A DNA stretch of 59,074 nucleotides, counting the filler, from Jimgerdemannia flammicorona (taxonomy: Eukaryota), in assembly GCA_003990765.1 (NCBI GenBank). It is 2 parts of 2 records of this genome, joined end to end, with 100 filler letters (N's around TTAATTAATTAA, not from the genome) between each part and the next. Parts side by side here need not be neighbours in the genome. Positions count along the whole stretch, not along the records: positions 29,598 to 59,074 come from RBNJ01000497.1; 1 more part is not named here. One strand, written 5' to 3'. How positions within the stretch are numbered: the first letter of the stretch is position 1; each line of letters starts with the position of its first letter. The position numbers were made by a program, and so were the translations under genes. The notes beneath the pieces were generated by a model, which worked only from the letters and a program-made list of their open reading frames with translations, searched no databases and was not told the DNA's origin. Shown piece after piece: positions 1-59,074 of the stretch.

Positions 1-12969: not shown

Positions 12970-13308
12970 TCATTGGTCCAGTCTGAAAAATTTGCTGATC
13001 CTATAATCTCTAGCAGGAAGTCAAAAAGTGATATTTATAGACTGATATCTTTCTTATATATTTTGACATGATGGTGAAGAGTTACTCCCTTCATATAGAG
13101 TAAGGGCCTGATTCTGATCTTGACCAATCAGTTGATAGTTCAAACTTCTCTAGTTTCGAAAGTCTCATAAATGAGTAGTTACTAGTGCCATATCTCTTAG
13201 AGAATGGTCCAGACAGATTGTCTGCTGATCATGAGACATACTGTTATAATTTGTAGACTAGAACCTTATGTATGGTTATTATGTTTTGCTTCTCTTATAT
13301 AGGTTCAT
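12970..13308 (-). pseudogene. Putative accessory ORF3 of Gypsy B (113 codons, unknown)
   Basis: The ATG overlaps the integrase end at the same position as in family A. All internal stops are revertible to Q/R/W codons, and the frame fills the integrase-PPT interval. Confidence 0.5.
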
Positions 13309-14495
13309 AGTACTTTTTGAGTCTGTTTCTATATACTGTGGTAAGCAGTATATATAGTCTTTGAGAGTTTTCTAAGCTAAAAGGTAGTTCTCTTGATATC
13401 TTATAAATAGAAGGGTCCTTCCCATTTGGGCTCCAGTTTTCATGACCATGAGACTTCTATCATATTTTGATATAGTAAGACCTTTTCTCTGATTTGGATG
13501 AGTTCTAGGATCTTGTAATTCTTTTCTGCATTCTTTCTTATCAGTACTTGTGATTTGATGATATAATCTTCAGCCTTCTTCTTGATTTAGTATAGTCTTC
13601 AGATTTCTGAGTCAATCTATCTCTATATTAGATCTATATTTGTAGCTAAGGTTCCATCAGAATCTTCTTCAATAAAGAGCAGTTCTCTTGGAGTAAAGTG
13701 TATACTCTATAACTATATATCTTGTAGAATAGAGAGGACAGTTGAGAGGTAGTTATCCCAATTGTCATATATGTCTGAGATCTTTACTAGGATATTCTTG
13801 AGGGTCTTATTGATTCTTTCTATCTGTCCATTTCTTTGAGGGTGATATGTGGTGGTCTTGATATACTGAATCTTATATTTCTGATATATTATCTCATAAA
13901 ATCTATTGACAAACTCTATACTGCAGTCTGTGATAATTTGCCTTAGTGTCTTATAGTAGTAGATGATTTCTTAGTACAGGAAGTTAGCTATAGAGAGAGT
14001 ATTAACTTCTTGTAATACTCCTGCTTCTATCTATTTGATAAAGAAATCTACAATAACTATAATATAGTAGTTTCCTGATAATGTTACTGATAGTGGTCCA
14101 ATAATATCCATTACAATATAGTGGAAGAGGATAGGCTCAATTCTTGATAACTCAGGTATCTGGTCTTACTGATCTTATTTCTGTTTTTGGTACTTATCAT
14201 ACTCATTGACAAATTAGTATAAGTCTTCTTCCATCTTAGGTCACCATATAGTTCTTTTTACTTTGTTATATATATTGATTTCTCTTAGGTATCCTTGTTC
14301 ATATACTTTCTTCATTACTTGATACTTCTTATATTCAGATATTATAAGCTTTCCTCCTTTTCTGAGTATAATATTGTCTAGTTCAAATCATTTCCAAGTC
14401 TAGTTAATGATAGTAATAGTCCAGGGTTTGAGGTGGTTAGATATTTTCTGCTGCTCAAGATAGCTGATTAATCCATAGTATAGCTCCTTATTTAT
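13295..14495 (-). pseudogene. Integrase pseudogene of Gypsy B in a separate frame
   Basis: (M/I)NKELYYGLISYLEQQK, TTYHPQRNGQIERINKTLK, KLEPKWEGPF and NRLKKYYEPI*. Confidence 0.85.
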
Positions 14496-16472
14496 GTTGA
14501 ATAGTCTTGATGGGAGTATTTTGAGGTATCCTTGAGAGTATATCAGTATTGACATTAGTTCTTTCTGAATAGTGTTTGACAGTACAGTTATACTCTTGTA
14601 GTCTGTAGATTTATCTGACATATATTCCTTTAGAGTTCAGAGTGTGGAATAGCCAGACAAGAGTGAAATAGTCTATTTGAATAGTAAAGTATTTCTTGGC
14701 TAAGTAGTAGTAGAACTTATCTACTGTCCAAACTACTGCTAAGCATTCAAGCTTGCATGACTCATAGTTCTGTTCTGCTCTATGGATACCTTGGCTTATG
14801 TAGAAGATGACCTATTCATATCTATCTTTCTTCTGAGCTAAGACTGCTCCAAGTCCTATAGTACTTATATCTGTCTGCAGAATGAACTCTAGGTTCTAAT
14901 CTGGTCTTCTGAGAATGGGTGCTTGGATCAATTTAGTCTTAAGTTTATTAAAGGTTTCTTGATATTTCTTGGTCCATTCAAATTTAGTCTCCTTCTTTAG
15001 TAGCTCATAGATATGTAAGTGCTATAATATTAGAGTATTCTTTGATAAATCTTCTATAGTAAGAGGCCAGTCCAAGGAAGACATAGACTTCTATAGTTGT
15101 TCTGGGTCTTAGATAGACTACAATAGTCTCAATCTTCATAGGGTCTGTCTGAATTCCAGTCTGGTTGATAATGTGTCCTAGGTAGGTGATTTTCTGAGCT
15201 ACAAACTTGTACTTCTTGGGCTTAATATAGAGACCATACTTCTTGAGCTTCTTGAGAGCTAGCTGTATATGGTTGATATATTCTCATACAGTGATACTGA
15301 AGATGATCACATCATAAACATAGACAAAGAGCCATTTTCCAATCTCATTGCTGAAGACTCTGTTCATTATTTACTGAAAACTTACTAGAATATTGTATAT
15401 TCCAAATGGTATTTATAGGTAGATATAGGTGGCATCAGGTGTGATGAAGACTGATTTCTTACTGGTATCTTAAGTGAGACCAATCTGATAGAAGCCTGAA
15501 AACAGATCTAAGGTAGTATAGTATTTGGCTTTACTTCCAAGAGTGATAAGAATTTCTTAAATATTTGACAAGGGCTGCCTATCCTTCTTGGTAATTATAT
15601 TGAGCTTTCTGTAATTAATATAGAGTTTTGGAGCAAACTCTCCAGGTTTGCTTCTTTTCTTTGGAGTAAGGACAATGAGTGAAGCCCAGGGGCTGATAGC
15701 TTGCTTGATGATTCCAGCTTCTTTCATTTCTTTGAGTTCTACTCACAGCCATTCTCTGTAGGCAGGTGGTATAGGTCTGGCTTTCTGATAGATAGGCTTG
15801 ATATTACTGGTATCAACTTCATAATAATACTTAGGTTCTTAATTATGGATGTCTCTGAAGTCTGTGGCAAGTACTCCTTCATTCTGATACAGGATCTTGA
15901 GAAGTTGTTCTTCTAGAAGAAAGTTTTCTCCAATGATATATATGTATTTATTCTGGTCCTTATCTTTCTTATACTCAAGTTCAGTAATCTTAGTAGCAAT
16001 ATAGGCTCCTCTTCCAGTAGATCTAAAGTCTTATTCTTCTCTCTTAGTCTTGATGAGTTTGATGACTTCAGTGATCTTGGACTTCTTGACTTCATAGATC
16101 AGTATCTGGCCAATCCTATTATGCTTCTTGATTTCAAATGGGGTGGTAGAGTTGTAATTTCTGACTATAAGAAAGATCTTACCAGTATAATCAGGGTCAA
16201 ATACTCCTTCTTCAACTGAGATTTTGCTTTTGACCAAACTGCTCCTGGTTTTGATAATTCCAGCATAGTTCTATGGCAACTTGACTTCAATTCCAGTACT
16301 AAGTAGAGTAATAGTCTGTGGTTTAAAGATAGTATTTTGAATACTGGCAAGATCTATTCCTATGGCTCCTTTAGTCTTATATTCTGGAATCTTGGCTTTA
16401 GGATAAAACTTCTTAATCTTGAGAGTGATGTCTGGTTCTTATTCCTCCTCATCATCACTATCAGCTTGAAGC
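14488..16472 (-). pseudogene. dUTPase-RT-RNase H portion of Gypsy B pol
   Basis: dUTPase at about 16010-16430, SPWASLIVLTPKKRSKPGEFAPKL, a YVYD catalytic remnant and FILQTD. Confidence 0.9.
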
Positions 16473-17515
16473 TCTAGAAAAATACAAAAACAGCAAGCTT
16501 ATATACAGATTATATAAGAGACCATATAGTATCAAGCAAGCAGTATAGTTATAGAATAAAAGAATTGATAAACATCTTCTTAACAATGGATTCATATTAC
16601 AAAACAGATAATTGTATATATATCTAGTATTATGATGATGACATAGTATTCATTAGTATATGAATTGATGATATAATTATTATTACCAGTAAGAATAGGC
16701 TTAATAGAGTCAAAGAAGCCCTACATTGAGAATTTAAGATAACTGATATAAGTGACATATCCTTTCTTTTAGGGATATCAATTATATATGATAGAAATAT
16801 ATATACTATATATCTCTTACAAGAAACTTATGCCAAAACTATCCTTGAACATTTCAATATAAGTGAATACAAACCTGTCAGCACTCCTATAGATACATAT
16901 TTCTATGAAGTTAAGAAAGCCAAATACTATACTCAAGAATGATAATAATATACCCAATATTCTCTATCAGTAAGCAGTTAGTTTTCTTATATATCTAATA
17001 CTTAAAATGAGGTCTGATATATCCTATACTATTAATAAGATAGTACAGTATTCCTCTTGTTATAATAATTTATATTAGAGTACTATTAAGAGGATTTTCT
17101 GATACTTAAAGGAATCAGCACACTATATACTTATATTAAGTAGTAGTAATATTAGATTAAGTAGGAACAATGGCAAGAGCAATAGTATCTAGCTATCTGA
17201 TATATATGATACTAATTGGGCTAGAGACTTGGATGACTACTGGTCTACAACTGGATACCTCTTTCACATTAGTAAAAATGACAAAGAGTCTATCATTTTA
17301 TGACAAATATATAAGCAGAGTTCTGTGGTAACAATATTAATATAAGTAGAATACCAGGTATTATCATTAGTAATAAAGAAAGCTATTTGGCTTTATAAAC
17401 TATTAAAGAAACTCAAATTCACTCAAGAGAGCACTACACTATACCAGGATAATTAGTCTATAATTGCACTTACTAAGAATTCAGTACACTATAGCAGAAT
17501 GAAACATATTAATAT
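16473..17515 (+). mobile_element. Ty1/Copia RT-RNase H remnant (5'-truncated), left of the Gypsy A2 insertion
   Basis: IYRLYKRPYSIKQA..NKRIDKHLLNNGF, YDTNWARDLDDYWSTTGYLF, YQDN*SIIAL and MKHIN. Confidence 0.9.
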
Positions 17516-18010
17516 TGTGATAGTCAATCTGAATTAGTAACATGAATCAGGGGAATTAGACATTTGATCGTGGTACCTAAATCCAACTCCCAATATAGCT
17601 TAGCCTTACAAATAAGCAGTTATATTTTACAAGTGTAGAAACTTTAATACTTGTAGAAACTTTGGCAATTGTAGAAATTCTACAGATGTAAATCCTTCAT
17701 GATTGTAAAGATTCTAGCAGATGTAGAATTTGCACTTGCTGACTCATAGAAAACATAGTCATAACTTAGCCACCTTATAACTAGCAAAACTTATATAAAT
17801 AACCCAGTATCTTAGAGTGAATAAATCTCAGATCAAAATAGTTCAAAGCAAAGAGATAGCAAAGGAACTAGTAAGCCTGCAGGCAGATACACTTTGAACT
17901 CACCCACCCTCCCCTGCAACTTCAAGAGACTCTGCGAGAGTCAGAACAGTCAAGTTTTCAAGATACAGAAATCCAACGTACTTTCAAGAGTAAGCATCTG
18001 CTACATTACA
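17516..18010 (+). repeat. 5' LTR of A2
   Basis: TGTGA...TTACA, direct repeat of 24997-25491, with about 21-bp TGTAGAAA subrepeats and TATATAAAT near 17792. Confidence 0.96.
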
Positions 18011-18013
18011 ACT

Positions 18014-18035
18014 TGGTACCCATTGGCTGGTGATT
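18014..18035 (+). promoter_or_regulatory. Putative primer-binding site
   Basis: TGGTACCCATTGGCTGGTGATT, 3 nt after the LTR. The same motif occurs at 42585, at 59053 and on the minus strand at about 28635-28656. Confidence 0.8.
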
Positions 18036-18130
18036 CAAGACAAATCTCTCACTTTCAAGCTGAACAACAAACAACTGCCACTACCTGAACAACTATACAA
18101 ACTGAGCCCCAATACCCAGATAAGATAGAT

Positions 18131-21100
18131 ATGAGACTACCAGTATTCCATAGATATACCTCAGATGAATCAATCATCACCTTCATTGATGATTTCGAGC
18201 AGTATACTGCTGTAAGAACCCTGACAGCAGCACAGCAAGTAGCCCTTATGCCCTTTAGCCTATGAGGCCCTGCAAGAGTAGTATTCACAGCTGTAAACCA
18301 TGTGGGAAATGATGCCGATACTACACTGATAGCATAGAAGACCTGGCTTCGAACCACCTACTATACAGATAAGATCAAGCAAGCTCTGAAGGATCAGCTC
18401 AATACAATATACCAAGGAATGAGTGAAGATCCAAACACATTCTATACCAGAATCTGATATCAAATAATTCTTGTGGATTATGCTGATGCTATTCAAGACC
18501 AAGTAGTCAAAGCAACCTTTATGAAAGGAGTCTACCCAGAGATAGCTATGGCCATCCACTCATTATCAGTAATTCTGAATCTGCCACAGAAGGTCACCTA
18601 TACTCAGCGATACTGGATAGCTAGACATCTACAAGATCATACAATGGAAAGAGTCATGGGAGTCAAAATCGAAGCACCCAAGGCAACCAGTGTGATCTCT
18701 ACCACAATGATCAATCGAAACACACCTCAGCCAAAAGCTACAGAGCAGCAAAAGAACAGTGACCCTATGGAGGAACTTGCCAAAAGGTTTGCCAAAATGA
18801 CTGCCCACCTGGAAGATATAGTAAAGGAAATTCAAGGAAGAGACCACCACCCTGTTCAGAAGTTTGCTGCTACCTCAGATAAGAAGAAAGGCACCTGCTA
18901 TACTTGTGGAGAAGAAGGCCACTACTCATATAAATGTATGAGTGAAACTAAGTACAAGGCCCAACCAAGCAATGCTACTAGAAATAAGGAACAGACCAAC
19001 ACAATCACCTTTGAAGAAATCGGAGAATCTGATGAAGAAGAATGGGAGGCCTATCCTGCTCAGACCATCAAGAAGGATGTTTGCAAAGAACCCTACAAGA
19101 GACTGCCAGGAAGACCCAAGAAGAACCCAGTGAAAAAGCAGATAGAAACTGCCACAGAAAGCCAAGCCAAAGAGATGGACCAAGATATGGAGCTGGAGCA
19201 AGCAGTTCAAGATATCATCCAAGGAACCACTCCAGCCAGTGAAGGAGAAAAAGAAAAGAAGCTTCGCAAGACCAAGACCTTCAAGTATGATATCTTCAAG
19301 GACCTCAGTCAACAAAAGATCAATGCAACCTTTGGTTAGCTTGCAGAAATCTCAATATTCAGACAGCAAATGAGGTTTGGACTTGCCGAAATAACCAAGG
19401 AACAAGGATGGAAGATAACCAAGGCCAACAATATTCAAGAGGACTCAGGAGAAGAAAGTGAGGACAATTGCAAAACCTCTGCTTATGCAACATGCCAAAT
19501 CGAAGATAAAATCTTTGAAGCCATTATTGATACTGGAGCAGGAGGATGTCTCCTCAGCAAGAAGGCAGCAGACTGCCTAGGTTGGGATGTGGAAGAAGCA
19601 ACTAAGCTGGTGTTCATCACAGCCAATGGCACAAGAGCCACACCTCTGGGAAAAATCTGAGATGTTCCTGTCAAGATAGGAGGAGCAACCATCTCAGTAG
19701 ATGTAATTGTAACCAATGCCACCAACTATGATATCCTCATCGGCAATCAATGGCTTCACAAAGCCAAGGCAGTAATCGATCTCAATGCTCAGAAGATGCA
19801 GATCACCTACCAGGGACAGAAGATATGAATTCTCATCAATATCAATAAAGGAGTCCTGCCTGACATGGAGGAAGAAGAGAGTGAGCAAGAGGAAGCTTAT
19901 ATGGTGACTACTCCAAAGAAGAAGAAAGTTAGATGGATGAGTGAAGAAGAATAGTGCAAGAAGATTGTAGAAGATTATGCACCACAAGGAGTCTGTCCTC
20001 ATGGGATCAAGATGTACTATATGGAGCATATCAATGATTGCTATCAGTACACCATTGGAATCAAGAAGACCTATGAGGAAAGAAGACAGAAAGCCCTCAA
20101 GAAACAGGCCAGAGAAGAAGAGAAGGAGGAAGATGACAAACCACCAGCCCTCCTGGAGGATAGTGATGATGAAGAAGAAATCAAGATCAAGATTCGAAAG
20201 ATCCACTCTGATGCAGTCTTGCCAGAATACAAGTCAGAAAGCACAGCCAGAATGGACATTGCTATAGTAGAAGAGACTGTACTGGAACCCCAGACAACTA
20301 CCCTACTTGCAACTGAACTGGAGATGACCATCCCAAAGGATCATGTTGGGATTCTCAAGACAAGAAGCAGCCTGGCTAGAAGTGAAATCACAATCAAAGA
20401 AGGAGTCATCGATTCAGACTATACTGGAGAAATTCTACTCATTGCTAGGAATCACAATCCTACAATCCCATTTCCAGTCAAGAAGAAGGACCAATTGATG
20501 CAAATGTTGATCTTTTTGATCCTACAACCAAAGATCATAGAAGTTAAGAAGCTGGAGGAAACAAAAAGAGGAAAGAAAGGATTTGGATCTATAGGAAGAG
20601 GAGTATTCACCAGTACCAAGATCACCAAACTCGAGCATAAGAAGGAGGAAAACACAAGCAAGCACAGCTACACCATCGGAAATGAATTTCCACTCAAGAA
20701 AGACCTCAAGGAAATACTCTATGAATTTGAAGATATCCTTACCACAGATTTCAAGGATATCAAAGGAAAGACCCCACACTACTATCATAAAGTAGATACT
20801 GGAGACACCAAACCAATTTATCAGAAGGCAAGATCTGTCCCACCAGCCTACTGAGAATGGCTCAGAGAAGAAATCAAGCAGATGGAAGAAGCCAGCATCA
20901 TTAAAGAAGCCAGCAGCCCCTGGTCCTCACCTATTGTACTAGCTCTGAAAAAAGACAGCAAGCCTGGAGAATTCACCCCAAGACTCTGTGTTGACTACAG
21001 AAAGCTCAACATGGTTACCAAGAAGGATCACCAACCACTGCCCCTCATCAATAACATCCTCATAACACTGGGAGATGAAGCACAGTACTACAGCACTTTG

Positions 21101-22117
21101 GACTTATACTCAGGATTCCACCAAATCGGACTCACAGACATGGCAAGTGAAAAGTCAGCTTTCATCACCCTAGATGGAACCTATGTCTACCTATGAATAT
21201 CATTTGGAATGTGCAATGCATCAGCAAGTTTCCAGCGAATGATGAATAAAATCTTCTACTATAAAATCGAAAGATGGATGATGGTCTATGTTGATGATGT
21301 AATTATCTACAGCCAGACACCAGAAGAACACCTGCAGCATATCCGGCAGATAATGGAAAGACTGAGAGAGCATGGCCTATACATCAAGCCCAAGAAATAC
21401 AAATTCACAGAAATTGAGATCTCTTATCTTGGTCACATCATCAACCAAGATGGAATACACATGGACCCTCTCAAGATACAAGCAGTGGCAGCATACCCAA
21501 GACTCACCACTGTTACAGAAGCACAAGTCTTCATAGGACTCACCTCCTATTATTGCAGATTTATTAGAGGATTTTCTAATATTGTGAGACCAATCTATAA
21601 ACTTAACAAGAAGGACACCAAGTTCCAGTGGACTGGCAGACAACAAAAAGCATTTGATGAACTCAAGGTTAGACTGACCCAGGCACCCATCCTCAGAAGA
21701 CCTGACTGGACTCAAGAATTCATCCTACAGACTAATGCAAGTGCACAAGGACTAGGAGCAGTCCTAGCTCAAAAGAAAGATAAAGTGGAGTATGTCATCA
21801 CATACCTCAGCTGTGGAACCTGAGGAGCTGAAAAAGAATATAAATCCTACAAGTTGGAATGCCTTACAGTCATCTGGGCCATAGAAAAGTTCTACTACTA
21901 CTTGGCTGGAAGATACTTCACCATCCAAATGGACCACTCAGCTCTCACCTGGCTACTGACAACTGGACAACCCAAAGGAATCTATGCCAGATAGATAATG
22001 AAGTTACAAGCTTATAATGTAACCATTGTACACTGCTCTGGAAGAACCAATACCAATGTAGATGCCCTCTTACAGATACCCTGAACTACTTCCAACCAAT
22101 AAATCAATCATGAATAA
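18131..22117 (+). pseudogene. gag-protease-dUTPase-RT-RNase H single ORF of A2 (in-frame stops only)
   Basis: ORF pieces at 18473, 19370, 20012, 20882 and 21209 share one frame. Motifs: CYTCGEEGHYSYKC knuckle, IIDTGA, LCVDYRKLN, YVDD, FILQTNAS and DAL. Confidence 0.95.
20180..20596 (+). pseudogene. dut: dUTPase domain between protease and RT
   Basis: Trimeric dUTPase motifs: ARMDI, KTRSSLA, GVIDSDYTGEI, DQLMQMLI and RGKKGFGSIG. Confidence 0.93.
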
Positions 22118-23312
22118 GGAGCTCTACTACAGAATTATCACATACCTGGGACAGCAAAAGATGCCCCAATATCTGGAAGAATGGACACAAATGATTATCA
22201 ATAGAATATGGAAACAATTCAAAACTGACAGAGAAACACTGAAGAAAGGAAAACTACTAGTTATACCAGAACACAAGAAGGAGCAAGCAATGAAATCAGT
22301 ATATGAACTTGGCCATCTAGGAGGAACAAATACTTATGACAAGGCAAGAAGAACAATATGGTGGCCAGAGATGGAGGAAAATATCAGACAATTTGTCAAG
22401 ACCTGTGACAAATACCAGAAACAGAAACAAGACCAACAAAATTGAGTCCCAGGATCAGTACACATAGAACTAGTACCATTCACCCACATTGCAATAGATG
22501 TAATTGACCCTCTACCCTTAACTTTGACTGGCAACTGATATATCATCATCATCATAGACCTTTTTACAAAATAGATAGAAGCAGGACTCCTTATGGAAGC
22601 CAATGCACAGTCAATCGCTGATTTCTTCTACAAAGAAATCATCTGCCGATTCAAGACCCCATTGCAAGTAACCACAGATAGAGGAACAGAATTTGTGAAC
22701 CAGTTCTTTGAAGTTCTCTATAAGAAGTACAAGATTCAGTATATTTGGACCACAGCATATCACCCTCAAGGAAATGGACAAGTAGAAACAACCAACAAGA
22801 CCCTCAAGAATGTTATTGCCAAGATCTGTAATAACTACAAGAACTGAGATCACTATCTACCAATAGCATTATCCACTCTCCGGGATATCCGATCACAAAG
22901 TACCCACTTTATCTCTTGAGAAATACTATTCGAAGAAGAATGTTCTCAGGGAACCCTATCATCCAATGGAGATGCTATATGGAAACACATGGACATAGAA
23001 ATATGAAGACTATACCAAATCAGGAAGAAGGCTGAGGATTACATAACCAAGGCACAGACACTACAATGGAGGAATGCGGAAAAAACCCACAAACCTCTGG
23101 AGATTATCAAGATAGAAGACAAAGTCCTAGTGTATCAGAATATGGTAGAAGCTTCATGGTCACGAAAACTAGAGCCCAAGTGGAAAGGACCTTACCTTGT
23201 GCAAGATATAAAAGGGACCACCTTTTGGCTATGAAAACTCTCAGGCACAATCATCCCCACTACTATCTACTAAAACAGACTCAAGAAGTACCATGACCAG
23301 CCAATAAAGTAA
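22110..23312 (+). pseudogene. Integrase ORF of A2 (401 codons, +1 frame relative to pol)
   Basis: MNKELYY, HLGG..WWP..C, TDRGTEF, HPQGNGQVE and KWKGPY (GPY/F). No chromodomain seen. Confidence 0.92.
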
Positions 23313-23754
23313 CACAGCTGCCCTCAAGATCACCAGTGCCACCCAATGAGCCATAGAGAGATAATGGTATTCTATCAAACTGCTAACAATGGAGGAATCC
23401 TTTGATAGTATACAAAGTATAGTCCAGACCCACCTATCATGAATTTCACACTTCAAAGCCTACTAGACATGAACTGAGTTTCAGAAATACTTTAAGCTAG
23501 GACAACTACTGAATTCAAATTCAAAGATGGGGAAAGAAGACTGGATTAAAGAATGTCAGCTCACCTACATTCAGATCACAATTGCCAAGAGAGTGCACAA
23601 ATTATTCAAAGATGATGAGTCAGCTCTAGCTCATCTTCGAGAAGTAATCCCAGGAGATTTCGGATAGGTTAGGAGACAATATTGGAAGAATGTAATGGTG
23701 CAAATTGCACAGTACAAGGAGATACAGATCGTAGAAGCCTGGGAGTTTGAGTGA
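23293..23754 (+). pseudogene. Accessory ORF3 of Gypsy A (154 codons, unknown function)
   Basis: Fills the integrase-PPT interval. The frame is conserved with copy A1, including synonymous differences. The start is uncertain because codon 5 is TAA in both copies. Confidence 0.75.
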
Positions 23755-23784
23755 ATAGGATACTTCAGGGACGAATTACCTATT

Positions 23785-23795
23785 CAGGAGGAAGA
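23785..23795 (+). promoter_or_regulatory. Polypurine tract of A2
   Basis: CAGGAGGAAGA immediately before the TG of the 3' LTR. Confidence 0.85.
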
Positions 23796-23805
23796 TGTAA
23801 TGGTC

Positions 23806-24990
23806 TTTTTTTTTTTTTTGTTTAATGGACTCATGTCCTGCGGATTTTTATTGGAAGGGAACCTAGACTATATGGCCAAAACCCTCCCCCACCACCCACC
23901 AAGCACTGCCCTCCCATTAACCTAGGCTAGCTATTGTCCAGCAGCTCGACCATGCCAGGCGCAGCAGGGCTGATAAGCCCACACCTCATTCTGTGCACTA
24001 TGCTCTTCCTACCACCAGGGGAAACCCAACCATACGCCAATGACTGAAAGCGCACGCCCGAGAACCCATCATATGTACAAGGCCATGCCTGAGCCGAATA
24101 GAATAGCCCCTGCCACCCCAAAGAGAATGACAGGCAAATAAAAAACCCTCATCAAAGCACAACATAGTGGGTAGGGCCTGGTTCTCCCAGTTGAGGTGAG
24201 TAAAGGACTTACATGTGAGGTGGGAGGAAACCCCCAATACCCCACTACTCAAGCCTGTGGGCCTCGATCACATTGCCATATCAGCTCCCGGTTCCAGTTG
24301 AGTACAGCCAAGATGCCTGAAATGGGTAGCCTTGGGCCCCCTGACCCCCCCTGATGACTGGGGCCTCACCCCGCTACCCGCCAAAAGAAGCCAAGAGTGA
24401 CACCTACCACCTAACCATGCCGCACCAATCAAAAGGCCCCACCGAAGCAGTACCTGCCCCAGCCCCAATGACTGCCCCCAGCCTGGCACCCTACTGGTTC
24501 ACCGTAATCACCCTTCCGCCTATCTGTGACGGCCATCTCCCCTCCCATCCCGACAACACCTGAAAAGCAGTCACCTATGCCAGAACCGCGCTTGCCGGGA
24601 AGCTCGCCAAAGCCAGAGGGCTCCACCACAGACACCGAGGACCTGCAGGTAACCTATACTGAGCACTTGATGCCCAAGGTCGGCCGACTCCCTATATAGT
24701 CTGAGACATACCGAGACAACTCCTTGTTGGCGACAGCAAAAGGAAGAAGGCGCCGCACCAAAACGGGTATACCCCAGATGCAGCTGAAGGCACCAGAATC
24801 CGCGAAAAAGTGGAGGAAGCACTGATCTGACACCGATAAAGGGGCAACTCATCACCATTGCCCTCCTCCCACCATGCCCCTATAGGCACAGCAAACCAAC
24901 CCGAGGTAGAGGGGGTAATATTAGGGGAAAGGGGACTCGGAAGGTCACCTACCAAACCTTGTGACTGGTAAGGTAGCGGAGAAAGGAGCT
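23806..24990 (-). mobile_element. Poly(A) retroposon (probably a 5'-truncated LINE) with 16-bp TSD
   Basis: Poly(T) at 23806-23819. TSD GGAAGATGTRATGGTC at 23790-23805 and 24991-25006. GC- and CpG-rich. A second copy lies at 1-123. Confidence 0.9.
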
Positions 24991-24996
24991 GGAAGA

Positions 24997-25491
24997 TGTG
25001 ATGGTCAATCTGAATTAGTAACATGAATCAGAGGAATTAGACATTTAATTGTAGTACCTGAATCCAACTCCCAATATAGCTTAGCCTTACAAATAAGCAG
25101 TCATATTTTACAAGTGTAGAAACTTTAACACTCATAGAAACTTTGGCAACTGTAGAAATTCTACAGATATAAATCCTTTACAATTGTAAAGATTCTGGCA
25201 GATGTAGAATTTGCACTTACTGACTCACAGAAAATGTAATCATAACTTAGCCATCTTATAACTAGCAAAACTTATATAAATAACCCAGTATCTTAGAGTA
25301 AATAAACCTCAGATCAAAATAGTTCAAAGCAAAGAGATAGCAAAGGAACTAGTAAGCCTGCAGGCAGATACACTTTGAACTCACCCACCCTCTCCTGCAA
25401 CTTCAAGAGACTCTGTGAGAGTCAGAACAGTCAAGTTTTCAAGATACAGAAATCTGACATACTTTCAAGAGTAAGCATCTGTTACATTACA
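24997..25491 (+). repeat. 3' LTR of A2
   Basis: Direct repeat of 17516-18010; the differences seen are transitions. Confidence 0.96.
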
Positions 25492-25495
25492 ATAT

Positions 25496-25890
25496 ATAGT
25501 ATTATTTTATATGCAAATATATAGAAAACAGCACTATATACTTAGAATATATCTCCATAGAGTATATAATTGCAGACTTGTTGACCAAAGCCCTTCCAAA
25601 GCTGAAGTTTGAGTAATATACTAAAGAAATAGGTCTTATAAGTTATATATCAGTATTCAGTTAATTACAAAATACTTTTCAGACTATTAAAAGCCTTATA
25701 CTATATATATATCTATGAGTAGATTATATATATTACATTTTTTTATATTCTTTACCTATAGATAGATATTTCAGATATTTTAAGTATTCCAGAATACTTT
25801 TTGACCTATGAAAATTCCTTGAATATAGGATTTTATATAGTAAATTGAGTTATATATAGTTCTAGTTTTTTATATATATTATGCATTTAG

Positions 25891-25962
<72 letters not shown>

Positions 25963-26143
25963 AGTATATGTTTTATTTTTTTTTTTTTAGTTACATATCT
26001 CATTGAGTAAGAGTATTGAGATGACAGCTTGATATATCAGTGTATGATCTTATACTATTCTATCATATTTATATCATTTATCAGTAAAGTATAAAATATG
26101 TAATCTATACAACTTCAATAAAAAAACCCCTCTCTTTATAATA
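25496..26143 (+). mobile_element. Copia RNase H end, 3' UTR with poly(T), PPT and a 3' LTR of about 130 bp (26014-26143)
   Basis: I*YYFICKYIE...IADLLTKALPKLKFE. The LTR is homologous to the reverse complement of 48141-48270. Confidence 0.85.
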
Positions 26144-27604
26144 TAATATATACTAGATTTGTTAAAATTGATAACTTAACTATATATTGATTGATTTTAT
26201 TTAAGCTATTAAGATCTCATTTAGGTAAAAATCTTGCTGGTGTCTTTGTGAACTGTATTTGAGATTTTGGTATACAGATAAAGATATATAGAATAAGTTT
26301 TTCAAAAAGATTATATTTTAAAAAGATCAGATTTTTGAAAAAGATTGAGTAAAAAAGATTGAGTTTTTAAAAAAGATCAGATTTTTGAAAAAGGTTGGAT
26401 TTTCAAAAATAGTCAGGTTTTCAAAAAAAAAGTTGGGGTTTTAAAAATAGTTAGATTTTTAAAAAAGTTCAGATTTTCAAAAAAAGATTGAGTTTTTAAA
26501 AAAGATCAGAGTTTAAAAAAAGATTATCTTATATTCAAATTATTGATTTTTTACTCTAGATATTAGCTATAACAATAGATAATACATTTAATAATACTAT
26601 ATTTTTTCAAACTAACCTTAACTATCAGTCAATATAATATATATACTGCTTAGCTCATATCATTAATTTGACTGTTCAGGACTTTTTAGTCTATTTAAAA
26701 GCTGATGATAATATGTATGAGTAAAGATAGTTCTAGAGAAATAATTTTAAAGCTCTGATTAATTATTATTAAGATCTAGTTATTACTATAATATCAAGAG
26801 AGATTTACTATATAATATAAAGCTTTTGGAGTCTGCAATTCAAAAAAACTTATTTTGGATATTAAAACTTAATGAAATTTAACATATGTGATAGTTAAAT
26901 GGGTCTTAGAATCATTAGAGATAAGCTGATTATATTATATTTAATTTTTTAATTTTTCAGTTTTTTCTTCAAATAATCTAATAAATTAATTTATTAATAG
27001 TTATTAATCTCAATAGTTATAGCTGACAAATATTTACAAAAATATGCTATAGAAGACTATATTTAGCAGATATTAAAAAATATTATTAGTATACTAAAGT
27101 ACTTTAAACAAGCAACAGATCTTGTAGCTCAGTATAAATATCTAATAATTTATTCTACTGTTTCTATTTACAACTTTCTAATAGATATATTGGAGAATAA
27201 TGATCAAGAAATTCAAAAACATACAGAAGAGTCAAATATTATTTACTTGATACTAACTATAGCTATTACTAAGTTGAAGATATTATTTAATAATAAATAT
27301 TTCAAAATTTGCTTAATATCAGAAATAGTATAAATCTATTTTGAAATTCACTTGTTAGCCATTACTAATTTATTTTAAATTTTATTTTATTTTATTTTTT
27401 AATAAAAACCAGTACTCTATCCCAGGCTTAAGCTAGAATATTATTTATTATATGATTGAGAAGACATTTAGATTGAAGAGACTAAAGATAAACTTTATAT
27501 AGTTTATAATAAAAACTATACTTCTTTATCTAGATCAATTAATCAAATAAGTTCTGAAGATTATGAAGAAGTAGAAGATAATGTTGATACTATACTATAA
27601 ATAT
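26144..27604 (+). pseudogene. hAT transposase, central part
   Basis: Y*IC*N**L..LIDF, SHLGKNLA, ILAITIDNTFNN, CLAHIINLTVQ, LILDIKT**NLTY and LYPRLKLEYY. Confidence 0.85.
26295..26525. repeat. Minisatellite of about 20-21 bp (TTTTYAAAAAAGATYAGA-like) in a hAT intron
   Basis: About 10 imperfect tandem units are visible. Confidence 0.8.
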
Positions 27605-29009
27605 TATAATATAATGGACAAATAACTAGGGAAATACATTGGACTTCCATAACTCTTCTTGACTTCTTAGAGTTATAAGTAGTATCTGTCTAATCTCATT
27701 ATCAGACTACCAGAGTGAGGCTCAAACTCTTTTGACCTGAGGTTTATTTACTCTAGATACTGAGATATTTATATAAGTTTACTAGCTATAAGATAGCTAA
27801 GTTATGACTACATTTTCTATGAGTTACTTTTTATAAGTATAGATCCTCTATATCTATAAAATCTCTACATTTGTAAAGTTTCTATATCTGTAGAATTTCT
27901 ACATTTGTGAAATAACTATTATTTTGTAAGAATTCAGATACCATGATCAAATGTCTATTTTCTGTTTCTATTTTATACCATATATCATATCTTCTCTTTA
28001 AATAAGTTATTTTTGATACAAAAATACCTATTTAAATTCTTATATCTCAATATTTATATGTTTATTCCCTCTATATAGATATATTTGTGATATATTTAAG
28101 TAATTATCAGAATATTTTTCAAGATCTCAAAAAAAGTCTTTAGATAATTAATTCAGGAAGTAGTATACATATCATCAAAAAGTCAGATAGTGGTAAATCA
28201 TATATTACAGGACAGCTTTCAGGTTCATTAAGTGTGAACTTTAGGATAGATTATATCTTCAAAAGTGGTGGGTGACAGCAGTCTATTAATATGTTGGGCA
28301 GCATTCATATATTGTCAAAAGTCAGACAACAGTATCTTCAAAGATCAAGTAGTGATAAATTATATATTATAGGATAGCTTCTAGGCTATATTATGGGATA
28401 GCTTCTAGGCTTATAAATTATATATTGTAGGATAGATTGTATCTTTAAAAGTAGTAGGTGACAGTGGTCTATTCATATATTGGGCAGTGTTTATATATTA
28501 TCAAAAGTCAGATGATGATAGTTTATATATTGTTAAAAGTCAGATAATGATAGTTCATATATCATCAAAAGTTAGATGATGATAGTTTATATTAGTTGTT
28601 TATTATTTAGCTTAAAAGTGAGAGATTTATCTTGAATCACCAGCTAATAGGTACTAAGTTATAATGTAGTGGATATATAATCAGAGAGATGTAGCAGATT
28701 TCCATAACTCTTCTTGACTTCTTAGAGTTATAAGTAGTATCTGTCTGATCTCATTATCAAACTACTAGGGTGAGACTCAAACTCTTTTGACCTAAGGTTT
28801 ATTCACTCTAGATACTAGGATATTTATATAAGTTTACTAGCTATAAGGTGGCTAAGTTATAACTATATTTCCTATGAGTCACTTTTTACAAATATAGATC
28901 CTCTATATCTGTAAAATCTCTATATTTATAAAATAACTATTATTTATAAGAATTCAGATATTATGATTAAATGTCTATTTCTTGTTTCTATTTCATACCA
29001 TATATTATA
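27605..29009 (-). mobile_element. Non-autonomous miniature LTR retrotransposon (TRIM-like) related to Gypsy A
   Basis: LTRs at 27605-27989 and 28660-29009, PBS at about 28635-28656, PPT at about 27990-28000, TSD ATAT at 27601-27604 and 29010-29013. The interior is non-coding with tandem repeats at about 28165-28590. Confidence 0.88.
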
Positions 29010-29013
29010 ATAT

Positions 29014-29369
29014 ATATTTAACAAAAGACAAAAACTGATAACAAATCCTAAGTAAGAGATAGATACTTATTTAAAAAGTAAAACTATTAAATTTTAAGTG
29101 AGAGTTGATATATTATCTTAGTAGTAATTGAGTTGGGAATTTATATTTAAATTAGATCAATTTGAAATATTATTTGAGTTTCTCTAATTGATTTAATTAA
29201 TTGAGAATATTAGAGCCATAGTAGAGATTACCCAAATCTAGTAAAAATAATATATAACTACTTAGCTATTCCAGTAATAAGTACTCTAATTGAGAGAGTT
29301 TTTTGAAGTAATAAAGATCTTATAGCAGCTAAAAGAGGTACTTTAGACCCTGAACTAATTTGTAAATAT
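29014..29369 (+). pseudogene. hAT C-terminal dimerisation domain
   Basis: EIDTYL, then DYPNLVKIIYNYLAIPVISTLIERVF...KRGTLDPELI. Confidence 0.88.
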
Positions 29370-29497
29370 TGTGATGGTACAGCCGAATTTGGAAGAAGGA
29401 AATAGGGAATAGACACTTGATCGCACCCATTCCCAAAGTAGTATAGCCTTATAGTTAGCAGTCCTCGATTTCGACATTGTCTAATTTCTTAGACATT
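29370..29497 (+). repeat. Start of another Gypsy-A-related LTR, cut by the gap
   Basis: TGTGATGGT start preceded by ATAT. Shares GGGAATAGACAYTTGATCG and TAGCCTTA..AGCAGT with A LTRs and retains CpGs. Confidence 0.75.
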
Positions 29498-29597
29498 NNN
29501 NNNNNNNNNNNNNNNNNNNNNNNNNNNNNNNNNNNNNNNNNTTAATTAATTAANNNNNNNNNNNNNNNNNNNNNNNNNNNNNNNNNNNNNNNNNNNN
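29498..29597. other. Artificial contig spacer (44 N + TTAATTAATTAA + 44 N)
   Basis: Symmetric 100-nt linker with stop codons in all six frames. Confidence 0.97.
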
Positions 29598-32552
29598 TTT
29601 TTTATAGTTATAAAGACTTCTACTTTATTATAAAACTGTCTATAATATACTAATACAAATGAGCTCTTCCCTCAATCTCACTTGGGAACTCCCTCTCCTC
29701 TTCATTATTTCTTTGAAACACTGCTAACTCCCCTTCTATCTCAATCCTCTTCTCACTCTTTCTGCAGATTGTCTCCATCAATCACCTCCAATACCCCCCA
29801 CCAGCACTCTCACCCCTCCACTATCCATTTAATATATCTGTCATCAGCTACTCCCATCTAGCCACTCTTACCCTCAATGTCAACTGTTGACTCTCCTCAA
29901 ATATATATAGCCAATGTCCTGCAAGTCTAATCCAAATTGCCAGTATCTATCCTAATATCAACTACTCATCTCCTAACCCCCCCACCAGCCTCCTCCAGAG
30001 GTCACTCCATCTCTTTCCTGCTGCTAACCCTAGTGAATATATCTCTAGCCACATCTCAATCTCTTTTTAAAAGTCACACATTACCTCATACTCTCCTAGT
30101 TGATGCTCAGGAGTCTGTACTACTCCTCTCTTCTGCCCAATGTTCAGACACTCCTCATACTCCTGGATACCTCCTTCCACGAAGTGGTCTATTCAGTATT
30201 TCAATATTATATAATATTATAGAATTCTCCACCATACTATCCAAAACTTGTAGGGGATTCATCTCACTGCCTGCTTACCTTACAGTCAAATGTTATTTTA
30301 GTCATATTTCTCTTCAATTCCCACCCCTTGCCATGTCTCAGACTACAGATCTCTTCTATGTTCCTGAAGGCACTCTATGCTATTCTCTAAGCAAAGTCAT
30401 CCACTAATGTTCTGTCTAATAGAAGATAGTCCCACCTCTATATCTGAGATTTCCATTCCTCCTCCCCCTCATCACCCCTCTATTGAAGACCAATACAGTG
30501 TGCCCCATCAATCACCCCTTATCAGAATTCCCTATATTGCATTCTCTGACTCTTCTCCAAAGCCACCAGAGTTAGAAGATCCCCAGTTGTACTATAGAGA
30601 GAAAACTGGACCTCCTACACCCTCTGCATGTGGGAAACCCCCTCTCAACCTCTTAACTCACTTACTTGCTTCAGCTACCTTACTCTCAAGTAGTAAAGTT
30701 ACTTAGAAAAATCCACCAGACTCAGGCCTCCCTGGTCTACTGGCCAGATCAATACCTTACAACCAATCTGACTCTATTGCCCTACCTATATCTAGGTTCT
30801 GGCCATCTTCAACAATCACTTTACCACTTATGCTGAAAAGGCCAAGTAGTACCCCAGATACTATAGCTTAAACAACTAGTATATATTCAATACTATTACC
30901 TTTTCTGTCAGAGATATATAGTAACCGCCCCACTTCAAGAAAGTACTTCTCTACTATATCAACTGCTTCTCCTATCACCCATATAGTAGCAAGGAGCCAT
31001 ATACCAAAAAGTAAATTTCCAGATAGTAAACAATCTCTCCTACAGAGATAATTGTTCCAATTATATCTCTACCTATTATCTCTTCTCTCAACACTATAGT
31101 CTCATACTTATACCAGTTGAGCTTTGTATCCAAGTACTCCTCAAACCACTCTACTGCACCTTTTAGCACTGCAACATCCTTAGCTGACCCCAGTCCAACC
31201 ACCATATTATCAGCAAAGACCCCCACCTTTCTATTAATCCCCAGAATGTCCAACTCTTCCACCTTTTACTATATTCTATCCAAAAGAGGCTCCAGAGATA
31301 ATATATATAGAATCAGTAATAGTGGATCTCTCTGCAGCACTTCTTGGCCCAGAGGGAACAAAATTCCTTTATATCTATTTATTATAATTACTGTCCAACT
31401 CCCTTCCAGTAGACCAATCAAGGCCTACCATACTCCAGGGGGGACTTCAATATACTTTAGTACTCCTTTCAACTATACATACCAGACTCTATCATATGCC
31501 TTCTTCTGGTCTAAGAAAACTAGCTGCCTATTCACTCCAGTAGTATGAGTACCCTTGATAATACCATGTATCCAGGCTGTCCCATCTCTAATTAGATGTC
31601 TCCCAATAAATTCTTTCTGCTCAGCCCACAGAACCTATTGAGTCACTTCTTGTAGCCTAGCCACTAGTACCTTTATGACCTGTTTGCAATCCATATCCAG
31701 AAGTATAATCATCCTCCAGTTCTTTCACTTCTCTCTTCTCTTCTTATTCTTAAACAGCAGAGCTATAAGATCCAAGCTCTGCCCTCTCATCCATACCCTA
31801 GAGCCAATCACTTCATCATATATTGCCATTATTTCCTCTTGGACAGTAGCACCTAGATTACTTAAGCCTGCTGTCAGATCAGAGTGCTATTCATCCAAGT
31901 ATCTGTCAATGTTCAGTACCTCCACTCCTCTATTCTCCTCACTCTATAAATATCTCCACCATCTGCTTAACTGGTCTAGAATCTCTAGCCTCCCAACAAC
32001 CAACTCCCCAGACTCATCCAAAACACCCTCTCACTACTGCCATACTCTCCTCATCAGTAAAAGCTATAACAAAAACTTGGTAGGTCTTTACCCCTCCTCT
32101 AATCTCTATCACTACAGGCAGGCCACTATGTTCTTAACCTGTAGGTCCTCTTCTTACCTCAGTATACTCTTTAGCTCCTCTACCTCTAGCCTGATCTACT
32201 GTATTTATTAATCTCCTTTCTTATCATCATTCAATAGATCTATCTACTAAGTCATCAATAACCTTACATACCACTAGAAGACCTACCTCACTCAACTTCT
32301 TTCTCTGAGTACCCCACATTCTTCCTGCCTCCCTCCAGTATCATTGTGCCTCAGATTTCAATTATATCCAGTGATTCTCAATCTCCAGCCTCTCTGCTCT
32401 CCAACTAAGAATCCTGGAGCTAATATCTACTACCCACACCTCCTATAGAGAGGCCTAGGTATTCAGTCACCAATGTCCAGACCCCTCTCCACTACTCTCA
32501 AAACACCCCTCTTCTAGAAGACCTCAGTGATCTGACATAGATACTATATAGT
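29598..32552 (-). mobile_element. L1/Tx1-like LINE copy 1, 3' part (RT to poly(A))
   Basis: Reverse-complement homologue of about 35250-38344, with FLDQKKAYD, QRDPL and VFADN. Confidence 0.9.
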
Positions 32553-32630
32553 CATATGGGCCCCTTTTACTGACAACATTCAGATGACATAAGACTCAGG
32601 CAACACTTTTTACAATGTTTTTGGTGATAG

Positions 32631-34559
32631 ATGAGTATCGACATAGATAGCAATGATTACACAGGTGAGCGTGCTGGTCAGGGGAGCAGTGGTGCCTTTG
32701 GCTAGCAATAAGTGGAGAGGAGGGGAGATGGTTTGGGGATGCCAGGGGACTTGATGGCTGGTAGAGGTACTGGTGGTAGAGGGAGGGGTGGCCTGAGGCA
32801 AAGTGGAGAGGAGAGGTCAACCTTTGCTGACAAGGTCAAGATGGGGAGAATGGCCACTAGTCTGGATGGTTGGCTGGGCCTGGGGAAGGCATCAATAGCT
32901 ACTGCTGGGGGACAGAGAGGAGTGTCCAGGGGAGTGTCCAGTGGTAGGGGAGGGGGGGGAGTAGGGGCTGGAGATGTGACTGTTGATGGAGCTGTGACTG
33001 GGGATCTGGAAAAAAATCCAGATATGATTGCAGTTGATGGTTCAGGACAGGGGGTGGGCATGAGGCCCAGGGACCTAGTGGATGGGGTGATGGGCATGGT
33101 GTTGGCACCATTACACAAGAAATCAAGATCATAATTTGCTGTCACATTGTGTTTCAGGGGCTTGGTGGTAACTGTAAGGATAATCTTGGGGCTGGTGATA
33201 CAGGAGGTGAAAGGGGTAGCATTGGTGAAGTTTTTGAAGAGGAAGGAAGGGGTCGAGGTAGGGTTTGAGGAAGAGGAAGCATTGCTGGCTACCATGGAGA
33301 AGTGGGTAATAGTGGGTGGGGTTGTGGTTCCTATGGCCAGGTGCATGTACTGGGACCCTTGTATGATATAGTTGATGATGTTGGATCTTCCTATGGTATT
33401 GAGAGAGAGGGCCAGGGAGTTGATTGTGGGAGCAGTCAAGGAGTATGGAGATATTGTAGACATCAGGTTCAAGGTCTGGGAGGGTACAGAGCTCTGGACA
33501 GGTGATGTTGATGTCTGGGTGAGACTGGTTGGAAAGGAGAACATGAGGAAGACAAGGGATTAGTCAGTGACTCTGAAGTGGGGACAAGTGGAGTACAAGG
33601 TTGCAAGGGTGAAGGGGACTCAGGAAGAGGAGGAAGATTTGCTTGAGGCTCTGGAGGATCTGGCTGGTGTGGTTGAGAGGAGGAGATTGGCTTGGAAGGA
33701 GTATGAAGCCAAGATAGTTGTGGAAGTCGTTGATGAGAAGAGGATCAGGATAGATTAGGTGATCTGGGAGAAGATACAGGGGAGGAGAATCCAGAAAGAA
33801 CTGCTGGTGAAGTTGGATGATGGTGGGGCTGGTGGCAGAGCAAGGGATGGGAGAGCAGGATTGTGTGAGAGTGTCTGGGCTGGGGAATGAGAGATGGCCC
33901 AAGGTGGGGCCAAGAATGGACCAAGGAAGAAGAGGGAGGGTAGTGTAGAGGTGGATGCAGAAATGAGCGAAGGAGTACACCCTCAGTATAGTGTCCTGGG
34001 TGGGGCAGGGGGTGAGGAGGAGTTACTGGATATCCCAGATGAGGAGGGGGATGAGTCAGTAAGGAGGAGCACTTTAGTGGACCCAGAGGTGGGGGGTGAT
34101 CAAGTCACCCAGGGTATGGCAGAGGCAGTGGATGAGGAAAAGTGGCTGTGGAAGACTCTGGAAGGGGTAGCAGCAGAAGAGTTGGGGGGTGAGGACTTCC
34201 AGGTTATGGAGGAGAGGCATTGGGAGGAAATTCTTCATAGTGAGGAGATACCAAGAAAAGTGTGGAATGAGATCCTGGCAGTTCTCTTGGAATCAGTTGA
34301 ATACCAAGTTGATGATCAGAGAGAGGAGGAACTTAGAGGGATTGCAAATGACCAGGCAGCTTACTTGTAGGGCTTGAGGAAGGGATTGGAGAAGTGGAGA
34401 GTGGTCTGCACAGACTATCAGTTAGAGATGGAGGTGGTGGATGGGGTGGAATATCAAGAAATCTTGGAAGCATTGGATGCTCAGGCTATCATAGAGGGTG
34501 ACTTGGAAGCAGAGCAGTACTTGGATCTGGCTGGGGATGAGATGAGTATGGAATACTAG
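32631..34559 (+). pseudogene. LINE ORF1 (Gly-rich N-terminus, RRM-like middle, acidic C-terminus)
   Basis: In-frame pieces at 32712, 33147, 33372, 33567, 33894 and 34374. LDLP...EYGDIVDI...WTGDVDVWVRL. No CCHC knuckle seen. Confidence 0.85.
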
Positions 34560-34590
34560 GCTGGAGTCTCAAATCCAAACATTATTCAAT

Positions 34591-37500
34591 ATGAACAGTA
34601 TAACTTGAATATTCTCTTTGAATGTAAATGGGTTATGGGGGGCAGCTAGGAGGAAGTATAATTTGGATGGCTAAAGGGACTGAATGTGGATCTCTTTTTA
34701 CTATAGGATGTCCATTATGAGGTAGATGTGGACTTACAGAATTGGACTAAGGAATGGGGGGGGATGGCAGTATAGATGGGGAGGGTGGGTATTCTAGTTT
34801 GAAAGGGGATGGGGAACATTGGCGACATTGGACATTGGGGGACTCAGTTGGTGTAGAGAGTGTGGAAGAGGCCTGGATGGAGCCTGTTGACAGTTGGGTC
34901 ATATTACTGTCCAGCAGAGAGAGGGGAATGGGTGGATTGGATTCAAAGTTTGAAAGAGGCTGGTGTTTTGAGTGAGATTGGGTTTGACTGTCTTGGGGGT
35001 GACTTCAACATAGTGCAAGATAAGGGGATGGACAGGACAGATGACAGGAGAGGAATGAGGAGCAGGAGTGGTGGGTTGGATGATTGGTTAGAGATAGAGG
35101 TTGAGTTTTTTGGTTGATTCAGGGAGCCAGTTTTGAGATGATCATCAAATTTATACTCACTGGATGATAAGGCTGGGCTCAAGGATTGACTGGATATTGA
35201 TAGCAGAATGCTGAAGAGCAGCTCTCTGGACAATGCTGGAGGTGGTGGGGTGTCTGTGGTCAGATCACTGGGGTCTGTTAGGAGGGGGGAGGTTTGGGGG
35301 AAGTGGGGATGGGCCTGGACATTGGTGACTGAATTCTTCTTTGTTAGAGAATGGGGCTTCATGGGCAGACTGGCAGAAGGAGGTTATTGAGAAAATTAAG
35401 AGGTGGCAGGAACAGGGCCTGGTAATTGGGGACTACTGGAGGAGACTGAAAGTAAGTGCTCAGGGGTACTGGAGGGAAGCAGGGAAAGGGAGGTGTACTT
35501 AGCAGCAGCAGAGGGTGCTATGGGTCTCACAGTGATTGGCAGCACTTATGGGGAGATGGGCAGGGGTGCTAGAAGACTGGGAGTGGCCAACTGGTGTATT
35601 GTGATGATCCAGAAGGAAGTTGAGGAGCTTAAGGGAGTGTTACAAAGGGAGGAAGAGGTTAGGCTGAAGGGGATGGTGGCATGGCTGAGGTGGTAGGGGC
35701 TTGAGGAGGGAGAGAGATCTACTAGGTTTTTATCATGAATATTACAAGCACAGAGAACTAATCAGCAGTGGGATGGGCTCCTGGATATAGATGGGGAAAT
35801 AGTGGTGAAGACTCTAGTGATTCTGGGATTACTGAGGACTTGTTGGGTGGATTTGTGGAGTGAGGAGAAAGGGGGGGAGGATGCTTTGAACATTGAGAGG
35901 CAGCTGGAAGATTGGTATCCAGATCCTGCAATGGGCCTGGAGACTCTGGGAGATCCAGTGAAGGGTGAGGAAATTTGCAAGGTCTTGGCTGTGACAAGTA
36001 AGGGGATGGCTCTGGGTGAGAATGGACTTCTCTAGGATTTTTGGAAGAAGATGGCTGGGGTGGCAGAGGTATTGGAGGAAATGATGGAAATGTGTGATAA
36101 TGTTCTTTGGTCTGAAACTTGGATTGGGGGCCAGGACCTAGGACTGGTCTCCTTGCTCTACAAAGATAAGAGGTGATGGAAAGATTGGAAGAACTGGCAG
36201 CCAATCATGCTACTTGACATGGACTGCAAACTAGTGACAAAGATATTAGTGATAAGGCTGCAGGGAATTGCTCAGCAAGTACTTGGTGTGAAGCAACAAG
36301 GATTTGTCAGTGGCCAGTTGATCTGAGATGGGACAGCTTGGGTACATGGTATGATTAAATGGGCCCAGGCTGCAGGGGTGGATGGCAGATTGGTTTTTTT
36401 GGATCAGGAGAAGGCATATGATAGACTGAGGAGAATCTGGCTAGAGAAAGTATTGAAATGGGTTGGTGTTCCCCCAGGGTTCCTAAGGTCATTGATTGGT
36501 CTTTTGGAGAACAGTCAGGCTGCATTGGTCATCAATGGCCACAGGGGTATAACCTTTCCTCTTGATCATGGGGTGCCACAAGGAGACCCTTTGTCACCCA
36601 TCTTATATGCCCTCTCTCTGGAGCCCCTACTGGATAGGATCTGGCATCGAATTCGGAGTTTGGACATTCTAGTGATTAATTGAAAGGTGGGGGCCTTTGC
36701 AGATAACATAGTGGTTGGACTGGGCTCATTAGCAGATGTGGGGGAGTTAAGGAGATCTGTTGAATGGTATGAGAGGGGCTCTGGTGCTAGACTCAATTGG
36801 CACAAATGTGAGACTCTGGTACTAGGTGGCAGAATTGTTGGTGGTAATGTGGTTGGGATAGTGGTACTGGCAGGAGAGCCAGTTCGTTATCTGGGGATCT
36901 ACTTTTCAGTATTTGGGTCCCTTCTGCCCCATGCATGGTGGGATCAATAACTCCTGACATGGGGAAATGTGCTTTTGTGATGGGGTGGTTGGCATATATC
37001 CTTGGCAGGAAGGGTGACAGTGCTGAATATGTATTGGATGCTGAAGCTGTGGTATGTGAGATACATATCATCTGGACTTCTCAGCTTGGGTGGTCAGGAG
37101 ACTGATGAAAATGGCAAGATCATTGATCTGAGCAGAGCAGCAGAGTCAGATAGGTTGGGAGGTTCTGACCTTCCCAGTGGAAAGAGGTGGGCTGGGTTTA
37201 GTGGACTTTACCAAATAGCTTCATTGCTTGAGAGCATGGTGGCTGAGGAGGGCGAGTGAGCTGAGGGATCAGGAGTGGGTACTGCTTATGCAGAGGGTGT
37301 GAGAGGCCCGGTATTCCCCCCATGGAGCCTCTGGTGACCTTCTTGCATTGGTGGCCATGGATGGGAGCAAGAGGATATAGTATAAGGGCTTCTGGTGGAG
37401 AGTGGTGGATGGTATTAGAAGAATTAGACTTTGGTGGCAGAGTGATGAGGGAGAGGAGGATTGGGGACCACAGATGTGGAGATGGGACAGGCTGCTGCTG

Positions 37501-38265
37501 GGCAGTGTTTTGGTGGAGGACTTCCAGCTTGGCAATGAAATGGAGTATTTGCAGGGCTTAGGTGGGAACCTTTTGCCTGAAACCTGGCAGAGGGTTGGGA
37601 TTGGCAAGGTGTGAGAATGGAATGGTCTCTGGCTTTGGGGCAGGTGGGTGATGTGGTGGCTACCCCCCAAGTTCTGGGTGGTTTGGTGGTAAGTTCTTAG
37701 GCAGAATGTGATGTTGAACTATCAGTCTGGGCACTTGGTGGCCAGTGGCACGTTTGAATGTGAGAAATGTTCAGATGTTGGACAGGAAGGGGGAGTGATA
37801 CAAATGCCTGAACATTGGCTTGGCAAATGTGATGTTTTGGGGATGTTTGGCATCATATTGCAGACTGGTTAGGGCTGCAAGCCCTGAAAGGAGAGGAAGG
37901 GGGGAGATGGAGAGAGCTCTGCCAAAGACTGGTAGGAGGGTTTGGGGATGAATGGCTGATCCTTGGTTGGGTTCTGGCCATATGGGTCAGGCTGGCTAGA
38001 CATTGGGTATATGTATTTGAGGAGGGCCAGTGGGTTGGCATTGGGGATAAGGTGGTACATTGGAAATAGTTATTACTGGATATTTTGAATGGCTGGTGGT
38101 GAGGGTGAGGACCAGGTGGGGGGAGTCACAGGGGGTTGGTACAGTGTATCTCCCAGAAAAGTGGCGGGAGAATTCAGGTGGTGGGTGACTGGGTTGTCCT
38201 CTAGCAGGGGGGAGTAGAGGATGGAGGAGTAGATCCGAGGGGTATCAGTTGAAGGGAAGGGGTGA
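34591..38265 (+). pseudogene. LINE ORF2: AP endonuclease, reverse transcriptase and C-terminal Cys/His motif
   Basis: SLNVNGL, GGDFN, SDH, NWQPIMLLDMDCK, LDQEKAYD, GVPQGDPLSPILY, FADN, YLGI and CEKC..EHWLGKC. Confidence 0.93.
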
Positions 38266-38360
38266 TATTGTATTATTATTATTATAGACAGCCATAATAA
38301 AGAGAAGTCCAAGTGACTATAAAAATAAAAAAAAAAAAAAAAAAATAGACACTATACAGT

Positions 38361-41010
38361 TTTTCCAAAGTTCTCCAGATATTGACTCCCTAGCATTTAG
38401 CATTTAACACCCAGTTAATCCTTGAGCCCAACCCTGCTACTGAGTGAGTATAGACTCTATGATCCCCTATCTAAGTCTCCTAGAATTTACTAAAGTGCTC
38501 AAAAATTCGACTTCCTCCCAGACCTCCATACCACCACTTCTACCAACTATCTCTCTTCTTCTATCAGTTCTGTCTATCCTTCTATCACATATCATATTAA
38601 AGTCTCCACCTAGGTAGTCAATCCCTATCTCCACCAATACTTCAGACTCTTATAGCCCTTGAATCCATTCCACCCTCTCTCATCTTTCTACTGGACAATA
38701 CATAGTATAACCTAATAGTTAAGAGTTACTAGCCTGGCCTCCTCCAAACTCTCTATACTACTCTATTCCCCCAATGTCCAACATCTTTAATATCTGCTGC
38801 TCTCTTTCTAACCAGAATACCCACACACCCCTGCCATACCACTATATCTTCCTATTCTCTCATCCAATCCAGAATATCCAAGTCTCTATTATATCCAATA
38901 TTCTATAGTAAGAATAAATCTGCATTCATTCTCTTTAGTCATCCAAAGATATTTTGATGCCTTGCTACTCCACATAGCCTTTGGATATTCAAAGACAAAA
39001 TTGTTCATATTGAATAATATTATTTAAAGAATAGCTATCTACTCTCTAATTCTATACTTACTGTATTACCTGCATCATCTAGGTTTCTCTCTGCCTCAAG
39101 CTCATCTGCCTCTCTCTACTGAGTATCCAATGCCTCTAAGATCTCCTAACAATCTACACTATCCAGAGCTTCTATCTCTGTCTAGTACTCCTTGTATATC
39201 ATCTGCAACTTCACTAACCCCTTTCTCAGATACTACATATATAGCTCAGTTATTCACAATTGCCAGAAGTATCTCCTCTCTATCATCATCTACTTAGTAT
39301 ACTCCAGCCTCTAGCAGAGCTGCCATTATCTCATCCAGGAGTTTCTACTACATCTCTTCACCATGCAGGATTTTACCCCAGTGCCTCTCACTCAGTATCC
39401 AAAAGTCCTCTCCCCATAGCTCCTCAGGCACTACATTTTCTAACATCTTCCACAGCTATTTCTCCTTGTCTACAGCCTCCTCCACTCTCTGCACCACCTC
39501 CTTCTGCCCTTCCACCTGCCCCCCCTCTATATTCCTTCTCACCAACTTGTCTAAAACCTCCTCCAGCTCTTCTGCAGTTTGTAATCTCCTTCAGCCCCAT
39601 CTAGCACTCTATACTGAGAGTGCTCCCCCTCAACCATCTTCTCATTCTCTATGACAACACTCAGTCCAGAGCCTCCCCTCCCTCCTGGGGCCTCCTCTGG
39701 TGCTACTCCCTTTCTCCTACCAAGACACTTATTCTTAATTCAGCTTCTTCTACAGTAGTCCCCCCCTCTACCCCCCCTCCCAACTTGGCCAACAGATCCT
39801 TCTAAATATACCTCTCTTATGCCCTCTCTCAGGCTGTCTAATCCAGCTACACCTTCTTACCATTCACAATTTCTATTACTGTCTTAACCTCAAACTCTTT
39901 CCAAACCAATCTCCTTCTCTTCATAGCCTCAGCCAGATTCTCTAGTATCTCCAGTATATCCTTTTCTTCCTCCAGCATCTCTTTTACTCTTAAGACCTTG
40001 TACTCCACAGGTCCCCATTTGAGGACTGCTAGCCAGTCTCTTACTTTCTCTATATTCTTCTTATCTGTCAGTCATACTCTAATATCTATATCTTCTGTCC
40101 TAAACTCTATGCCTTCCTAGACTCTAAACTCAATATCTATGATATCTCTATTCTCCTTTATAACCTCTATAATCAACTCTCTGGCCATCTCTTTTGACAT
40201 TATAGGAATATCTAATACTGTCAGCTATACTATTTGAAGATCCTAGTACAAGTACTGGGCTATAGAGAATATGACCCCTCCTATAACTACTCTATTCTCT
40301 ATCACTTCTAACAGCATATCCTCTTTTTTGAAGCCTATCTCCACCCCTTTCAGACCCTTCAAAAATTTCACCAAGGCTACTCTCTTCATCTTCTGGGCTA
40401 AAAGCCCTAGATCATCCTTATAGTCATCACTAAGCCCTAGAAATATAACATGATAGCAAATTCTAATCTCAACTTCTTGAGTAACAGTACCACCACCAGA
40501 CCTATCACACCATCTGTCAGATCTCCAGGCCTCATTCCCACTCTCTACTCAGACTTACTATTAACTATTATATCTGACTTTTTTTTCAAATTAGTAGTCT
40601 CCTTGTTATCAGCAGTTCTACTTTCTCCAGCAACTACTCCTCTAGCCCTGCCACTCTCACTACAATGGGCTGCTCTACCAGGCCTAGCAGCCCTTGCCAT
40701 CTTCTTGCTCTTTCTCAGCCAACCCTCTAATCTAGTCATCAGATGGCCTTTCTTCACCTTGTCTGCAAAGCTCATCTTCCTAGTCTCCTATCTTCTAGTA
40801 CTACCCCCTCCCCTTCTACATCCTCCTACTAGCAGATTCTGCATACTTTCCCCCAAGCCATGACTCCTCCCCACATACTGCTAGTCAAATATACTAGAGC
40901 TACCCTGTCTAGTACATCCTTTGGAATACTCATCAGTTGCTATATTACTAGTATCTATTCTCTAAAAATGATGTCTTGAGTATTGCCACAAGTTTGTATA
41001 ATCTGAATAT
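38361..41010 (-). mobile_element. LINE copy 1, 5' part (ORF1 and APE)
   Basis: Joins seamlessly to 32552 across the TSD, next to the SDH motif. Contains SFADKVK. The 5' ATTCAG lies near 41008. Confidence 0.9.
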
Positions 41011-42093
41011 TATAGAAGAAAGGTATATAAAAGTAGTAACTTTTGCAGAAATTAATAGTCTTAATAATTAATTAATAAGTCAAATTGAGCTAGATCTCAT
41101 AAATAACTTTAACCTATAAGAGTTCTATAATGATGATGCATGAATGATATCTTCAATAAACTTATTAGTTTATTTCAAACACCCATCTCTTAGATCCAGA
41201 TATCTATAAATATCTGACTATAGAAATTTCTATATCAGCTAATGTGAGACTAGTTTCACCAGTATCTACACTATTATCTGAAACTATAAAATCACAACTA
41301 AACTCTGAAGAGTCTAGTATTATATCATCTGAATCCAAAACTCTGAGAGAGATCTTATCTTCTTTTACAGAAGTCTGTTACTACTATATAATATAATAGA
41401 TATTATATTACAAAATCTTAGTCAAAACCTAGAAAAATTTCTTCATAGTTAATTTATAAAAATAATATTATTAAATATTATTATTATGACTAAGCAATAA
41501 TACTATTGTGGTATAACTTTATATGTATATTATTTCTAGTAATTATCTATTTTATATATATCTTTTAGCCAATAGTTAGTTAATATTAAAAGACCTTCAA
41601 AATATATAAAATTCTTCAGAGAAGTAACTCAATAAAGATAGAATCTTATAATGAAGAATTTAGTTAAAAGAAAAAGATCTTACATTTGTAATTTATAGAT
41701 TAGTCTCTGAATAATCTAAAATTAAAAGACTATATCTAAAATTAGATATTCTGAATCCTATAAATATTTGAACTCTGAAGAATCTAAATATATTTCTCAA
41801 AACCAGATTATATCTAAAGAGGATATATTAAAAGACTTAAACTTTATATATAGTATCAAAGTCTATAATTGTCAAATTATTATGCAAGTCTATCAGAAGG
41901 AAACTAGATTAATTAGAAGTATAACAAATAGTACTTAGATATTAAGATAGCTGCTTTCTTAAACTAAAGACATCAGATATAAGTGCTTTTAAGTCTTTGA
42001 TCTCAAGAGTTATTATATAAGAAAATAAAGAATTATTAAATAGTCTATAAGCTATAACTAAATATATTCTATGAGAAGTCACAATATATATAC

Positions 42094-45000
42094 TATAATG
42101 GTTGATCTGAATTAGGAATATAAATCAGAGAAATTTGATATTTGATTGTAGTACCTGATCCCAATTCCCAGTATAGTATAGCCTTATGAATATTAGTTAT
42201 TTTACAAACATTAAAGTTTCATGAATGTTAAACTCTTCACAAATGTTAAGAATTTACAGATGTTAAATTTTTGATAATTATCAAAGATTTAACAAATGTC
42301 AAGAATTAACATTTGTAAAAAGTAACTCATAACATAGTTATAACTTAGCCTCTATATAGCTAGCAAACTTGTATAAAAAATCCAGTATCTTAGAGTGAAT
42401 AAACCTCAGATCAAAATAGTTCAAAGCTAAGAGAAAGTAAAGGAACTAGTAAGCCTGCAGACAGATATACTTTGAACTTACTCTCCTGCACCCTGAGGAC
42501 TCTGTGAGAGTCCGAATAAGTTAAGTTTTCAAGATATAGAAATCTGCTATACTTCTGAGATTAGATGTCTACTATATTATAACTTGGTACTCATTGGCTG
42601 GTAATTCAAGACAAATCCATCACTTTCAAACTGAATAATGAACAACTACTACCACCCAAACAACTATACAAATTGAACCAAGACATCCAGACAAGATAGA
42701 TATAAGACCATCAGTATTTCATAGATATACTTCAGATGAATCAATCATTATCTTTATTGATGATTTGAGCAGTATACTATTGTAAGGACCCTGACAGCAA
42801 TACAGCAAGTAGCCCTCCAGCCTTTCAGTCTCTGAGGATTAGCAAGAGCAGCATTTACAGACAATATGTGGGAAATAATAACAATATAGTACTAGTTGCA
42901 CAGAAGGCCTGGCTCCAAGCCACCTACTATATAGATAAGATCAAGCAAGCCCTGAAATTTCAGCTTAATATAACTTATCAGAGAATGAGTGAGGATCTAA
43001 ACACATTCTATACCAGAATCTAATATCAGATAATTCTTGCAGATCATACTACTACTATCTGAGATCAATTAGCAAGACAACCTTCATGAAAGGAGTTTAC
43101 TCAGAGATAGTCCTAGCTATTCACTCATTACTAATAGTTCTGGATCTATTACAAAAAGTTACCTATGCCCAGTGATACTGGATAGCCAGATACTTGCAAG
43201 ACCATACAATAGAGAGAGTCACCAGAGTTAGAATTGAAGTACCCAAGGCAACTAGTGTAATCTCTACTATAGTGATCAATCAAAACATACCTCAGTAAAG
43301 AGCTACCAAATAGTAGAGAAATAGTGACCCCATGGAGAAACTCACTAAGAAGTTTACTGAAATGACAGCTCATCTAGAAGATATGGTAAAGGAAATTAAA
43401 GGAAGAGATTGCTGCCAAGCTTAGAAATTTGCCACTACCTCAGACAAGAAGAGAGGTTCCTACTACTCTTGTAAAGAAAAAAGCCACTGCTCATATGAAT
43501 ATATCAGTAAAACTAAGTACAAGGTCTAGTCAAGCAATGCTACTTGAAATAAGAAACAGACCAACACTATTACCTTTGAGGAGATTGGGGAATTAGATAA
43601 AGAGGAATAAATGCCTACTCTGCCAAAACTATCAAAAAAGATATCTACAAACAAACTCTACAAGAGACTACTAGAGAGACCCAAGAAGAACTCTGTGGAA
43701 AAATAGATAGAGACTGCTACAGAAAGTCAAGATGAAGAAACAGATCCAGATATGGAACTAGAACAGGTTATTCAAGATATCATATGAGGAATCACTCTAG
43801 TTAGTGAAGGAGAAAAGGAGAAAAAGCTTTACAAAATCAAGACCTTCAAGTATTATATCTTCAAGAATCTCAGTCAACAAAAAGGCAATACAATCTTGAC
43901 CAGCTAGCAGAAATTTCTGCATTTAGACAACAAATAAGATATAGACTTGCTGAGACAACCAATGTTCAAGAAGACTTAGGAGAAGAGAGCAAAGACAATC
44001 ACAAGACCTCTGCCTATGCAATCTATCAGATTGAAGATAGAATCTTCAAAGCCATCATTGAAACAGGAGTAGAAGGATAAGAAAGTAGCAGACTGCCTAG
44101 GTTGAGAAGTTGAAGAAGCAACTAAGCTAGTATTTATCATAGCAGATAGTATAAGAGCCACACCTCTGAGAAAGATCCAAGATATTCCCATCAAGTTTGG
44201 GGGAGCAACTATTCTGATGTGATTGTAACCAATGTCATCAATTATGACATCCTTATTGATAATCAGTGGCTTTATAAAGCCAAAGCAATAATTAATCTAA
44301 ATACTCAGAAGATGCAGATCATCTACAGAGGCCAGAAGATGTGAATCACCATTAATGTTAATAAAGGAGTATTGTCTGAGATGGTGGAAGAAGAATGTGA
44401 GCAAGAAGAAGTATATATAGTAACTACTCAGAAAAAGAAGAAGAAAGTCAGATAGATCAGTGAAGAAGACTGATGTAAGAAGATTACAGAAAGATATACA
44501 CCACAAGAAGTCTGCCCCCATAGAATCAAGATATACTGTAGCAAGCACATCAATGACTGCTACCAATATAGCATCAGCATCAGAAAGAACTATCAGGAAA
44601 GAAGACAGAAGGTTCTTGAAAAGCAGACAAAAGAAGAGGAGGAAGAGGATGACAAACCATCAGCTCCCTTAGAGGATAGTGATGATGAAGAAAAAATCAA
44701 GGTCAAGATTTGGAGGATCCACTCTGATGCAGTTCTATCAGAAAACATATCAGAAAATACAACCATAATGGATATTACCACAGTAGAAGAAACTGTACTG
44801 AAGCTCCAGACAACTATCCTACTTGCAACTGGTCTAGAGATGACTATTCTGAAGGACTACATATATCAGAATCCTCAAAACAAGAAGTAGCCAGGCTAGG
44901 AGTGAAATCACAATTGAAGGAGGAGTTATCAATTCAGATTATATTGGAGAAATACTATTTATGGCTAGGAACCACAATCCTACAATTCCATTTTCAATTA

Positions 45001-45278
45001 AGAAGAAGAACTGACTGGCACAGATGTTGATCTTCCTAGTTCTTCAGCCAAGGATCATGGAAGTCAAGAAGTTGGAGAAAATAGAAAGAGGAGAGAAAGG
45101 ATTCAGATCCACAGAAAGAGGAGTATTTGCTAGTATCAGAATCACTAAACTAGATTACAAGAGGGAGAAAACTGCAAACAGATATGGCTACACTATTGGA
45201 AATGAATTCCCACTCAAAAAGGAACTCAAGAAGATACTCTATGAATTCAAGAATGTCTTAGCTACAGATTTCAAGGAT
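42094..45278 (+). mobile_element. Gypsy family A copy A3, 3'-truncated (LTR, PBS, gag, protease, dUTPase)
   Basis: 5' LTR at 42094-42581, PBS at 42585, colinear with 17516 to about 20758. Confidence 0.93.
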
Positions 45279-47962
45279 CTTCATCCATTCTGTCCAGCAG
45301 TCTATCACTTATTATGTTAAAATCACCCCCTAGACAGTCAATTCCCTTGGCTACCATAATACTCACAACTCTTAGTCTCCTTATCCACTCCACATGTTCT
45401 CTCCTTTCTGCTGGACAATATCATGACCCAATAGTCAAGGGGCTCTAGCCCAGCCTTATCTACACTCTCAATACTACTCTGCTCCTACAATGTCCAATGT
45501 CCCCAATGTCCCCCTTGCCCTTCCTAACCAGAATACCCACCTGACCCTGCTATACTACTATACTTTCCCATTCCCTTTTTCAATTCTGCACATTCAAGCC
45601 AGCATCATAGCTTATGTCCTATAATAAGTACAGATCTATATCTAGCTCCTTCAATTAGCTAAAGATATTCCAATATCTCATTGCACCTCTCAAACCATTG
45701 ATATTTAAAGAGAAGATTCTAGTTATTCTATTCATTTTGAATAATTTTTAGAGAGTAAGCATCTATCCTACAATTTCATACTTATCATATTACCAGCAAT
45801 ATCTAGATTCTAATCTATCTCAAGTTCATCTGCCTCTCTCTGCTGAGCATCCACTGCTTCCAAGATCCTCAATAGTCTACACCATCCACTGCCTCCATGT
45901 CAGACCAGTAGTCCTTATACACCACTTGCCACTACTCCAACCCCTACCTAGGTCCCTACAGATATACTGCCCACTTATTTATAATAGTTAGAAGCACTGC
46001 CTCTCTGATATTATCAACCTCATAATTCTTTGTCTCCAATAGGCCTACTAATAGTTTATTACAAAGCTTCTGTACTACCTCCTCTCCTTGCAGGATCTCA
46101 TCCCAGTATCACTCACTAATCATCCTAAAATCCACCTTGCCCAACTCATTAGCTATAACATTCATCAATCTCTTCTACAGCTACTTCTCCAACCCCTATC
46201 TAGGTCCCCACAGATATGCTGCTCACTCATTCATAATGGTTAGAAGCACTGCCTCTCTGGCATCATTAATCTCATATTTCTTTATCTTCAATAAGTCTAC
46301 CAATAGTTTATTATAAAGCTTCTATACTACCTTCTCTTCATATAGGATCTCACTCCAGTATTACTTGCTAATCACCCTAAAATCCACCTTACCCAACTCA
46401 TCAGCTACAATATTCATCAATGTTTTCTATAGCCACTTCTTCTCCTCTATGATCTCATCAATATCTAGAACTACCTTCTGCCTCCCTGCTCCTGAATCCC
46501 TCTCTACATTCATCCTTACTGACTCATCCCAGTCCTTCTCCAGTATATCTTGCAGCTTATCAGTCTCTCACCCTCCTGTAGACACCCCATACTATACTTG
46601 GGCCTCCTCTGTCATCATCATATTCTCAGTCCTAGCACTCTGCTTGAAGCTTCCCCCCTCCTCCAGAGTCTCCATAGGAGTCCACCCCCTTTCTCCGACC
46701 CAAGTACTCATTCTTGATCCACCACTGACTACAGTAGTATTGCTCTCTGCCCTCTCTCCCAGATCTGCCAATAGGTCCTTCTGATATTGCCTCTCTTATA
46801 CTCTCTCTAATATAGTCTTATCCAGTTATACTCTCCTGCCATTCACTATTTCAACTACTGTCCTAGCCTCAAACTCTCTCCAGGCCAGCCTTCTCTTCTC
46901 CACAGCTCCAGTCAGATCCTCCAATACCTCTAGCAAGTCCTCCTTCTCTTCTGATATCTCTTTCACCCTCAAGACCTTATACTTCACTAGTCCCTACTTT
47001 AGTGCCACTGGTCAATCCCATTCTTTTCCAGTATTCTCCTTACCCATCACCCTAATCTGAACATTTATATTACTAGTCCAGAACTCAGTCCATTCCCTCA
47101 TTCAGAAGCTAACATTTACTACATTCAGCATACTTTTTAATAATGTCTATGATTAGCTCTCTGGCTACTTTCTTCTTCACTATGGGTATATTTGGCACCA
47201 CTAGTTGAACTACTCTAGAGTCCTAGTATAGATACTGAGCTATAGAAATCACCATCCCTCTCACCACTACTCTTTTCTCCAATACTTCTAACATTAACTC
47301 CTCCTTTTCAAAGCCTATCTCTACTCCTTTCAGTCTCTTCAAAACCTTCACTGAAGCCACTTCTTTCATCTTCTGAGCTAGAAGACCCAGAACCATTTTT
47401 ATCATAACTACTAAGCCTCTGAAGTACAAAGTGATGGTGAATTTGATTACTAACTTCTTGAGTAATAGTGCTACCACCAAACCTGTTACATCATCAGCCA
47501 GATCTCTAGCCCTTATGACTCCCCCAGCCCAGTTCAATTAGCTATTATATAGGATTTTGTTTCAGATTAGCAGTCCTATCTCTATCAGCAGTTCGGCTCC
47601 CCCCAGTCTCTACTCCTGCAGCCCTACCACTAGTGCCACTATAGACTCTCCTGCTAGGTCCTACAGCTCCCTCCTTCTCTTTGCCCTTCTGTAGCCAGCC
47701 CTTCAGTCCAGTCACCAGATTCTCTATCTTGCTTATTAGTAAAACTTATTCTTCCAGACCCCTGTCTGTTGGTTCCCCCTCATTTACCTTCTTGTTTACC
47801 AGCAAGAGTGCCCAATAGGCTCTCCCCCAGTCTGTGACTCCTCTCTACATACTACTAGTTTAATGTACTAGAGCCACTCTACCCTATATATTCCTTATTA
47901 GTTACTATGTTATTATCATCTTTTCTCCAAAAATAATATCAAAAGTTTTGTATAACCTGAAT
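45279..47962 (-). mobile_element. LINE copy 3, 3'-truncated (ORF1 and start of APE)
   Basis: GGDFN remnant near 45330, homology to ORF1, and a 5' ATTCAG at about 47962. Confidence 0.88.
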
Positions 47963-48140
47963 TATACTAGAGAAAGATATTAATTTAATTTGTCTTTATA
48001 TAAGTTGTAGTATATATAAATAATTAGGTATAGATAACTATACTATGCTAAAAGTTTATATTATCTAATTATACTTTATTATTCACTTGTTATATTGATA
48101 ATAAGTTTATTTTATATAAGATCTATAATTAATATATCTT

Positions 48141-49925
48141 TATTGGAAAAGAGATTGATTTTATTGAAGTTATATAGATTTTGTATTTTATATATTACTA
48201 ATGAATAATATAAAACTGATGAAAAAACCTAATCATATATTGATATACATATGAAGTTGCCATCCCAATATATCTACTTAATAAATATATATTCAAAAAG
48301 AAATACAAACTGGAGTAAAAAGTAATATAATATATTCAAAAACTAAAACTATATATAACCTAAAGAACTATATATAACTCCAAATTACTATTATAAAACC
48401 TATATTTAAGGAATTTTCACTAGTTGAAAAGTATTCCAAAATATCTAAAATACCCACAAAATATAATATATGTAATCCACTCATAGATGAGAGATGTCAA
48501 TATAAATATAAGTAAATATATTATAGTAAGAAAGACTTTTATAGTCAGAAAAGTATTCTGTAATCATCTGAATACTAGTGTACTACTTGTAAGACTCATT
48601 TCTTTAATGTATTACTCAAACTTAAGCTTTGGAAGAGCTTTTGTAAGTAAATCAGCAATCATATACTTTATAGGAATATATTGTAAGTATATAGTACCAT
48701 TTTCTATATAATTTTATATAAAATAATATTGTATATTAATATGTTTTATTCTACTATAATCTATCAGATTTTTGTCAAGTACTATCATTGATTGATTGTC
48801 TTACTTAATTAGTATGGAGTTCTCATTAAGGAAGTGAAGCTTTTTTAATTATTCACAGAGCCAAATGACTTCTTTTATTACTAATGATAATATCTGGTAC
48901 TTCACCTATATTGATAAAATAGCTATAGATGATTTCTTATATATTTTCTATGAAATAATAGATTCTTTGTATTTTTGTTAATATGGAAGAGATACTCAAT
49001 ATATCAGCAGTTATTTAGATCTCTCACCCAATTAGTATTATATATACTAGAGAGCCATATAGTATTATTGTTATTATTGCTTCTACTCAATCTGCTGAGA
49101 GTAAGTATATAGTATGTAATACTCTTAAGATATCTGAAAATCCTCTTAATGGTGCTCTAATATAAATTATTATGGTTGAAAGAATACTATTCTACCTTAT
49201 TTATAATATATAATATATCAGACCTTATTTTTAGTATGAGATATATAAGAGAACTAACTGTTTGCTGATAGGGAATGTTTTTATTATTATCTTTTATACT
49301 ATTTTTGATAAATATATTATCATCATCTTCAAGTATAGTATCTGGCTTTCTTAACTTTACAGAAGTATCTATAGAAGTGTCTATAGCTTTACATTCTCTA
49401 TATTGAAATATTCAATAATTGTTTGAGTATATATTACTTGTGAGAGATGTATGACATATATAATTCTATTACATATAATGGATATTCTCAAAAGAAAGAA
49501 TGTCTCACTCATACCTATTATCTTTAATTCTTGGTATAGGATTTTTTTGACTCTGTTAAGTTTATTCTTGCTAGTAATAATAATGATATCATCTATCTGT
49601 ATGCTAAGGAATACTATGCTACTATTATTATTATACTAGATATATATATATATAATTATCTACTTTGCAATATAAAAATTTATTATTAAGACAATATTTA
49701 TTAATCCTTTTATTCTATAGCTATATTGCTTATTTAATATTATATAGTCTCTTATACAATCTATATATGAGCTCACTGTTTTTATATCCTTGCAGTTGAC
49801 AGATATATAGTTTAGTATCTATATTATTATTCAGAAATACTACCTTTATATCTATTTGATAGATTTTGAGATTATATACCATACTGATCATAAGGAGTAT
49901 TCTAAGAGATATAAGAATGACTATT
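48141..49925 (-). mobile_element. Second Ty1/Copia remnant (RT-RNase H and 3' LTR 48141-48270)
   Basis: SLRILL..YQIDIKVVFLN, KHINIQYYFI and IADLLTKALPKLKFE. Homologous to the 16473-26143 Copia. Confidence 0.9.
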
Positions 49926-50379
49926 CCTCCTTATATACACCTAGATGGTTATTTATCTTATCTTTGTACCCAGATGGCTACCTCTTATTCTATAGTCACA
50001 TATAGGCAAATTTACATAATATTATCTACTTTAAGTATTCTTTACAAGAGTAAATTTGACATATCCCAAATTGAGCTTTGTGGAATAATGAGGTTGGGCA
50101 ATAGATATATCTTATCTTAGAGACTAGGCACTGGCTCTAAATGTATAAATAAGTATATAATAAAGAGTAGTCTTAAAATTCAGAATAAGTAGAAGGAAAC
50201 TAGATATTTAAGGAATCTGCATACTCAGCTAGTAGTTTTTCAGGCTCTACTATCAGTCTCAAGACATATTATATATAGAATTCAATAGCAGAAGTATCAT
50301 TATAGAGATATTAATTTCAGACTATTCCTTACCAGTACTTTATTAGTTAATTTTCTTCTATTCCTGAGTTCTTTGTATA

Positions 50380-51165
50380 TTTCTTATAGGTTCTCTATAT
50401 ATTCTTTATACCTTTTTGAGAGAGTTCCTTATAGCTCTCTTGTCTATTCTTTATACCTTTTTGAGAGAGTTTCTTGTAGCTCTCTTTACATTCTTTATCT
50501 CCCTTTTAGAGATATCTTATAGTTTCCTTTCTGAGATTCCTCATGACTCTCTTTTTAAATTTTACATATCTATATTTCTCTCCTCTACACTCCTTCCACT
50601 TCCACTTCTTCTAGTTCTACTGTATTATATTTCTTTTACTTATACTTCTATTTCTTTATACTTCTTTTAATTATACTTTACCAAATATATACATCTCTTA
50701 TATTCTATCCTCTTTTATTAATTTTGTATATCTTATACTAATTTTATATATATTTCACTAAATTTACATATCTTATTAATTTTATACATCTTTTTATTAA
50801 TTCTACCAATTCTCTTTACATATTCTACACAATCTACACAAAACCATCAATACCTTGCAGAAGGCTATCAATACCTTATAGAGGCTCATAAATATCTTAC
50901 TCAAGTTAAAGACATTTAAGATCTTCTGGAGACCAAGAAACTGAAACACAAATAGCATTAGTTTTGATTGAGGTTCTGTTATTTAGCTTAGCTTCCATTC
51001 TATCTACAACTTCCTCATCTATAACTTCCTTATCCATGACTTCATCATTTATGACTTTCTCTTCCATAGCTTCCCATTCATCTGGGACTTTATCTATAGT
51101 TTCTTTATTATCTACAACTTCATCTTTTATAGCTCTTCTGAGTATTTTATATAACAATTGCACAT
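50380..51165 (-). pseudogene. Degenerate Glu/Lys-rich repetitive coding remnant of unknown origin
   Basis: Acidic 5-aa periodicity (DEVVD..EKVIN DEVMD KEVID EEVVD) and 45-bp tandem units at about 50380-50500. Confidence 0.35.
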
Positions 51166-51769
51166 TCTGACAAGTAAGTCTAGTACAATCTATGATTAGC
51201 TTGGATTAGTATGTCTTTTATCAAGCAATACTATAAAGGCTAACACTAATCTTGGAATATCTCCTATTGGTACTGATAATACTATAAAGGCACTAGAAAA
51301 TCTGGCAGGATATTCTGTTTCTGGTAATACCACTGAGACTATGGTCAATCTGGTAACACATCTTATTATCTCTGGCTCTGTTACTACCAAGGCCATAATT
51401 AGTGCTGCTTATTCTATTTTTAGATACTACTATTCCAGTTTGCTCAAGTCCAATATCATAATTAAGATTGATAATAGTAATAATTCTTCTAATTATAATG
51501 ATTCTAATATCTATAGACAGTACAATAGGACCAACAGAAAAGGAGTTTGGAGTCTAATTGTTCCATAGTCATGCTCTGATCATTTTAAGTATTCTAAAAG
51601 ACATGCTTATTTCCTATATAAGAGCTAGGATTATTTTGAAATTTTGTGAAGTTGTAGCTACGATATAGATTTCTAATAATATATAAATTAGATATAGATA
51701 GAGTTTATTATATTTGTTTATTATTCTTTTAAAGTAACCTTATATATATTTATTATTTAAGGTCACTGA

Positions 51770-52115
51770 TGAATATGATAATAAGTACTAATGATTATAG
51801 ATATTTATATAGGATTGTTGAGATCTCATTATTGCATTGTTTTTATATAGAATTAATGGTCCAACAATCATAGTACATTTATATAGGATCTGATGAGGTC
51901 TAATAATCATGTTGTATTTATATAAGATGAATAGTCTGATAATCATAGAGCATTTGTATAGGATTGATAACATCTAACAATTATGATACATCTATATAGG
52001 CTCAACTTGATCCAATGAACATATATTATTATATAGTATTAGGTTCCAATAATTATGATACTTTCACATTCATATAGAATTGAGATTCAATAATCTTGAT
52101 ATCTTTATATAGGAT
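51770..52115. repeat. Degenerate tandem repeat of about 36-42 bp (ATAATCATRRTRCATTTRTATAGGA core)
   Basis: About 8 imperfect units are visible. Confidence 0.7.
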
Positions 52116-53859
52116 CTAGGCAGACTGCTATATTCTGATATCAACTACTATATAAGGTTAATCTTGGTATTTGAGATAATTATTATATTATTACTTTTCC
52201 CTTATATGTCTTAATCATTTGATCATTTTGGTATTGGTATTTTCAGCTATAATAGGTTCTTTTATTTGACCTTTTATACAAGAAATTCATTATGTTATCT
52301 AAAAGAATATATATTTTTCTACAATAATAGTCTGTTAAGTATTAATAGACAGATCTACTTAACATAGATTGATCATCATAAGAATAAATAGATTGATCCC
52401 AACTAGTACATAAATAGCCAGTAGATATATACAGTTATATTTCTCTATATTTAGATTATATATGTACCATATTTATTTAGAAACTACCTTCTTCTATATT
52501 ATCTATAATCTATATTGAAGTACTGTACTCTCCATTGGTTTTCTCTCCACCTCCTCTCTATATACTGATATTGTAAAAAGTGTAAACACAGCCATCAGTA
52601 CCTCAGAAGCTATCTCTGCCAGCCATTACTACTGATATATTGCCTATATATATATATATACATATACTGGATTCTGGATACTACTGAGAGAGTACCCCCA
52701 TTTTATAGTAAGTTTATTTACAGAGTCATGGGATATTATAAGGTATGATATCTAGTGCCTCTATATCTGTTATCAGTAGTTAATTATTTTTAAAATTATT
52801 ATTAACTTAGCAAGATTTTGGAAACAGTCCAACCTTATATTCTTCTTTTATTTTTATTTCTTTATTAGGTCATTTTCATAAAGAAATTCTTGTGTATAGT
52901 ATATCTACTGATAGACAGTAGTAATTAGCTTGCCAGCATTTTACCTGAGAGTGATGAAAAAGCTTACAAAGGTACCCTCATTAGTATGCAGTTGAAGATA
53001 AATATAAGCAGAACAATGGAGCTTGTATTAGACTTCATTTAGTATATAAGTAATGCAGAGATAAGAGAGAGATTAAAGATCAAAGAAAATGGCAACTAGG
53101 ATATATACAGTTATAGCAGAAAAAATACTAATGACTAATTGATATATGGTCTTTAATATATATCCTTTAAATATTTATATATTTTGGACATTTATATATT
53201 TTCCTATCTTCTATATATAAACATTTTAGTATATATTTCCTTATTGAGTAGTATTTATTCATTTACTATATTATATATCCTTTACATATATATTGTTTTA
53301 TAAATTTATATACCAATATTTTTGGTATATAACATTACTATAAGTCAGTTTATAATGATAAGACTATTTCTATATAATATCAGACATACTGATTGTGGCT
53401 TAGCAATTTAGTATTTCACAGATATATTTTCAAGAAAACACAGTTCTCCAGAATTCAGATATATAAGCAATGTGAGGTTGTTATGGATTGACTCTAAAAT
53501 AAAAATAAATACTATATTAATACACATCTGCTTTACTTGTTTTCATTCTTTAGAACTCACACCTCTACTATCATTATGACTGATTCAGTTGACATCAACA
53601 GAAATTATTTTGAAGTAGTTTATTCACATTCTATTCAATAAATGGTAGTGGTTTATTCCTATCCCATATTATGATATTTCTGCTACAATATGCTCTCAAA
53701 AGAAAGATACTTATTGGAGACTTATGAAGTGAAAAAAGAGAAGAGACATATTAAGCTCTTGGAGAAGGTGAGGATATTAGAGTAATAAAATAGAGATATA
53801 TAATATCCACTATTTTAAAAGAAAAATAGTTTCTTTAAAATGTTCAAATTAAATAATTT

Positions 53860-55930
53860 TTCATTTTTCTTGTAATTTTTTCCAAATATGAACATTATCA
53901 AAATCAAATAAGAATAGAAATTATCTATGACAAATGAATTGGATGGCTTGATATCATCAATCATTAATGTAAAACTGATGTTTGCACCTTTGAAACTATT
54001 CTATTGGCATCATATATCACAATAACAATAAAAATAATTAAAGATTATATGAACATCCACAAGAGAATACTAAATAATAATGATTATGGCTTTTGGAGCT
54101 TCCAGTTTGGTCTTTGGAAATAACAATCCAACCCTGTACTATTATCATCTAATCTTCATTGACCTAATCATCTGAGTCAACAATAGCTTACTTAATAATT
54201 TCTGGAGCAATTGACTCCAGTTTATAATTATCTGAACAGGCTATTTTAAAATAATTATCCAAAGCTCTATAAGTAATATTCGAGTATACAGCTGATCTTG
54301 TGTCCTGATAATGATAGAATTGAGATACTCTGGTTTGATACTCAGTCTTTTAAACTATGGTATTATATAACTCTCATAGCTATAGAGTCTGAATATTGAG
54401 AATTGAAATTTCACTAAGATCAATATAAAGATGATGATGGCATAGTGATGATAGTTATATTCAGCTATCATACCACTGGTAGTACTATTATCAATACTAA
54501 ATATCAATCAGTATTACTTAATAAGATTGGTATATTATATATGATATAAGGTATTGAATAATATACTATAAATCAGTATAATAGTATAGTGCAATATTCA
54601 ATTGTTCTTTTCAAAGATAAATATATTTTAGATAATTATACAAAATTATAATGGCTGTATTTATTTCTCAATCAAATAGTATCAATGAGAAAATAATATA
54701 TATATTATTCTTTTTTGATAGATGCTCAATTACTCTCTCTTAGTACTATAAAGTATAAGATTACAGCTTCTAAATTTACTCCTCAAATAAGCTATTATAA
54801 TCTCACTCTCTAAATATTATCAATATTAAATTGAATATAAATGATATACAGTGAGATTTTTATAAAAATATAATAACAATAATATTATCTTTATCTATTT
54901 ATTACTTTTAGGTTATTTCTTTGATGAGTTTTATTGAAATAAAATCATGAACTATATGTTATTTATCAATAAGATAAAAAACCTTTAATAAATGATTAAG
55001 TTCAAGACCATAGTAGAGGTATTAAGAGTTTCAGATAGTTCTCCTAAGACTACAAGTATTACTGACATTATCTTGGACAGATAATTTACTATACTGCTTT
55101 TTAGTAGAGATGTTAAATGTTAAAATATGATCATCTATACTGCTCTCATCACATGTGCTGGATATTCTTTTATTTATCTTTTTATTGTCCACAGTTTATT
55201 CCTATAGATAAATTATATATTATTGTCATTTTTGCTTTATTCATAATATCAACATTTAACTAACTATATAATAATCTGCAAAATAGCTATATTGATTAAT
55301 CAGATATAGTATAATATTGTATGATTAACAGATAATATTACCTTGTAGGAAGTACTGTTTATATATTTTAATATGGTCTATCATTGCTTGATAATAGTAC
55401 TAGATATATACCTGGTGGTGTTTTTGATACTGTAGTAGATGATTACCAGAGGTAAGTCAGACAAGATCCAAGTTGTATAATTTCTCTATAATATATTTCT
55501 TATATAGTATTTCTGGAAAGTCTTTATGCTGATATTTATATTTTCTTCTCTAAAGGTTAGATATTGTCAATCTCTTCTACTCTCTACTGCATCATTTAGA
55601 TCAGTATAGTAATTTATGTTAAGAACAATTATCTTCAGTATTATATTATAAAAGAAGAGATGAAATATTCCAATATCAGTCCAATTGATATTATTAGAGT
55701 AGACTGTGTAATATGAGAGAATCAGAGTAGTATGTATAAGATGGGAGAAGTCAGGAATAGTAGAAATGCCCAGAATGGCATAAACATCAAGAACAAGAGG
55801 AGAAATATTGTCATTATTATTGTTTAAAGTAGCAGATATAGTTCTTTTAATTGCTTTAGGTCAGAATGGTGGAATCTCAATTATGATATTCTTCTTTACC
55901 CACATCTGTTTATCAATGATAATGATCAAT
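53860..55930 (-). pseudogene. Degenerate multi-exon gene of unknown family
   Basis: Two long minus-strand frames (about 55930-55340 and 54345-53860) contain only sparse, transition-revertible stops in very AT-rich DNA. Confidence 0.4.
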
Positions 55931-56669
55931 AACTCCCTTATTTTATATTTTTTCTATTTAAAATATTTAGTACTCACTTGATTTAATTATTGTAAGTTAG
56001 ATTTAGAAATATTAGAAATAGCAATGATGAGTTTAGATAGCAATGGCAATGTTGTATTGATAATGCCAATGATGAATTTAGATGGCAATAGTAAGGATGA
56101 GTTAAATGGCAACAGTGACATTAGTAATGTTAGCAAAAGATGAGTAAATCAAGTAATGCATTTATAAATATTTTTGATACAATATATGACTTAGAGGCTT
56201 GCTTTTTTGTATGTAGGTTTTATGGTAAAGTTTTAGATACATATACAACTTGTATGTATATATAGTAATGTTTTAGGTATATATGCAACTTGTATGCTAA
56301 GTCTGGCTCTATTAAGATTTTCTGTTATTTTTCAGGCTCTCATAGTCAGTTCATGATACTTTTCCCCTGTGGTGGCCATGAAGGATGGGTGTGGTCATGA
56401 AGAGTGTGGCAGTAAAAGGTGTAGTAGTGAAAGGTGTGGCTGTAGTATCAGAGTTCCCAGTTGAGCACCAGAATATTTCCTAGTTAAGTATGATTCAATC
56501 AAATCGATTTCTAGTTCCCAGTTAAGTAAATTACAGAAAGACCCATACACCAGAATTCTCAGTCAGAATGACCCTAGCAAAGATCCACATATCAAATTCA
56601 GTAAATATTCCAGTCTCAATTGATCCAAATTCGATATTCCAGTAAAATCAAACCAAAATCAGAGATGCT

Positions 56670-57050
56670 TTGATTGAATCATTCAAGCTCAGTTCGAATC
56701 TCAAGGACCTCCCCTTTGGAACAGAGCTTGCCAAGTTCCCTAAAATTATTATCACCGAGTTTAACAACATTATGAATCCTTCCCGCAAAGATATATATAA
56801 AAACGTCAAGGAGATACCTCAAAATTTGCTTCTGTACCCATATCTGGAGAACCACCATAGATCTCTGAGAGCAAACACCTCTCCAAAATTTCCAGAGACC
56901 TCAGCAATAACTAATCCAAAGCTGAATACTATTTCCAAATCCATTGATAAGTTATTCAAGTTCTTCCAAAACTCTGATCAAAATGTCAAGTCCAAATATC
57001 TCTACAACCAAAAGATATTTCAAGAAACAGAGATCAGGATAATTTTCTAG
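56670..57050 (+). CDS. Hypothetical ORF (126 aa, non-ATG start) in a possible LTR-like segment
   Basis: Open frame only; no recognisable domain. Confidence 0.25.
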   Translation: MIESFKLSSNLKDLPFGTELAKFPKIIITEFNNIMNPSRKDIYKNVKEIPQNLLLYPYLENHHRSLRANTSPKFPETSAITNPKLNTISKSIDKLFKFFQNSDQNVKSKYLYNQKIFQETEIRIIF

Positions 57051-57473
57051 TAATTTGAGACTATCTCCATGCCAAGTTTTAAGAAGATAGTTCAATTTCT
57101 TAGAAATTTCATACTGCCTCTTTCCCTAACAAGGAAATCAGAGTCTAGTAAAATCCGGATTTAGTTTGCCACCAAATCAAAATGTCCAAGCCACCCGAAA
57201 AGCAGTCTAAGCCTATCTGGAGCAGTTAAACCTGCATCTGGATAAATGTCAAATTATAGTGATATGGATATAGGAAACTGCCACCATTCTGATATGATGA
57301 TTTCAGATTCAATAACTGAGTTGAAATAATTATTGAACTGCTCAGACTTCAGTATATTATTGTAAGATACTGGAGATGACTGGAGACTACTGAATAACAT
57401 TAGAGATACTGGAGATAGAGACATTAAAGATGGATATATATAGAGATACTAAAGATAAAGATATTGAAGATAG

Positions 57474-59049
57474 TGTAACAGTGACCCCAGAATGATGACA
57501 TCAGCACAGGTGACAGCCTTTCCTTGCAAGCCACCAGATTGGAGCACAAGAAGATTATATGGCATACGAGATAAGCAATGATGATCAACTGTGAGTCATT
57601 GTGACTACAGTACAAGCATCCCAAAGAATATAAAAGAAGGATCAAAGAACCATTGTAGCAGCAACCAACAAGAACCACCAATCTCAAAATAGCTCAAAGA
57701 CTTACCATAAATGAAATGCCTGCTGCCTGCCAAACCTCAAGGTCAAGGAACCATCAAGGCACCTCAGTTGAAGAAAGGATGTTCCAAGACATCAGAAGAG
57801 CCATGGGGACCTATACAAGAAGGACTCCCAGCATCAACCTAGATACTGCAGACCCTTATCACTTTATTCTCTACTGCTGTGAAATGGAAACAAGGATCAC
57901 CATTGCTACCAAATGTCTCCAAATGTGGCAGGAGTATGAAATAGGAAACCTCCTCTGCCAGGAGTTCCCACAGGCCAGCACTCAAGAGCTACAAGATGCC
58001 ACTCCCATGGATATATGTGAAATGAGGATAGCTAAGAAAATCCATCAGATCTTCAGGCATGCACCATGGTCAATCCCCAAATTGGAGTATATTAGAGTCT
58101 CAGACTTCAGAGATCTGTCATCTCACTATATCAATATACTAGAAGCCAGAGTGGCTACAGAAGCCCAGTCCACTATCACCCTCAACAGCAAAGAAGTAGA
58201 AGACTTCTGGCATCCCATCCTTCAGGAGAACCCAGACCAATTCCTGCAAGGATTGATCTCAGTATTCCAAGGTCCAAGCATCCAGGTTAGACCTCCCCAA
58301 GACCCTACATTTGTTCCTTATTTTGTAGAAGAGAACCTCAAAGACTGGAGAGCTCCAGATCTTGTTCCCGATTTCCCCACCGAATGTGATGATGTCATCG
58401 GCAATGACATCATCCCGCATGACATATGCAAAGCATGCAAACTGTATGATGATGAATTTGTGGATCTCATCTCCTTCAGTAATGATGATGATGATGAAGC
58501 CCCCATGGTCCTGAACTTTCTGCACTAAGTTCTTTATTACACTGGATAATACTACCACTGGTATTCTCATGTAACACTGGATAATGCCAGCACTGATATT
58601 CTGAGGTGATGTGAAATTGTTCCAGCACTAGTATTCTGAGGTGATGCGAAATTGTTCCAGCACTGGCATTTTGATGTGATACTAAATAATACCAGCATCC
58701 TAAACCTGTACAACCATTAGTGCCAACTCTGGAACTTAGTAGTTTTAGTTATTAGAATTTAAATTTAGCTTTATATCTTAGCAACCATTGAATTATATTT
58801 TATATAAATACTCCTCTTATTTCCTCTGAAATAAAGTCAGTCAAGTTTCAGTCAAGTTCACTTACACATACTTCCTTGCAAGCAATCTAAGAGATAACAA
58901 GATAGTTAAAGATAAGAAGTTTGAGGACTATAAGACCTTGGGAAGGTACTCCAATAAGAACTTGCTTATAACAAACTTGAGTTAGTCTAAGAGATACACC
59001 TTGAAGAGAATCTGGCATATTTGAAGGACTCAGCGACCACTATGTGACA
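57474..59049 (+). repeat. 5' LTR (1576 bp) of a Gypsy B element continuing beyond the window
   Basis: TGTAACA...TGTGACA termini followed by ACT plus PBS. Homologous to 6922-8474. Subrepeats of about 34 bp at about 58540-58700 and TATATAAATA at 58801. Confidence 0.9.
57716..58528 (+). CDS. Intact 270-aa ORF inside the LTR (U3), unknown function
   Basis: Stop-free ATG ORF conserved in the second LTR copy. The central region resembles Gypsy A ORF3 and the tail is acidic. Confidence 0.8.
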   Translation: MPAACQTSRSRNHQGTSVEERMFQDIRRAMGTYTRRTPSINLDTADPYHFILYCCEMETRITIATKCLQMWQEYEIGNLLCQEFPQASTQELQDATPMDICEMRIAKKIHQIFRHAPWSIPKLEYIRVSDFRDLSSHYINILEARVATEAQSTITLNSKEVEDFWHPILQENPDQFLQGLISVFQGPSIQVRPPQDPTFVPYFVEENLKDWRAPDLVPDFPTECDDVIGNDIIPHDICKACKLYDDEFVDLISFSNDDDDEAPMVLNFLH

Positions 59050-59052
59050 ACT

Positions 59053-59074
59053 TGGTGCCCATTGACTGGTGATT
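59053..59074 (+). promoter_or_regulatory. Putative primer-binding site of Gypsy B
   Basis: TGGTGCCCATTGACTGGTGATT, matching the family A PBS. Confidence 0.8.

What the first reader, a model, noticed from the sequence alone, without database searches (positions are those of the whole stretch)
22061..22130. Gypsy integrase is a separate, overlapping ORF conserved across two families
Seen: in A2, gag through RNase H is one frame ending TAA 22115-22117, and integrase starts in the +1 frame at ATG 22110 (cATGAATAAg, MNKELYY). The same offset, 16 codons plus 1 nt after the RNase H DAL motif, occurs in A1 (ATG 3864, TAA 3869-3871). It also occurs in divergent family B on the minus strand (ATA 14495, TAA 14490-14488), although the linker sequence differs. 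Established: Ty3/Gypsy integrase is normally in-frame with RT-RNase H and released by the protease. Inference: this is not decay. Integrase would be made by stop-start reinitiation, a programmed +1 shift or a subgenomic RNA, and may need another route into the particle.
Basis: partly seen in the sequence, partly recalled or inferred. Interest (0 to 1): 0.88.

Follow-up and report, generated by a model that had tools for sequence, protein, structure and literature searches.

The report
Separate integrase gene in Gypsy retrotransposons
In these jumping genes the integrase is not part of the usual long polyprotein: it is a separate gene whose start codon sits on the stop codon of the gene before it, a layout kept in many intact relatives, so the ribosome probably stops and restarts there.

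Summary
All three copies that span the junction (A1, A2, B) end the RNase H frame at TAA five bases after the first base of an integrase ATG (ATA in B) lying in the +1 frame, with no indels between the DAL motif and NKELYY.

The window copies are decayed. A2 has 10 premature stops in gag-pol and 9 in integrase. The junction itself is not decay:
- An intact metagenomic relative (L011, 1281-codon gag-PR-dUTPase-RT-RH ORF) has the same ATGAATAAGGAGCT junction.
- Every premature A2 pol stop is a sense codon in L011. Only the junction TAA is shared.
- 73 of 113 database integrases start exactly at this M. 3 of 3 N-extended ones keep it.
- In 11 distinct related elements integrase is always out of frame, but the direction varies: +1 in 3, -1 in 8. 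The pol stop always lies within -5 to +8 nt of the ATG (ATGA, TAATG, TGATG, ATGAATAA and others).

A conserved ATG with stop-start adjacency and a variable frame direction favours termination-reinitiation over a programmed +1 shift. A local hairpin 20-70 nt downstream resembles the one in SART1. No expression data were available. I found no report of this layout for LTR retrotransposons. I rate it a new variant of a known kind.

The parts
17516..18011 (+). A2 5' LTR (TG..CA ends)
   Evidence: blastn of the two ends: 496 nt, 94% identical to 24997-25492
18458..22117 (+). A2 gag-PR-dUTPase-RT-RNase H reading frame (decayed: 10 premature stops), ending at the junction TAA 22115-22117
   Evidence: Translation and stop list. 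Pfam hits zf-CCHC, aspartyl protease, dUTPase, RVT_1, RT_RNaseH. The premature stops are sense codons in L011.
22061..22069 (+). DAL codons of the RNase H end motif (N-V-D-A-L-L-Q-I-P, decayed DALSRIP)
22110..22117 (+). A2 stop-start overlap ATGAATAA: integrase ATG 22110-22112, pol TAA 22115-22117 (integrase = pol frame +1)
   Evidence: The identical octamer and following GGAGCT occur in the intact relative L011.
22110..23312 (+). A2 integrase ORF (decayed: 9 stops counting TAA 23310). Integrase_H2C2 plus rve core, no chromodomain hit.
22130..22179 (+). Stretch homologous to the +20..+70 window in which relatives fold into an unusually stable hairpin. The window copies themselves were not folded.
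   Evidence: By position only. Hairpin statistics come from 12 metagenomic relatives.
24997..25492 (+). A2 3' LTR
122..5555 (+). A1, second copy of family A (77% identical to A2), 5' end cut by the window. LTR at about 5543-6038.
3864..3871 (+). A1 stop-start overlap ATGAATAA (ATG 3864-3866, TAA 3869-3871)
13305..16323 (-). Family B element, RT-RNase H-integrase part (67% nt identity to A2)
   Evidence: Its integrase is 67% identical to the intact database integrase P0151.
14488..14495 (-). B stop-start overlap ATAAATAA (ATA 14495-14493 is a decayed ATG; TAA 14490-14488)
42098..45278 (+). A3, third family-A copy, truncated upstream of the junction (uninformative)

Best explanation
The window holds decayed copies of two related families of a dUTPase-carrying Ty3/Gypsy lineage. 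In the working form of this lineage there are two genes on the full-length RNA. One long ORF encodes Gag, protease, dUTPase, RT and RNase H. A separate integrase ORF has its own AUG on or next to the first ORF's stop codon.

The most likely mechanism is termination-reinitiation (eukaryotic translational coupling). A ribosome that has translated gag-pol terminates at the stop. Part of the post-termination 40S stays on the RNA and restarts at the AUG a few bases away. This would yield free integrase at a fraction of the Gag-Pol level. A hairpin 20-70 nt downstream may help hold the subunit there.

Shown here: the two-ORF layout, its conservation in intact relatives, the conserved AUG, the stop-start adjacency, the variable frame direction and the local excess of folding energy. 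Inferred: that reinitiation is the route, that integrase is made in lower amounts, and how it reaches the particle or the cDNA.
For: (1) Same junction in 3 of 3 window copies.
(2) Intact relatives. L011 has a 1281-codon ORF (zf-CCHC, PR, dUTPase, RVT_1, RNase H) ending at ATGAATAA. L001/L002 have >=1577 and >=1746 open codons ending in ATGA, followed by an intact 418-aa integrase. L007 has a 1651-codon ORF.
(3) All 10 premature A2 pol stops are sense codons in L011. The junction TAA is shared.
(4) Of 113 integrase homologues, 73 begin at the M aligned to A2's M (63 of them >=380 aa), 3 N-extended ones keep the M, 0 lack it, and 37 are N-truncated or unaligned at the N-terminus. All 8 N-extended proteins among the 24 fetched from the representative search also keep it. 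The ATG is also present in 6 of 6 loci whose integrase frame is open 24-46 codons upstream.
(5) In 12 close loci (11 distinct elements) RNase H and integrase are never in frame. The offset is +1 in L006, L008 and L011, and -1 in L001/2, L005, L007, L009, L010, L012, L013 and L016. The first base of the pol stop lies at +1 (ATGA, 3 elements), -2 (TAATG 2, TGATG 1), -5, +5 (2), +7 or +8 relative to the A of ATG, although the linker after DALSR varies from 13 to 35 codons.
(6) L006 (+1) and L007 (-1) are sister lineages with 91/89 support. The frame therefore switches while adjacency is kept.
(7) Folding energy: the +20..+70 window has mean z -1.25 to -1.28 and Stouffer Z -4.3 to -4.4 (n=12). It is the only strong outlier among 25 sliding windows from -180 to +470.
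(8) Precedent from passages read: stop-start coupling at UAAUG with a hairpin 34 nt downstream in the non-LTR element SART1, and coupled termination-reinitiation in the fungal viruses CHV1 and HvV190S (PMC5902531, PMC10275272, PMC5972666).
Against: There is no expression, ribosome-profiling or protein evidence of any kind.

No calicivirus-type TURBS motif (TGGG[AGT]) occurs in the 100 nt upstream in 14 of 14 sequences. RNAalifold finds no consensus structure upstream (5 sequences) or downstream (12 sequences). The hairpins sit in different registers. They could partly reflect the conserved Y-L ... V/I-P codons, which a dinucleotide shuffle does not control for. The 12 sequences are related, so the Stouffer Z is inflated.

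For M-N integrases the ATGA stop in the -1 frame follows automatically from the coding sequence. Two more distant split elements have the stop 26 and 31 nt before the ATG (L041, L026). Reinitiation after an ORF of 1300-1700 codons is normally inefficient and needs special signals that I could not identify. The host organism is unknown.
Confidence: 0.6

Rival explanations
1. Integrase is translated independently from its own mRNA (spliced, like retroviral env or foamy-virus pol, or internally promoted) or from an internal ribosome entry site. On this reading the closeness of the pol stop is only genome compaction.
For: The conserved ATG fits any initiation-based route. The downstream hairpin could equally aid ordinary AUG recognition. 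L026 and L041 tolerate gaps of 31 and 26 nt. That separate Pol or Env mRNAs exist in retroviruses is recalled, not checked here.
Against: In 11 of 11 close elements and 3 of 3 window copies the pol frame stays open through a poorly conserved linker of variable length (13-35 codons) and stops within -5 to +8 nt of the ATG. An independent mRNA would not require this. No conserved AG or pyrimidine-tract acceptor was evident by eye just upstream of the ATG (not tested formally).
Confidence: 0.22
2. Programmed ribosomal frameshifting at the stop fuses integrase to RNase H. This would be +1, as in antizyme or the Euplotes AAA-UAA sites; B reads AAA TAA G.
For: In the +1 lineages, skipping the first base of the stop would continue in the integrase frame (A2 GAA-T-AAG, B AAA-T-AAG). 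The antizyme and Euplotes parallels are recalled, not checked here.
Against: 8 of 11 close elements need the opposite shift (-1), and no shared slippery sequence was evident by eye at the -1 junctions. The ATG, which a shift does not need, is kept in every case examined. Sister lineages L006 and L007 differ in direction.
Confidence: 0.04
3. The offset is an inherited lesion. A frameshifted, non-autonomous ancestor spread using integrase supplied in trans, and the integrase part is a dead remnant.
For: The window copies are heavily decayed, with 10 + 9 stops in A2 and an excess of C>T/G>A changes.
Against: 63 distinct complete integrase ORFs of 380-566 aa start at this M. Intact pol and integrase ORFs lie side by side on one contig in L001/L002. 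The split is shared by lineages whose integrases are only 30-50% identical.
Confidence: 0.02

Closest known systems
SART1 (Bombyx non-LTR retrotransposon) ORF1/ORF2 UAAUG translational coupling
   Same: A retroelement with two ORFs joined by overlapping stop and start codons. A hairpin about 34 nt downstream of the stop-start is needed (passages in PMC5902531, PMC10275272, PMC5972666). Here TAATG/TGATG/ATGA-type overlaps and a local hairpin at +20..+70 are seen.
   Different: SART1 is a non-LTR element, and its break lies between the RNA-binding ORF1 and the EN/RT ORF2. Here the break is inside what is normally Pol, between RNase H and integrase of an LTR element. Nothing has been tested experimentally.
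Stop-restart in fungal RNA viruses (Helminthosporium victoriae virus 190S; Cryphonectria hypovirus 1 UAAUG)
   Same: Coupled termination-reinitiation after a long ORF on a fungal host's ribosomes, dependent on coding sequence upstream of the stop (passages in PMC10275272; abstract of PMC2699510). Named relatives of the elements here are from fungi: Rhizophagus and Rhizopus.
   Different: HvV190S is proposed to use an upstream pseudoknot. I found an upstream hairpin in only 3 of 11 elements (L010, L012, L013) and no clade-wide upstream structure.
Calicivirus / influenza B TURBS-dependent termination-reinitiation (AUGA, UAAUG)
   Same: The same stop-start geometries (passages in PMC5902531, PMC5972666).
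   Different: No TURBS-like TGGG[AGT] motif in the 100 nt upstream in 14 of 14 junctions. Complementarity to the host 18S rRNA cannot be tested because the host is unknown.
Caulimoviridae polycistronic pregenomic RNA (CaMV TAV-mediated reinitiation)
   Same: Reverse-transcribing elements related to Ty3/Gypsy in which consecutive, closely spaced ORFs are translated by reinitiation (passages in PMC5902531).
   Different: CaMV needs a virus-encoded transactivator (TAV). That review says no TAV-like activator is known outside Caulimoviridae. No such protein was found here, and caulimoviruses have no integrase.
Canonical Ty3/Gypsy and retroviral Pol (PR-RT-RH-IN in one frame; Gag/Pol ratio set by frameshift or readthrough)
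   Same: The same domains in the same order, plus LTRs and a Gag zinc knuckle.
   Different: Here Gag through RNase H is one uninterrupted ORF and integrase alone is split off. PMC5902531 (passage) states that LTR retrotransposons translate Gag-Pol by frameshifting, in contrast to non-LTR elements.
Ogre/Tat plant Gypsy elements (intron inside pol)
   Same: An LTR element whose polyprotein region is interrupted (passage in PMC4408406).
   Different: In Ogre the break is between gag-pro and RT, and splicing repairs it. Here the break is RNase H/integrase, the distance from DALSRIP to the ATG is only 39-105 nt, and a conserved ATG marks the second ORF.

Membership tests
Ty3/Gypsy (Metaviridae) LTR retrotransposon | Long terminal repeats flanking the coding region | tested here: met
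   A2 LTRs 17516-18011 and 24997-25492, 496 nt, 94% identical, with TG..CA ends
Ty3/Gypsy (Metaviridae) LTR retrotransposon | Domain order Gag(CCHC)-PR-RT-RNase H-IN, with integrase after RT | tested here: met
   Pfam on A2, L001, L011 and L007
Ty3/Gypsy (Metaviridae) LTR retrotransposon | Integrase encoded in frame with RT-RNase H as part of Pol (the usual, not strictly defining, layout) | tested here: not met
   Out of frame in 3 of 3 window copies and 12 of 12 close loci. In frame in 15 of 37 loci overall, all of them more distant.
Chromoviruses (chromodomain Gypsy) | Chromodomain at the integrase C-terminus | tested here: not met
   Pfam finds only Integrase_H2C2 and rve in the A2 and L001 integrases
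dUTPase-containing fungal Gypsy elements | dUTPase domain inside Pol (here between PR and RT) | tested here: met
   PF00692 E=7.7e-21 in A2 and 1e-28 to 1e-32 in L001, L007 and L011. This position is reported for fungal, rotifer and planarian elements (passages in PMC2864245, PMC6431247).
Termination-reinitiation (stop-start coupling) systems | Downstream start codon within a few nucleotides of the upstream stop | tested here: met
   Offsets -5 to +8 nt in 11 of 11 close elements and 3 of 3 window copies. Gaps of 26 and 31 nt in two distant elements.
Termination-reinitiation (stop-start coupling) systems | Cis-acting RNA element near the junction (TURBS, pseudoknot or hairpin) | tested here: inconclusive
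   No TGGG[AGT] motif and no RNAalifold consensus. There is a localized excess of folding energy at +20..+70, Stouffer Z about -4.3, n=12.
Termination-reinitiation (stop-start coupling) systems | Downstream translation depends on translation and termination of the upstream ORF | not testable with these tools
   Needs reporter assays or ribosome profiling
Programmed +1 frameshift sites (Ty1/Ty3, antizyme, Euplotes type) | Conserved shift site giving a fusion protein, with a fixed direction of shift | tested here: not met
   The direction is +1 in 3 and -1 in 8 of 11 close elements. No shared shift site was seen. The ATG is conserved.

The most novel reading that the evidence does not exclude
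A large, previously undescribed lineage of Ty3/Gypsy retrotransposons, probably of early-diverging fungi and abundant in soil metagenomes, has taken integrase out of the Gag-Pol polyprotein. It expresses integrase by termination-reinitiation at a stop-start overlap, helped by a downstream hairpin. This would be the first LTR retroelement known to use translational coupling. It would also be a natural case in which integrase dosage and delivery are uncoupled from Gag-Pol assembly.
Probability: 0.5. Interest if true: 0.8.

Novelty: new variant of a known kind. Interest (0 to 1): 0.72.

Why it matters
Retroviruses and LTR retrotransposons are taught as making integrase by cutting it out of Gag-Pol. 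That route fixes its amount and guarantees that it is packaged.

A whole lineage that keeps Gag through RNase H in one ORF and makes integrase separately raises two questions. How does free integrase find the particle or the cDNA? Why would only integrase be turned down?

It would extend eukaryotic stop-start coupling, so far documented for non-LTR elements and some RNA viruses, to LTR elements. It also offers many natural sequence variants (ATGA, TAATG, TGATG, ATGAATAA) for dissecting reinitiation after very long ORFs.

There is a practical point too. Annotation pipelines that expect a fused Pol will call these elements broken or 'integrase-less'.

Tried and rejected
- Whole genome of the window: none is held. 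So 'all genomic copies' could not be aligned, and the host stays unknown.
- Earlier scan notes: nothing found by place, sequence or words.
- Sequencing runs: one soil-metagenome run, X1 (DNA?), holds a 0.10 share of the words. No RNA holder is listed. Laid at 80% likeness it gave 679 short contig pieces. The only indels listed between 20800 and 23300 are at 21586/21589 in one contig. The pieces are short and may come from other organisms, so I do not use this as evidence either way.
- Alternative genetic code as the explanation for the in-frame stops: rejected. In L011 the premature A2 pol-frame stops are ordinary sense codons (CAA, CGG, AGA, TGG, AGG, CGC, CGC, TGG, CGA, TAC), so these are ordinary substitutions, largely C>T/G>A.
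- TURBS-like motif scan: none found.
- Whole-window folding of 100 nt upstream and downstream: z-scores were mixed. RNAalifold predicted 0 pairs.
- ORFs downstream of integrase in relatives: no Pfam family, apart from one sub-threshold FRQ hit at the end of L001 that I regard as noise.
- IMG/VR scan: only 7 distant relatives at 25-34% identity.
- Cluster look-up to name hosts: no organism names.
- The '8-bp repeat family' reported by the repeat finder is poly-T.
- Literature: searches (0 papers), plus passages read, found no description of a separately encoded, stop-start-coupled integrase in an LTR retrotransposon. Subscription journals, Repbase entries and supplementary tables (for example Additional file 1 of PMC2864245, a .DOC listing ORF structures of fungal Gypsy families) were not seen and could hold such a note.
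Full report
WHAT IS IN THE WINDOW. The window is a nest of LTR retrotransposons in AT-rich DNA. A2 is a full element with 496-nt LTRs at 17516-18011 and 24997-25492, 94% identical. A1 (122-5555, plus an LTR to about 6038) is a second copy of the same family, 77% identical. A3 (42098-45278) is a third copy, truncated before the junction. B (16323-13305, minus strand) is a related family, 67% identical over the RT-RNase H-integrase part. The flanks of A1 and A2 are not homologous beyond the LTR, so these are independent insertions. Pfam on A2, read through with X at stops, gives zf-CCHC, aspartyl protease, dUTPase, RVT_1 and RNase H in one frame, and Integrase_H2C2 plus rve in the next frame.

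THE OBSERVATION. The RNase H frame of A2 reads N-V-D-A-L-L-Q-I-P (DAL = 22061-22069) and ends at TAA 22115-22117. ATG 22110-22112 in the +1 frame opens MNKELYY.... A1 has ATG 3864 and TAA 3869-3871. B has ATA 14495-14493 and TAA 14490-14488 on the minus strand. A three-way alignment of 500 nt has no gap between DAL and NKELYY. Three details need correction:
- A2's gag-pol frame carries 10 premature stops, two of them in the linker. Its integrase frame carries 9.
- The TAA is the 16th codon after DAL, while the ATG starts 13 codons plus 1 nt after it.
- B's ATA is a decayed ATG. The intact database integrase P0151, 67% identical to B, has M there.

DECAY VERSUS DESIGN. No genome is held for this window, so I looked outside it.
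- A phmmer search with the first 111 integrase residues against 1.84 billion representatives gave 289 hits. Long fused polyproteins matched only from about residue 37-46 (the zinc finger). The hits that aligned from residue 1 began at their own residue 1-3, or had an N-terminal extension that still kept the M.
- All 8 N-extended proteins among the 24 I fetched keep that M. Several of these extensions read like MQMHSQGYP, which is the +1 reading of N-A-D-A-L-S-R-I-P.
- A second search with the whole A2 integrase gave 113 hits. Of these, 73 start at the aligned M (63 are >=380 aa, beginning MN 38, MD 30, ME 4, MK 1). Three N-extended hits keep the M and none lacks it. The remaining 37 are N-truncated or unaligned at the N-terminus.

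DNA OF RELATIVES. A profile of 38 such integrases retrieved 79 metagenome loci. RNase H and integrase are both detectable in 37 of them: 22 out of frame and 15 in frame. All 12 loci whose integrase is closest (43-100% identical to P0171; 11 distinct elements) are out of frame. Several are intact:
- L011 has a 1281-codon ORF with the same Gag-PR-dUTPase-RT-RNase H domains, ending ...CATCATGAATAAGGAGCTG. This is the A/B junction.
- L001/L002 have >=1577 and >=1746 open codons ending GAAGAATGA, overlapping the ATG of an intact 418-aa integrase.
- L007 has a 1651-codon ORF.
Aligned to L011, each of A2's 10 premature pol-frame stops is a sense codon (CAA, CGG, AGA, TGG, AGG, CGC, CGC, TGG, CGA, TAC). 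The junction TAA is TAA in both. The window copies show a strong excess of C>T and G>A over the reverse changes (A1: 980 against 285), which is directional decay. The junction is therefore ancestral and belongs to working elements. The other stops are decay.

WHAT THE JUNCTIONS SAY ABOUT MECHANISM. Across the 11 close elements the frame relation is not conserved. Integrase is +1 in L006, L008 and L011 (as in the window), and -1 in L001/2, L005, L007, L009, L010, L012, L013 and L016. Two things are conserved: the ATG, and the position of the pol stop next to it.
- ATGA: L001/2, L005, L016.
- TAATG: L010, L013.
- TGATG: L012.
- TGAtcATG: L009.
- ATGgatcTAG: L007.
- ATGaacacTGA: L006.
- ATGAATAG: L008.
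- ATGAATAA: L011 and window A1 and A2. Window B has the decayed form ATAAATAA.
The stop is thus at -5 to +8 nt, although the linker after DALSR varies from 13 to 35 codons and is poorly conserved. On a tree of integrase N-termini, L006 (+1) and L007 (-1) are sisters (91/89), and A2, B and L011 form one clade (100/99). The base of that tree is unresolved. Two more distant split elements have the stop 26 nt (L041) and 31 nt (L026) before the ATG.
A dedicated +1 frameshift cannot explain the -1 lineages or the conserved ATG. Readthrough does not change frame. The distance between the conserved DALSRIP and the ATG (39-105 nt) leaves little room for an intron, and a splice would not need an ATG. 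Stop-start adjacency with a conserved AUG is the signature of termination-reinitiation.

CIS ELEMENTS.
- I found no TURBS-like TGGG[AGT] in the 100 nt upstream of 14 junctions.
- Folding 100-nt stretches gave mixed z-scores, and RNAalifold predicted no consensus pairs.
- A 50-nt sliding scan against dinucleotide shuffles singles out one window, +20..+70 after the A of ATG: mean z -1.25, Stouffer Z -4.3, and 5 of 12 sequences below z = -2.
- The next window is -55..-5 (Z -2.35), driven by L010, L012 and L013. The other 23 windows lie between -1.4 and +2.0.
- The hairpins start 21-33 nt after the ATG but in different registers.
- Caveats: the sequences are related, and shuffles do not preserve the conserved Y-L ... 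V/I-P codons. I treat this as suggestive. It parallels the hairpin 34 nt downstream of the UAAUG of SART1 (passage in PMC5902531).

BREADTH. A search with the RT-RNase H end of L011 for longer proteins returned 120 best hits. The RT-linked DALSR motif could be located in 102 of them. Of those 102:
- 50 end within 35 residues of the motif (25 within 1-4 residues and 25 within 5-35);
- 34 have tails of 36-400 residues (5 with an HHCC finger);
- 18 have tails over 400 residues (17 with HHCC).
Several short tails end in HE or YE (as expected for xATGAATAx) or in Q or K before the stop (as expected for xAA-TGA). Proteins cut by contig ends cannot be told apart, so these counts are indicative only. 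Named hits in this list include Rhizophagus clarus, R. irregularis and Rhizopus delemar proteins. The Entomophthora genome preprint reports enrichment of dUTPase together with retroviral protease domains (passage). The host of the window is not established.

COMPARISON WITH WHAT IS KNOWN. Three reviews, read as passages, were relevant:
- PMC10275272 and PMC5972666 name only non-LTR retrotransposons as using termination-reinitiation: SART1 in both, plus LINE-1 in PMC5972666.
- PMC5902531 contrasts non-LTR elements with LTR retrotransposons and retroviruses, which it says use frameshifting.
- The same process is documented for caliciviruses, influenza B and the fungal viruses CHV1 and HvV190S. 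A TAV-dependent form is documented for caulimoviruses.
Six full-text searches found no description of a separately encoded, stop-start-linked integrase in an LTR element. Unseen sources (subscription journals, Repbase, supplementary tables) could hold one. The dUTPase between PR and RT is already known for fungal, rotifer and planarian Gypsy elements (passages in PMC2864245, PMC6431247).

VERDICT.
- Best mechanism: termination-reinitiation at a stop-start overlap, confidence about 0.6.
- Main rival: independent initiation on a spliced or internal mRNA, about 0.2.
- Programmed frameshifting and an inherited lesion are unlikely.
- Novelty: a new variant of a known kind, namely an LTR retrotransposon lineage with an unreported gene-expression layout.
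- Interest: 0.72.
The missing piece is any expression or translation evidence.

Noticed in passing
window 20213-20590 (A2 gag-pol residues 586-711); also L001, L007, L011: A dUTPase domain (PF00692, E=7.7e-21 in A2) sits between protease and RT and is conserved in the intact relatives. This position is already reported for some fungal, rotifer and planarian Gypsy elements.
   Followed up: partly
window A1 (1-5560), A2 (18300-23400), B (12900-16400) versus L011: There is a directional excess of C>T and G>A over T>C and A>G (A1: 980 against 285). In context CpA > CpT > CpC > CpG, which suggests RIP-like or deamination-driven decay of the copies.
   Followed up: partly
window 22572-22574 and the aligned codon in L011: The same TAG (a W codon in FTKWIEA of relatives) interrupts the integrase of both A2 and the otherwise intact L011. 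This is either a recurrent G>A hit at TGG or a shared lesion.
   Followed up: no
L001 5960-6649, L002 6458-7156, L012 from 2782, L013 from 1738: In some relatives a further ORF of 157-233 codons starts 26 nt before to 16 nt after the integrase stop. It has no Pfam family. It may be a third gene or chance.
   Followed up: partly
proteins P0275-P0364 (for example P0329 Rhizophagus irregularis, P0330 R. clarus): A separate large group of pol ORFs ends only 1-4 residues after DALSRI (25 of the 102 hits where the motif could be located). Splitting integrase from RNase H may therefore be wider than the dUTPase clade studied here.
   Followed up: no
L010 1779-1835, L013 404-460, L012 1314-1350: Strong hairpins lie 5-15 nt upstream of the TAATG/TGATG junction in three related elements (z -2.5 to -4.8). 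Different stem sequences encode the conserved ERLPKGPPF-like tail. L009 and L016 lack them.
   Followed up: partly
window 6370-6490 and 25813-26030: Long poly-T runs lie a few hundred bases downstream of the 3' LTRs of A1 and A2. The repeat finder reported them as an '8-bp repeat family'. The flanks are otherwise unrelated.
   Followed up: yes
window 30000-40000: A GC-richer block (0.41-0.50) has very strong GC skew that changes sign (-0.42, then +0.28 to +0.54, then -0.35). It is probably another element or an inverted structure. I did not examine it.
   Followed up: no

Follow-up and report, generated by a model that had tools for sequence, protein, structure and literature searches.

A third open reading frame downstream of integrase in a Ty3/Gypsy lineage of Jimgerdemannia flammicorona and its metagenomic relatives bears the marks of a protein-coding gene

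The window analyzed here is a stretch of 59,074 nucleotides, filler included, from the genome of Jimgerdemannia flammicorona (GCA_003990765.1); it joins two parts of the assembly, the first of which (positions 1–29,497) comes from RBNJ01000496.1. It contains two copies (B and A1) of a retrotransposon with the features of Ty3/Gypsy elements (Metaviridae): the order protease-reverse transcriptase-RNase H-integrase, a CCHC knuckle in gag, long terminal repeats (LTRs), a target-site duplication and a polypurine tract. Each copy carries a third reading frame, ORF3, which extends into the region between integrase and the 3′ LTR. The features of the window are:

17516..18010, plus strand: 5′ LTR of copy B (TGTGATAG...CATTACA; 94% identity to 24997-25492)
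18131..22117, plus strand: degraded ORF1 of copy B, gag with a CCHC knuckle, protease, dUTPase, reverse transcriptase and RNase H
22110..23312, plus strand: degraded ORF2 of copy B in the +1 frame, integrase with an H2C2 zinc finger, rve core and GPY/F-type end
23293..23754, plus strand: ORF3 pseudogene in copy B, shifted +1 from the integrase frame, with 153 codons ahead of a TGA (ORF3 profile, E 3e-70)
23785..23805, plus strand: polypurine tract and start of the 3′ LTR of copy B, aligned with positions 6288-6308 of the relative L001
23806..24990, minus strand: insertion splitting the 3′ LTR of copy B, 1185 bp, GC-rich, poly(A)-tailed and foreign to the Gypsy element
25007..25491, plus strand: rest of the 3′ LTR of copy B, from LTR comparison and reading of its end
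5044..5505, plus strand: ORF3 pseudogene of copy A1, colinear (ORF3 profile, E 9e-53)
57716..58528, plus strand: open ORF of 270 codons in a second LTR-element family, weakly similar to ORF3 (ORF3 HMM, i-E 0.0011)

The LTRs of copy B are direct repeats of 495 bp that are 94% alike and have TG...CA termini. ATAT stands on both sides of the copy (17512-17515 and 25492-25495) as a short target-site duplication, and the minus strand has the target site in empty, uninterrupted form at about 48733-48737. The possibility that A1 and B are segmental duplicates, and hence one observation, was considered and rejected; the flanks of B match the empty site near 48.7 kb but fail to match the A1 flank, so the two copies were treated as separate insertions. 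The purine tract of B (caggaggaaga, 23785-23795) is followed by the first bases of the 3′ LTR (TGTAATGGTC, 23796-23805) and then by the foreign insertion, which has a T14 run at 23806-23819 and a GC fraction of 0.557 and is bounded by a 16-bp duplication (ggaagatgtRatggtc, 23790-23805 and 24991-25006). The LTR of copy A1 begins at about 5547.

The initial annotation described ORF3 as a 154-codon frame that opens at a +1 overlap with the end of integrase and runs almost to the polypurine tract. In copy B, the ATG (23293-23295, within taCCATGAcc) is indeed shifted by +1 from the integrase frame, whose stop (TAA, 23310-23312) leaves an overlap of 20 nt, and 153 codons precede a TGA (23752-23754) that is 30 nt short of the purine tract. 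The frame is, however, not open. The TAA at codon 5 had been named as the sole doubt about it, but this is one of seven internal stops in B (codons 5, 19, 24, 50, 58, 60 and 125). The frame was also said to be kept in copy A1 with synonymous changes. The A1 sequence is colinear with B across all 154 codons, with zero indels and the differences claimed for codons 67-69 (TTT AAG CTA in B, TTC AAG TTG in A1), but eight internal stops interrupt it (codons 5, 19, 50, 76, 84, 100, 131 and 150), and TTA has replaced the stop at its end. At every internal-stop codon of B and A1, the residue in L001 is Arg, Gln or Trp (Lys once). Furthermore, C>T and G>A changes together are commoner in both copies than those in the opposite direction (620 versus 376 in B and 975 versus 291 in A1), with CpA as the commonest context. 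Both copies are dead pseudogenes, inactivated after insertion by directional, RIP-like C>T/G>A decay, and therefore no protein is expressed from this stretch. The death of the copies by mutation had been overlooked in the initial annotation.

The frame is open in L001, a near-intact metagenome relative. Its ORF3 (5795-6256, 153 codons) follows a pol that is nearly intact and ends 35 nt ahead of the polypurine tract and LTR, and the 154 ORF3 codons of L001, B and A1 are colinear with no indel. This frame of L001 has no stops, compared with 5–15 in the other five frames, and only one in 20000 shuffles of the stretch gave an open frame. ORF1 of L001 has Pfam matches to zf-CCHC (206-222), aspartyl protease (418-507), dUTPase (648-775), RVT_1 (892-1057) and RT_RNaseH (1120-1248), and ORF1 of copy B is colinear with positions 774-4619 of this element. 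The next ORF has the Integrase_H2C2 and rve domains.

ORF3 homologues also occur in public databases. A first search recovered eight (63–78% identity, E 1e-35 to 6e-58), and members of their clusters, added later, bring the set to 15 proteins from several sublineages that are 63–95% identical to each other. Four are full length at 153 aa (P0003, P0013, P0017 and P0018), and those that reach the N-terminus begin at the same Met. The contigs behind these database entries are short, with gene callers annotating any open frame on them, and several of the proteins have changes of the decay type (W for R). ORF3 is also present on contigs of four runs in three studies. A profile search of 1.84 billion representatives gave six ORF3 matches, none fused to integrase, and a scan of viral contigs with the ORF3 alignment gave no match. 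Two of the six, P0021 (165 aa) and P0022 (154 aa), are distant relatives of similar length, and relatives at 24–25% identity retain the length and motifs of ORF3. The 270-codon ORF at 57716..58528 is possibly another distant relative; the evidence for this is weak and comprises, besides the HMM match, an hhalign comparison of alignments A2 and A3 (probability 48%, E 1.8e-4) and a BLASTP match to P0021 (E 7e-5). This ORF has five intact database homologues. By contrast, the post-integrase stretch differs in a related Gypsy copy of the window (16323-13305, minus strand, 67% identical) and is not matched by the ORF3 profile. Thus, ORF3 is either limited to part of the clade or fast-evolving.

Substitutions in ORF3 follow the codon structure of its frame. 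In the part that does not overlap integrase, transversions at codon positions 1, 2 and 3 number 7, 3 and 22 between L001 and B (binomial p for the third-position excess, 4.5e-5) and 11, 3 and 22 between L001 and A1 (5.8e-4). NG86 estimates of dN/dS for ORF3 (0.115, 0.224 and 0.151) are based on just three DNA sequences (L001, B and A1) and on saturated dS (0.8–3.7); estimated in the same way, integrase gives 0.13–0.22, the gag-RNase H region 0.08–0.17 and the wrong frames 0.56–1.96. The initial annotation had proposed dN/dS near 1 with frequent frame-disrupting indels as grounds for rejecting ORF3; the values across the three sequences are 0.12–0.22, no indel disrupts the frame, and the frame is open in the intact relative. 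Variation among the metagenome and "organism A" contigs follows the same pattern. Of the best-supported 40 of 279 variant places, 27 fall in 5840-6253, distributed as 7, 1 and 19 over codon positions 1, 2 and 3, with four of the seven position-1 variants being synonymous. The same best 40 of 279 include 12 indels, none in 5807-6249 and nine in 6260-6362. These patterns indicate that ORF3 is maintained as a coding sequence by purifying selection that acts in its own frame only and is as strong as that on integrase.

The predicted product is soluble, all-helical and not env-like, and belongs to an unnamed family for which the searches gave no fold relative and no relative of known function. Kyte-Doolittle means over 19 residues stay below 0.9 throughout (maxima of 0.19–0.46 in the four full-length proteins, with a GRAVY of about -0.6), and hydropathy analysis revealed neither a signal peptide nor a transmembrane anchor. 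AlphaFold2 with alignment A4 predicted eight helices (pLDDT 82.6, pTM 0.79), with two of five models confident; with the 15 close homologues and without the two distant ones, pLDDT was 49.8. These predictions bear out the soluble, helical and non-env-like product initially proposed. Pfam returned no family at E values up to 10 for B, A1, P0017, P0021, P0022 or P0024. The profile search of PDB sequences had a best E of 0.074, which is at chance level. Fold searches with the better model gave nothing above noise (best Foldseek E of 0.55 in the PDB, best VIA-align Z of 5.9, best E of 0.15 in BFVD), and the ESM Atlas provided just unnamed or unrelated clusters and no lead. We also considered, and rejected, a derivation of ORF3 from a duplicated portion of ORF1 (hhalign probability 0.5%). 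With ORF3 open in intact relatives, under purifying selection and with no Pfam or fold match in these searches, the description of its product as an uncharacterized accessory protein is supported.

The three ORFs of the element are joined by two short overlaps. At the RNase H/integrase junction (AUGAAUAA), the ATG of copy B at 22110 lies within CAT-GAA, 5 nt ahead of the ORF1 stop (last codons CAT GAA TAA in a three-frame reading). Of 97 untruncated relatives, 96 have a Met in the column where integrase starts, which supports the operon-like three-ORF layout of the initial annotation as an anatomical description. At the second junction, the ORF3 AUG, in the +1 frame, precedes the integrase stop by 41 nt in L001 (AUG at 5795 in ACCATGG, stop at 5836-5838) and by 17 nt in B (AUG at 23293); the ATG is retained in L001, B and A1. 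The proposal that both junctions place the ATG inside YAT-GAN codons holds for B (CAT-GAA and taCCATGAcc) but not for the second junction of the intact relative, which reads CAT-GGC. The anatomy of gag-protease-dUTPase-reverse transcriptase-RNase H followed by integrase and then ORF3 is conserved. The integrase of L001 ends 13 residues past RLKRYH, and its relatives stop a few residues past the KKYH motif. ORF2 of copy B lacks a chromodomain, and Pfam found no chromo match in the integrase ORF (Integrase_H2C2 and rve only) or in ORF3.

The +1 position of ORF3 raises the possibility that it is a C-terminal extension of integrase, produced by programmed +1 frameshifting in the overlap and replacing the missing chromodomain. 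The ORF3 frame of L001 is open from 5756, 39 nt ahead of the ATG, which would allow a shift site anywhere in 5756-5838, and ORF3 occupies the place where chromoviruses have their chromodomain. A fusion of this kind is nevertheless unlikely, given the retention of the ATG in all three DNA sequences (in ACCATGG in L001), the shared initial Met of the database proteins that reach the N-terminus, the lack of fusions among the six matches in 1.84 billion representatives, and the ending of integrase relatives soon after the KKYH motif.

Two further explanations deny ORF3 a role as a gene of the element. The abundance of stops in the window copies, the proximity of the polypurine tract (a cis element) and the lack of a known family or fold could mean that ORF3 is a chance open stretch in the untranslated integrase-polypurine tract spacer, conserved for a cis-acting role of the RNA or DNA. 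Such a role does not account for third-position bias solely in the ORF3 frame, for a frame with no stops that one in 20000 shuffles reproduces, for the position of indels just downstream of the frame and not within it (nine versus none among the best 40 of 279 variant places), or for the length and motifs preserved in relatives of 24–25% identity; this explanation is largely refuted and we give it almost no credence. Transduction, in which one element lineage would have acquired part of a host gene that does nothing for the element, is also a very improbable origin of ORF3. LTR elements are known to capture genes between pol and the 3′ LTR (PMC7264820), and the ORF3 family is small, with six matches among the representatives. 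Yet ORF3 occurs in L001 and several sublineages as well as in the two window copies, contigs of four runs in three studies carry it, the 1.84 billion representatives include no longer or cellular homologue, and selection on it equals that on integrase.

Third ORFs downstream of pol are found in other Ty3/Gypsy elements. In errantiviruses and Athila-type elements, the ORF after pol is env or env-like. ORF3 shares this position but differs in having 153 aa, a predicted all-helical fold and neither a signal peptide nor a transmembrane segment. In chromoviruses, on the other hand, the GPY/F-type end of integrase is followed directly by a C-terminal chromodomain. ORF3 takes the same place in the element but has a separate frame, its own AUG, predicted helices and no Pfam chromo match. 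Plant LTR retrotransposons have additional ORFs (aORFs), located on the sense strand from pol to the 3′ LTR, that are present in most copies of a family and are mostly of unknown function, as described in the available part of Vicient and Casacuberta (2020; PMC7264820). Like conserved aORFs, ORF3 lies between pol and the 3′ LTR on the sense strand, is in both window copies that reach this region, occurs in several sublineages and is under purifying selection; it differs from those described there in being short (153 aa), overlapping the integrase end, not being env-like, showing no sequence similarity to anything named and residing in a host genome with RIP-like decay. Precedents for extra ORFs in fungal Gypsy elements are the gene brtn of Botrytis cinerea Boty/BcGypsy1 (Zhao et al., 2011, as cited in PMC8365987) and an "add. 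ORF of unknown function" in drawings of elements by Novikova et al. (2010; PMC2864245). Going by the title of Zhao et al., brtn is antisense, in contrast to the sense orientation of ORF3, a comparison made by description only. The figures or supplements of both sources may contain ORFs similar to ORF3. The bdelloid rotifer elements Juno, Vesta and TelKA also have dUTPase between protease and reverse transcriptase and varied ORF3s after pol, including env-like proteins, a GDSL lipase, a DEDDy exonuclease and transmembrane proteins (Rodriguez and Arkhipova, 2017; PMC5408684). They share with this Gypsy element the place of dUTPase and an ORF3 after pol, but have animal hosts and other types of ORF3, and the available part of the paper does not describe integrase as a separate cistron. 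Our literature search found no paper combining a third open reading frame, an LTR retrotransposon and a fungal host, no LTR element with a separate integrase ORF or three ORFs, and no case of termination-reinitiation in a retrotransposon.

Overlaps of this type are known from stop-restart cistrons such as victorivirus AUGA, RSV M2-2 and SART1 UAAUG. These share with ORF3 a downstream AUG near the upstream stop, in another frame of a long polycistronic RNA, and both putative restart AUGs of the element are near the stop of the preceding ORF. ORF3 differs in the distance of its AUG from the stop (41 nt upstream in L001, 17 nt in B) and in that neither a TURBS-like motif nor a structure was found. 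The motif TGGGA is absent from the 100 nt preceding each junction, its count in L001 (17) falls short of the shuffle mean (19.1), and the junction RNA is predicted to fold no better than shuffled sequences (z 0.16). These results, like the AUG position 41 nt ahead of the stop in L001, lend no support to the initially proposed coupling of ORF3 to integrase translation. Termination-reinitiation also yields calicivirus VP2 (PMC2793014, in the part available), and hypovirus CHV1 uses a UAAUG stop-restart site in its fungal host (PMC2699510, likewise); fungal ribosomes are capable of such reinitiation. Readings of splice sites or an internal promoter in the 3′ end of integrase were made by eye only, in a sequence constrained by the integrase protein, and were set aside.

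ORF3 is thus very probably a genuine protein-coding gene of a Ty3/Gypsy lineage with the order gag-protease-dUTPase-reverse transcriptase-RNase H, integrase and ORF3, and encodes a soluble, all-helical protein of 153 residues. Its translation would begin independently at its own conserved AUG, not as a fusion to integrase, and would end about 35 nt ahead of the polypurine tract. A 3′-coterminal subgenomic RNA, spliced or internally initiated, is a plausible though by no means assured route of expression; reinitiation on the genomic RNA by ribosomes that have terminated on integrase is almost as plausible. We infer that ORF3 is an accessory factor encoded by the element for its own cycle. A role as cofactor of integrase or of the preintegration complex, at the place of the chromovirus chromodomain, can be put forward tentatively; regulation of element RNA or transcription and antagonism of host genome defence are other possibilities. 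Caulimoviruses encode a transactivator that promotes translational restart. It is doubtful, if consistent with the anatomy, that a large and probably fungal Gypsy clade is truly polycistronic, producing integrase and ORF3 by stop-restart, and that ORF3 represents a new type of accessory protein among retroelements, distinct in its fold. In such a clade, AUGs in the +1 frame, a few to about forty nt upstream of each stop, would be reached on the genomic RNA, the dose would fall from Gag-RT to integrase to ORF3 without frameshifting, and ORF3 might serve, for example, as an integrase/chromatin adaptor or as a restart-promoting factor like the caulimovirus protein.

To our knowledge, the extra genes of LTR retrotransposons other than env are almost all uncharacterized and the fungal examples are few. 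Such genes are raw material for accessory functions like those of retroviruses, and ORF3 adds one on which selection is no weaker than on integrase, with an orphan predicted helical fold, in a lineage with a separate integrase cistron and a conserved start codon. For annotation, a "hypothetical protein" of about 153 aa that recurs in soil metagenomes can be recognized as a retrotransposon gene. If the ORFs are coupled, the element would be an LTR-retrotransposon counterpart to the stop-restart of fungal RNA viruses and a simple system in which to study reinitiation following very long ORFs.

The window is made up of a patchwork of decayed repeats, with GC content falling to 0.19–0.33, and two of these repeats (B and A1) are copies of one Ty3/Gypsy element. 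The LTRs of copy B (495 bp, 94% mutual identity) read TGTGATAG...CATTACA. ATAT flanks the copy at both ends, and the opposite strand has an uninterrupted copy of the target site near 48735. Internally, a single frame encodes gag with a CCHC knuckle, protease, dUTPase, reverse transcriptase and RNase H, in that order. The integrase and a third frame (ORF3) follow before the 3' LTR:

17516–25491, plus strand: copy B, Ty3/Gypsy element with paired LTRs
From ATG 22110, plus strand: integrase of copy B, in the +1 frame after RNase H
ATG 23293 to TGA 23752–23754, plus strand: ORF3 of copy B, 153 codons, in the next +1 frame after integrase
23785–23795, plus strand: purine tract of copy B (caggaggaaga), 30 nt beyond the ORF3 end
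23796–23805, plus strand: first ten bases of the copy B 3' LTR, directly after the purine tract
23806–24990, minus orientation: poly(A)-tailed retroposon of 1185 bp, splitting the copy B 3' LTR in its first bases
122–5555, plus strand: copy A1, 77% identical to copy B
5044–5505, plus strand: ORF3 of copy A1, same frame as in copy B

The initial annotation gave the sequence context of the ORF3 ATG and placed it in an overlap with the integrase, in +1 relation to it, and the end of the frame close to the polypurine tract, all of which we recovered. Copy A1 is also colinear with copy B over ORF3, and codons 67–69 read TTT AAG CTA in B and TTC AAG TTG in A1, as claimed. However, the frame is not open: it carries 7 internal stops in B and 8 in A1, which has also lost the terminal stop, whereas the caveat in the initial annotation named codon 5 only. 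The observation was thus correct in part, the frame being real yet dead within this window.

The internal stops of B and A1 all fall at Arg, Gln or Trp codons (one Lys) of L001, a nearly intact relative on a 6479-nt metagenome contig that served as reference. Relative to L001, C>T plus G>A changes outnumber the reverse by 620 to 376 in B and 975 to 291 in A1, most commonly in a CpA context. This pattern is one of RIP-like decay of both copies following insertion.

A protein search with the copy B ORF3 translation (stops as X) returned 8 homologues with 63–78% identity (E from 6e-58 to 9e-35), whose clusters contain further members. The four full-length homologues have 153 aa, begin with MAN or MAT and end in EAWEFE. 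In L001, ORF3 is an open frame from ATG 5795 to TGA 6254–6256, and the purine tract and LTR start (TGTGACGG) lie 35–45 nt past it. This stretch has no stop in its own frame and 5 to 15 in the five others, and only 1 of 20000 shuffles was open. Hence, the frame behind the dead window copies is a real gene in relatives. L001 ORF1 (gag to RNase H) is open over 1281 codons outside an in-frame TGA in the gag domain (771–773; …SL*GPAR…), which is also present in copy B (18263–18265) and copy C and could mean that the position is prone to decay, that it is read through, or that translation begins beyond it. The L001 integrase has one stop, at the DLFTK-W codon (5074–5076), and this codon is a stop in all three copies (TAG in L001 and B, TGA in A1). 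These seem to be independent hits at a TGG codon, and they show L001 itself to be a lightly decayed copy.

All 154 ORF3 codons of L001, B and A1 align one to one with no indel, and dN/dS is well below the wrong-frame values. Transversions, counted outside the integrase overlap for ORF3, concentrate at third codon positions (binomial p in ORF3 4.5e-5 for L001–B and 5.8e-4 for L001–A1).

Transversions at codon positions 1/2/3, and Nei-Gojobori dN/dS (rough figures because dS is saturated)
ORF3, L001 vs B: 7/3/22
ORF3, L001 vs A1: 11/3/22
Integrase, L001 vs B: 14/10/38
Gag–RNase H, L001 vs B: 106/77/264
dN/dS, ORF3: 0.115, 0.224, 0.151
dN/dS, integrase: 0.13–0.22
dN/dS, gag–RNase H: 0.08–0.17
dN/dS, ORF3 stretch in two wrong frames: 0.56–1.96

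We also placed on L001 the contigs from four public runs, two from soil metagenomes and two from one organism. Among the best-supported 40 of 279 variant places, 27 variants fell in L001 5840–6253: 19 at third, 7 at first (four of them synonymous, in Leu or Arg) and 1 at second positions. The listed indels number 12, with none in L001 5807–6249 and nine in the 100 nt past the stop.

The integrase is a separate +1 ORF whose ATG (window 22110, L001 4612) precedes the ORF1 stop by 5 nt (AUGAAUAA) and lies inside CAT GAA TAA at the ORF1 end of L001; B and A1 are arranged alike. A search with the L001 integrase found 177 proteins with E values of 1e-30 or lower, mostly of 405–450 aa. The N-terminal part aligned in 105 of the best 120; 89 of these start exactly at the L001 start-Met column, 7 begin further upstream and carry Met at that column, 1 carries Lys instead and 8 are truncated. 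Met therefore occupies the column in 96 of the 97 untruncated relatives. Gene callers place starts at ATG by design, yet an unconserved Met would scatter the predicted starts. The conserved Met suggests that a stand-alone integrase cistron is typical of a large clade, and by sequence the arrangement looks clade-wide. ORF3 repeats this start geometry one step downstream. Its AUG in L001 has the context ACCATGG and precedes the integrase stop by 41 nt, a distance that a private change shortens to 17 nt in copy B. The three-cistron layout thus stands as conserved anatomy and fails as a live frame in the window.

A diverged Gypsy copy (16323–13305, minus strand; 67% identity to B) loses similarity exactly at the integrase end. 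Its post-integrase stretch of roughly 330 nt likewise opens with an ATG in the overlap, and the ORF3 profile did not match it. The database protein P0030 (79% identity to the L001 integrase) seems to represent the integrase in this sub-family. Adjoining the end of the diverged copy is a roughly 4.5-kb GC-rich stretch bracketed by inverted and direct repeats (8473–9288 and 12431–12936; 230–340 nt, 88–95% alike), the whole being possibly a foldback or TIR element. An 8-nt unit is repeated in tandem in two arrays (6314–6582 and 25813–26030) about 300 nt past the 3' LTR in both A1 and B, whose flanks are otherwise unlike. The 1185-bp retroposon in copy B (GC 0.56) is undecayed, begins with T14 and has a 16-bp duplication at its flanks; its insertion seems to postdate the RIP-like decay. 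The family also occurs inside copy A1, at the window start, as a 3' end with its poly(A) (1–123, plus strand; 93% over 116 nt). GC skew is extreme in 33001–38000, 39001–41000 and 45001–48000 (+0.34 to +0.56, -0.32 to -0.57; GC 0.40–0.52).

The ORF3 protein is hydrophilic (GRAVY about -0.6; pI 5.7 to 8.8 across the family), has no membrane-spanning segment and matched nothing in Pfam, even at E 10. Among 1.84 billion representatives searched by profile, only 6 matched. Two of the 6, P0021 (165 aa) and P0022 (154 aa), are distant relatives of the same length and share the motif IA.R[IV]Y.LF.....AL.HL.G..P.DF. With both added, AlphaFold2 produced a confident eight-helix model (pLDDT 82.6, pTM 0.79), although in 2 of 5 models only and poorly without them. 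This model had no relative above noise in the PDB (Foldseek, best E 0.55), scored in the chance range for helical models against all representatives (VIA-align, best Z 5.9) and reached a best E of 0.15 in a viral structure library. Comparison with the element's own ORF1 ruled out an origin from it. The product is thus predicted to be soluble and helical and to form an orphan family; in line with the initial annotation it is not env-like, nor is it a chromodomain. In a second family of LTR elements, an open frame of 289 codons lies immediately upstream of the LTR (57659–58528, plus strand; mirrored at about 8474–7500, minus strand), with 5 intact database homologues (60–81% identity). Its likeness to ORF3 is weak (hhalign probability 48%, E 1.8e-4; common IAKKIHQIF...SDF motif), and the frame may belong to the ORF3 gene family as a longer, distant member.

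The proposal of an accessory protein coupled to integrase translation is supported in part. Neither the ORF1/integrase nor the integrase/ORF3 junction has a TURBS-like motif nearby, and RNA structure at the junction is not unusual. No RNA run appeared among the public runs listed as carrying the sequence. Translation from a 3'-coterminal subgenomic RNA is plausible, at a little under an even chance. In pneumovirus M2-2, ribosomes are known to restart at an AUG that precedes the stop by some tens of nucleotides. In fungi, a hypovirus is a reported case of restart following a long ORF (PMC2699510). ORF3 could be made by reinitiation, a tentative reading with perhaps a third of the probability. 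A +1 frameshift that reaches ORF3 as a fusion is quite improbable, and none of the 6 profile matches is fused to integrase or is a longer cellular protein.

The dUTPase of the element lies between protease and reverse transcriptase (window about 20216–20560; L001 ORF1 residues 648–775, Pfam E 2.7e-28). Such domains are rare in LTR retrotransposons. They are reported in elements of Postia, Phanerochaete and Tuber (Novikova et al., PMC2864245) and, together with varied ORF3s, in rotifer elements (PMC5408684). In plant LTR elements, extra ORFs of sense and antisense orientation are well described from the interval that separates pol from the 3' LTR (PMC7264820), and ORF3 occupies a like place. 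Boty elements of Botrytis carry the antisense gene brtn (PMC8365987), and some fungal elements are drawn with an additional ORF of unknown function (Novikova et al., PMC2864245). Our search of article text found no description of the ORF3 protein family or of a separate integrase cistron. Position and selection suggest an accessory role in the element for the ORF3 protein. As a first guess, it would act with integrase or the preintegration complex, replacing the absent chromodomain. Judged from these comparisons, ORF3 is probably a new accessory gene maintained by selection in a Gypsy lineage whose three-cistron anatomy appears unusual yet conserved.

What the first reader, a model, noticed from the sequence alone, without database searches (positions are those of the whole stretch)
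57474..59049. 1.6-kb LTR encodes an intact 270-aa protein in U3
Seen: the ORF at 57716-58528 lies between the TG start of the LTR and the TATA box at 58801, and the PBS follows the LTR end. The minus-strand LTR at 6922-8474 holds the same ORF, also 813 nt, with conservative changes. Established: ORFs in U3 are known from retroviruses (MMTV sag, HIV nef overlap) but are atypical for fungal Ty3/Gypsy. Inference: a regulator or anti-silencing factor that would also persist in solo LTRs.
Basis: partly seen in the sequence, partly recalled or inferred. Interest (0 to 1): 0.8.

Follow-up and report, generated by a model that had tools for sequence, protein, structure and literature searches.

The report
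Conserved protein gene inside retrotransposon LTR
A 1.6-kb long terminal repeat of a Ty3/Gypsy-type retrotransposon carries, wholly inside its U3 part, an intact and evolutionarily conserved gene for a 270-residue protein with no known relatives or fold, an arrangement otherwise known mainly from a few retroviruses.

Summary
The core observation holds. Window 57474-59049 is a real 1576-bp LTR. It has TG..CA ends and a primer-binding site right after it, shared with a full dUTPase-bearing Ty3/Gypsy element in the same window. In public contigs of two runs a polypurine tract sits directly before position 57474. The 270-codon ORF (57716-58528) lies entirely between the LTR start and the TATA box, so it is in U3. 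It is not a chance ORF. It belongs to an unnamed protein family of at least three subfamilies (19-82% identity). Variation among copies falls mainly on third codon positions (15 of 19 sites). The protein is soluble and acidic, with a helical core and a disordered acidic tail, and matches no Pfam family or known fold. One claim is wrong. The second copy (8474..6922, minus strand) keeps the same 813-nt frame but has nine premature stops, so it is dead. I could not confirm a fungal host, expression, the regulator/anti-silencing idea, or the paired LTR. My best reading is an accessory gene carried in U3, probably regulatory. I class it as a new variant of a known kind.

The parts
57474..59049 (+). 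Complete 1576-bp LTR (5' LTR of an element that runs off the window end); TGTAAC...GTGACA termini
   Evidence: Sequence. Colinear second copy. Contig cover in 4 public runs starts at 57474-57481 and stops at 59049/59050; loose ends before 57474 read ...TTATTCAGGAGGAAGA (a polypurine tract) in 5 contigs of X1 and 3 of X4.
57474..57520 (+). 5' terminal part of U3, weakly alignable to the start of the 496-bp LTRs of the related elements A, B and C
   Evidence: Alignment A6: TGTAACAGTGAC... against TGTGATAGTCAA...; I estimate roughly 60% identity over the first 45 nt by eye.
57592..57598 (+). TGAGTCA, an AP-1/Gcn4-type bZIP site motif upstream of the ORF. The motif is recalled and was not tested.
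   Evidence: Read from sequence. Changed by transitions in copy 2.
57629..57635 (+). TATAAAA, a TATA-like motif 81 nt upstream of the ORF's ATG; candidate promoter inside U3 (inference)
   Evidence: Read from sequence. Identical in copy 2.
57716..58528 (+). Intact ORF, 270 codons plus stop: soluble acidic protein with a helical core (about residues 18-185) and a disordered acidic Pro-rich tail (186-270)
   Evidence: not chance. (homologs). (selection). (structure and composition).
58546..58697 (+). 35-bp tandem repeat, 4.3 copies, between the ORF stop and the TATA box; enhancer-like U3 repeats (inference)
   Evidence: Tandem Repeats Finder.
58801..58810 (+). TATATAAATA, the LTR's main TATA box, shared with the short LTRs of elements A, B and C
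   Evidence: alignment A3.
58830..58835 (+). AATAAA polyadenylation signal, followed by an 11-bp x2 repeat (58837-58858); likely R region
   Evidence: Its role as R is inferred.
58779..59049 (+). Promoter-R-U5 part homologous to the 496-bp LTRs of the dUTPase Ty3/Gypsy elements in the window
   Evidence: Alignment A3.
59052..59072 (+). Primer-binding-site region (TGG starts 4 nt after the LTR end), shared with elements B and C
   Evidence: 18013-18033, 2 mismatches, 0 expected by chance. (element C as well).
6922..8474 (-). Second copy of the LTR, decayed. It lacks the first 8 nt, abuts another LTR fragment at 8474/8475 and has no PBS after it: a solo or truncated LTR.
   Evidence: Its differences from copy 1 are mostly C>T (106) and G>A (78), against 33 and 33 in the reverse direction.
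7418..8230 (-). Pseudogene of the ORF in copy 2: same 813-nt frame, 9 premature stops

Best explanation
Window 57474-59049 is the 5' LTR of a Ty3/Gypsy-type retrotransposon. The element belongs to the lineage of the dUTPase-bearing elements that fill this window (gag-PR-dUTPase-RT-RNaseH-IN). Its U3 is about 1.05 kb longer than in the 496-bp LTRs of those relatives, and the extra part holds a genuine, selected accessory gene of 270 codons.

Shown: the gene lies downstream of the polypurine tract and upstream of the TATA box.

Follows from the established mechanism of LTR reverse transcription: U3 is templated by the 3' end of the genomic RNA. The gene is therefore the 3'-terminal gene of that RNA and is copied into both LTRs at each round.

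Inferred, expression: the gene is expressed from a TATA-like promoter of its own inside U3 (57629) and ends at the LTR's AATAAA (58830), which would let any intact LTR express it. Alternatively it is expressed from a 3'-terminal subgenomic RNA.

Inferred, low confidence (about 0.25-0.3), function: the protein is a nuclear regulator of the element. Its conserved helical core, with the basic helix A-K/L-K/R-x-H-Q-I/V-F-R-H, would bind a target. Its acidic tail, with short hydrophobic motifs (DLISF, LNFLL), would recruit host factors. This would parallel the transactivators and adaptors of complex retroviruses.
For: LTR status:
- TG..CA ends.
- The PBS after the LTR is shared with full element B.
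- In public contigs, cover starts at 57474 and stops at 59049/50 in 4 of 4 runs laid. The sequence before 57474 is a common polypurine tract in 5 contigs of X1 and 3 of X4. It equals, with 1 mismatch, the tract at 23780-23795 that directly precedes the first bases of element B's 3' LTR.
- The last 270 bp are homologous to the LTRs of elements A, B and C.
- Element B has zf-CCHC gag, protease, dUTPase, RT, RNase H and integrase in Ty3/Gypsy order.

Real gene:
- The ORF is 270 aa, against at most 184 aa in 1000 shuffles.
- Homologs: 5 at 60-81% identity, more distant ones at 31-44% and 11 with the profile. In the alignment of 19 sequences, three subfamilies share the start MP(A/P), several motifs and an acidic tail.
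- Conservation is uneven, with a core at residues 142-215.
- Of the 19 best-supported differences between the window ORF and the laid contigs, 15 are at third codon positions. The composition-corrected expectation is 6.1 and P is about 5e-5. Ten are synonymous.
- All indels between the two window copies are multiples of 3.
- NG86 dN/dS between the two copies is 0.32, against 0.48 +/- 0.08 in 1000 neutral simulations; 12 of 1000 were at or below the observed value.

Protein:
- No membrane segment (highest 19-residue hydropathy 0.86), pI 4.6, basic N-terminus, acidic tail.
- Helices over residues 18-185 with pLDDT around 70-90; tail disordered.
Against: - The element's interior and its second LTR lie beyond the window, so LTR pairing and a target-site duplication were not seen.
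- No DNA of the homologs could be fetched. Whether the distant subfamilies also sit in LTRs is unknown, and a proper multi-copy dN/dS was not possible.
- The codon-position test uses only the 40 differences printed of 320.
- The two-copy dN/dS signal is modest, and copy 2 has about as many stops (9) as neutral decay predicts (8.0).
- There is no expression evidence.
- The function has no direct support: no Pfam family, no PDB sequence match and no fold match. Foldseek gave nothing at E <= 0.001, and the best VIA Z values were 5.3 and 4.3. Helix-turn-helix regulators are frequent among the weak rows over residues 63-108, but all lie below the tool's stated noise level for helical models.
- The promoter motifs in U3 are read by eye.
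Confidence: 0.7

Rival explanations
1. Passenger gene. The ORF is a host gene, or a piece of one, that was captured into U3 and is carried along without serving the element. The conservation seen reflects selection on host paralogs, and the distant homologs would be the host genes.
For: U3 is about 1.05 kb longer than in the sister LTRs and the extra part has no counterpart in them. This fits an insertion or capture. The genomic setting of the distant homologs is unknown.
Against: The family is seen almost only on short contigs and in several near-identical members per cluster, as repeats are. Copies of the LTR-borne form differ mainly at third codon positions and by in-frame indels, so selection acted while the gene rode in the LTR. 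Hundreds to thousands of contigs of this LTR at 80-100% likeness were laid in public runs.
Confidence: 0.15
2. Not a true LTR. The unit is the 3' internal region of one element (an ORF3 after pol) plus a short LTR of about 300-500 bp.
For: Only the last 270 bp resemble the short LTRs of elements A, B and C. The paired LTR is not in the window. Copy 2 has no PBS after it.
Against: In contigs of two runs a polypurine tract abuts position 57474, upstream of the ORF and not downstream of it. No purine tract or TG start precedes the 270-bp part. In the window copy the flank before 57474 is unrelated simple-repeat DNA and a PBS follows 59049, as expected of a 5' LTR. The first 45 nt resemble the start of the short LTRs.
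Confidence: 0.05
3. The ORF is a chance or decaying open frame with no function, left open only because this copy is young.
For: No Pfam family or known fold. The other window copy is dead. No RNA evidence.
Against: Shuffles never reach 270 aa. Full-length relatives exist at 27-70% protein identity with the same start and similar ends. Third-position excess.
Confidence: 0.03
4. Same anatomy but a different role. The protein is not a transcription regulator. It is an adaptor that counters host silencing or supports particle assembly or trafficking through the short motifs of its tail.
For: The tail (186-270) is disordered and acidic and carries conserved short motifs (VRPPQDPTFVPYF, DWRAPD, DLISF, LNFLL). 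The window shows heavy C-to-T decay and CpG loss of repeats, so host pressure on these elements is strong.
Against: Nothing specific: no known silencing-suppressor or adaptor domain was found.
Confidence: 0.2

Closest known systems
MMTV sag (superantigen gene in the U3 of a betaretrovirus LTR); the comparison rests on recalled knowledge
   Same: A whole protein-coding ORF lies inside U3, so it is present in both LTRs and at the 3' end of the genomic RNA.
   Different: Sag is a type II membrane glycoprotein of a vertebrate retrovirus. This protein has no hydrophobic segment and no Pfam match. Its element is a Ty3/Gypsy-type retrotransposon with no env seen in its relatives.
Lentiviral nef and foamy-virus bel/tas/bet genes that overlap U3 (recalled knowledge)
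   Same: 3'-terminal accessory genes of regulator or adaptor type that extend into U3. Tas is a transactivator with an acidic activating end, which is the working model proposed here.
   Different: Those genes only overlap U3 and start upstream of the polypurine tract. Here the whole ORF is downstream of it. No sequence or fold similarity was found.
Additional ORFs (aORFs) of LTR retrotransposons: plant Ogre, Retand and Grande; bdelloid Juno and Vesta ORF3
   Same: Extra genes of unknown or regulatory role carried by Ty3/Gypsy-type elements (PMC7264820 and PMC5408684, passages read; PMC12786077, passages read).
   Different: In the passages I read, these ORFs lie in the internal region (before gag, or between pol and the 3' LTR, sense or antisense). 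Phrase searches of those papers for ORFs 'in/within/inside the LTR' gave no passage that places an ORF in an LTR. Here the ORF is inside the LTR.
dUTPase-bearing Ty3/Gypsy elements (Postia PosPlaTy3, Phanerochaete, Tuber Tmt1; bdelloid Juno/Vesta/TelKA)
   Same: The sister elements in the window have dUTPase between protease and RT, as described for PosPlaTy3-5 and the bdelloid families (PMC2864245 and PMC5408684, passages read). PBS, polypurine tract and LTR ends tie the finding's LTR to them.
   Different: In the passages I read, no LTR-borne ORF is mentioned for those families. The interior of the finding's own element is not in the window.

Membership tests
LTR of an LTR retrotransposon | Terminal TG...CA with short inverted ends | tested here: met
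   TGTAAC...GTGACA at 57474 and 59049.
LTR of an LTR retrotransposon | Primer-binding site directly downstream of the 5' LTR | tested here: met
   59052-59072 matches the post-LTR sequence of element B (2 mismatches, 0 expected by chance) and of element C. The priming tRNA was not identified; no tRNA gene is in the window.
LTR of an LTR retrotransposon | Polypurine tract directly upstream of the 3' LTR copy | tested here: met
   Loose ends before 57474 in contigs of X1 (5) and X4 (3) end in CAGGAGGAAGA. The same tract precedes the 3' LTR start of element B at 23780-23795.
LTR of an LTR retrotransposon | Two near-identical direct copies flanking gag-pol, with a target-site duplication | not testable with these tools
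   The window ends 25 nt after the LTR and no genome is held.
Ty3/Gypsy (Metaviridae-type) element | pol order PR-RT-RNaseH-IN, gag with CCHC knuckle | tested here: inconclusive
   Met for sister element B. The finding's own interior is outside the window; it is linked only through PBS, polypurine tract and LTR-end homology.
Protein-coding gene under purifying selection | Open frame beyond chance, homologs at low identity, excess of synonymous or third-position change | tested here: met
   A full dN/dS over many copies was not possible for want of DNA.
MMTV Sag superantigen family | Sequence membership; type II membrane anchor | tested here: not met
   No Pfam family at E <= 0.01, nor at E <= 5 for any retroviral family over the 19 members. 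The highest 19-residue hydropathy is 0.86, so no membrane segment.
Lentiviral Nef / foamy Tas-Bet | Sequence or fold similarity | tested here: inconclusive
   No Pfam hit, no PDB sequence hit, and nothing at E <= 0.001 in the viral structure library. The models are of low to middling confidence (pLDDT 51 and 58).
Helix-turn-helix DNA-binding regulators | Three-helix DNA-binding fold with a recognition helix | tested here: inconclusive
   Many weak rows over residues 63-108 are TetR, AraC, sigma or CENP-B type domains, with Z 3.2-4.1. This is below the tool's noise level for helical models.

The most novel reading that the evidence does not exclude
The LTR is a self-contained gene cassette. A promoter inside U3 drives a new kind of element-encoded transactivator (new fold, acidic activating tail) that acts on the LTR's own 35-bp repeats, and the mRNA ends at the LTR's polyadenylation signal. 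Every intact LTR, solo LTRs included, could then supply the factor in trans to the whole family. That would be a retrotransposon counterpart of the Tas/Tax-type regulators of complex retroviruses, evolved outside vertebrate retroviruses.
Probability: 0.2. Interest if true: 0.85.

Novelty: new variant of a known kind. Interest (0 to 1): 0.62.

Why it matters
LTRs of retrotransposons are treated as non-coding control regions. Annotation pipelines mask them, and LTR-pair dating assumes they evolve neutrally. A conserved gene lying wholly in U3 would show three things:
- Accessory-gene capture into the LTR, known from a few vertebrate retroviruses, also occurs in Ty3/Gypsy-type elements.
- Solo LTRs can be coding units.
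- A new, widespread (soil metagenomes) protein family of unknown fold is tied to retroelement biology.

It also offers a tractable case for asking what an element gains from a gene that is doubled at each insertion.

Tried and rejected
- translated copy 2 in the wrong frame. It is not used; one search replaces it.
- Whole-genome search: no genome is held.
- DNA of relatives. The metagenome contigs protein-pattern scan and DNA-pattern scan, genome contigs and viral contigs gave no related locus. Searches failed because alignment A5 is too diverse, so I repeated them with A2. A multi-copy dN/dS and the context of the distant homologs were therefore out of reach.
- Fused or longer forms: none among 542 candidates. 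This is weak evidence.
- Expression: the look-up of sequencing runs listed no holder on record as RNA. X10 and X17 are only guessed to be RNA, so their cover of the ORF is not used.
- Function searches, all empty. Pfam gave 0 families. At E <= 5 it gave only ATG5_HBR in 3 of 19 members and Importin_rep in 1 of 19, which I take as noise. PDB sequences gave 0. The ESM Atlas gave no usable hit. Foldseek against PDB and the viral library gave nothing at E <= 0.001. The best VIA wide Z values were 5.3 and 4.3.
- P0010 (920 aa, 7 matched stretches) is a repeat protein, judged spurious and left out of the alignments.
- 'Upstream polypurine-tract shift' idea. I considered that U3 grew because an upstream purine tract in an ancestor like element B came into use. 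I rejected this as evidence: B's apparent second tract comes from a 1.19-kb poly-T-led insertion with a 16-bp target duplication inside its 3' LTR.
- Taxon: Rfam found nothing in the window, there are no tRNA genes, and the Atlas taxa for the dUTPase ORF were uninformative.
- Earlier findings of this scan: nothing.
- Literature. Six full-text searches found no paper that describes an ORF inside the LTR of a non-retroviral LTR retrotransposon. The exact phrases 'ORF in the LTR' and 'ORF within the LTR' gave 0 papers. Subscription papers, such as the Tuber Tmt1 paper, and supplements were not seen.
Full report
**1. What is there**

The + strand of 57474-59049 is a 1576-bp unit that starts TGTAAC and ends GTGACA. 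It contains one long ORF, 57716-58528, of 270 codons from ATG to stop. In 1000 dinucleotide-preserving shuffles of the unit the longest ORF averaged 71 aa and never exceeded 184 aa.

Downstream of the ORF lie:
- a 35-bp tandem repeat of 4.3 copies at 58546-58697;
- TATATAAATA at 58801-58810 and AATAAA at 58830-58835;
- an 11-bp x2 repeat at 58837-58858.

Directly after the unit comes AC, then TTGGTGCCCATTGACTGGTGA (59052-59072).

**2. Is it an LTR, and is the ORF inside it?**

The window is a nest of decayed retroelements (self-comparison). One of them, element B (17516-25492), is complete. It has 496-bp LTRs that are 94% identical, and gag with a CCHC knuckle, protease, dUTPase, RT, RNase H and integrase in Ty3/Gypsy order. 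Four lines tie the finding's unit to this lineage and fix its borders.

- **PBS.** The sequence after 59049 matches the sequence after B's 5' LTR (18013-18033) with 2 mismatches, where chance expects 0. Element C has it too.
- **Promoter-R-U5.** The last 270 bp, from just before the TATA box to the end, align with the LTRs of elements A, B and C. The first 45 nt align weakly.
- **Cover in public runs.** I laid contigs of four runs on 57300-59074: 1983, 233, 58 and 39 contigs at 80% likeness or more. Cover begins at 57474-57481 and ends at 59049/59050 in all four.
- **Polypurine tract.** The loose ends of contigs that enter the unit from the left share ...TTATTCAGGAGGAAGA in 5 contigs of X1 and 3 of X4 (24 loose-end rows were printed and 143 were not). 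Apart from one base this is the tract at 23780-23795 that directly precedes the first ten bases of B's 3' LTR. The motif search alone would not be significant (1.9 matches expected at up to 3 mismatches). Its position is what matters.

In 3' copies the unit is therefore preceded by the element's plus-strand primer site. In the window copy it is preceded by unrelated simple repeats and followed by a PBS.

So the ORF is downstream of the polypurine tract and upstream of the TATA box: it is in U3. The paired LTR and a target duplication remain unseen, because the window ends 25 nt after the LTR and no genome is held.

**3. The second copy**

The minus-strand copy 8474..6922 is colinear with the first. 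It is 74% identical over the first 1.07 kb and 83% over the last 0.3 kb, with a diverged stretch between. It lacks the first 8 nt, abuts a fragment of another LTR, and is not followed by a PBS. It is a solo or truncated LTR.

Its homologous frame (8230..7418) has an ATG and a final stop at equivalent places and the same length of 813 nt. All indels against copy 1 are multiples of three (-18, +6, +15, -3). It carries nine premature stops, at positions that are Gln, Trp or Glu codons in copy 1, and is 61% identical as protein. My first translation of it was out of frame and is withdrawn.

Differences between the copies are strongly directional: C>T 106 and G>A 78, against 33 and 33 in reverse, with CpA/TpG sites hit most. 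This is the same decay that makes older repeats of the window AT-rich (GC as low as 0.24); CpG is almost absent throughout.

**4. Is the ORF a real gene?**

*Homologs.*
- A word-indexed search found 5 proteins at 60-81% identity, one of them full-length (271 aa, 70%).
- An exhaustive HMMER search of 1.84 billion representatives found more distant ones: P0006 at 44%, P0008 at 35% over residues 6-256, and P0009 at 31%. It also found one repeat protein that I discard.
- A profile search found 11 proteins, and cluster look-ups added six members.
- All are unnamed 'hypothetical' proteins from metagenome sources, mostly on contigs of 0.6-4.8 kb.

*Alignment of 19 sequences.* There are three subfamilies, 19-82% identical to the query. 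They share:
- the start MP(A/P)...QTS;
- the motifs W-x-x-Y-E-I-G, A-x-x-x-H-Q-I/V-F-R-H-x-P-W and L-Q/R-D-N...L-Q-x-L...F-x-G-P-x-I;
- an acidic tail.

Conservation is uneven, highest at residues 142-215.

*Variation among copies.*
- Of the 40 best-supported differences printed by read laying (280 more were not printed), 19 fall in the ORF, and 15 of these are at third codon positions. The composition-corrected expectation is 6.1, P about 5e-5. Ten are synonymous, and most of the rest are conservative.
- Between the two window copies NG86 dN/dS is 0.32. In 1000 simulations that scatter the same substitution spectrum at random it is 0.48 +/- 0.08, with 12 of 1000 at or below the observed value.
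- That last signal is modest, as expected if much of copy 2's divergence is post-mortem decay: it has 9 stops against 8.0 expected.

Taken together the ORF is a gene that has been kept open and constrained over long divergence, including while it sat in this LTR.

**5. The protein**

- It is soluble, with no hydrophobic segment (highest 19-residue hydropathy 0.86).
- It is acidic overall (pI 4.6), with a basic N-terminus (pI 9.5) and an acidic, proline-rich tail (pI 4.05).
- AlphaFold2 with 9 and then 19 aligned sequences gave mean pLDDT 50.8 and 58.0. The model shows a helical core over residues 18-185, locally 70-92, and a disordered tail.
- The tail holds the best-conserved linear motifs (VRPPQDPTFVPYFVEE, DWRAPD, DLISF). 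Close relatives end in LNFLL or LNILL. The window copy alone ends LNFLH, and all laid contigs differ from it at that position.

Searches for relatives of known function found nothing: no Pfam family, no PDB sequence, no Atlas hit and no fold match. Among the weak VIA rows, helix-turn-helix DNA-binding domains recur over residues 63-108 (Z 3.2-4.1). The tool's own notes place such values within noise for helical models, so this is a lead and nothing more.

**6. How it most likely works**

*Shown:* the gene lies in U3.

*From the established mechanism of LTR reverse transcription:* U3 is copied from the 3' end of the genomic RNA. The gene is thus the 3'-terminal gene of that RNA, beyond the plus-strand primer, and is duplicated into both LTRs at each insertion.

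*Inferred:*
- A TATA-like TATAAAA at 57629-57635, identical in copy 2, and a TGAGTCA motif at 57592-57598 lie upstream of the ATG.
- An mRNA that starts there would end at the LTR's own AATAAA, which would make each intact LTR a 1.2-kb transcription unit.
- A subgenomic 3' RNA is the alternative.

*Inferred, with low confidence:* the helical core, with a conserved basic helix, together with an acidic tail carrying hydrophobic motifs, suggests a regulator or adaptor that serves the element. I rate a transcription regulator at about 0.25-0.3. An adaptor against silencing or for trafficking is about 0.2.

*Origin:* compared with the 496-bp sister LTRs, about 1.05 kb of U3 is extra. Whether this was a capture into U3 or a loss in the short LTRs cannot be told.

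**7. Comparison and novelty**

By position the closest analogues are MMTV sag, and nef or bel genes that overlap U3 (recalled knowledge). Membership in those families is not met or not shown.

Additional ORFs of LTR retrotransposons are well described, but in the passages I read they lie in the internal region (PMC7264820; PMC5408684; PMC12786077). dUTPase-bearing Gypsy elements are reported from basidiomycetes, Tuber and bdelloid rotifers (PMC2864245; PMC5408684). The host may therefore be a fungus, but this is not shown.

Six full-text searches found no description of a conserved ORF inside the LTR of a non-retroviral element. Subscription papers and supplements were not seen.

I class the finding as a new variant of a known kind.

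**8. Verdict**

Confidence is about 0.8 that this is a genuine, selected, LTR-borne gene, and about 0.25-0.3 for the regulator model. Interest is 0.62.

Noticed in passing
window 23806-24990 (element B, 3' LTR): A 1.19-kb GC-rich insert that begins with a run of T splits element B's 3' LTR after its first 10 bases. It is flanked by a 16-bp direct repeat (23790-23805 and 24991-25006, 1 mismatch). This looks like a LINE-mediated retroposed sequence in reverse orientation. Its ORF pieces have no Pfam hit.
   Followed up: partly
window 1-6038, 17516-25492, 42098-45281, 13305-16323(-): Four copies (A, B, C and a minus-strand D) of one dUTPase-bearing Ty3/Gypsy family, 67-77% alike. Only B has both LTRs (94% identical). 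All reading frames are broken.
   Followed up: partly
window 8783-12936: A 4.15-kb element bounded by 506-bp direct repeats (89% identical), GC 0.49, with open frames of up to 422 aa that match no Pfam family. An inverted fragment of its repeat (8473-8797) abuts LTR copy 2. Possibly a non-autonomous LTR element with unknown genes.
   Followed up: no
whole window: CpG is almost absent from all repeats (observed/expected 0-0.12; 0.32 in 8783-12936). Older copies drift to GC 0.24-0.33 through C>T and G>A changes, mostly at CpA/TpG. This points to a strong deamination or RIP-like process in the host.
   Followed up: partly
window 29794-41026 and 45313-47980: Large inverted and direct repeats, 64-68% alike, with very strong GC skew (up to +0.54 and -0.49) and one RT fragment (36327-36680). 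This is another, unclassified retroelement family.
   Followed up: no
window 6314-6582 and 25813-26030: Similar arrays of an 8-bp unit lie about 300 bp downstream of the 3' LTRs of elements A and B. Either the two insertions share flanking DNA (a segmental duplication) or the family prefers this satellite as a target.
   Followed up: no
window 58524 (last codon of the ORF): The window copy ends in His, whereas every laid contig that covers the site differs there and the close relatives end in Leu (LNFLL or LNILL). This is a private change in a conserved C-terminal motif.
   Followed up: partly
window 29498-29541 and 29554-29597: Two runs of 44 N: assembly gaps or masked stretches.
   Followed up: no

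Follow-up and report, generated by a model that had tools for sequence, protein, structure and literature searches.

A gene within the U3 of a Ty3/gypsy LTR as the probable distant homologue of an accessory gene upstream of the PPT in a sister family

Wholly within the U3 of its LTR, one family of Ty3/gypsy retrotransposons (family B) carries an intact gene which, in the explanation that best accounts for the evidence as a whole, probably encodes a distant, true homologue of ORF3, the accessory gene that its sister family (family A) keeps upstream of the PPT. Both families are present in the window, by which we mean the whole 59,074-nt stretch of DNA that was analysed. This is AT-rich eukaryotic DNA (20–55% GC in 1-kb bins), and self-comparison indicates that its content is nested LTR retrotransposons, mostly decayed. 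Near-identical words for the flagged stretch are found mainly in soil metagenomes.

Families A and B both bear a dUTPase and have the same domain order, dUTPase included; their pol DNA is ~70% identical. The R/U5/PBS regions can be aligned with a score of 28.5, against a null of 11 ± 1.8 in which none of 300 shuffles reached that value. A TATA/AATAAA module is common to A, B and the metagenomic B-type locus L001, and the two families resemble each other in the PPT, in the ~30 nt that precede it and in the LTR start word. No alignment was obtained between the U3 of A and the U3 of B. On this sequence evidence, A and B are sister Ty3/gypsy families.

Relationship of the two accessory proteins

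The features on which the comparison of the proteins is built are listed here, with the basis of each in brackets.

57716..58528, plus strand: intact 270-aa accessory ORF of family B (P0001), wholly within U3 (homologues; dN/dS 0.20–0.24)
57920..58108, plus strand: conserved helical core QEY...IAKxIHxxF...DF, common to A ORF3 (profile comparison)
23293..23754, plus strand: A ORF3, 153 codons with 7 in-frame stops (intact relatives P0007–P0015)
5044..5505, plus strand: ORF3 of the older A copy 2, with 8 stops in a 154-codon read (profile, sequence)

The initial annotation had proposed the relationship from one peptide of each family, and both peptides were found in the window: QMWQEY...IRVSDF of family B at 57920–58108 on the plus strand, and TEFQKY...IPGDF of family A at 23476–23661. 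It had also claimed that the spacing of the conserved residues matches. The register QxY-30-IAK-22-DF is indeed identical in both proteins, but the interval of 21 residues that had been given for each was slightly off, the distance from LL to [T/R]IAK being 22 in A and 23 in B.

Relatives of both proteins were taken from public collections. For A ORF3, nine intact relatives (83–153 aa) were kept from 12 candidates among public metagenome proteins. For the B protein, five close relatives were found among 188 candidates, and an exhaustive HMMER search of 1.84 billion representatives gave six matches, of which five were used; the sixth, P0020 (920 aa, repetitive, E 6e-5), was judged unrelated and entered no alignment. 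At the DNA level, three loci came from 201 candidate metagenome stretches. L001 and L002 were used; these contigs are only 1.3–1.5 kb each and are thus too short to show a whole element. The third, L003, was rejected as a relative because it is a bacterial contig with a spurious 41-residue match. Searches of viral contigs with both profiles returned no relatives among 117 and 35 candidate stretches. The accessory protein family is found almost only in soil-metagenome contigs.

When the window copies alone are compared by BLASTP, they match over 13 residues (E 0.004); the match is short because the A copy has accumulated seven in-frame stops. Intact sequences give longer matches. The A protein P0008 is matched to the B protein P0002 over 84 aa (E 8e-4), and to the distant B-type protein P0019 with an E of 2e-6; P0019, which has AIAHLQGV at the position of ALAHLRGV in A, thus forms a bridge between the families. 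Profile–profile comparison, the check to which the proposed homology was put, bears it out: hhalign, supplied with 13 A and 11 B sequences, aligned the families over 100 columns with a probability of 92.2% (E 5.8e-7, score 48.6), above all shuffled controls. This probability climbed from 64.8% through 87% to 92.2% as more diverse B sequences joined the profile. Column-shuffled B profiles scored 13.4 ± 2.5 with a maximum of 20.7 in 100 trials, block-shuffled ones reached at most 28.9 (4-column blocks) and 25.9 (8-column blocks; 100 trials each), and a reversed profile scored 20.4.

The same correspondence is found inside the window, where the best non-self match of each family's profile in a six-frame search is the other family. 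The A profile matches 57926–58123 (iE 0.007) and, weakly, 7939–7829 (iE 0.36), and the B profile matches 23494–23733 (iE 0.003); the more decayed A copy 2 was not matched by the B profile in this search. MAFFT independently yields the same register, in which A ORF3 corresponds to about residues 20–165 of the B protein. The latter has a further C-terminal half of ~100 residues, and A ORF3 stops where that half begins. It was considered whether the U3 of A might be a remnant of the B C-terminal half; this was rejected, there being no profile match in any A LTR. Sequence identity between A and B is 21–27%, and the profiles are shallow (Neff 1.5–2.7). AlphaFold2 models are all-helical and unreliable, with a mean pLDDT of 34.9 for B and 51.9 for A; the order of helices in them agrees at low confidence.

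From these comparisons of sequence, it is very likely that A ORF3 and the B LTR protein are homologous, at a considerable distance. It would be surprising if the similarity were due to chance, or to convergence of two unrelated helical, charged proteins: the low identity, the 13-residue match of the window copies and the mere 64.8% of the first profile comparison are what such an origin would give, but the score climbs with added diversity and exceeds those of 300 of 300 shuffled profiles (100 at each of three block sizes) and of 200 more from a separate run. The existence of the bridging sequence P0019, the reciprocity of the profile matches in the window and the common genetic context of the two genes, which occupy the 3' accessory slot of sister elements, argue in the same direction.

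The B gene also appears to be maintained. Its 270 codons are open in DNA of 39% GC, and the frame is retained in relatives down to 26% identity. In all three pairs for which DNA was available, dN/dS was 0.20–0.24, a ratio to be read with a dS that is saturated (1.7–2.7). By this measure the gene is under purifying selection.

Layout of the family A and family B elements

Family A has a complete copy in the window, in which the gene and the PPT can both be placed.

17516..25492, plus strand: complete family A element, LTRs at 17516–18011 and 24997–25492 (self-comparison, Pfam)
23786..23805, plus strand: A PPT AGGAGGAAGA (23786–23795), with the LTR-start word TGTAATGGTC adjoining (motif search)

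The two LTRs of this element are 496 bp long and 94% identical, and their promoter module has its TATA at 17794 and AATAAA at 17820. The PBS, TGGTACCC..., starts at 18014. Pfam matches run in the order zf-CCHC (18458–19339), dUTPase (19955–20854), RVT_1 with RNase H (21197–21823) and rve (from 22602); the last of these is below the Pfam cut-off, and the translation shows a D,D35E-type motif. The tail of the integrase has no detectable chromodomain. ORF3 lies between the integrase and the PPT, its start overlapping the pol stop codon (23310–23312) by 20 nt in another frame. The claim that the family A gene is upstream of the PPT was therefore correct: ORF3 (23293–23754) ends 31 nt before the PPT at 23786–23795. 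Copy 2 (122–6031) has the same layout, with its PPT at 5537–5545 and its LTR at about 5547–6031. In copy 1, a 1.2-kb block separates two copies of the PPT/LTR-start sequence. It was considered as a duplication of the junction by reverse transcription and rejected, since the block has a run of T14 at one of its ends and a target duplication of 16 nt, which identify it as a later poly(A)-type retroposition.

Family B is represented by an LTR on the plus strand, hereafter B1, and by a decayed element on the minus strand that ends in a second LTR, B2.

57474..59049, plus strand: family B LTR, 1576 bp, TGTAACA...TGTGACA (second copy and contig ends)
57629..57636, plus strand: TATAAAAG box, 87 nt before the ORF start, followed by the leader AAGACTTACCA... 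(conserved in B-type DNAs)
58540..58700, plus strand: tandem repeats of ~35 nt in U3, 3' of the ORF, including TGTAACACTG at 58570, which is like the LTR start word (read from the sequence)
58803..58835, plus strand: main LTR promoter module, TATAAATA at 58803 and AATAAA at 58830 (same module in the A LTR and L001)
59053..59074, plus strand: PBS TGGTGCCCATTGACTGGTGATT, cut by the window end (2 mismatches to the A PBS at 18014)
6922..8470, minus strand: decayed second B LTR (B2), the 3' LTR of the minus-strand B element (self-comparison)
12933..12966, minus strand: end of the B internal region with the PPT, TTATTCAGGAGGA (PPT at 12945–12933; matches the consensus preceding 57474 in other copies)
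12967..13294, minus strand: B spacer from integrase end to PPT, ~330 nt, without detectable ORF3-like sequence
13295..16438, minus strand: decayed B pol with dUTPase, RT, RNase H and integrase (Pfam; ~70% nucleotide identity to A pol)

The LTR has TG...CA ends with a short inverted repeat. B2 is 77–85% identical to B1, and the two end at the same base. In four public runs that were aligned to the LTR, contigs from other copies break exactly at 57474 and at 59049/59050, and their flanks differ after the latter position; these loose ends fix both boundaries of the LTR, at 57474 and 59049. Directly before 57474 the contigs carry the family PPT, ...TTATTCAGGAGGAAGA (five contigs in X1 and three in X4), a PPT that family A shares. 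Since a PBS follows 59049, B1 is a 5' LTR, and the rest of its element lies beyond the end of the window. On the minus strand the pol domains are in the order dUTPase, RVT_1, RNase H and rve_3, several of the Pfam matches in this decayed copy being below the cut-off, and a nested insertion of ~4.5 kb (8471–12932) separates the PPT from its LTR. This one element, decayed and interrupted as it is, is what joins the B type of LTR to an internal region in the window; LTR ends, PBS and PPT of the family are all present across the window copies and the contigs.

A 16-nt word, ATAAAGATATTSAAGA, is common to the upstream flank of B1 and the end of the minus-strand B internal region. It was considered as a PPT common to both and rejected, there being no longer homology around the word. 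As the family PPT can be read from other copies, the flank upstream of B1 is not B-internal sequence, and the sharing of the word is probably a matter of chance in AT-rich DNA.

The B ORF begins 242 nt inside the LTR unit and lies 5' of the TATA (58803)/AATAAA (58830) module that is common with A; it is thus in U3. The position given in the initial annotation, in U3 and downstream of the PPT, accordingly holds, the ORF (57716–58528) being inside 57474–59049 with the PPT just before 57474. It is very improbable that the 1.6-kb unit is something other than an LTR and that its ORF is a host gene or an ordinary internal one: the window has only two copies, in opposite orientation, and lacks a complete B element, but the unit has TG...CA ends with a short inverted repeat, is followed in one copy by a PBS, is preceded by a PPT at the other copy and at copies in other data sets, and contains a TATA/AATAAA module homologous to that of the A LTR.

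Two elements show the gene: one has it intact in its 5' LTR (B1), the other in its 3' LTR (B2), as an ORF remnant at 8230–7421 on the minus strand with nine in-frame stops. A gene within U3 is copied by reverse transcription into both LTRs and survives in solo LTRs. The TATAAAAG box, 65–87 nt before the ATG, is kept together with the leader in all four B-type DNAs (B1, B2, L001 and L002), including L002, whose protein is only 42% identical. None of the public runs recorded as RNA contains the flagged stretch, and the conserved TATA and leader are an indirect sign of a separate mRNA. This conservation suggests that a promoter of the gene's own lies in U3 and that the gene can use the LTR poly(A) signal; with a TATA, a leader and a poly(A) signal of its own, each LTR may be a self-contained transcription unit.

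Possible routes by which the gene came to lie on either side of the PPT

How one gene came to lie on different sides of the PPT in sister families, for which the initial annotation had named PPT relocation or gene duplication, may be accounted for in two ways. The B spacer between integrase and PPT gave no profile match and is not alignable to A ORF3 DNA, so that B, as far as the one element seen can tell, has no second, upstream copy of the gene.

One possibility, which we place slightly below an even chance, is that the LTR boundary moved. In the ancestor, as in A, the accessory gene would have preceded the PPT; a duplicate of the PPT/LTR-start junction would then have arisen upstream of the gene, and plus-strand priming from the new PPT copy would have turned the gene, together with its own promoter, into U3. 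Sequences downstream of B-type stop codons favour such a history. In L002, the contig's one motif consisting of a purine run and TGTAAT overlaps the stop codon of the ORF; on both strands of the 59-kb window, the two true A junctions are all that this pattern matches. The stretch of the L001 contig that best matches the B LTR start word is 21 nt after the stop (window-null fraction 0.027; 0.020 for L002). In B1, TGTAACACTG is found 42 nt after the stop, although this is marginal against an empirical null (fraction 0.093). The likeness between A and B of the PPT and the ~30 nt upstream of it is also in keeping with a duplicated junction. Against this, the motifs were picked after the data had been seen, B2 is without a junction-like motif, the B1 word sits in a tandem repeat, the A U3 does not align to the part of the B U3 that follows the ORF, and with its 1535 nt the L002 contig does not reach far enough for its ORF to be placed relative to its real LTR boundary. 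The remnants resembling a PPT/LTR start, which two of the four B-type sequences have after the stop codon and a third has marginally, are hints of a duplicated junction.

The other possibility is that the PPT stayed put and the gene arrived in U3 by a recombinational swap or by insertion of a diverged paralogue. Each family would have obtained its diverged paralogue independently, as could happen through template switching when RNAs of distant relatives are packaged together. The accessory proteins are ~25% identical whereas the pol DNA is ~70% identical, and A is on a very long branch; given this excess of divergence over pol, a swap is as likely as the duplication of a junction, and it too falls a little short of an even chance. 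It is also consistent with the way in which blocks that cannot be aligned (from integrase end to PPT, and from LTR start to TATA) lie between flanks that can. However, a swap leaves the remnant junction motifs without explanation, and in retroviruses pol is commonly far slower to evolve than accessory genes and U3 are. A separate history of the accessory gene fits the disparity between protein and pol DNA as well as fast evolution does. A tree of the shared domain has A as one clade on its very long branch; the B subgroups are not resolved in it, and it gives no direction of change.

Comparison with known systems and possible functions

Where LTR retrotransposons have extra genes, these are normally reported to lie between pol and the 3' LTR. 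To our knowledge, genes inside an LTR are known only from retroviruses, namely MMTV sag and, in part, foamy virus bel2 and lentiviral nef. The product of sag is a superantigen, a membrane protein with an immune function; the B protein, by contrast, is without a long hydrophobic stretch. Lentiviral nef is a 3' accessory ORF that extends past the PPT into U3. The passages cited describe sag as embedded in the LTR (PMC12548423) and the bel2 ORF of foamy viruses as running into U3 (PMC11362648). Like sag, the B ORF is LTR-embedded, in its case wholly between the 5' end of the LTR and the TATA; MMTV is a vertebrate retrovirus, and no relation of sequence between its gene and the B protein was found, the Pfam and PDB searches having been empty. 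The foamy virus gene bel2/bet and nef have in common with the B ORF that they are 3' accessory genes in U3 which reverse transcription carries over into the 5' LTR. They only overlap U3, whereas the B gene lies wholly in it with a TATA of its own, and the proteins are unrelated.

Closer counterparts of the elements themselves are found amongst fungal Ty3/gypsy elements, in which, by the cited passages, protease and RT flank a dUTPase and there are 'additional ORFs' that are left unexplained, as in PosPlaTy3-5 (PMC2864245); the place of these ORFs relative to the PPT or LTR is not given there. As far as that account goes, they resemble A and B in domain order, with the dUTPase after the protease, and in having extra ORFs. 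The dUTPase-bearing LTR elements of bdelloid rotifers are described, in the sections cited, as capturing varied ORF3s in a modular fashion, these being separate transcription units (PMC5408684). The rotifer ORF3s named there encode esterases, exonucleases and env-like or transmembrane proteins, unlike the B protein, and a location inside the LTR is not described in those sections (PMC5408684). The full-text literature searched, outside which most subscription journals lie, contained no description of a protein-coding gene lying entirely within the LTR of an LTR retrotransposon that is not a retrovirus.

Neither protein was matched by any Pfam family at E up to 1, a PDB profile search gave no matches at E up to 10, and the ESM Atlas offered no usable match for the B protein. 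In the B protein, a mildly basic N-terminus (net charge +3 over residues 1–45) is followed by a predicted helical core and a strongly acidic tail (net charge −14 over residues 213–270). The protein has no long hydrophobic segment and is thus not an envelope protein. By analogy with the layout of charge in transactivators, it might regulate the element in trans or serve it as an adaptor, a suggestion that we offer tentatively; a role as adaptor or in counter-defence is just as likely as that of a transactivator. Equally speculative is the idea that the LTR itself became a gene. A shift of the site of plus-strand priming would have enclosed the accessory gene together with its promoter, each 5', 3' and solo LTR would be self-sufficient, and the product would act in trans across the family, for instance as an LTR transactivator or counter-silencing factor. 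If this is true, solo LTRs would be protein-coding helpers and not dead relics.

The presence of one gene family in two layouts in closely related retrotransposon families provides a natural before-and-after pair, with which it can be asked how an LTR boundary that is set by the PPT comes to be shifted past a gene. Each insertion doubles a gene in U3, and solo LTRs retain it, which changes both its dosage and its persistence. The protein family concerned is under purifying selection and without described relatives, and its function can be tested.

Insertions in the A and B elements

Two GC-rich tracts lie within the Ty3/gypsy retrotransposons of the window, one in A copy 1 (17516-25492, + strand) and the other in the decayed, minus-strand copy of the sister family B:

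23806-24990: GC-rich block (~55%) in the A element, 1185 nt
8471-12932: nested GC-rich element (42-54% GC)

The block in A copy 1 starts directly past the first 10 bases of the LTR-start word, the LTR sequence that follows the polypurine tract (PPT), and its first bases are a T14 run (poly(A) when read on the minus strand). A 16-nt direct repeat (GGAAGATGTRATGGTC), which takes in the end of the PPT and the start of the LTR, borders the block on both sides. The block is absent from the older A copy 2 (122-6031) and holds no ORF longer than 111 aa. It resembles the product of a later, LINE-type retroposition, and the presence of two PPT/LTR-start junctions in a single A element is an incidental result of it.

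The nested element lies inside the 3' LTR of the B element, which it splits about 10 nt from the LTR start. It contains direct repeats of 503 bp (8783-9285 and 12431-12933) that are 89% identical, together with an additional, inverted copy of the repeat (325 bp, 8473-8797). Its longest ORF is 422 aa (9163-10431), and a Pfam search of its ORFs gave no match.

Short repeats around B-type elements

A 16-nt word (ATAAAGATATTSAAGA) occurs twice, with 15/16 identity: at 57455-57470, shortly before the B 5' LTR begins, and at 12960-12945 (- strand), close to where the internal region of the minus-strand B element ends. No homology extends beyond the word at its two sites, and the two occurrences are probably due to chance. 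In L002, a metagenome contig that carries the B-type accessory ORF, a 33-nt direct repeat (GTCAGGCGGAAC...) lies on either side of that ORF, at 170-202 and 1481-1513; its score of 21 was reached by 0/300 shuffles.

Other repeats and the decay of copies

Extreme GC skew is found at 33000-38000 (+0.34 to +0.56) and at 39000-41000 and 45000-48000 (-0.31 to -0.57). These stretches are part of another repeat family, of which 38557-40655 and 45278-47631 (~70% identical) are an example pair; a Pfam search of their ORFs gave no match. Between 49.8 and 57.4 kb there is a sole recognisable coding remnant, the rest being 24-35% GC and devoid of long frames:

49733-49930, - strand: Ty1/copia reverse-transcriptase fragment (RVT_2, E 2.4e-9)

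Two runs of 44 Ns (29498-29541 and 29554-29597) were read as assembly gaps or masked sequence, but their span is the filler between the records.

Older copies are much AT-richer than young ones, as illustrated by a GC content of ~29-33% in A copy 2 (1-6031) against ~38-44% in A copy 1. In-frame stops in the copies of the window stand at positions that encode R, Q or W in intact relatives, and transitions make up the majority of differences between copies from other data sets. This pattern fits C-to-T decay of the repeats, through methylation-linked deamination or a RIP-like process.
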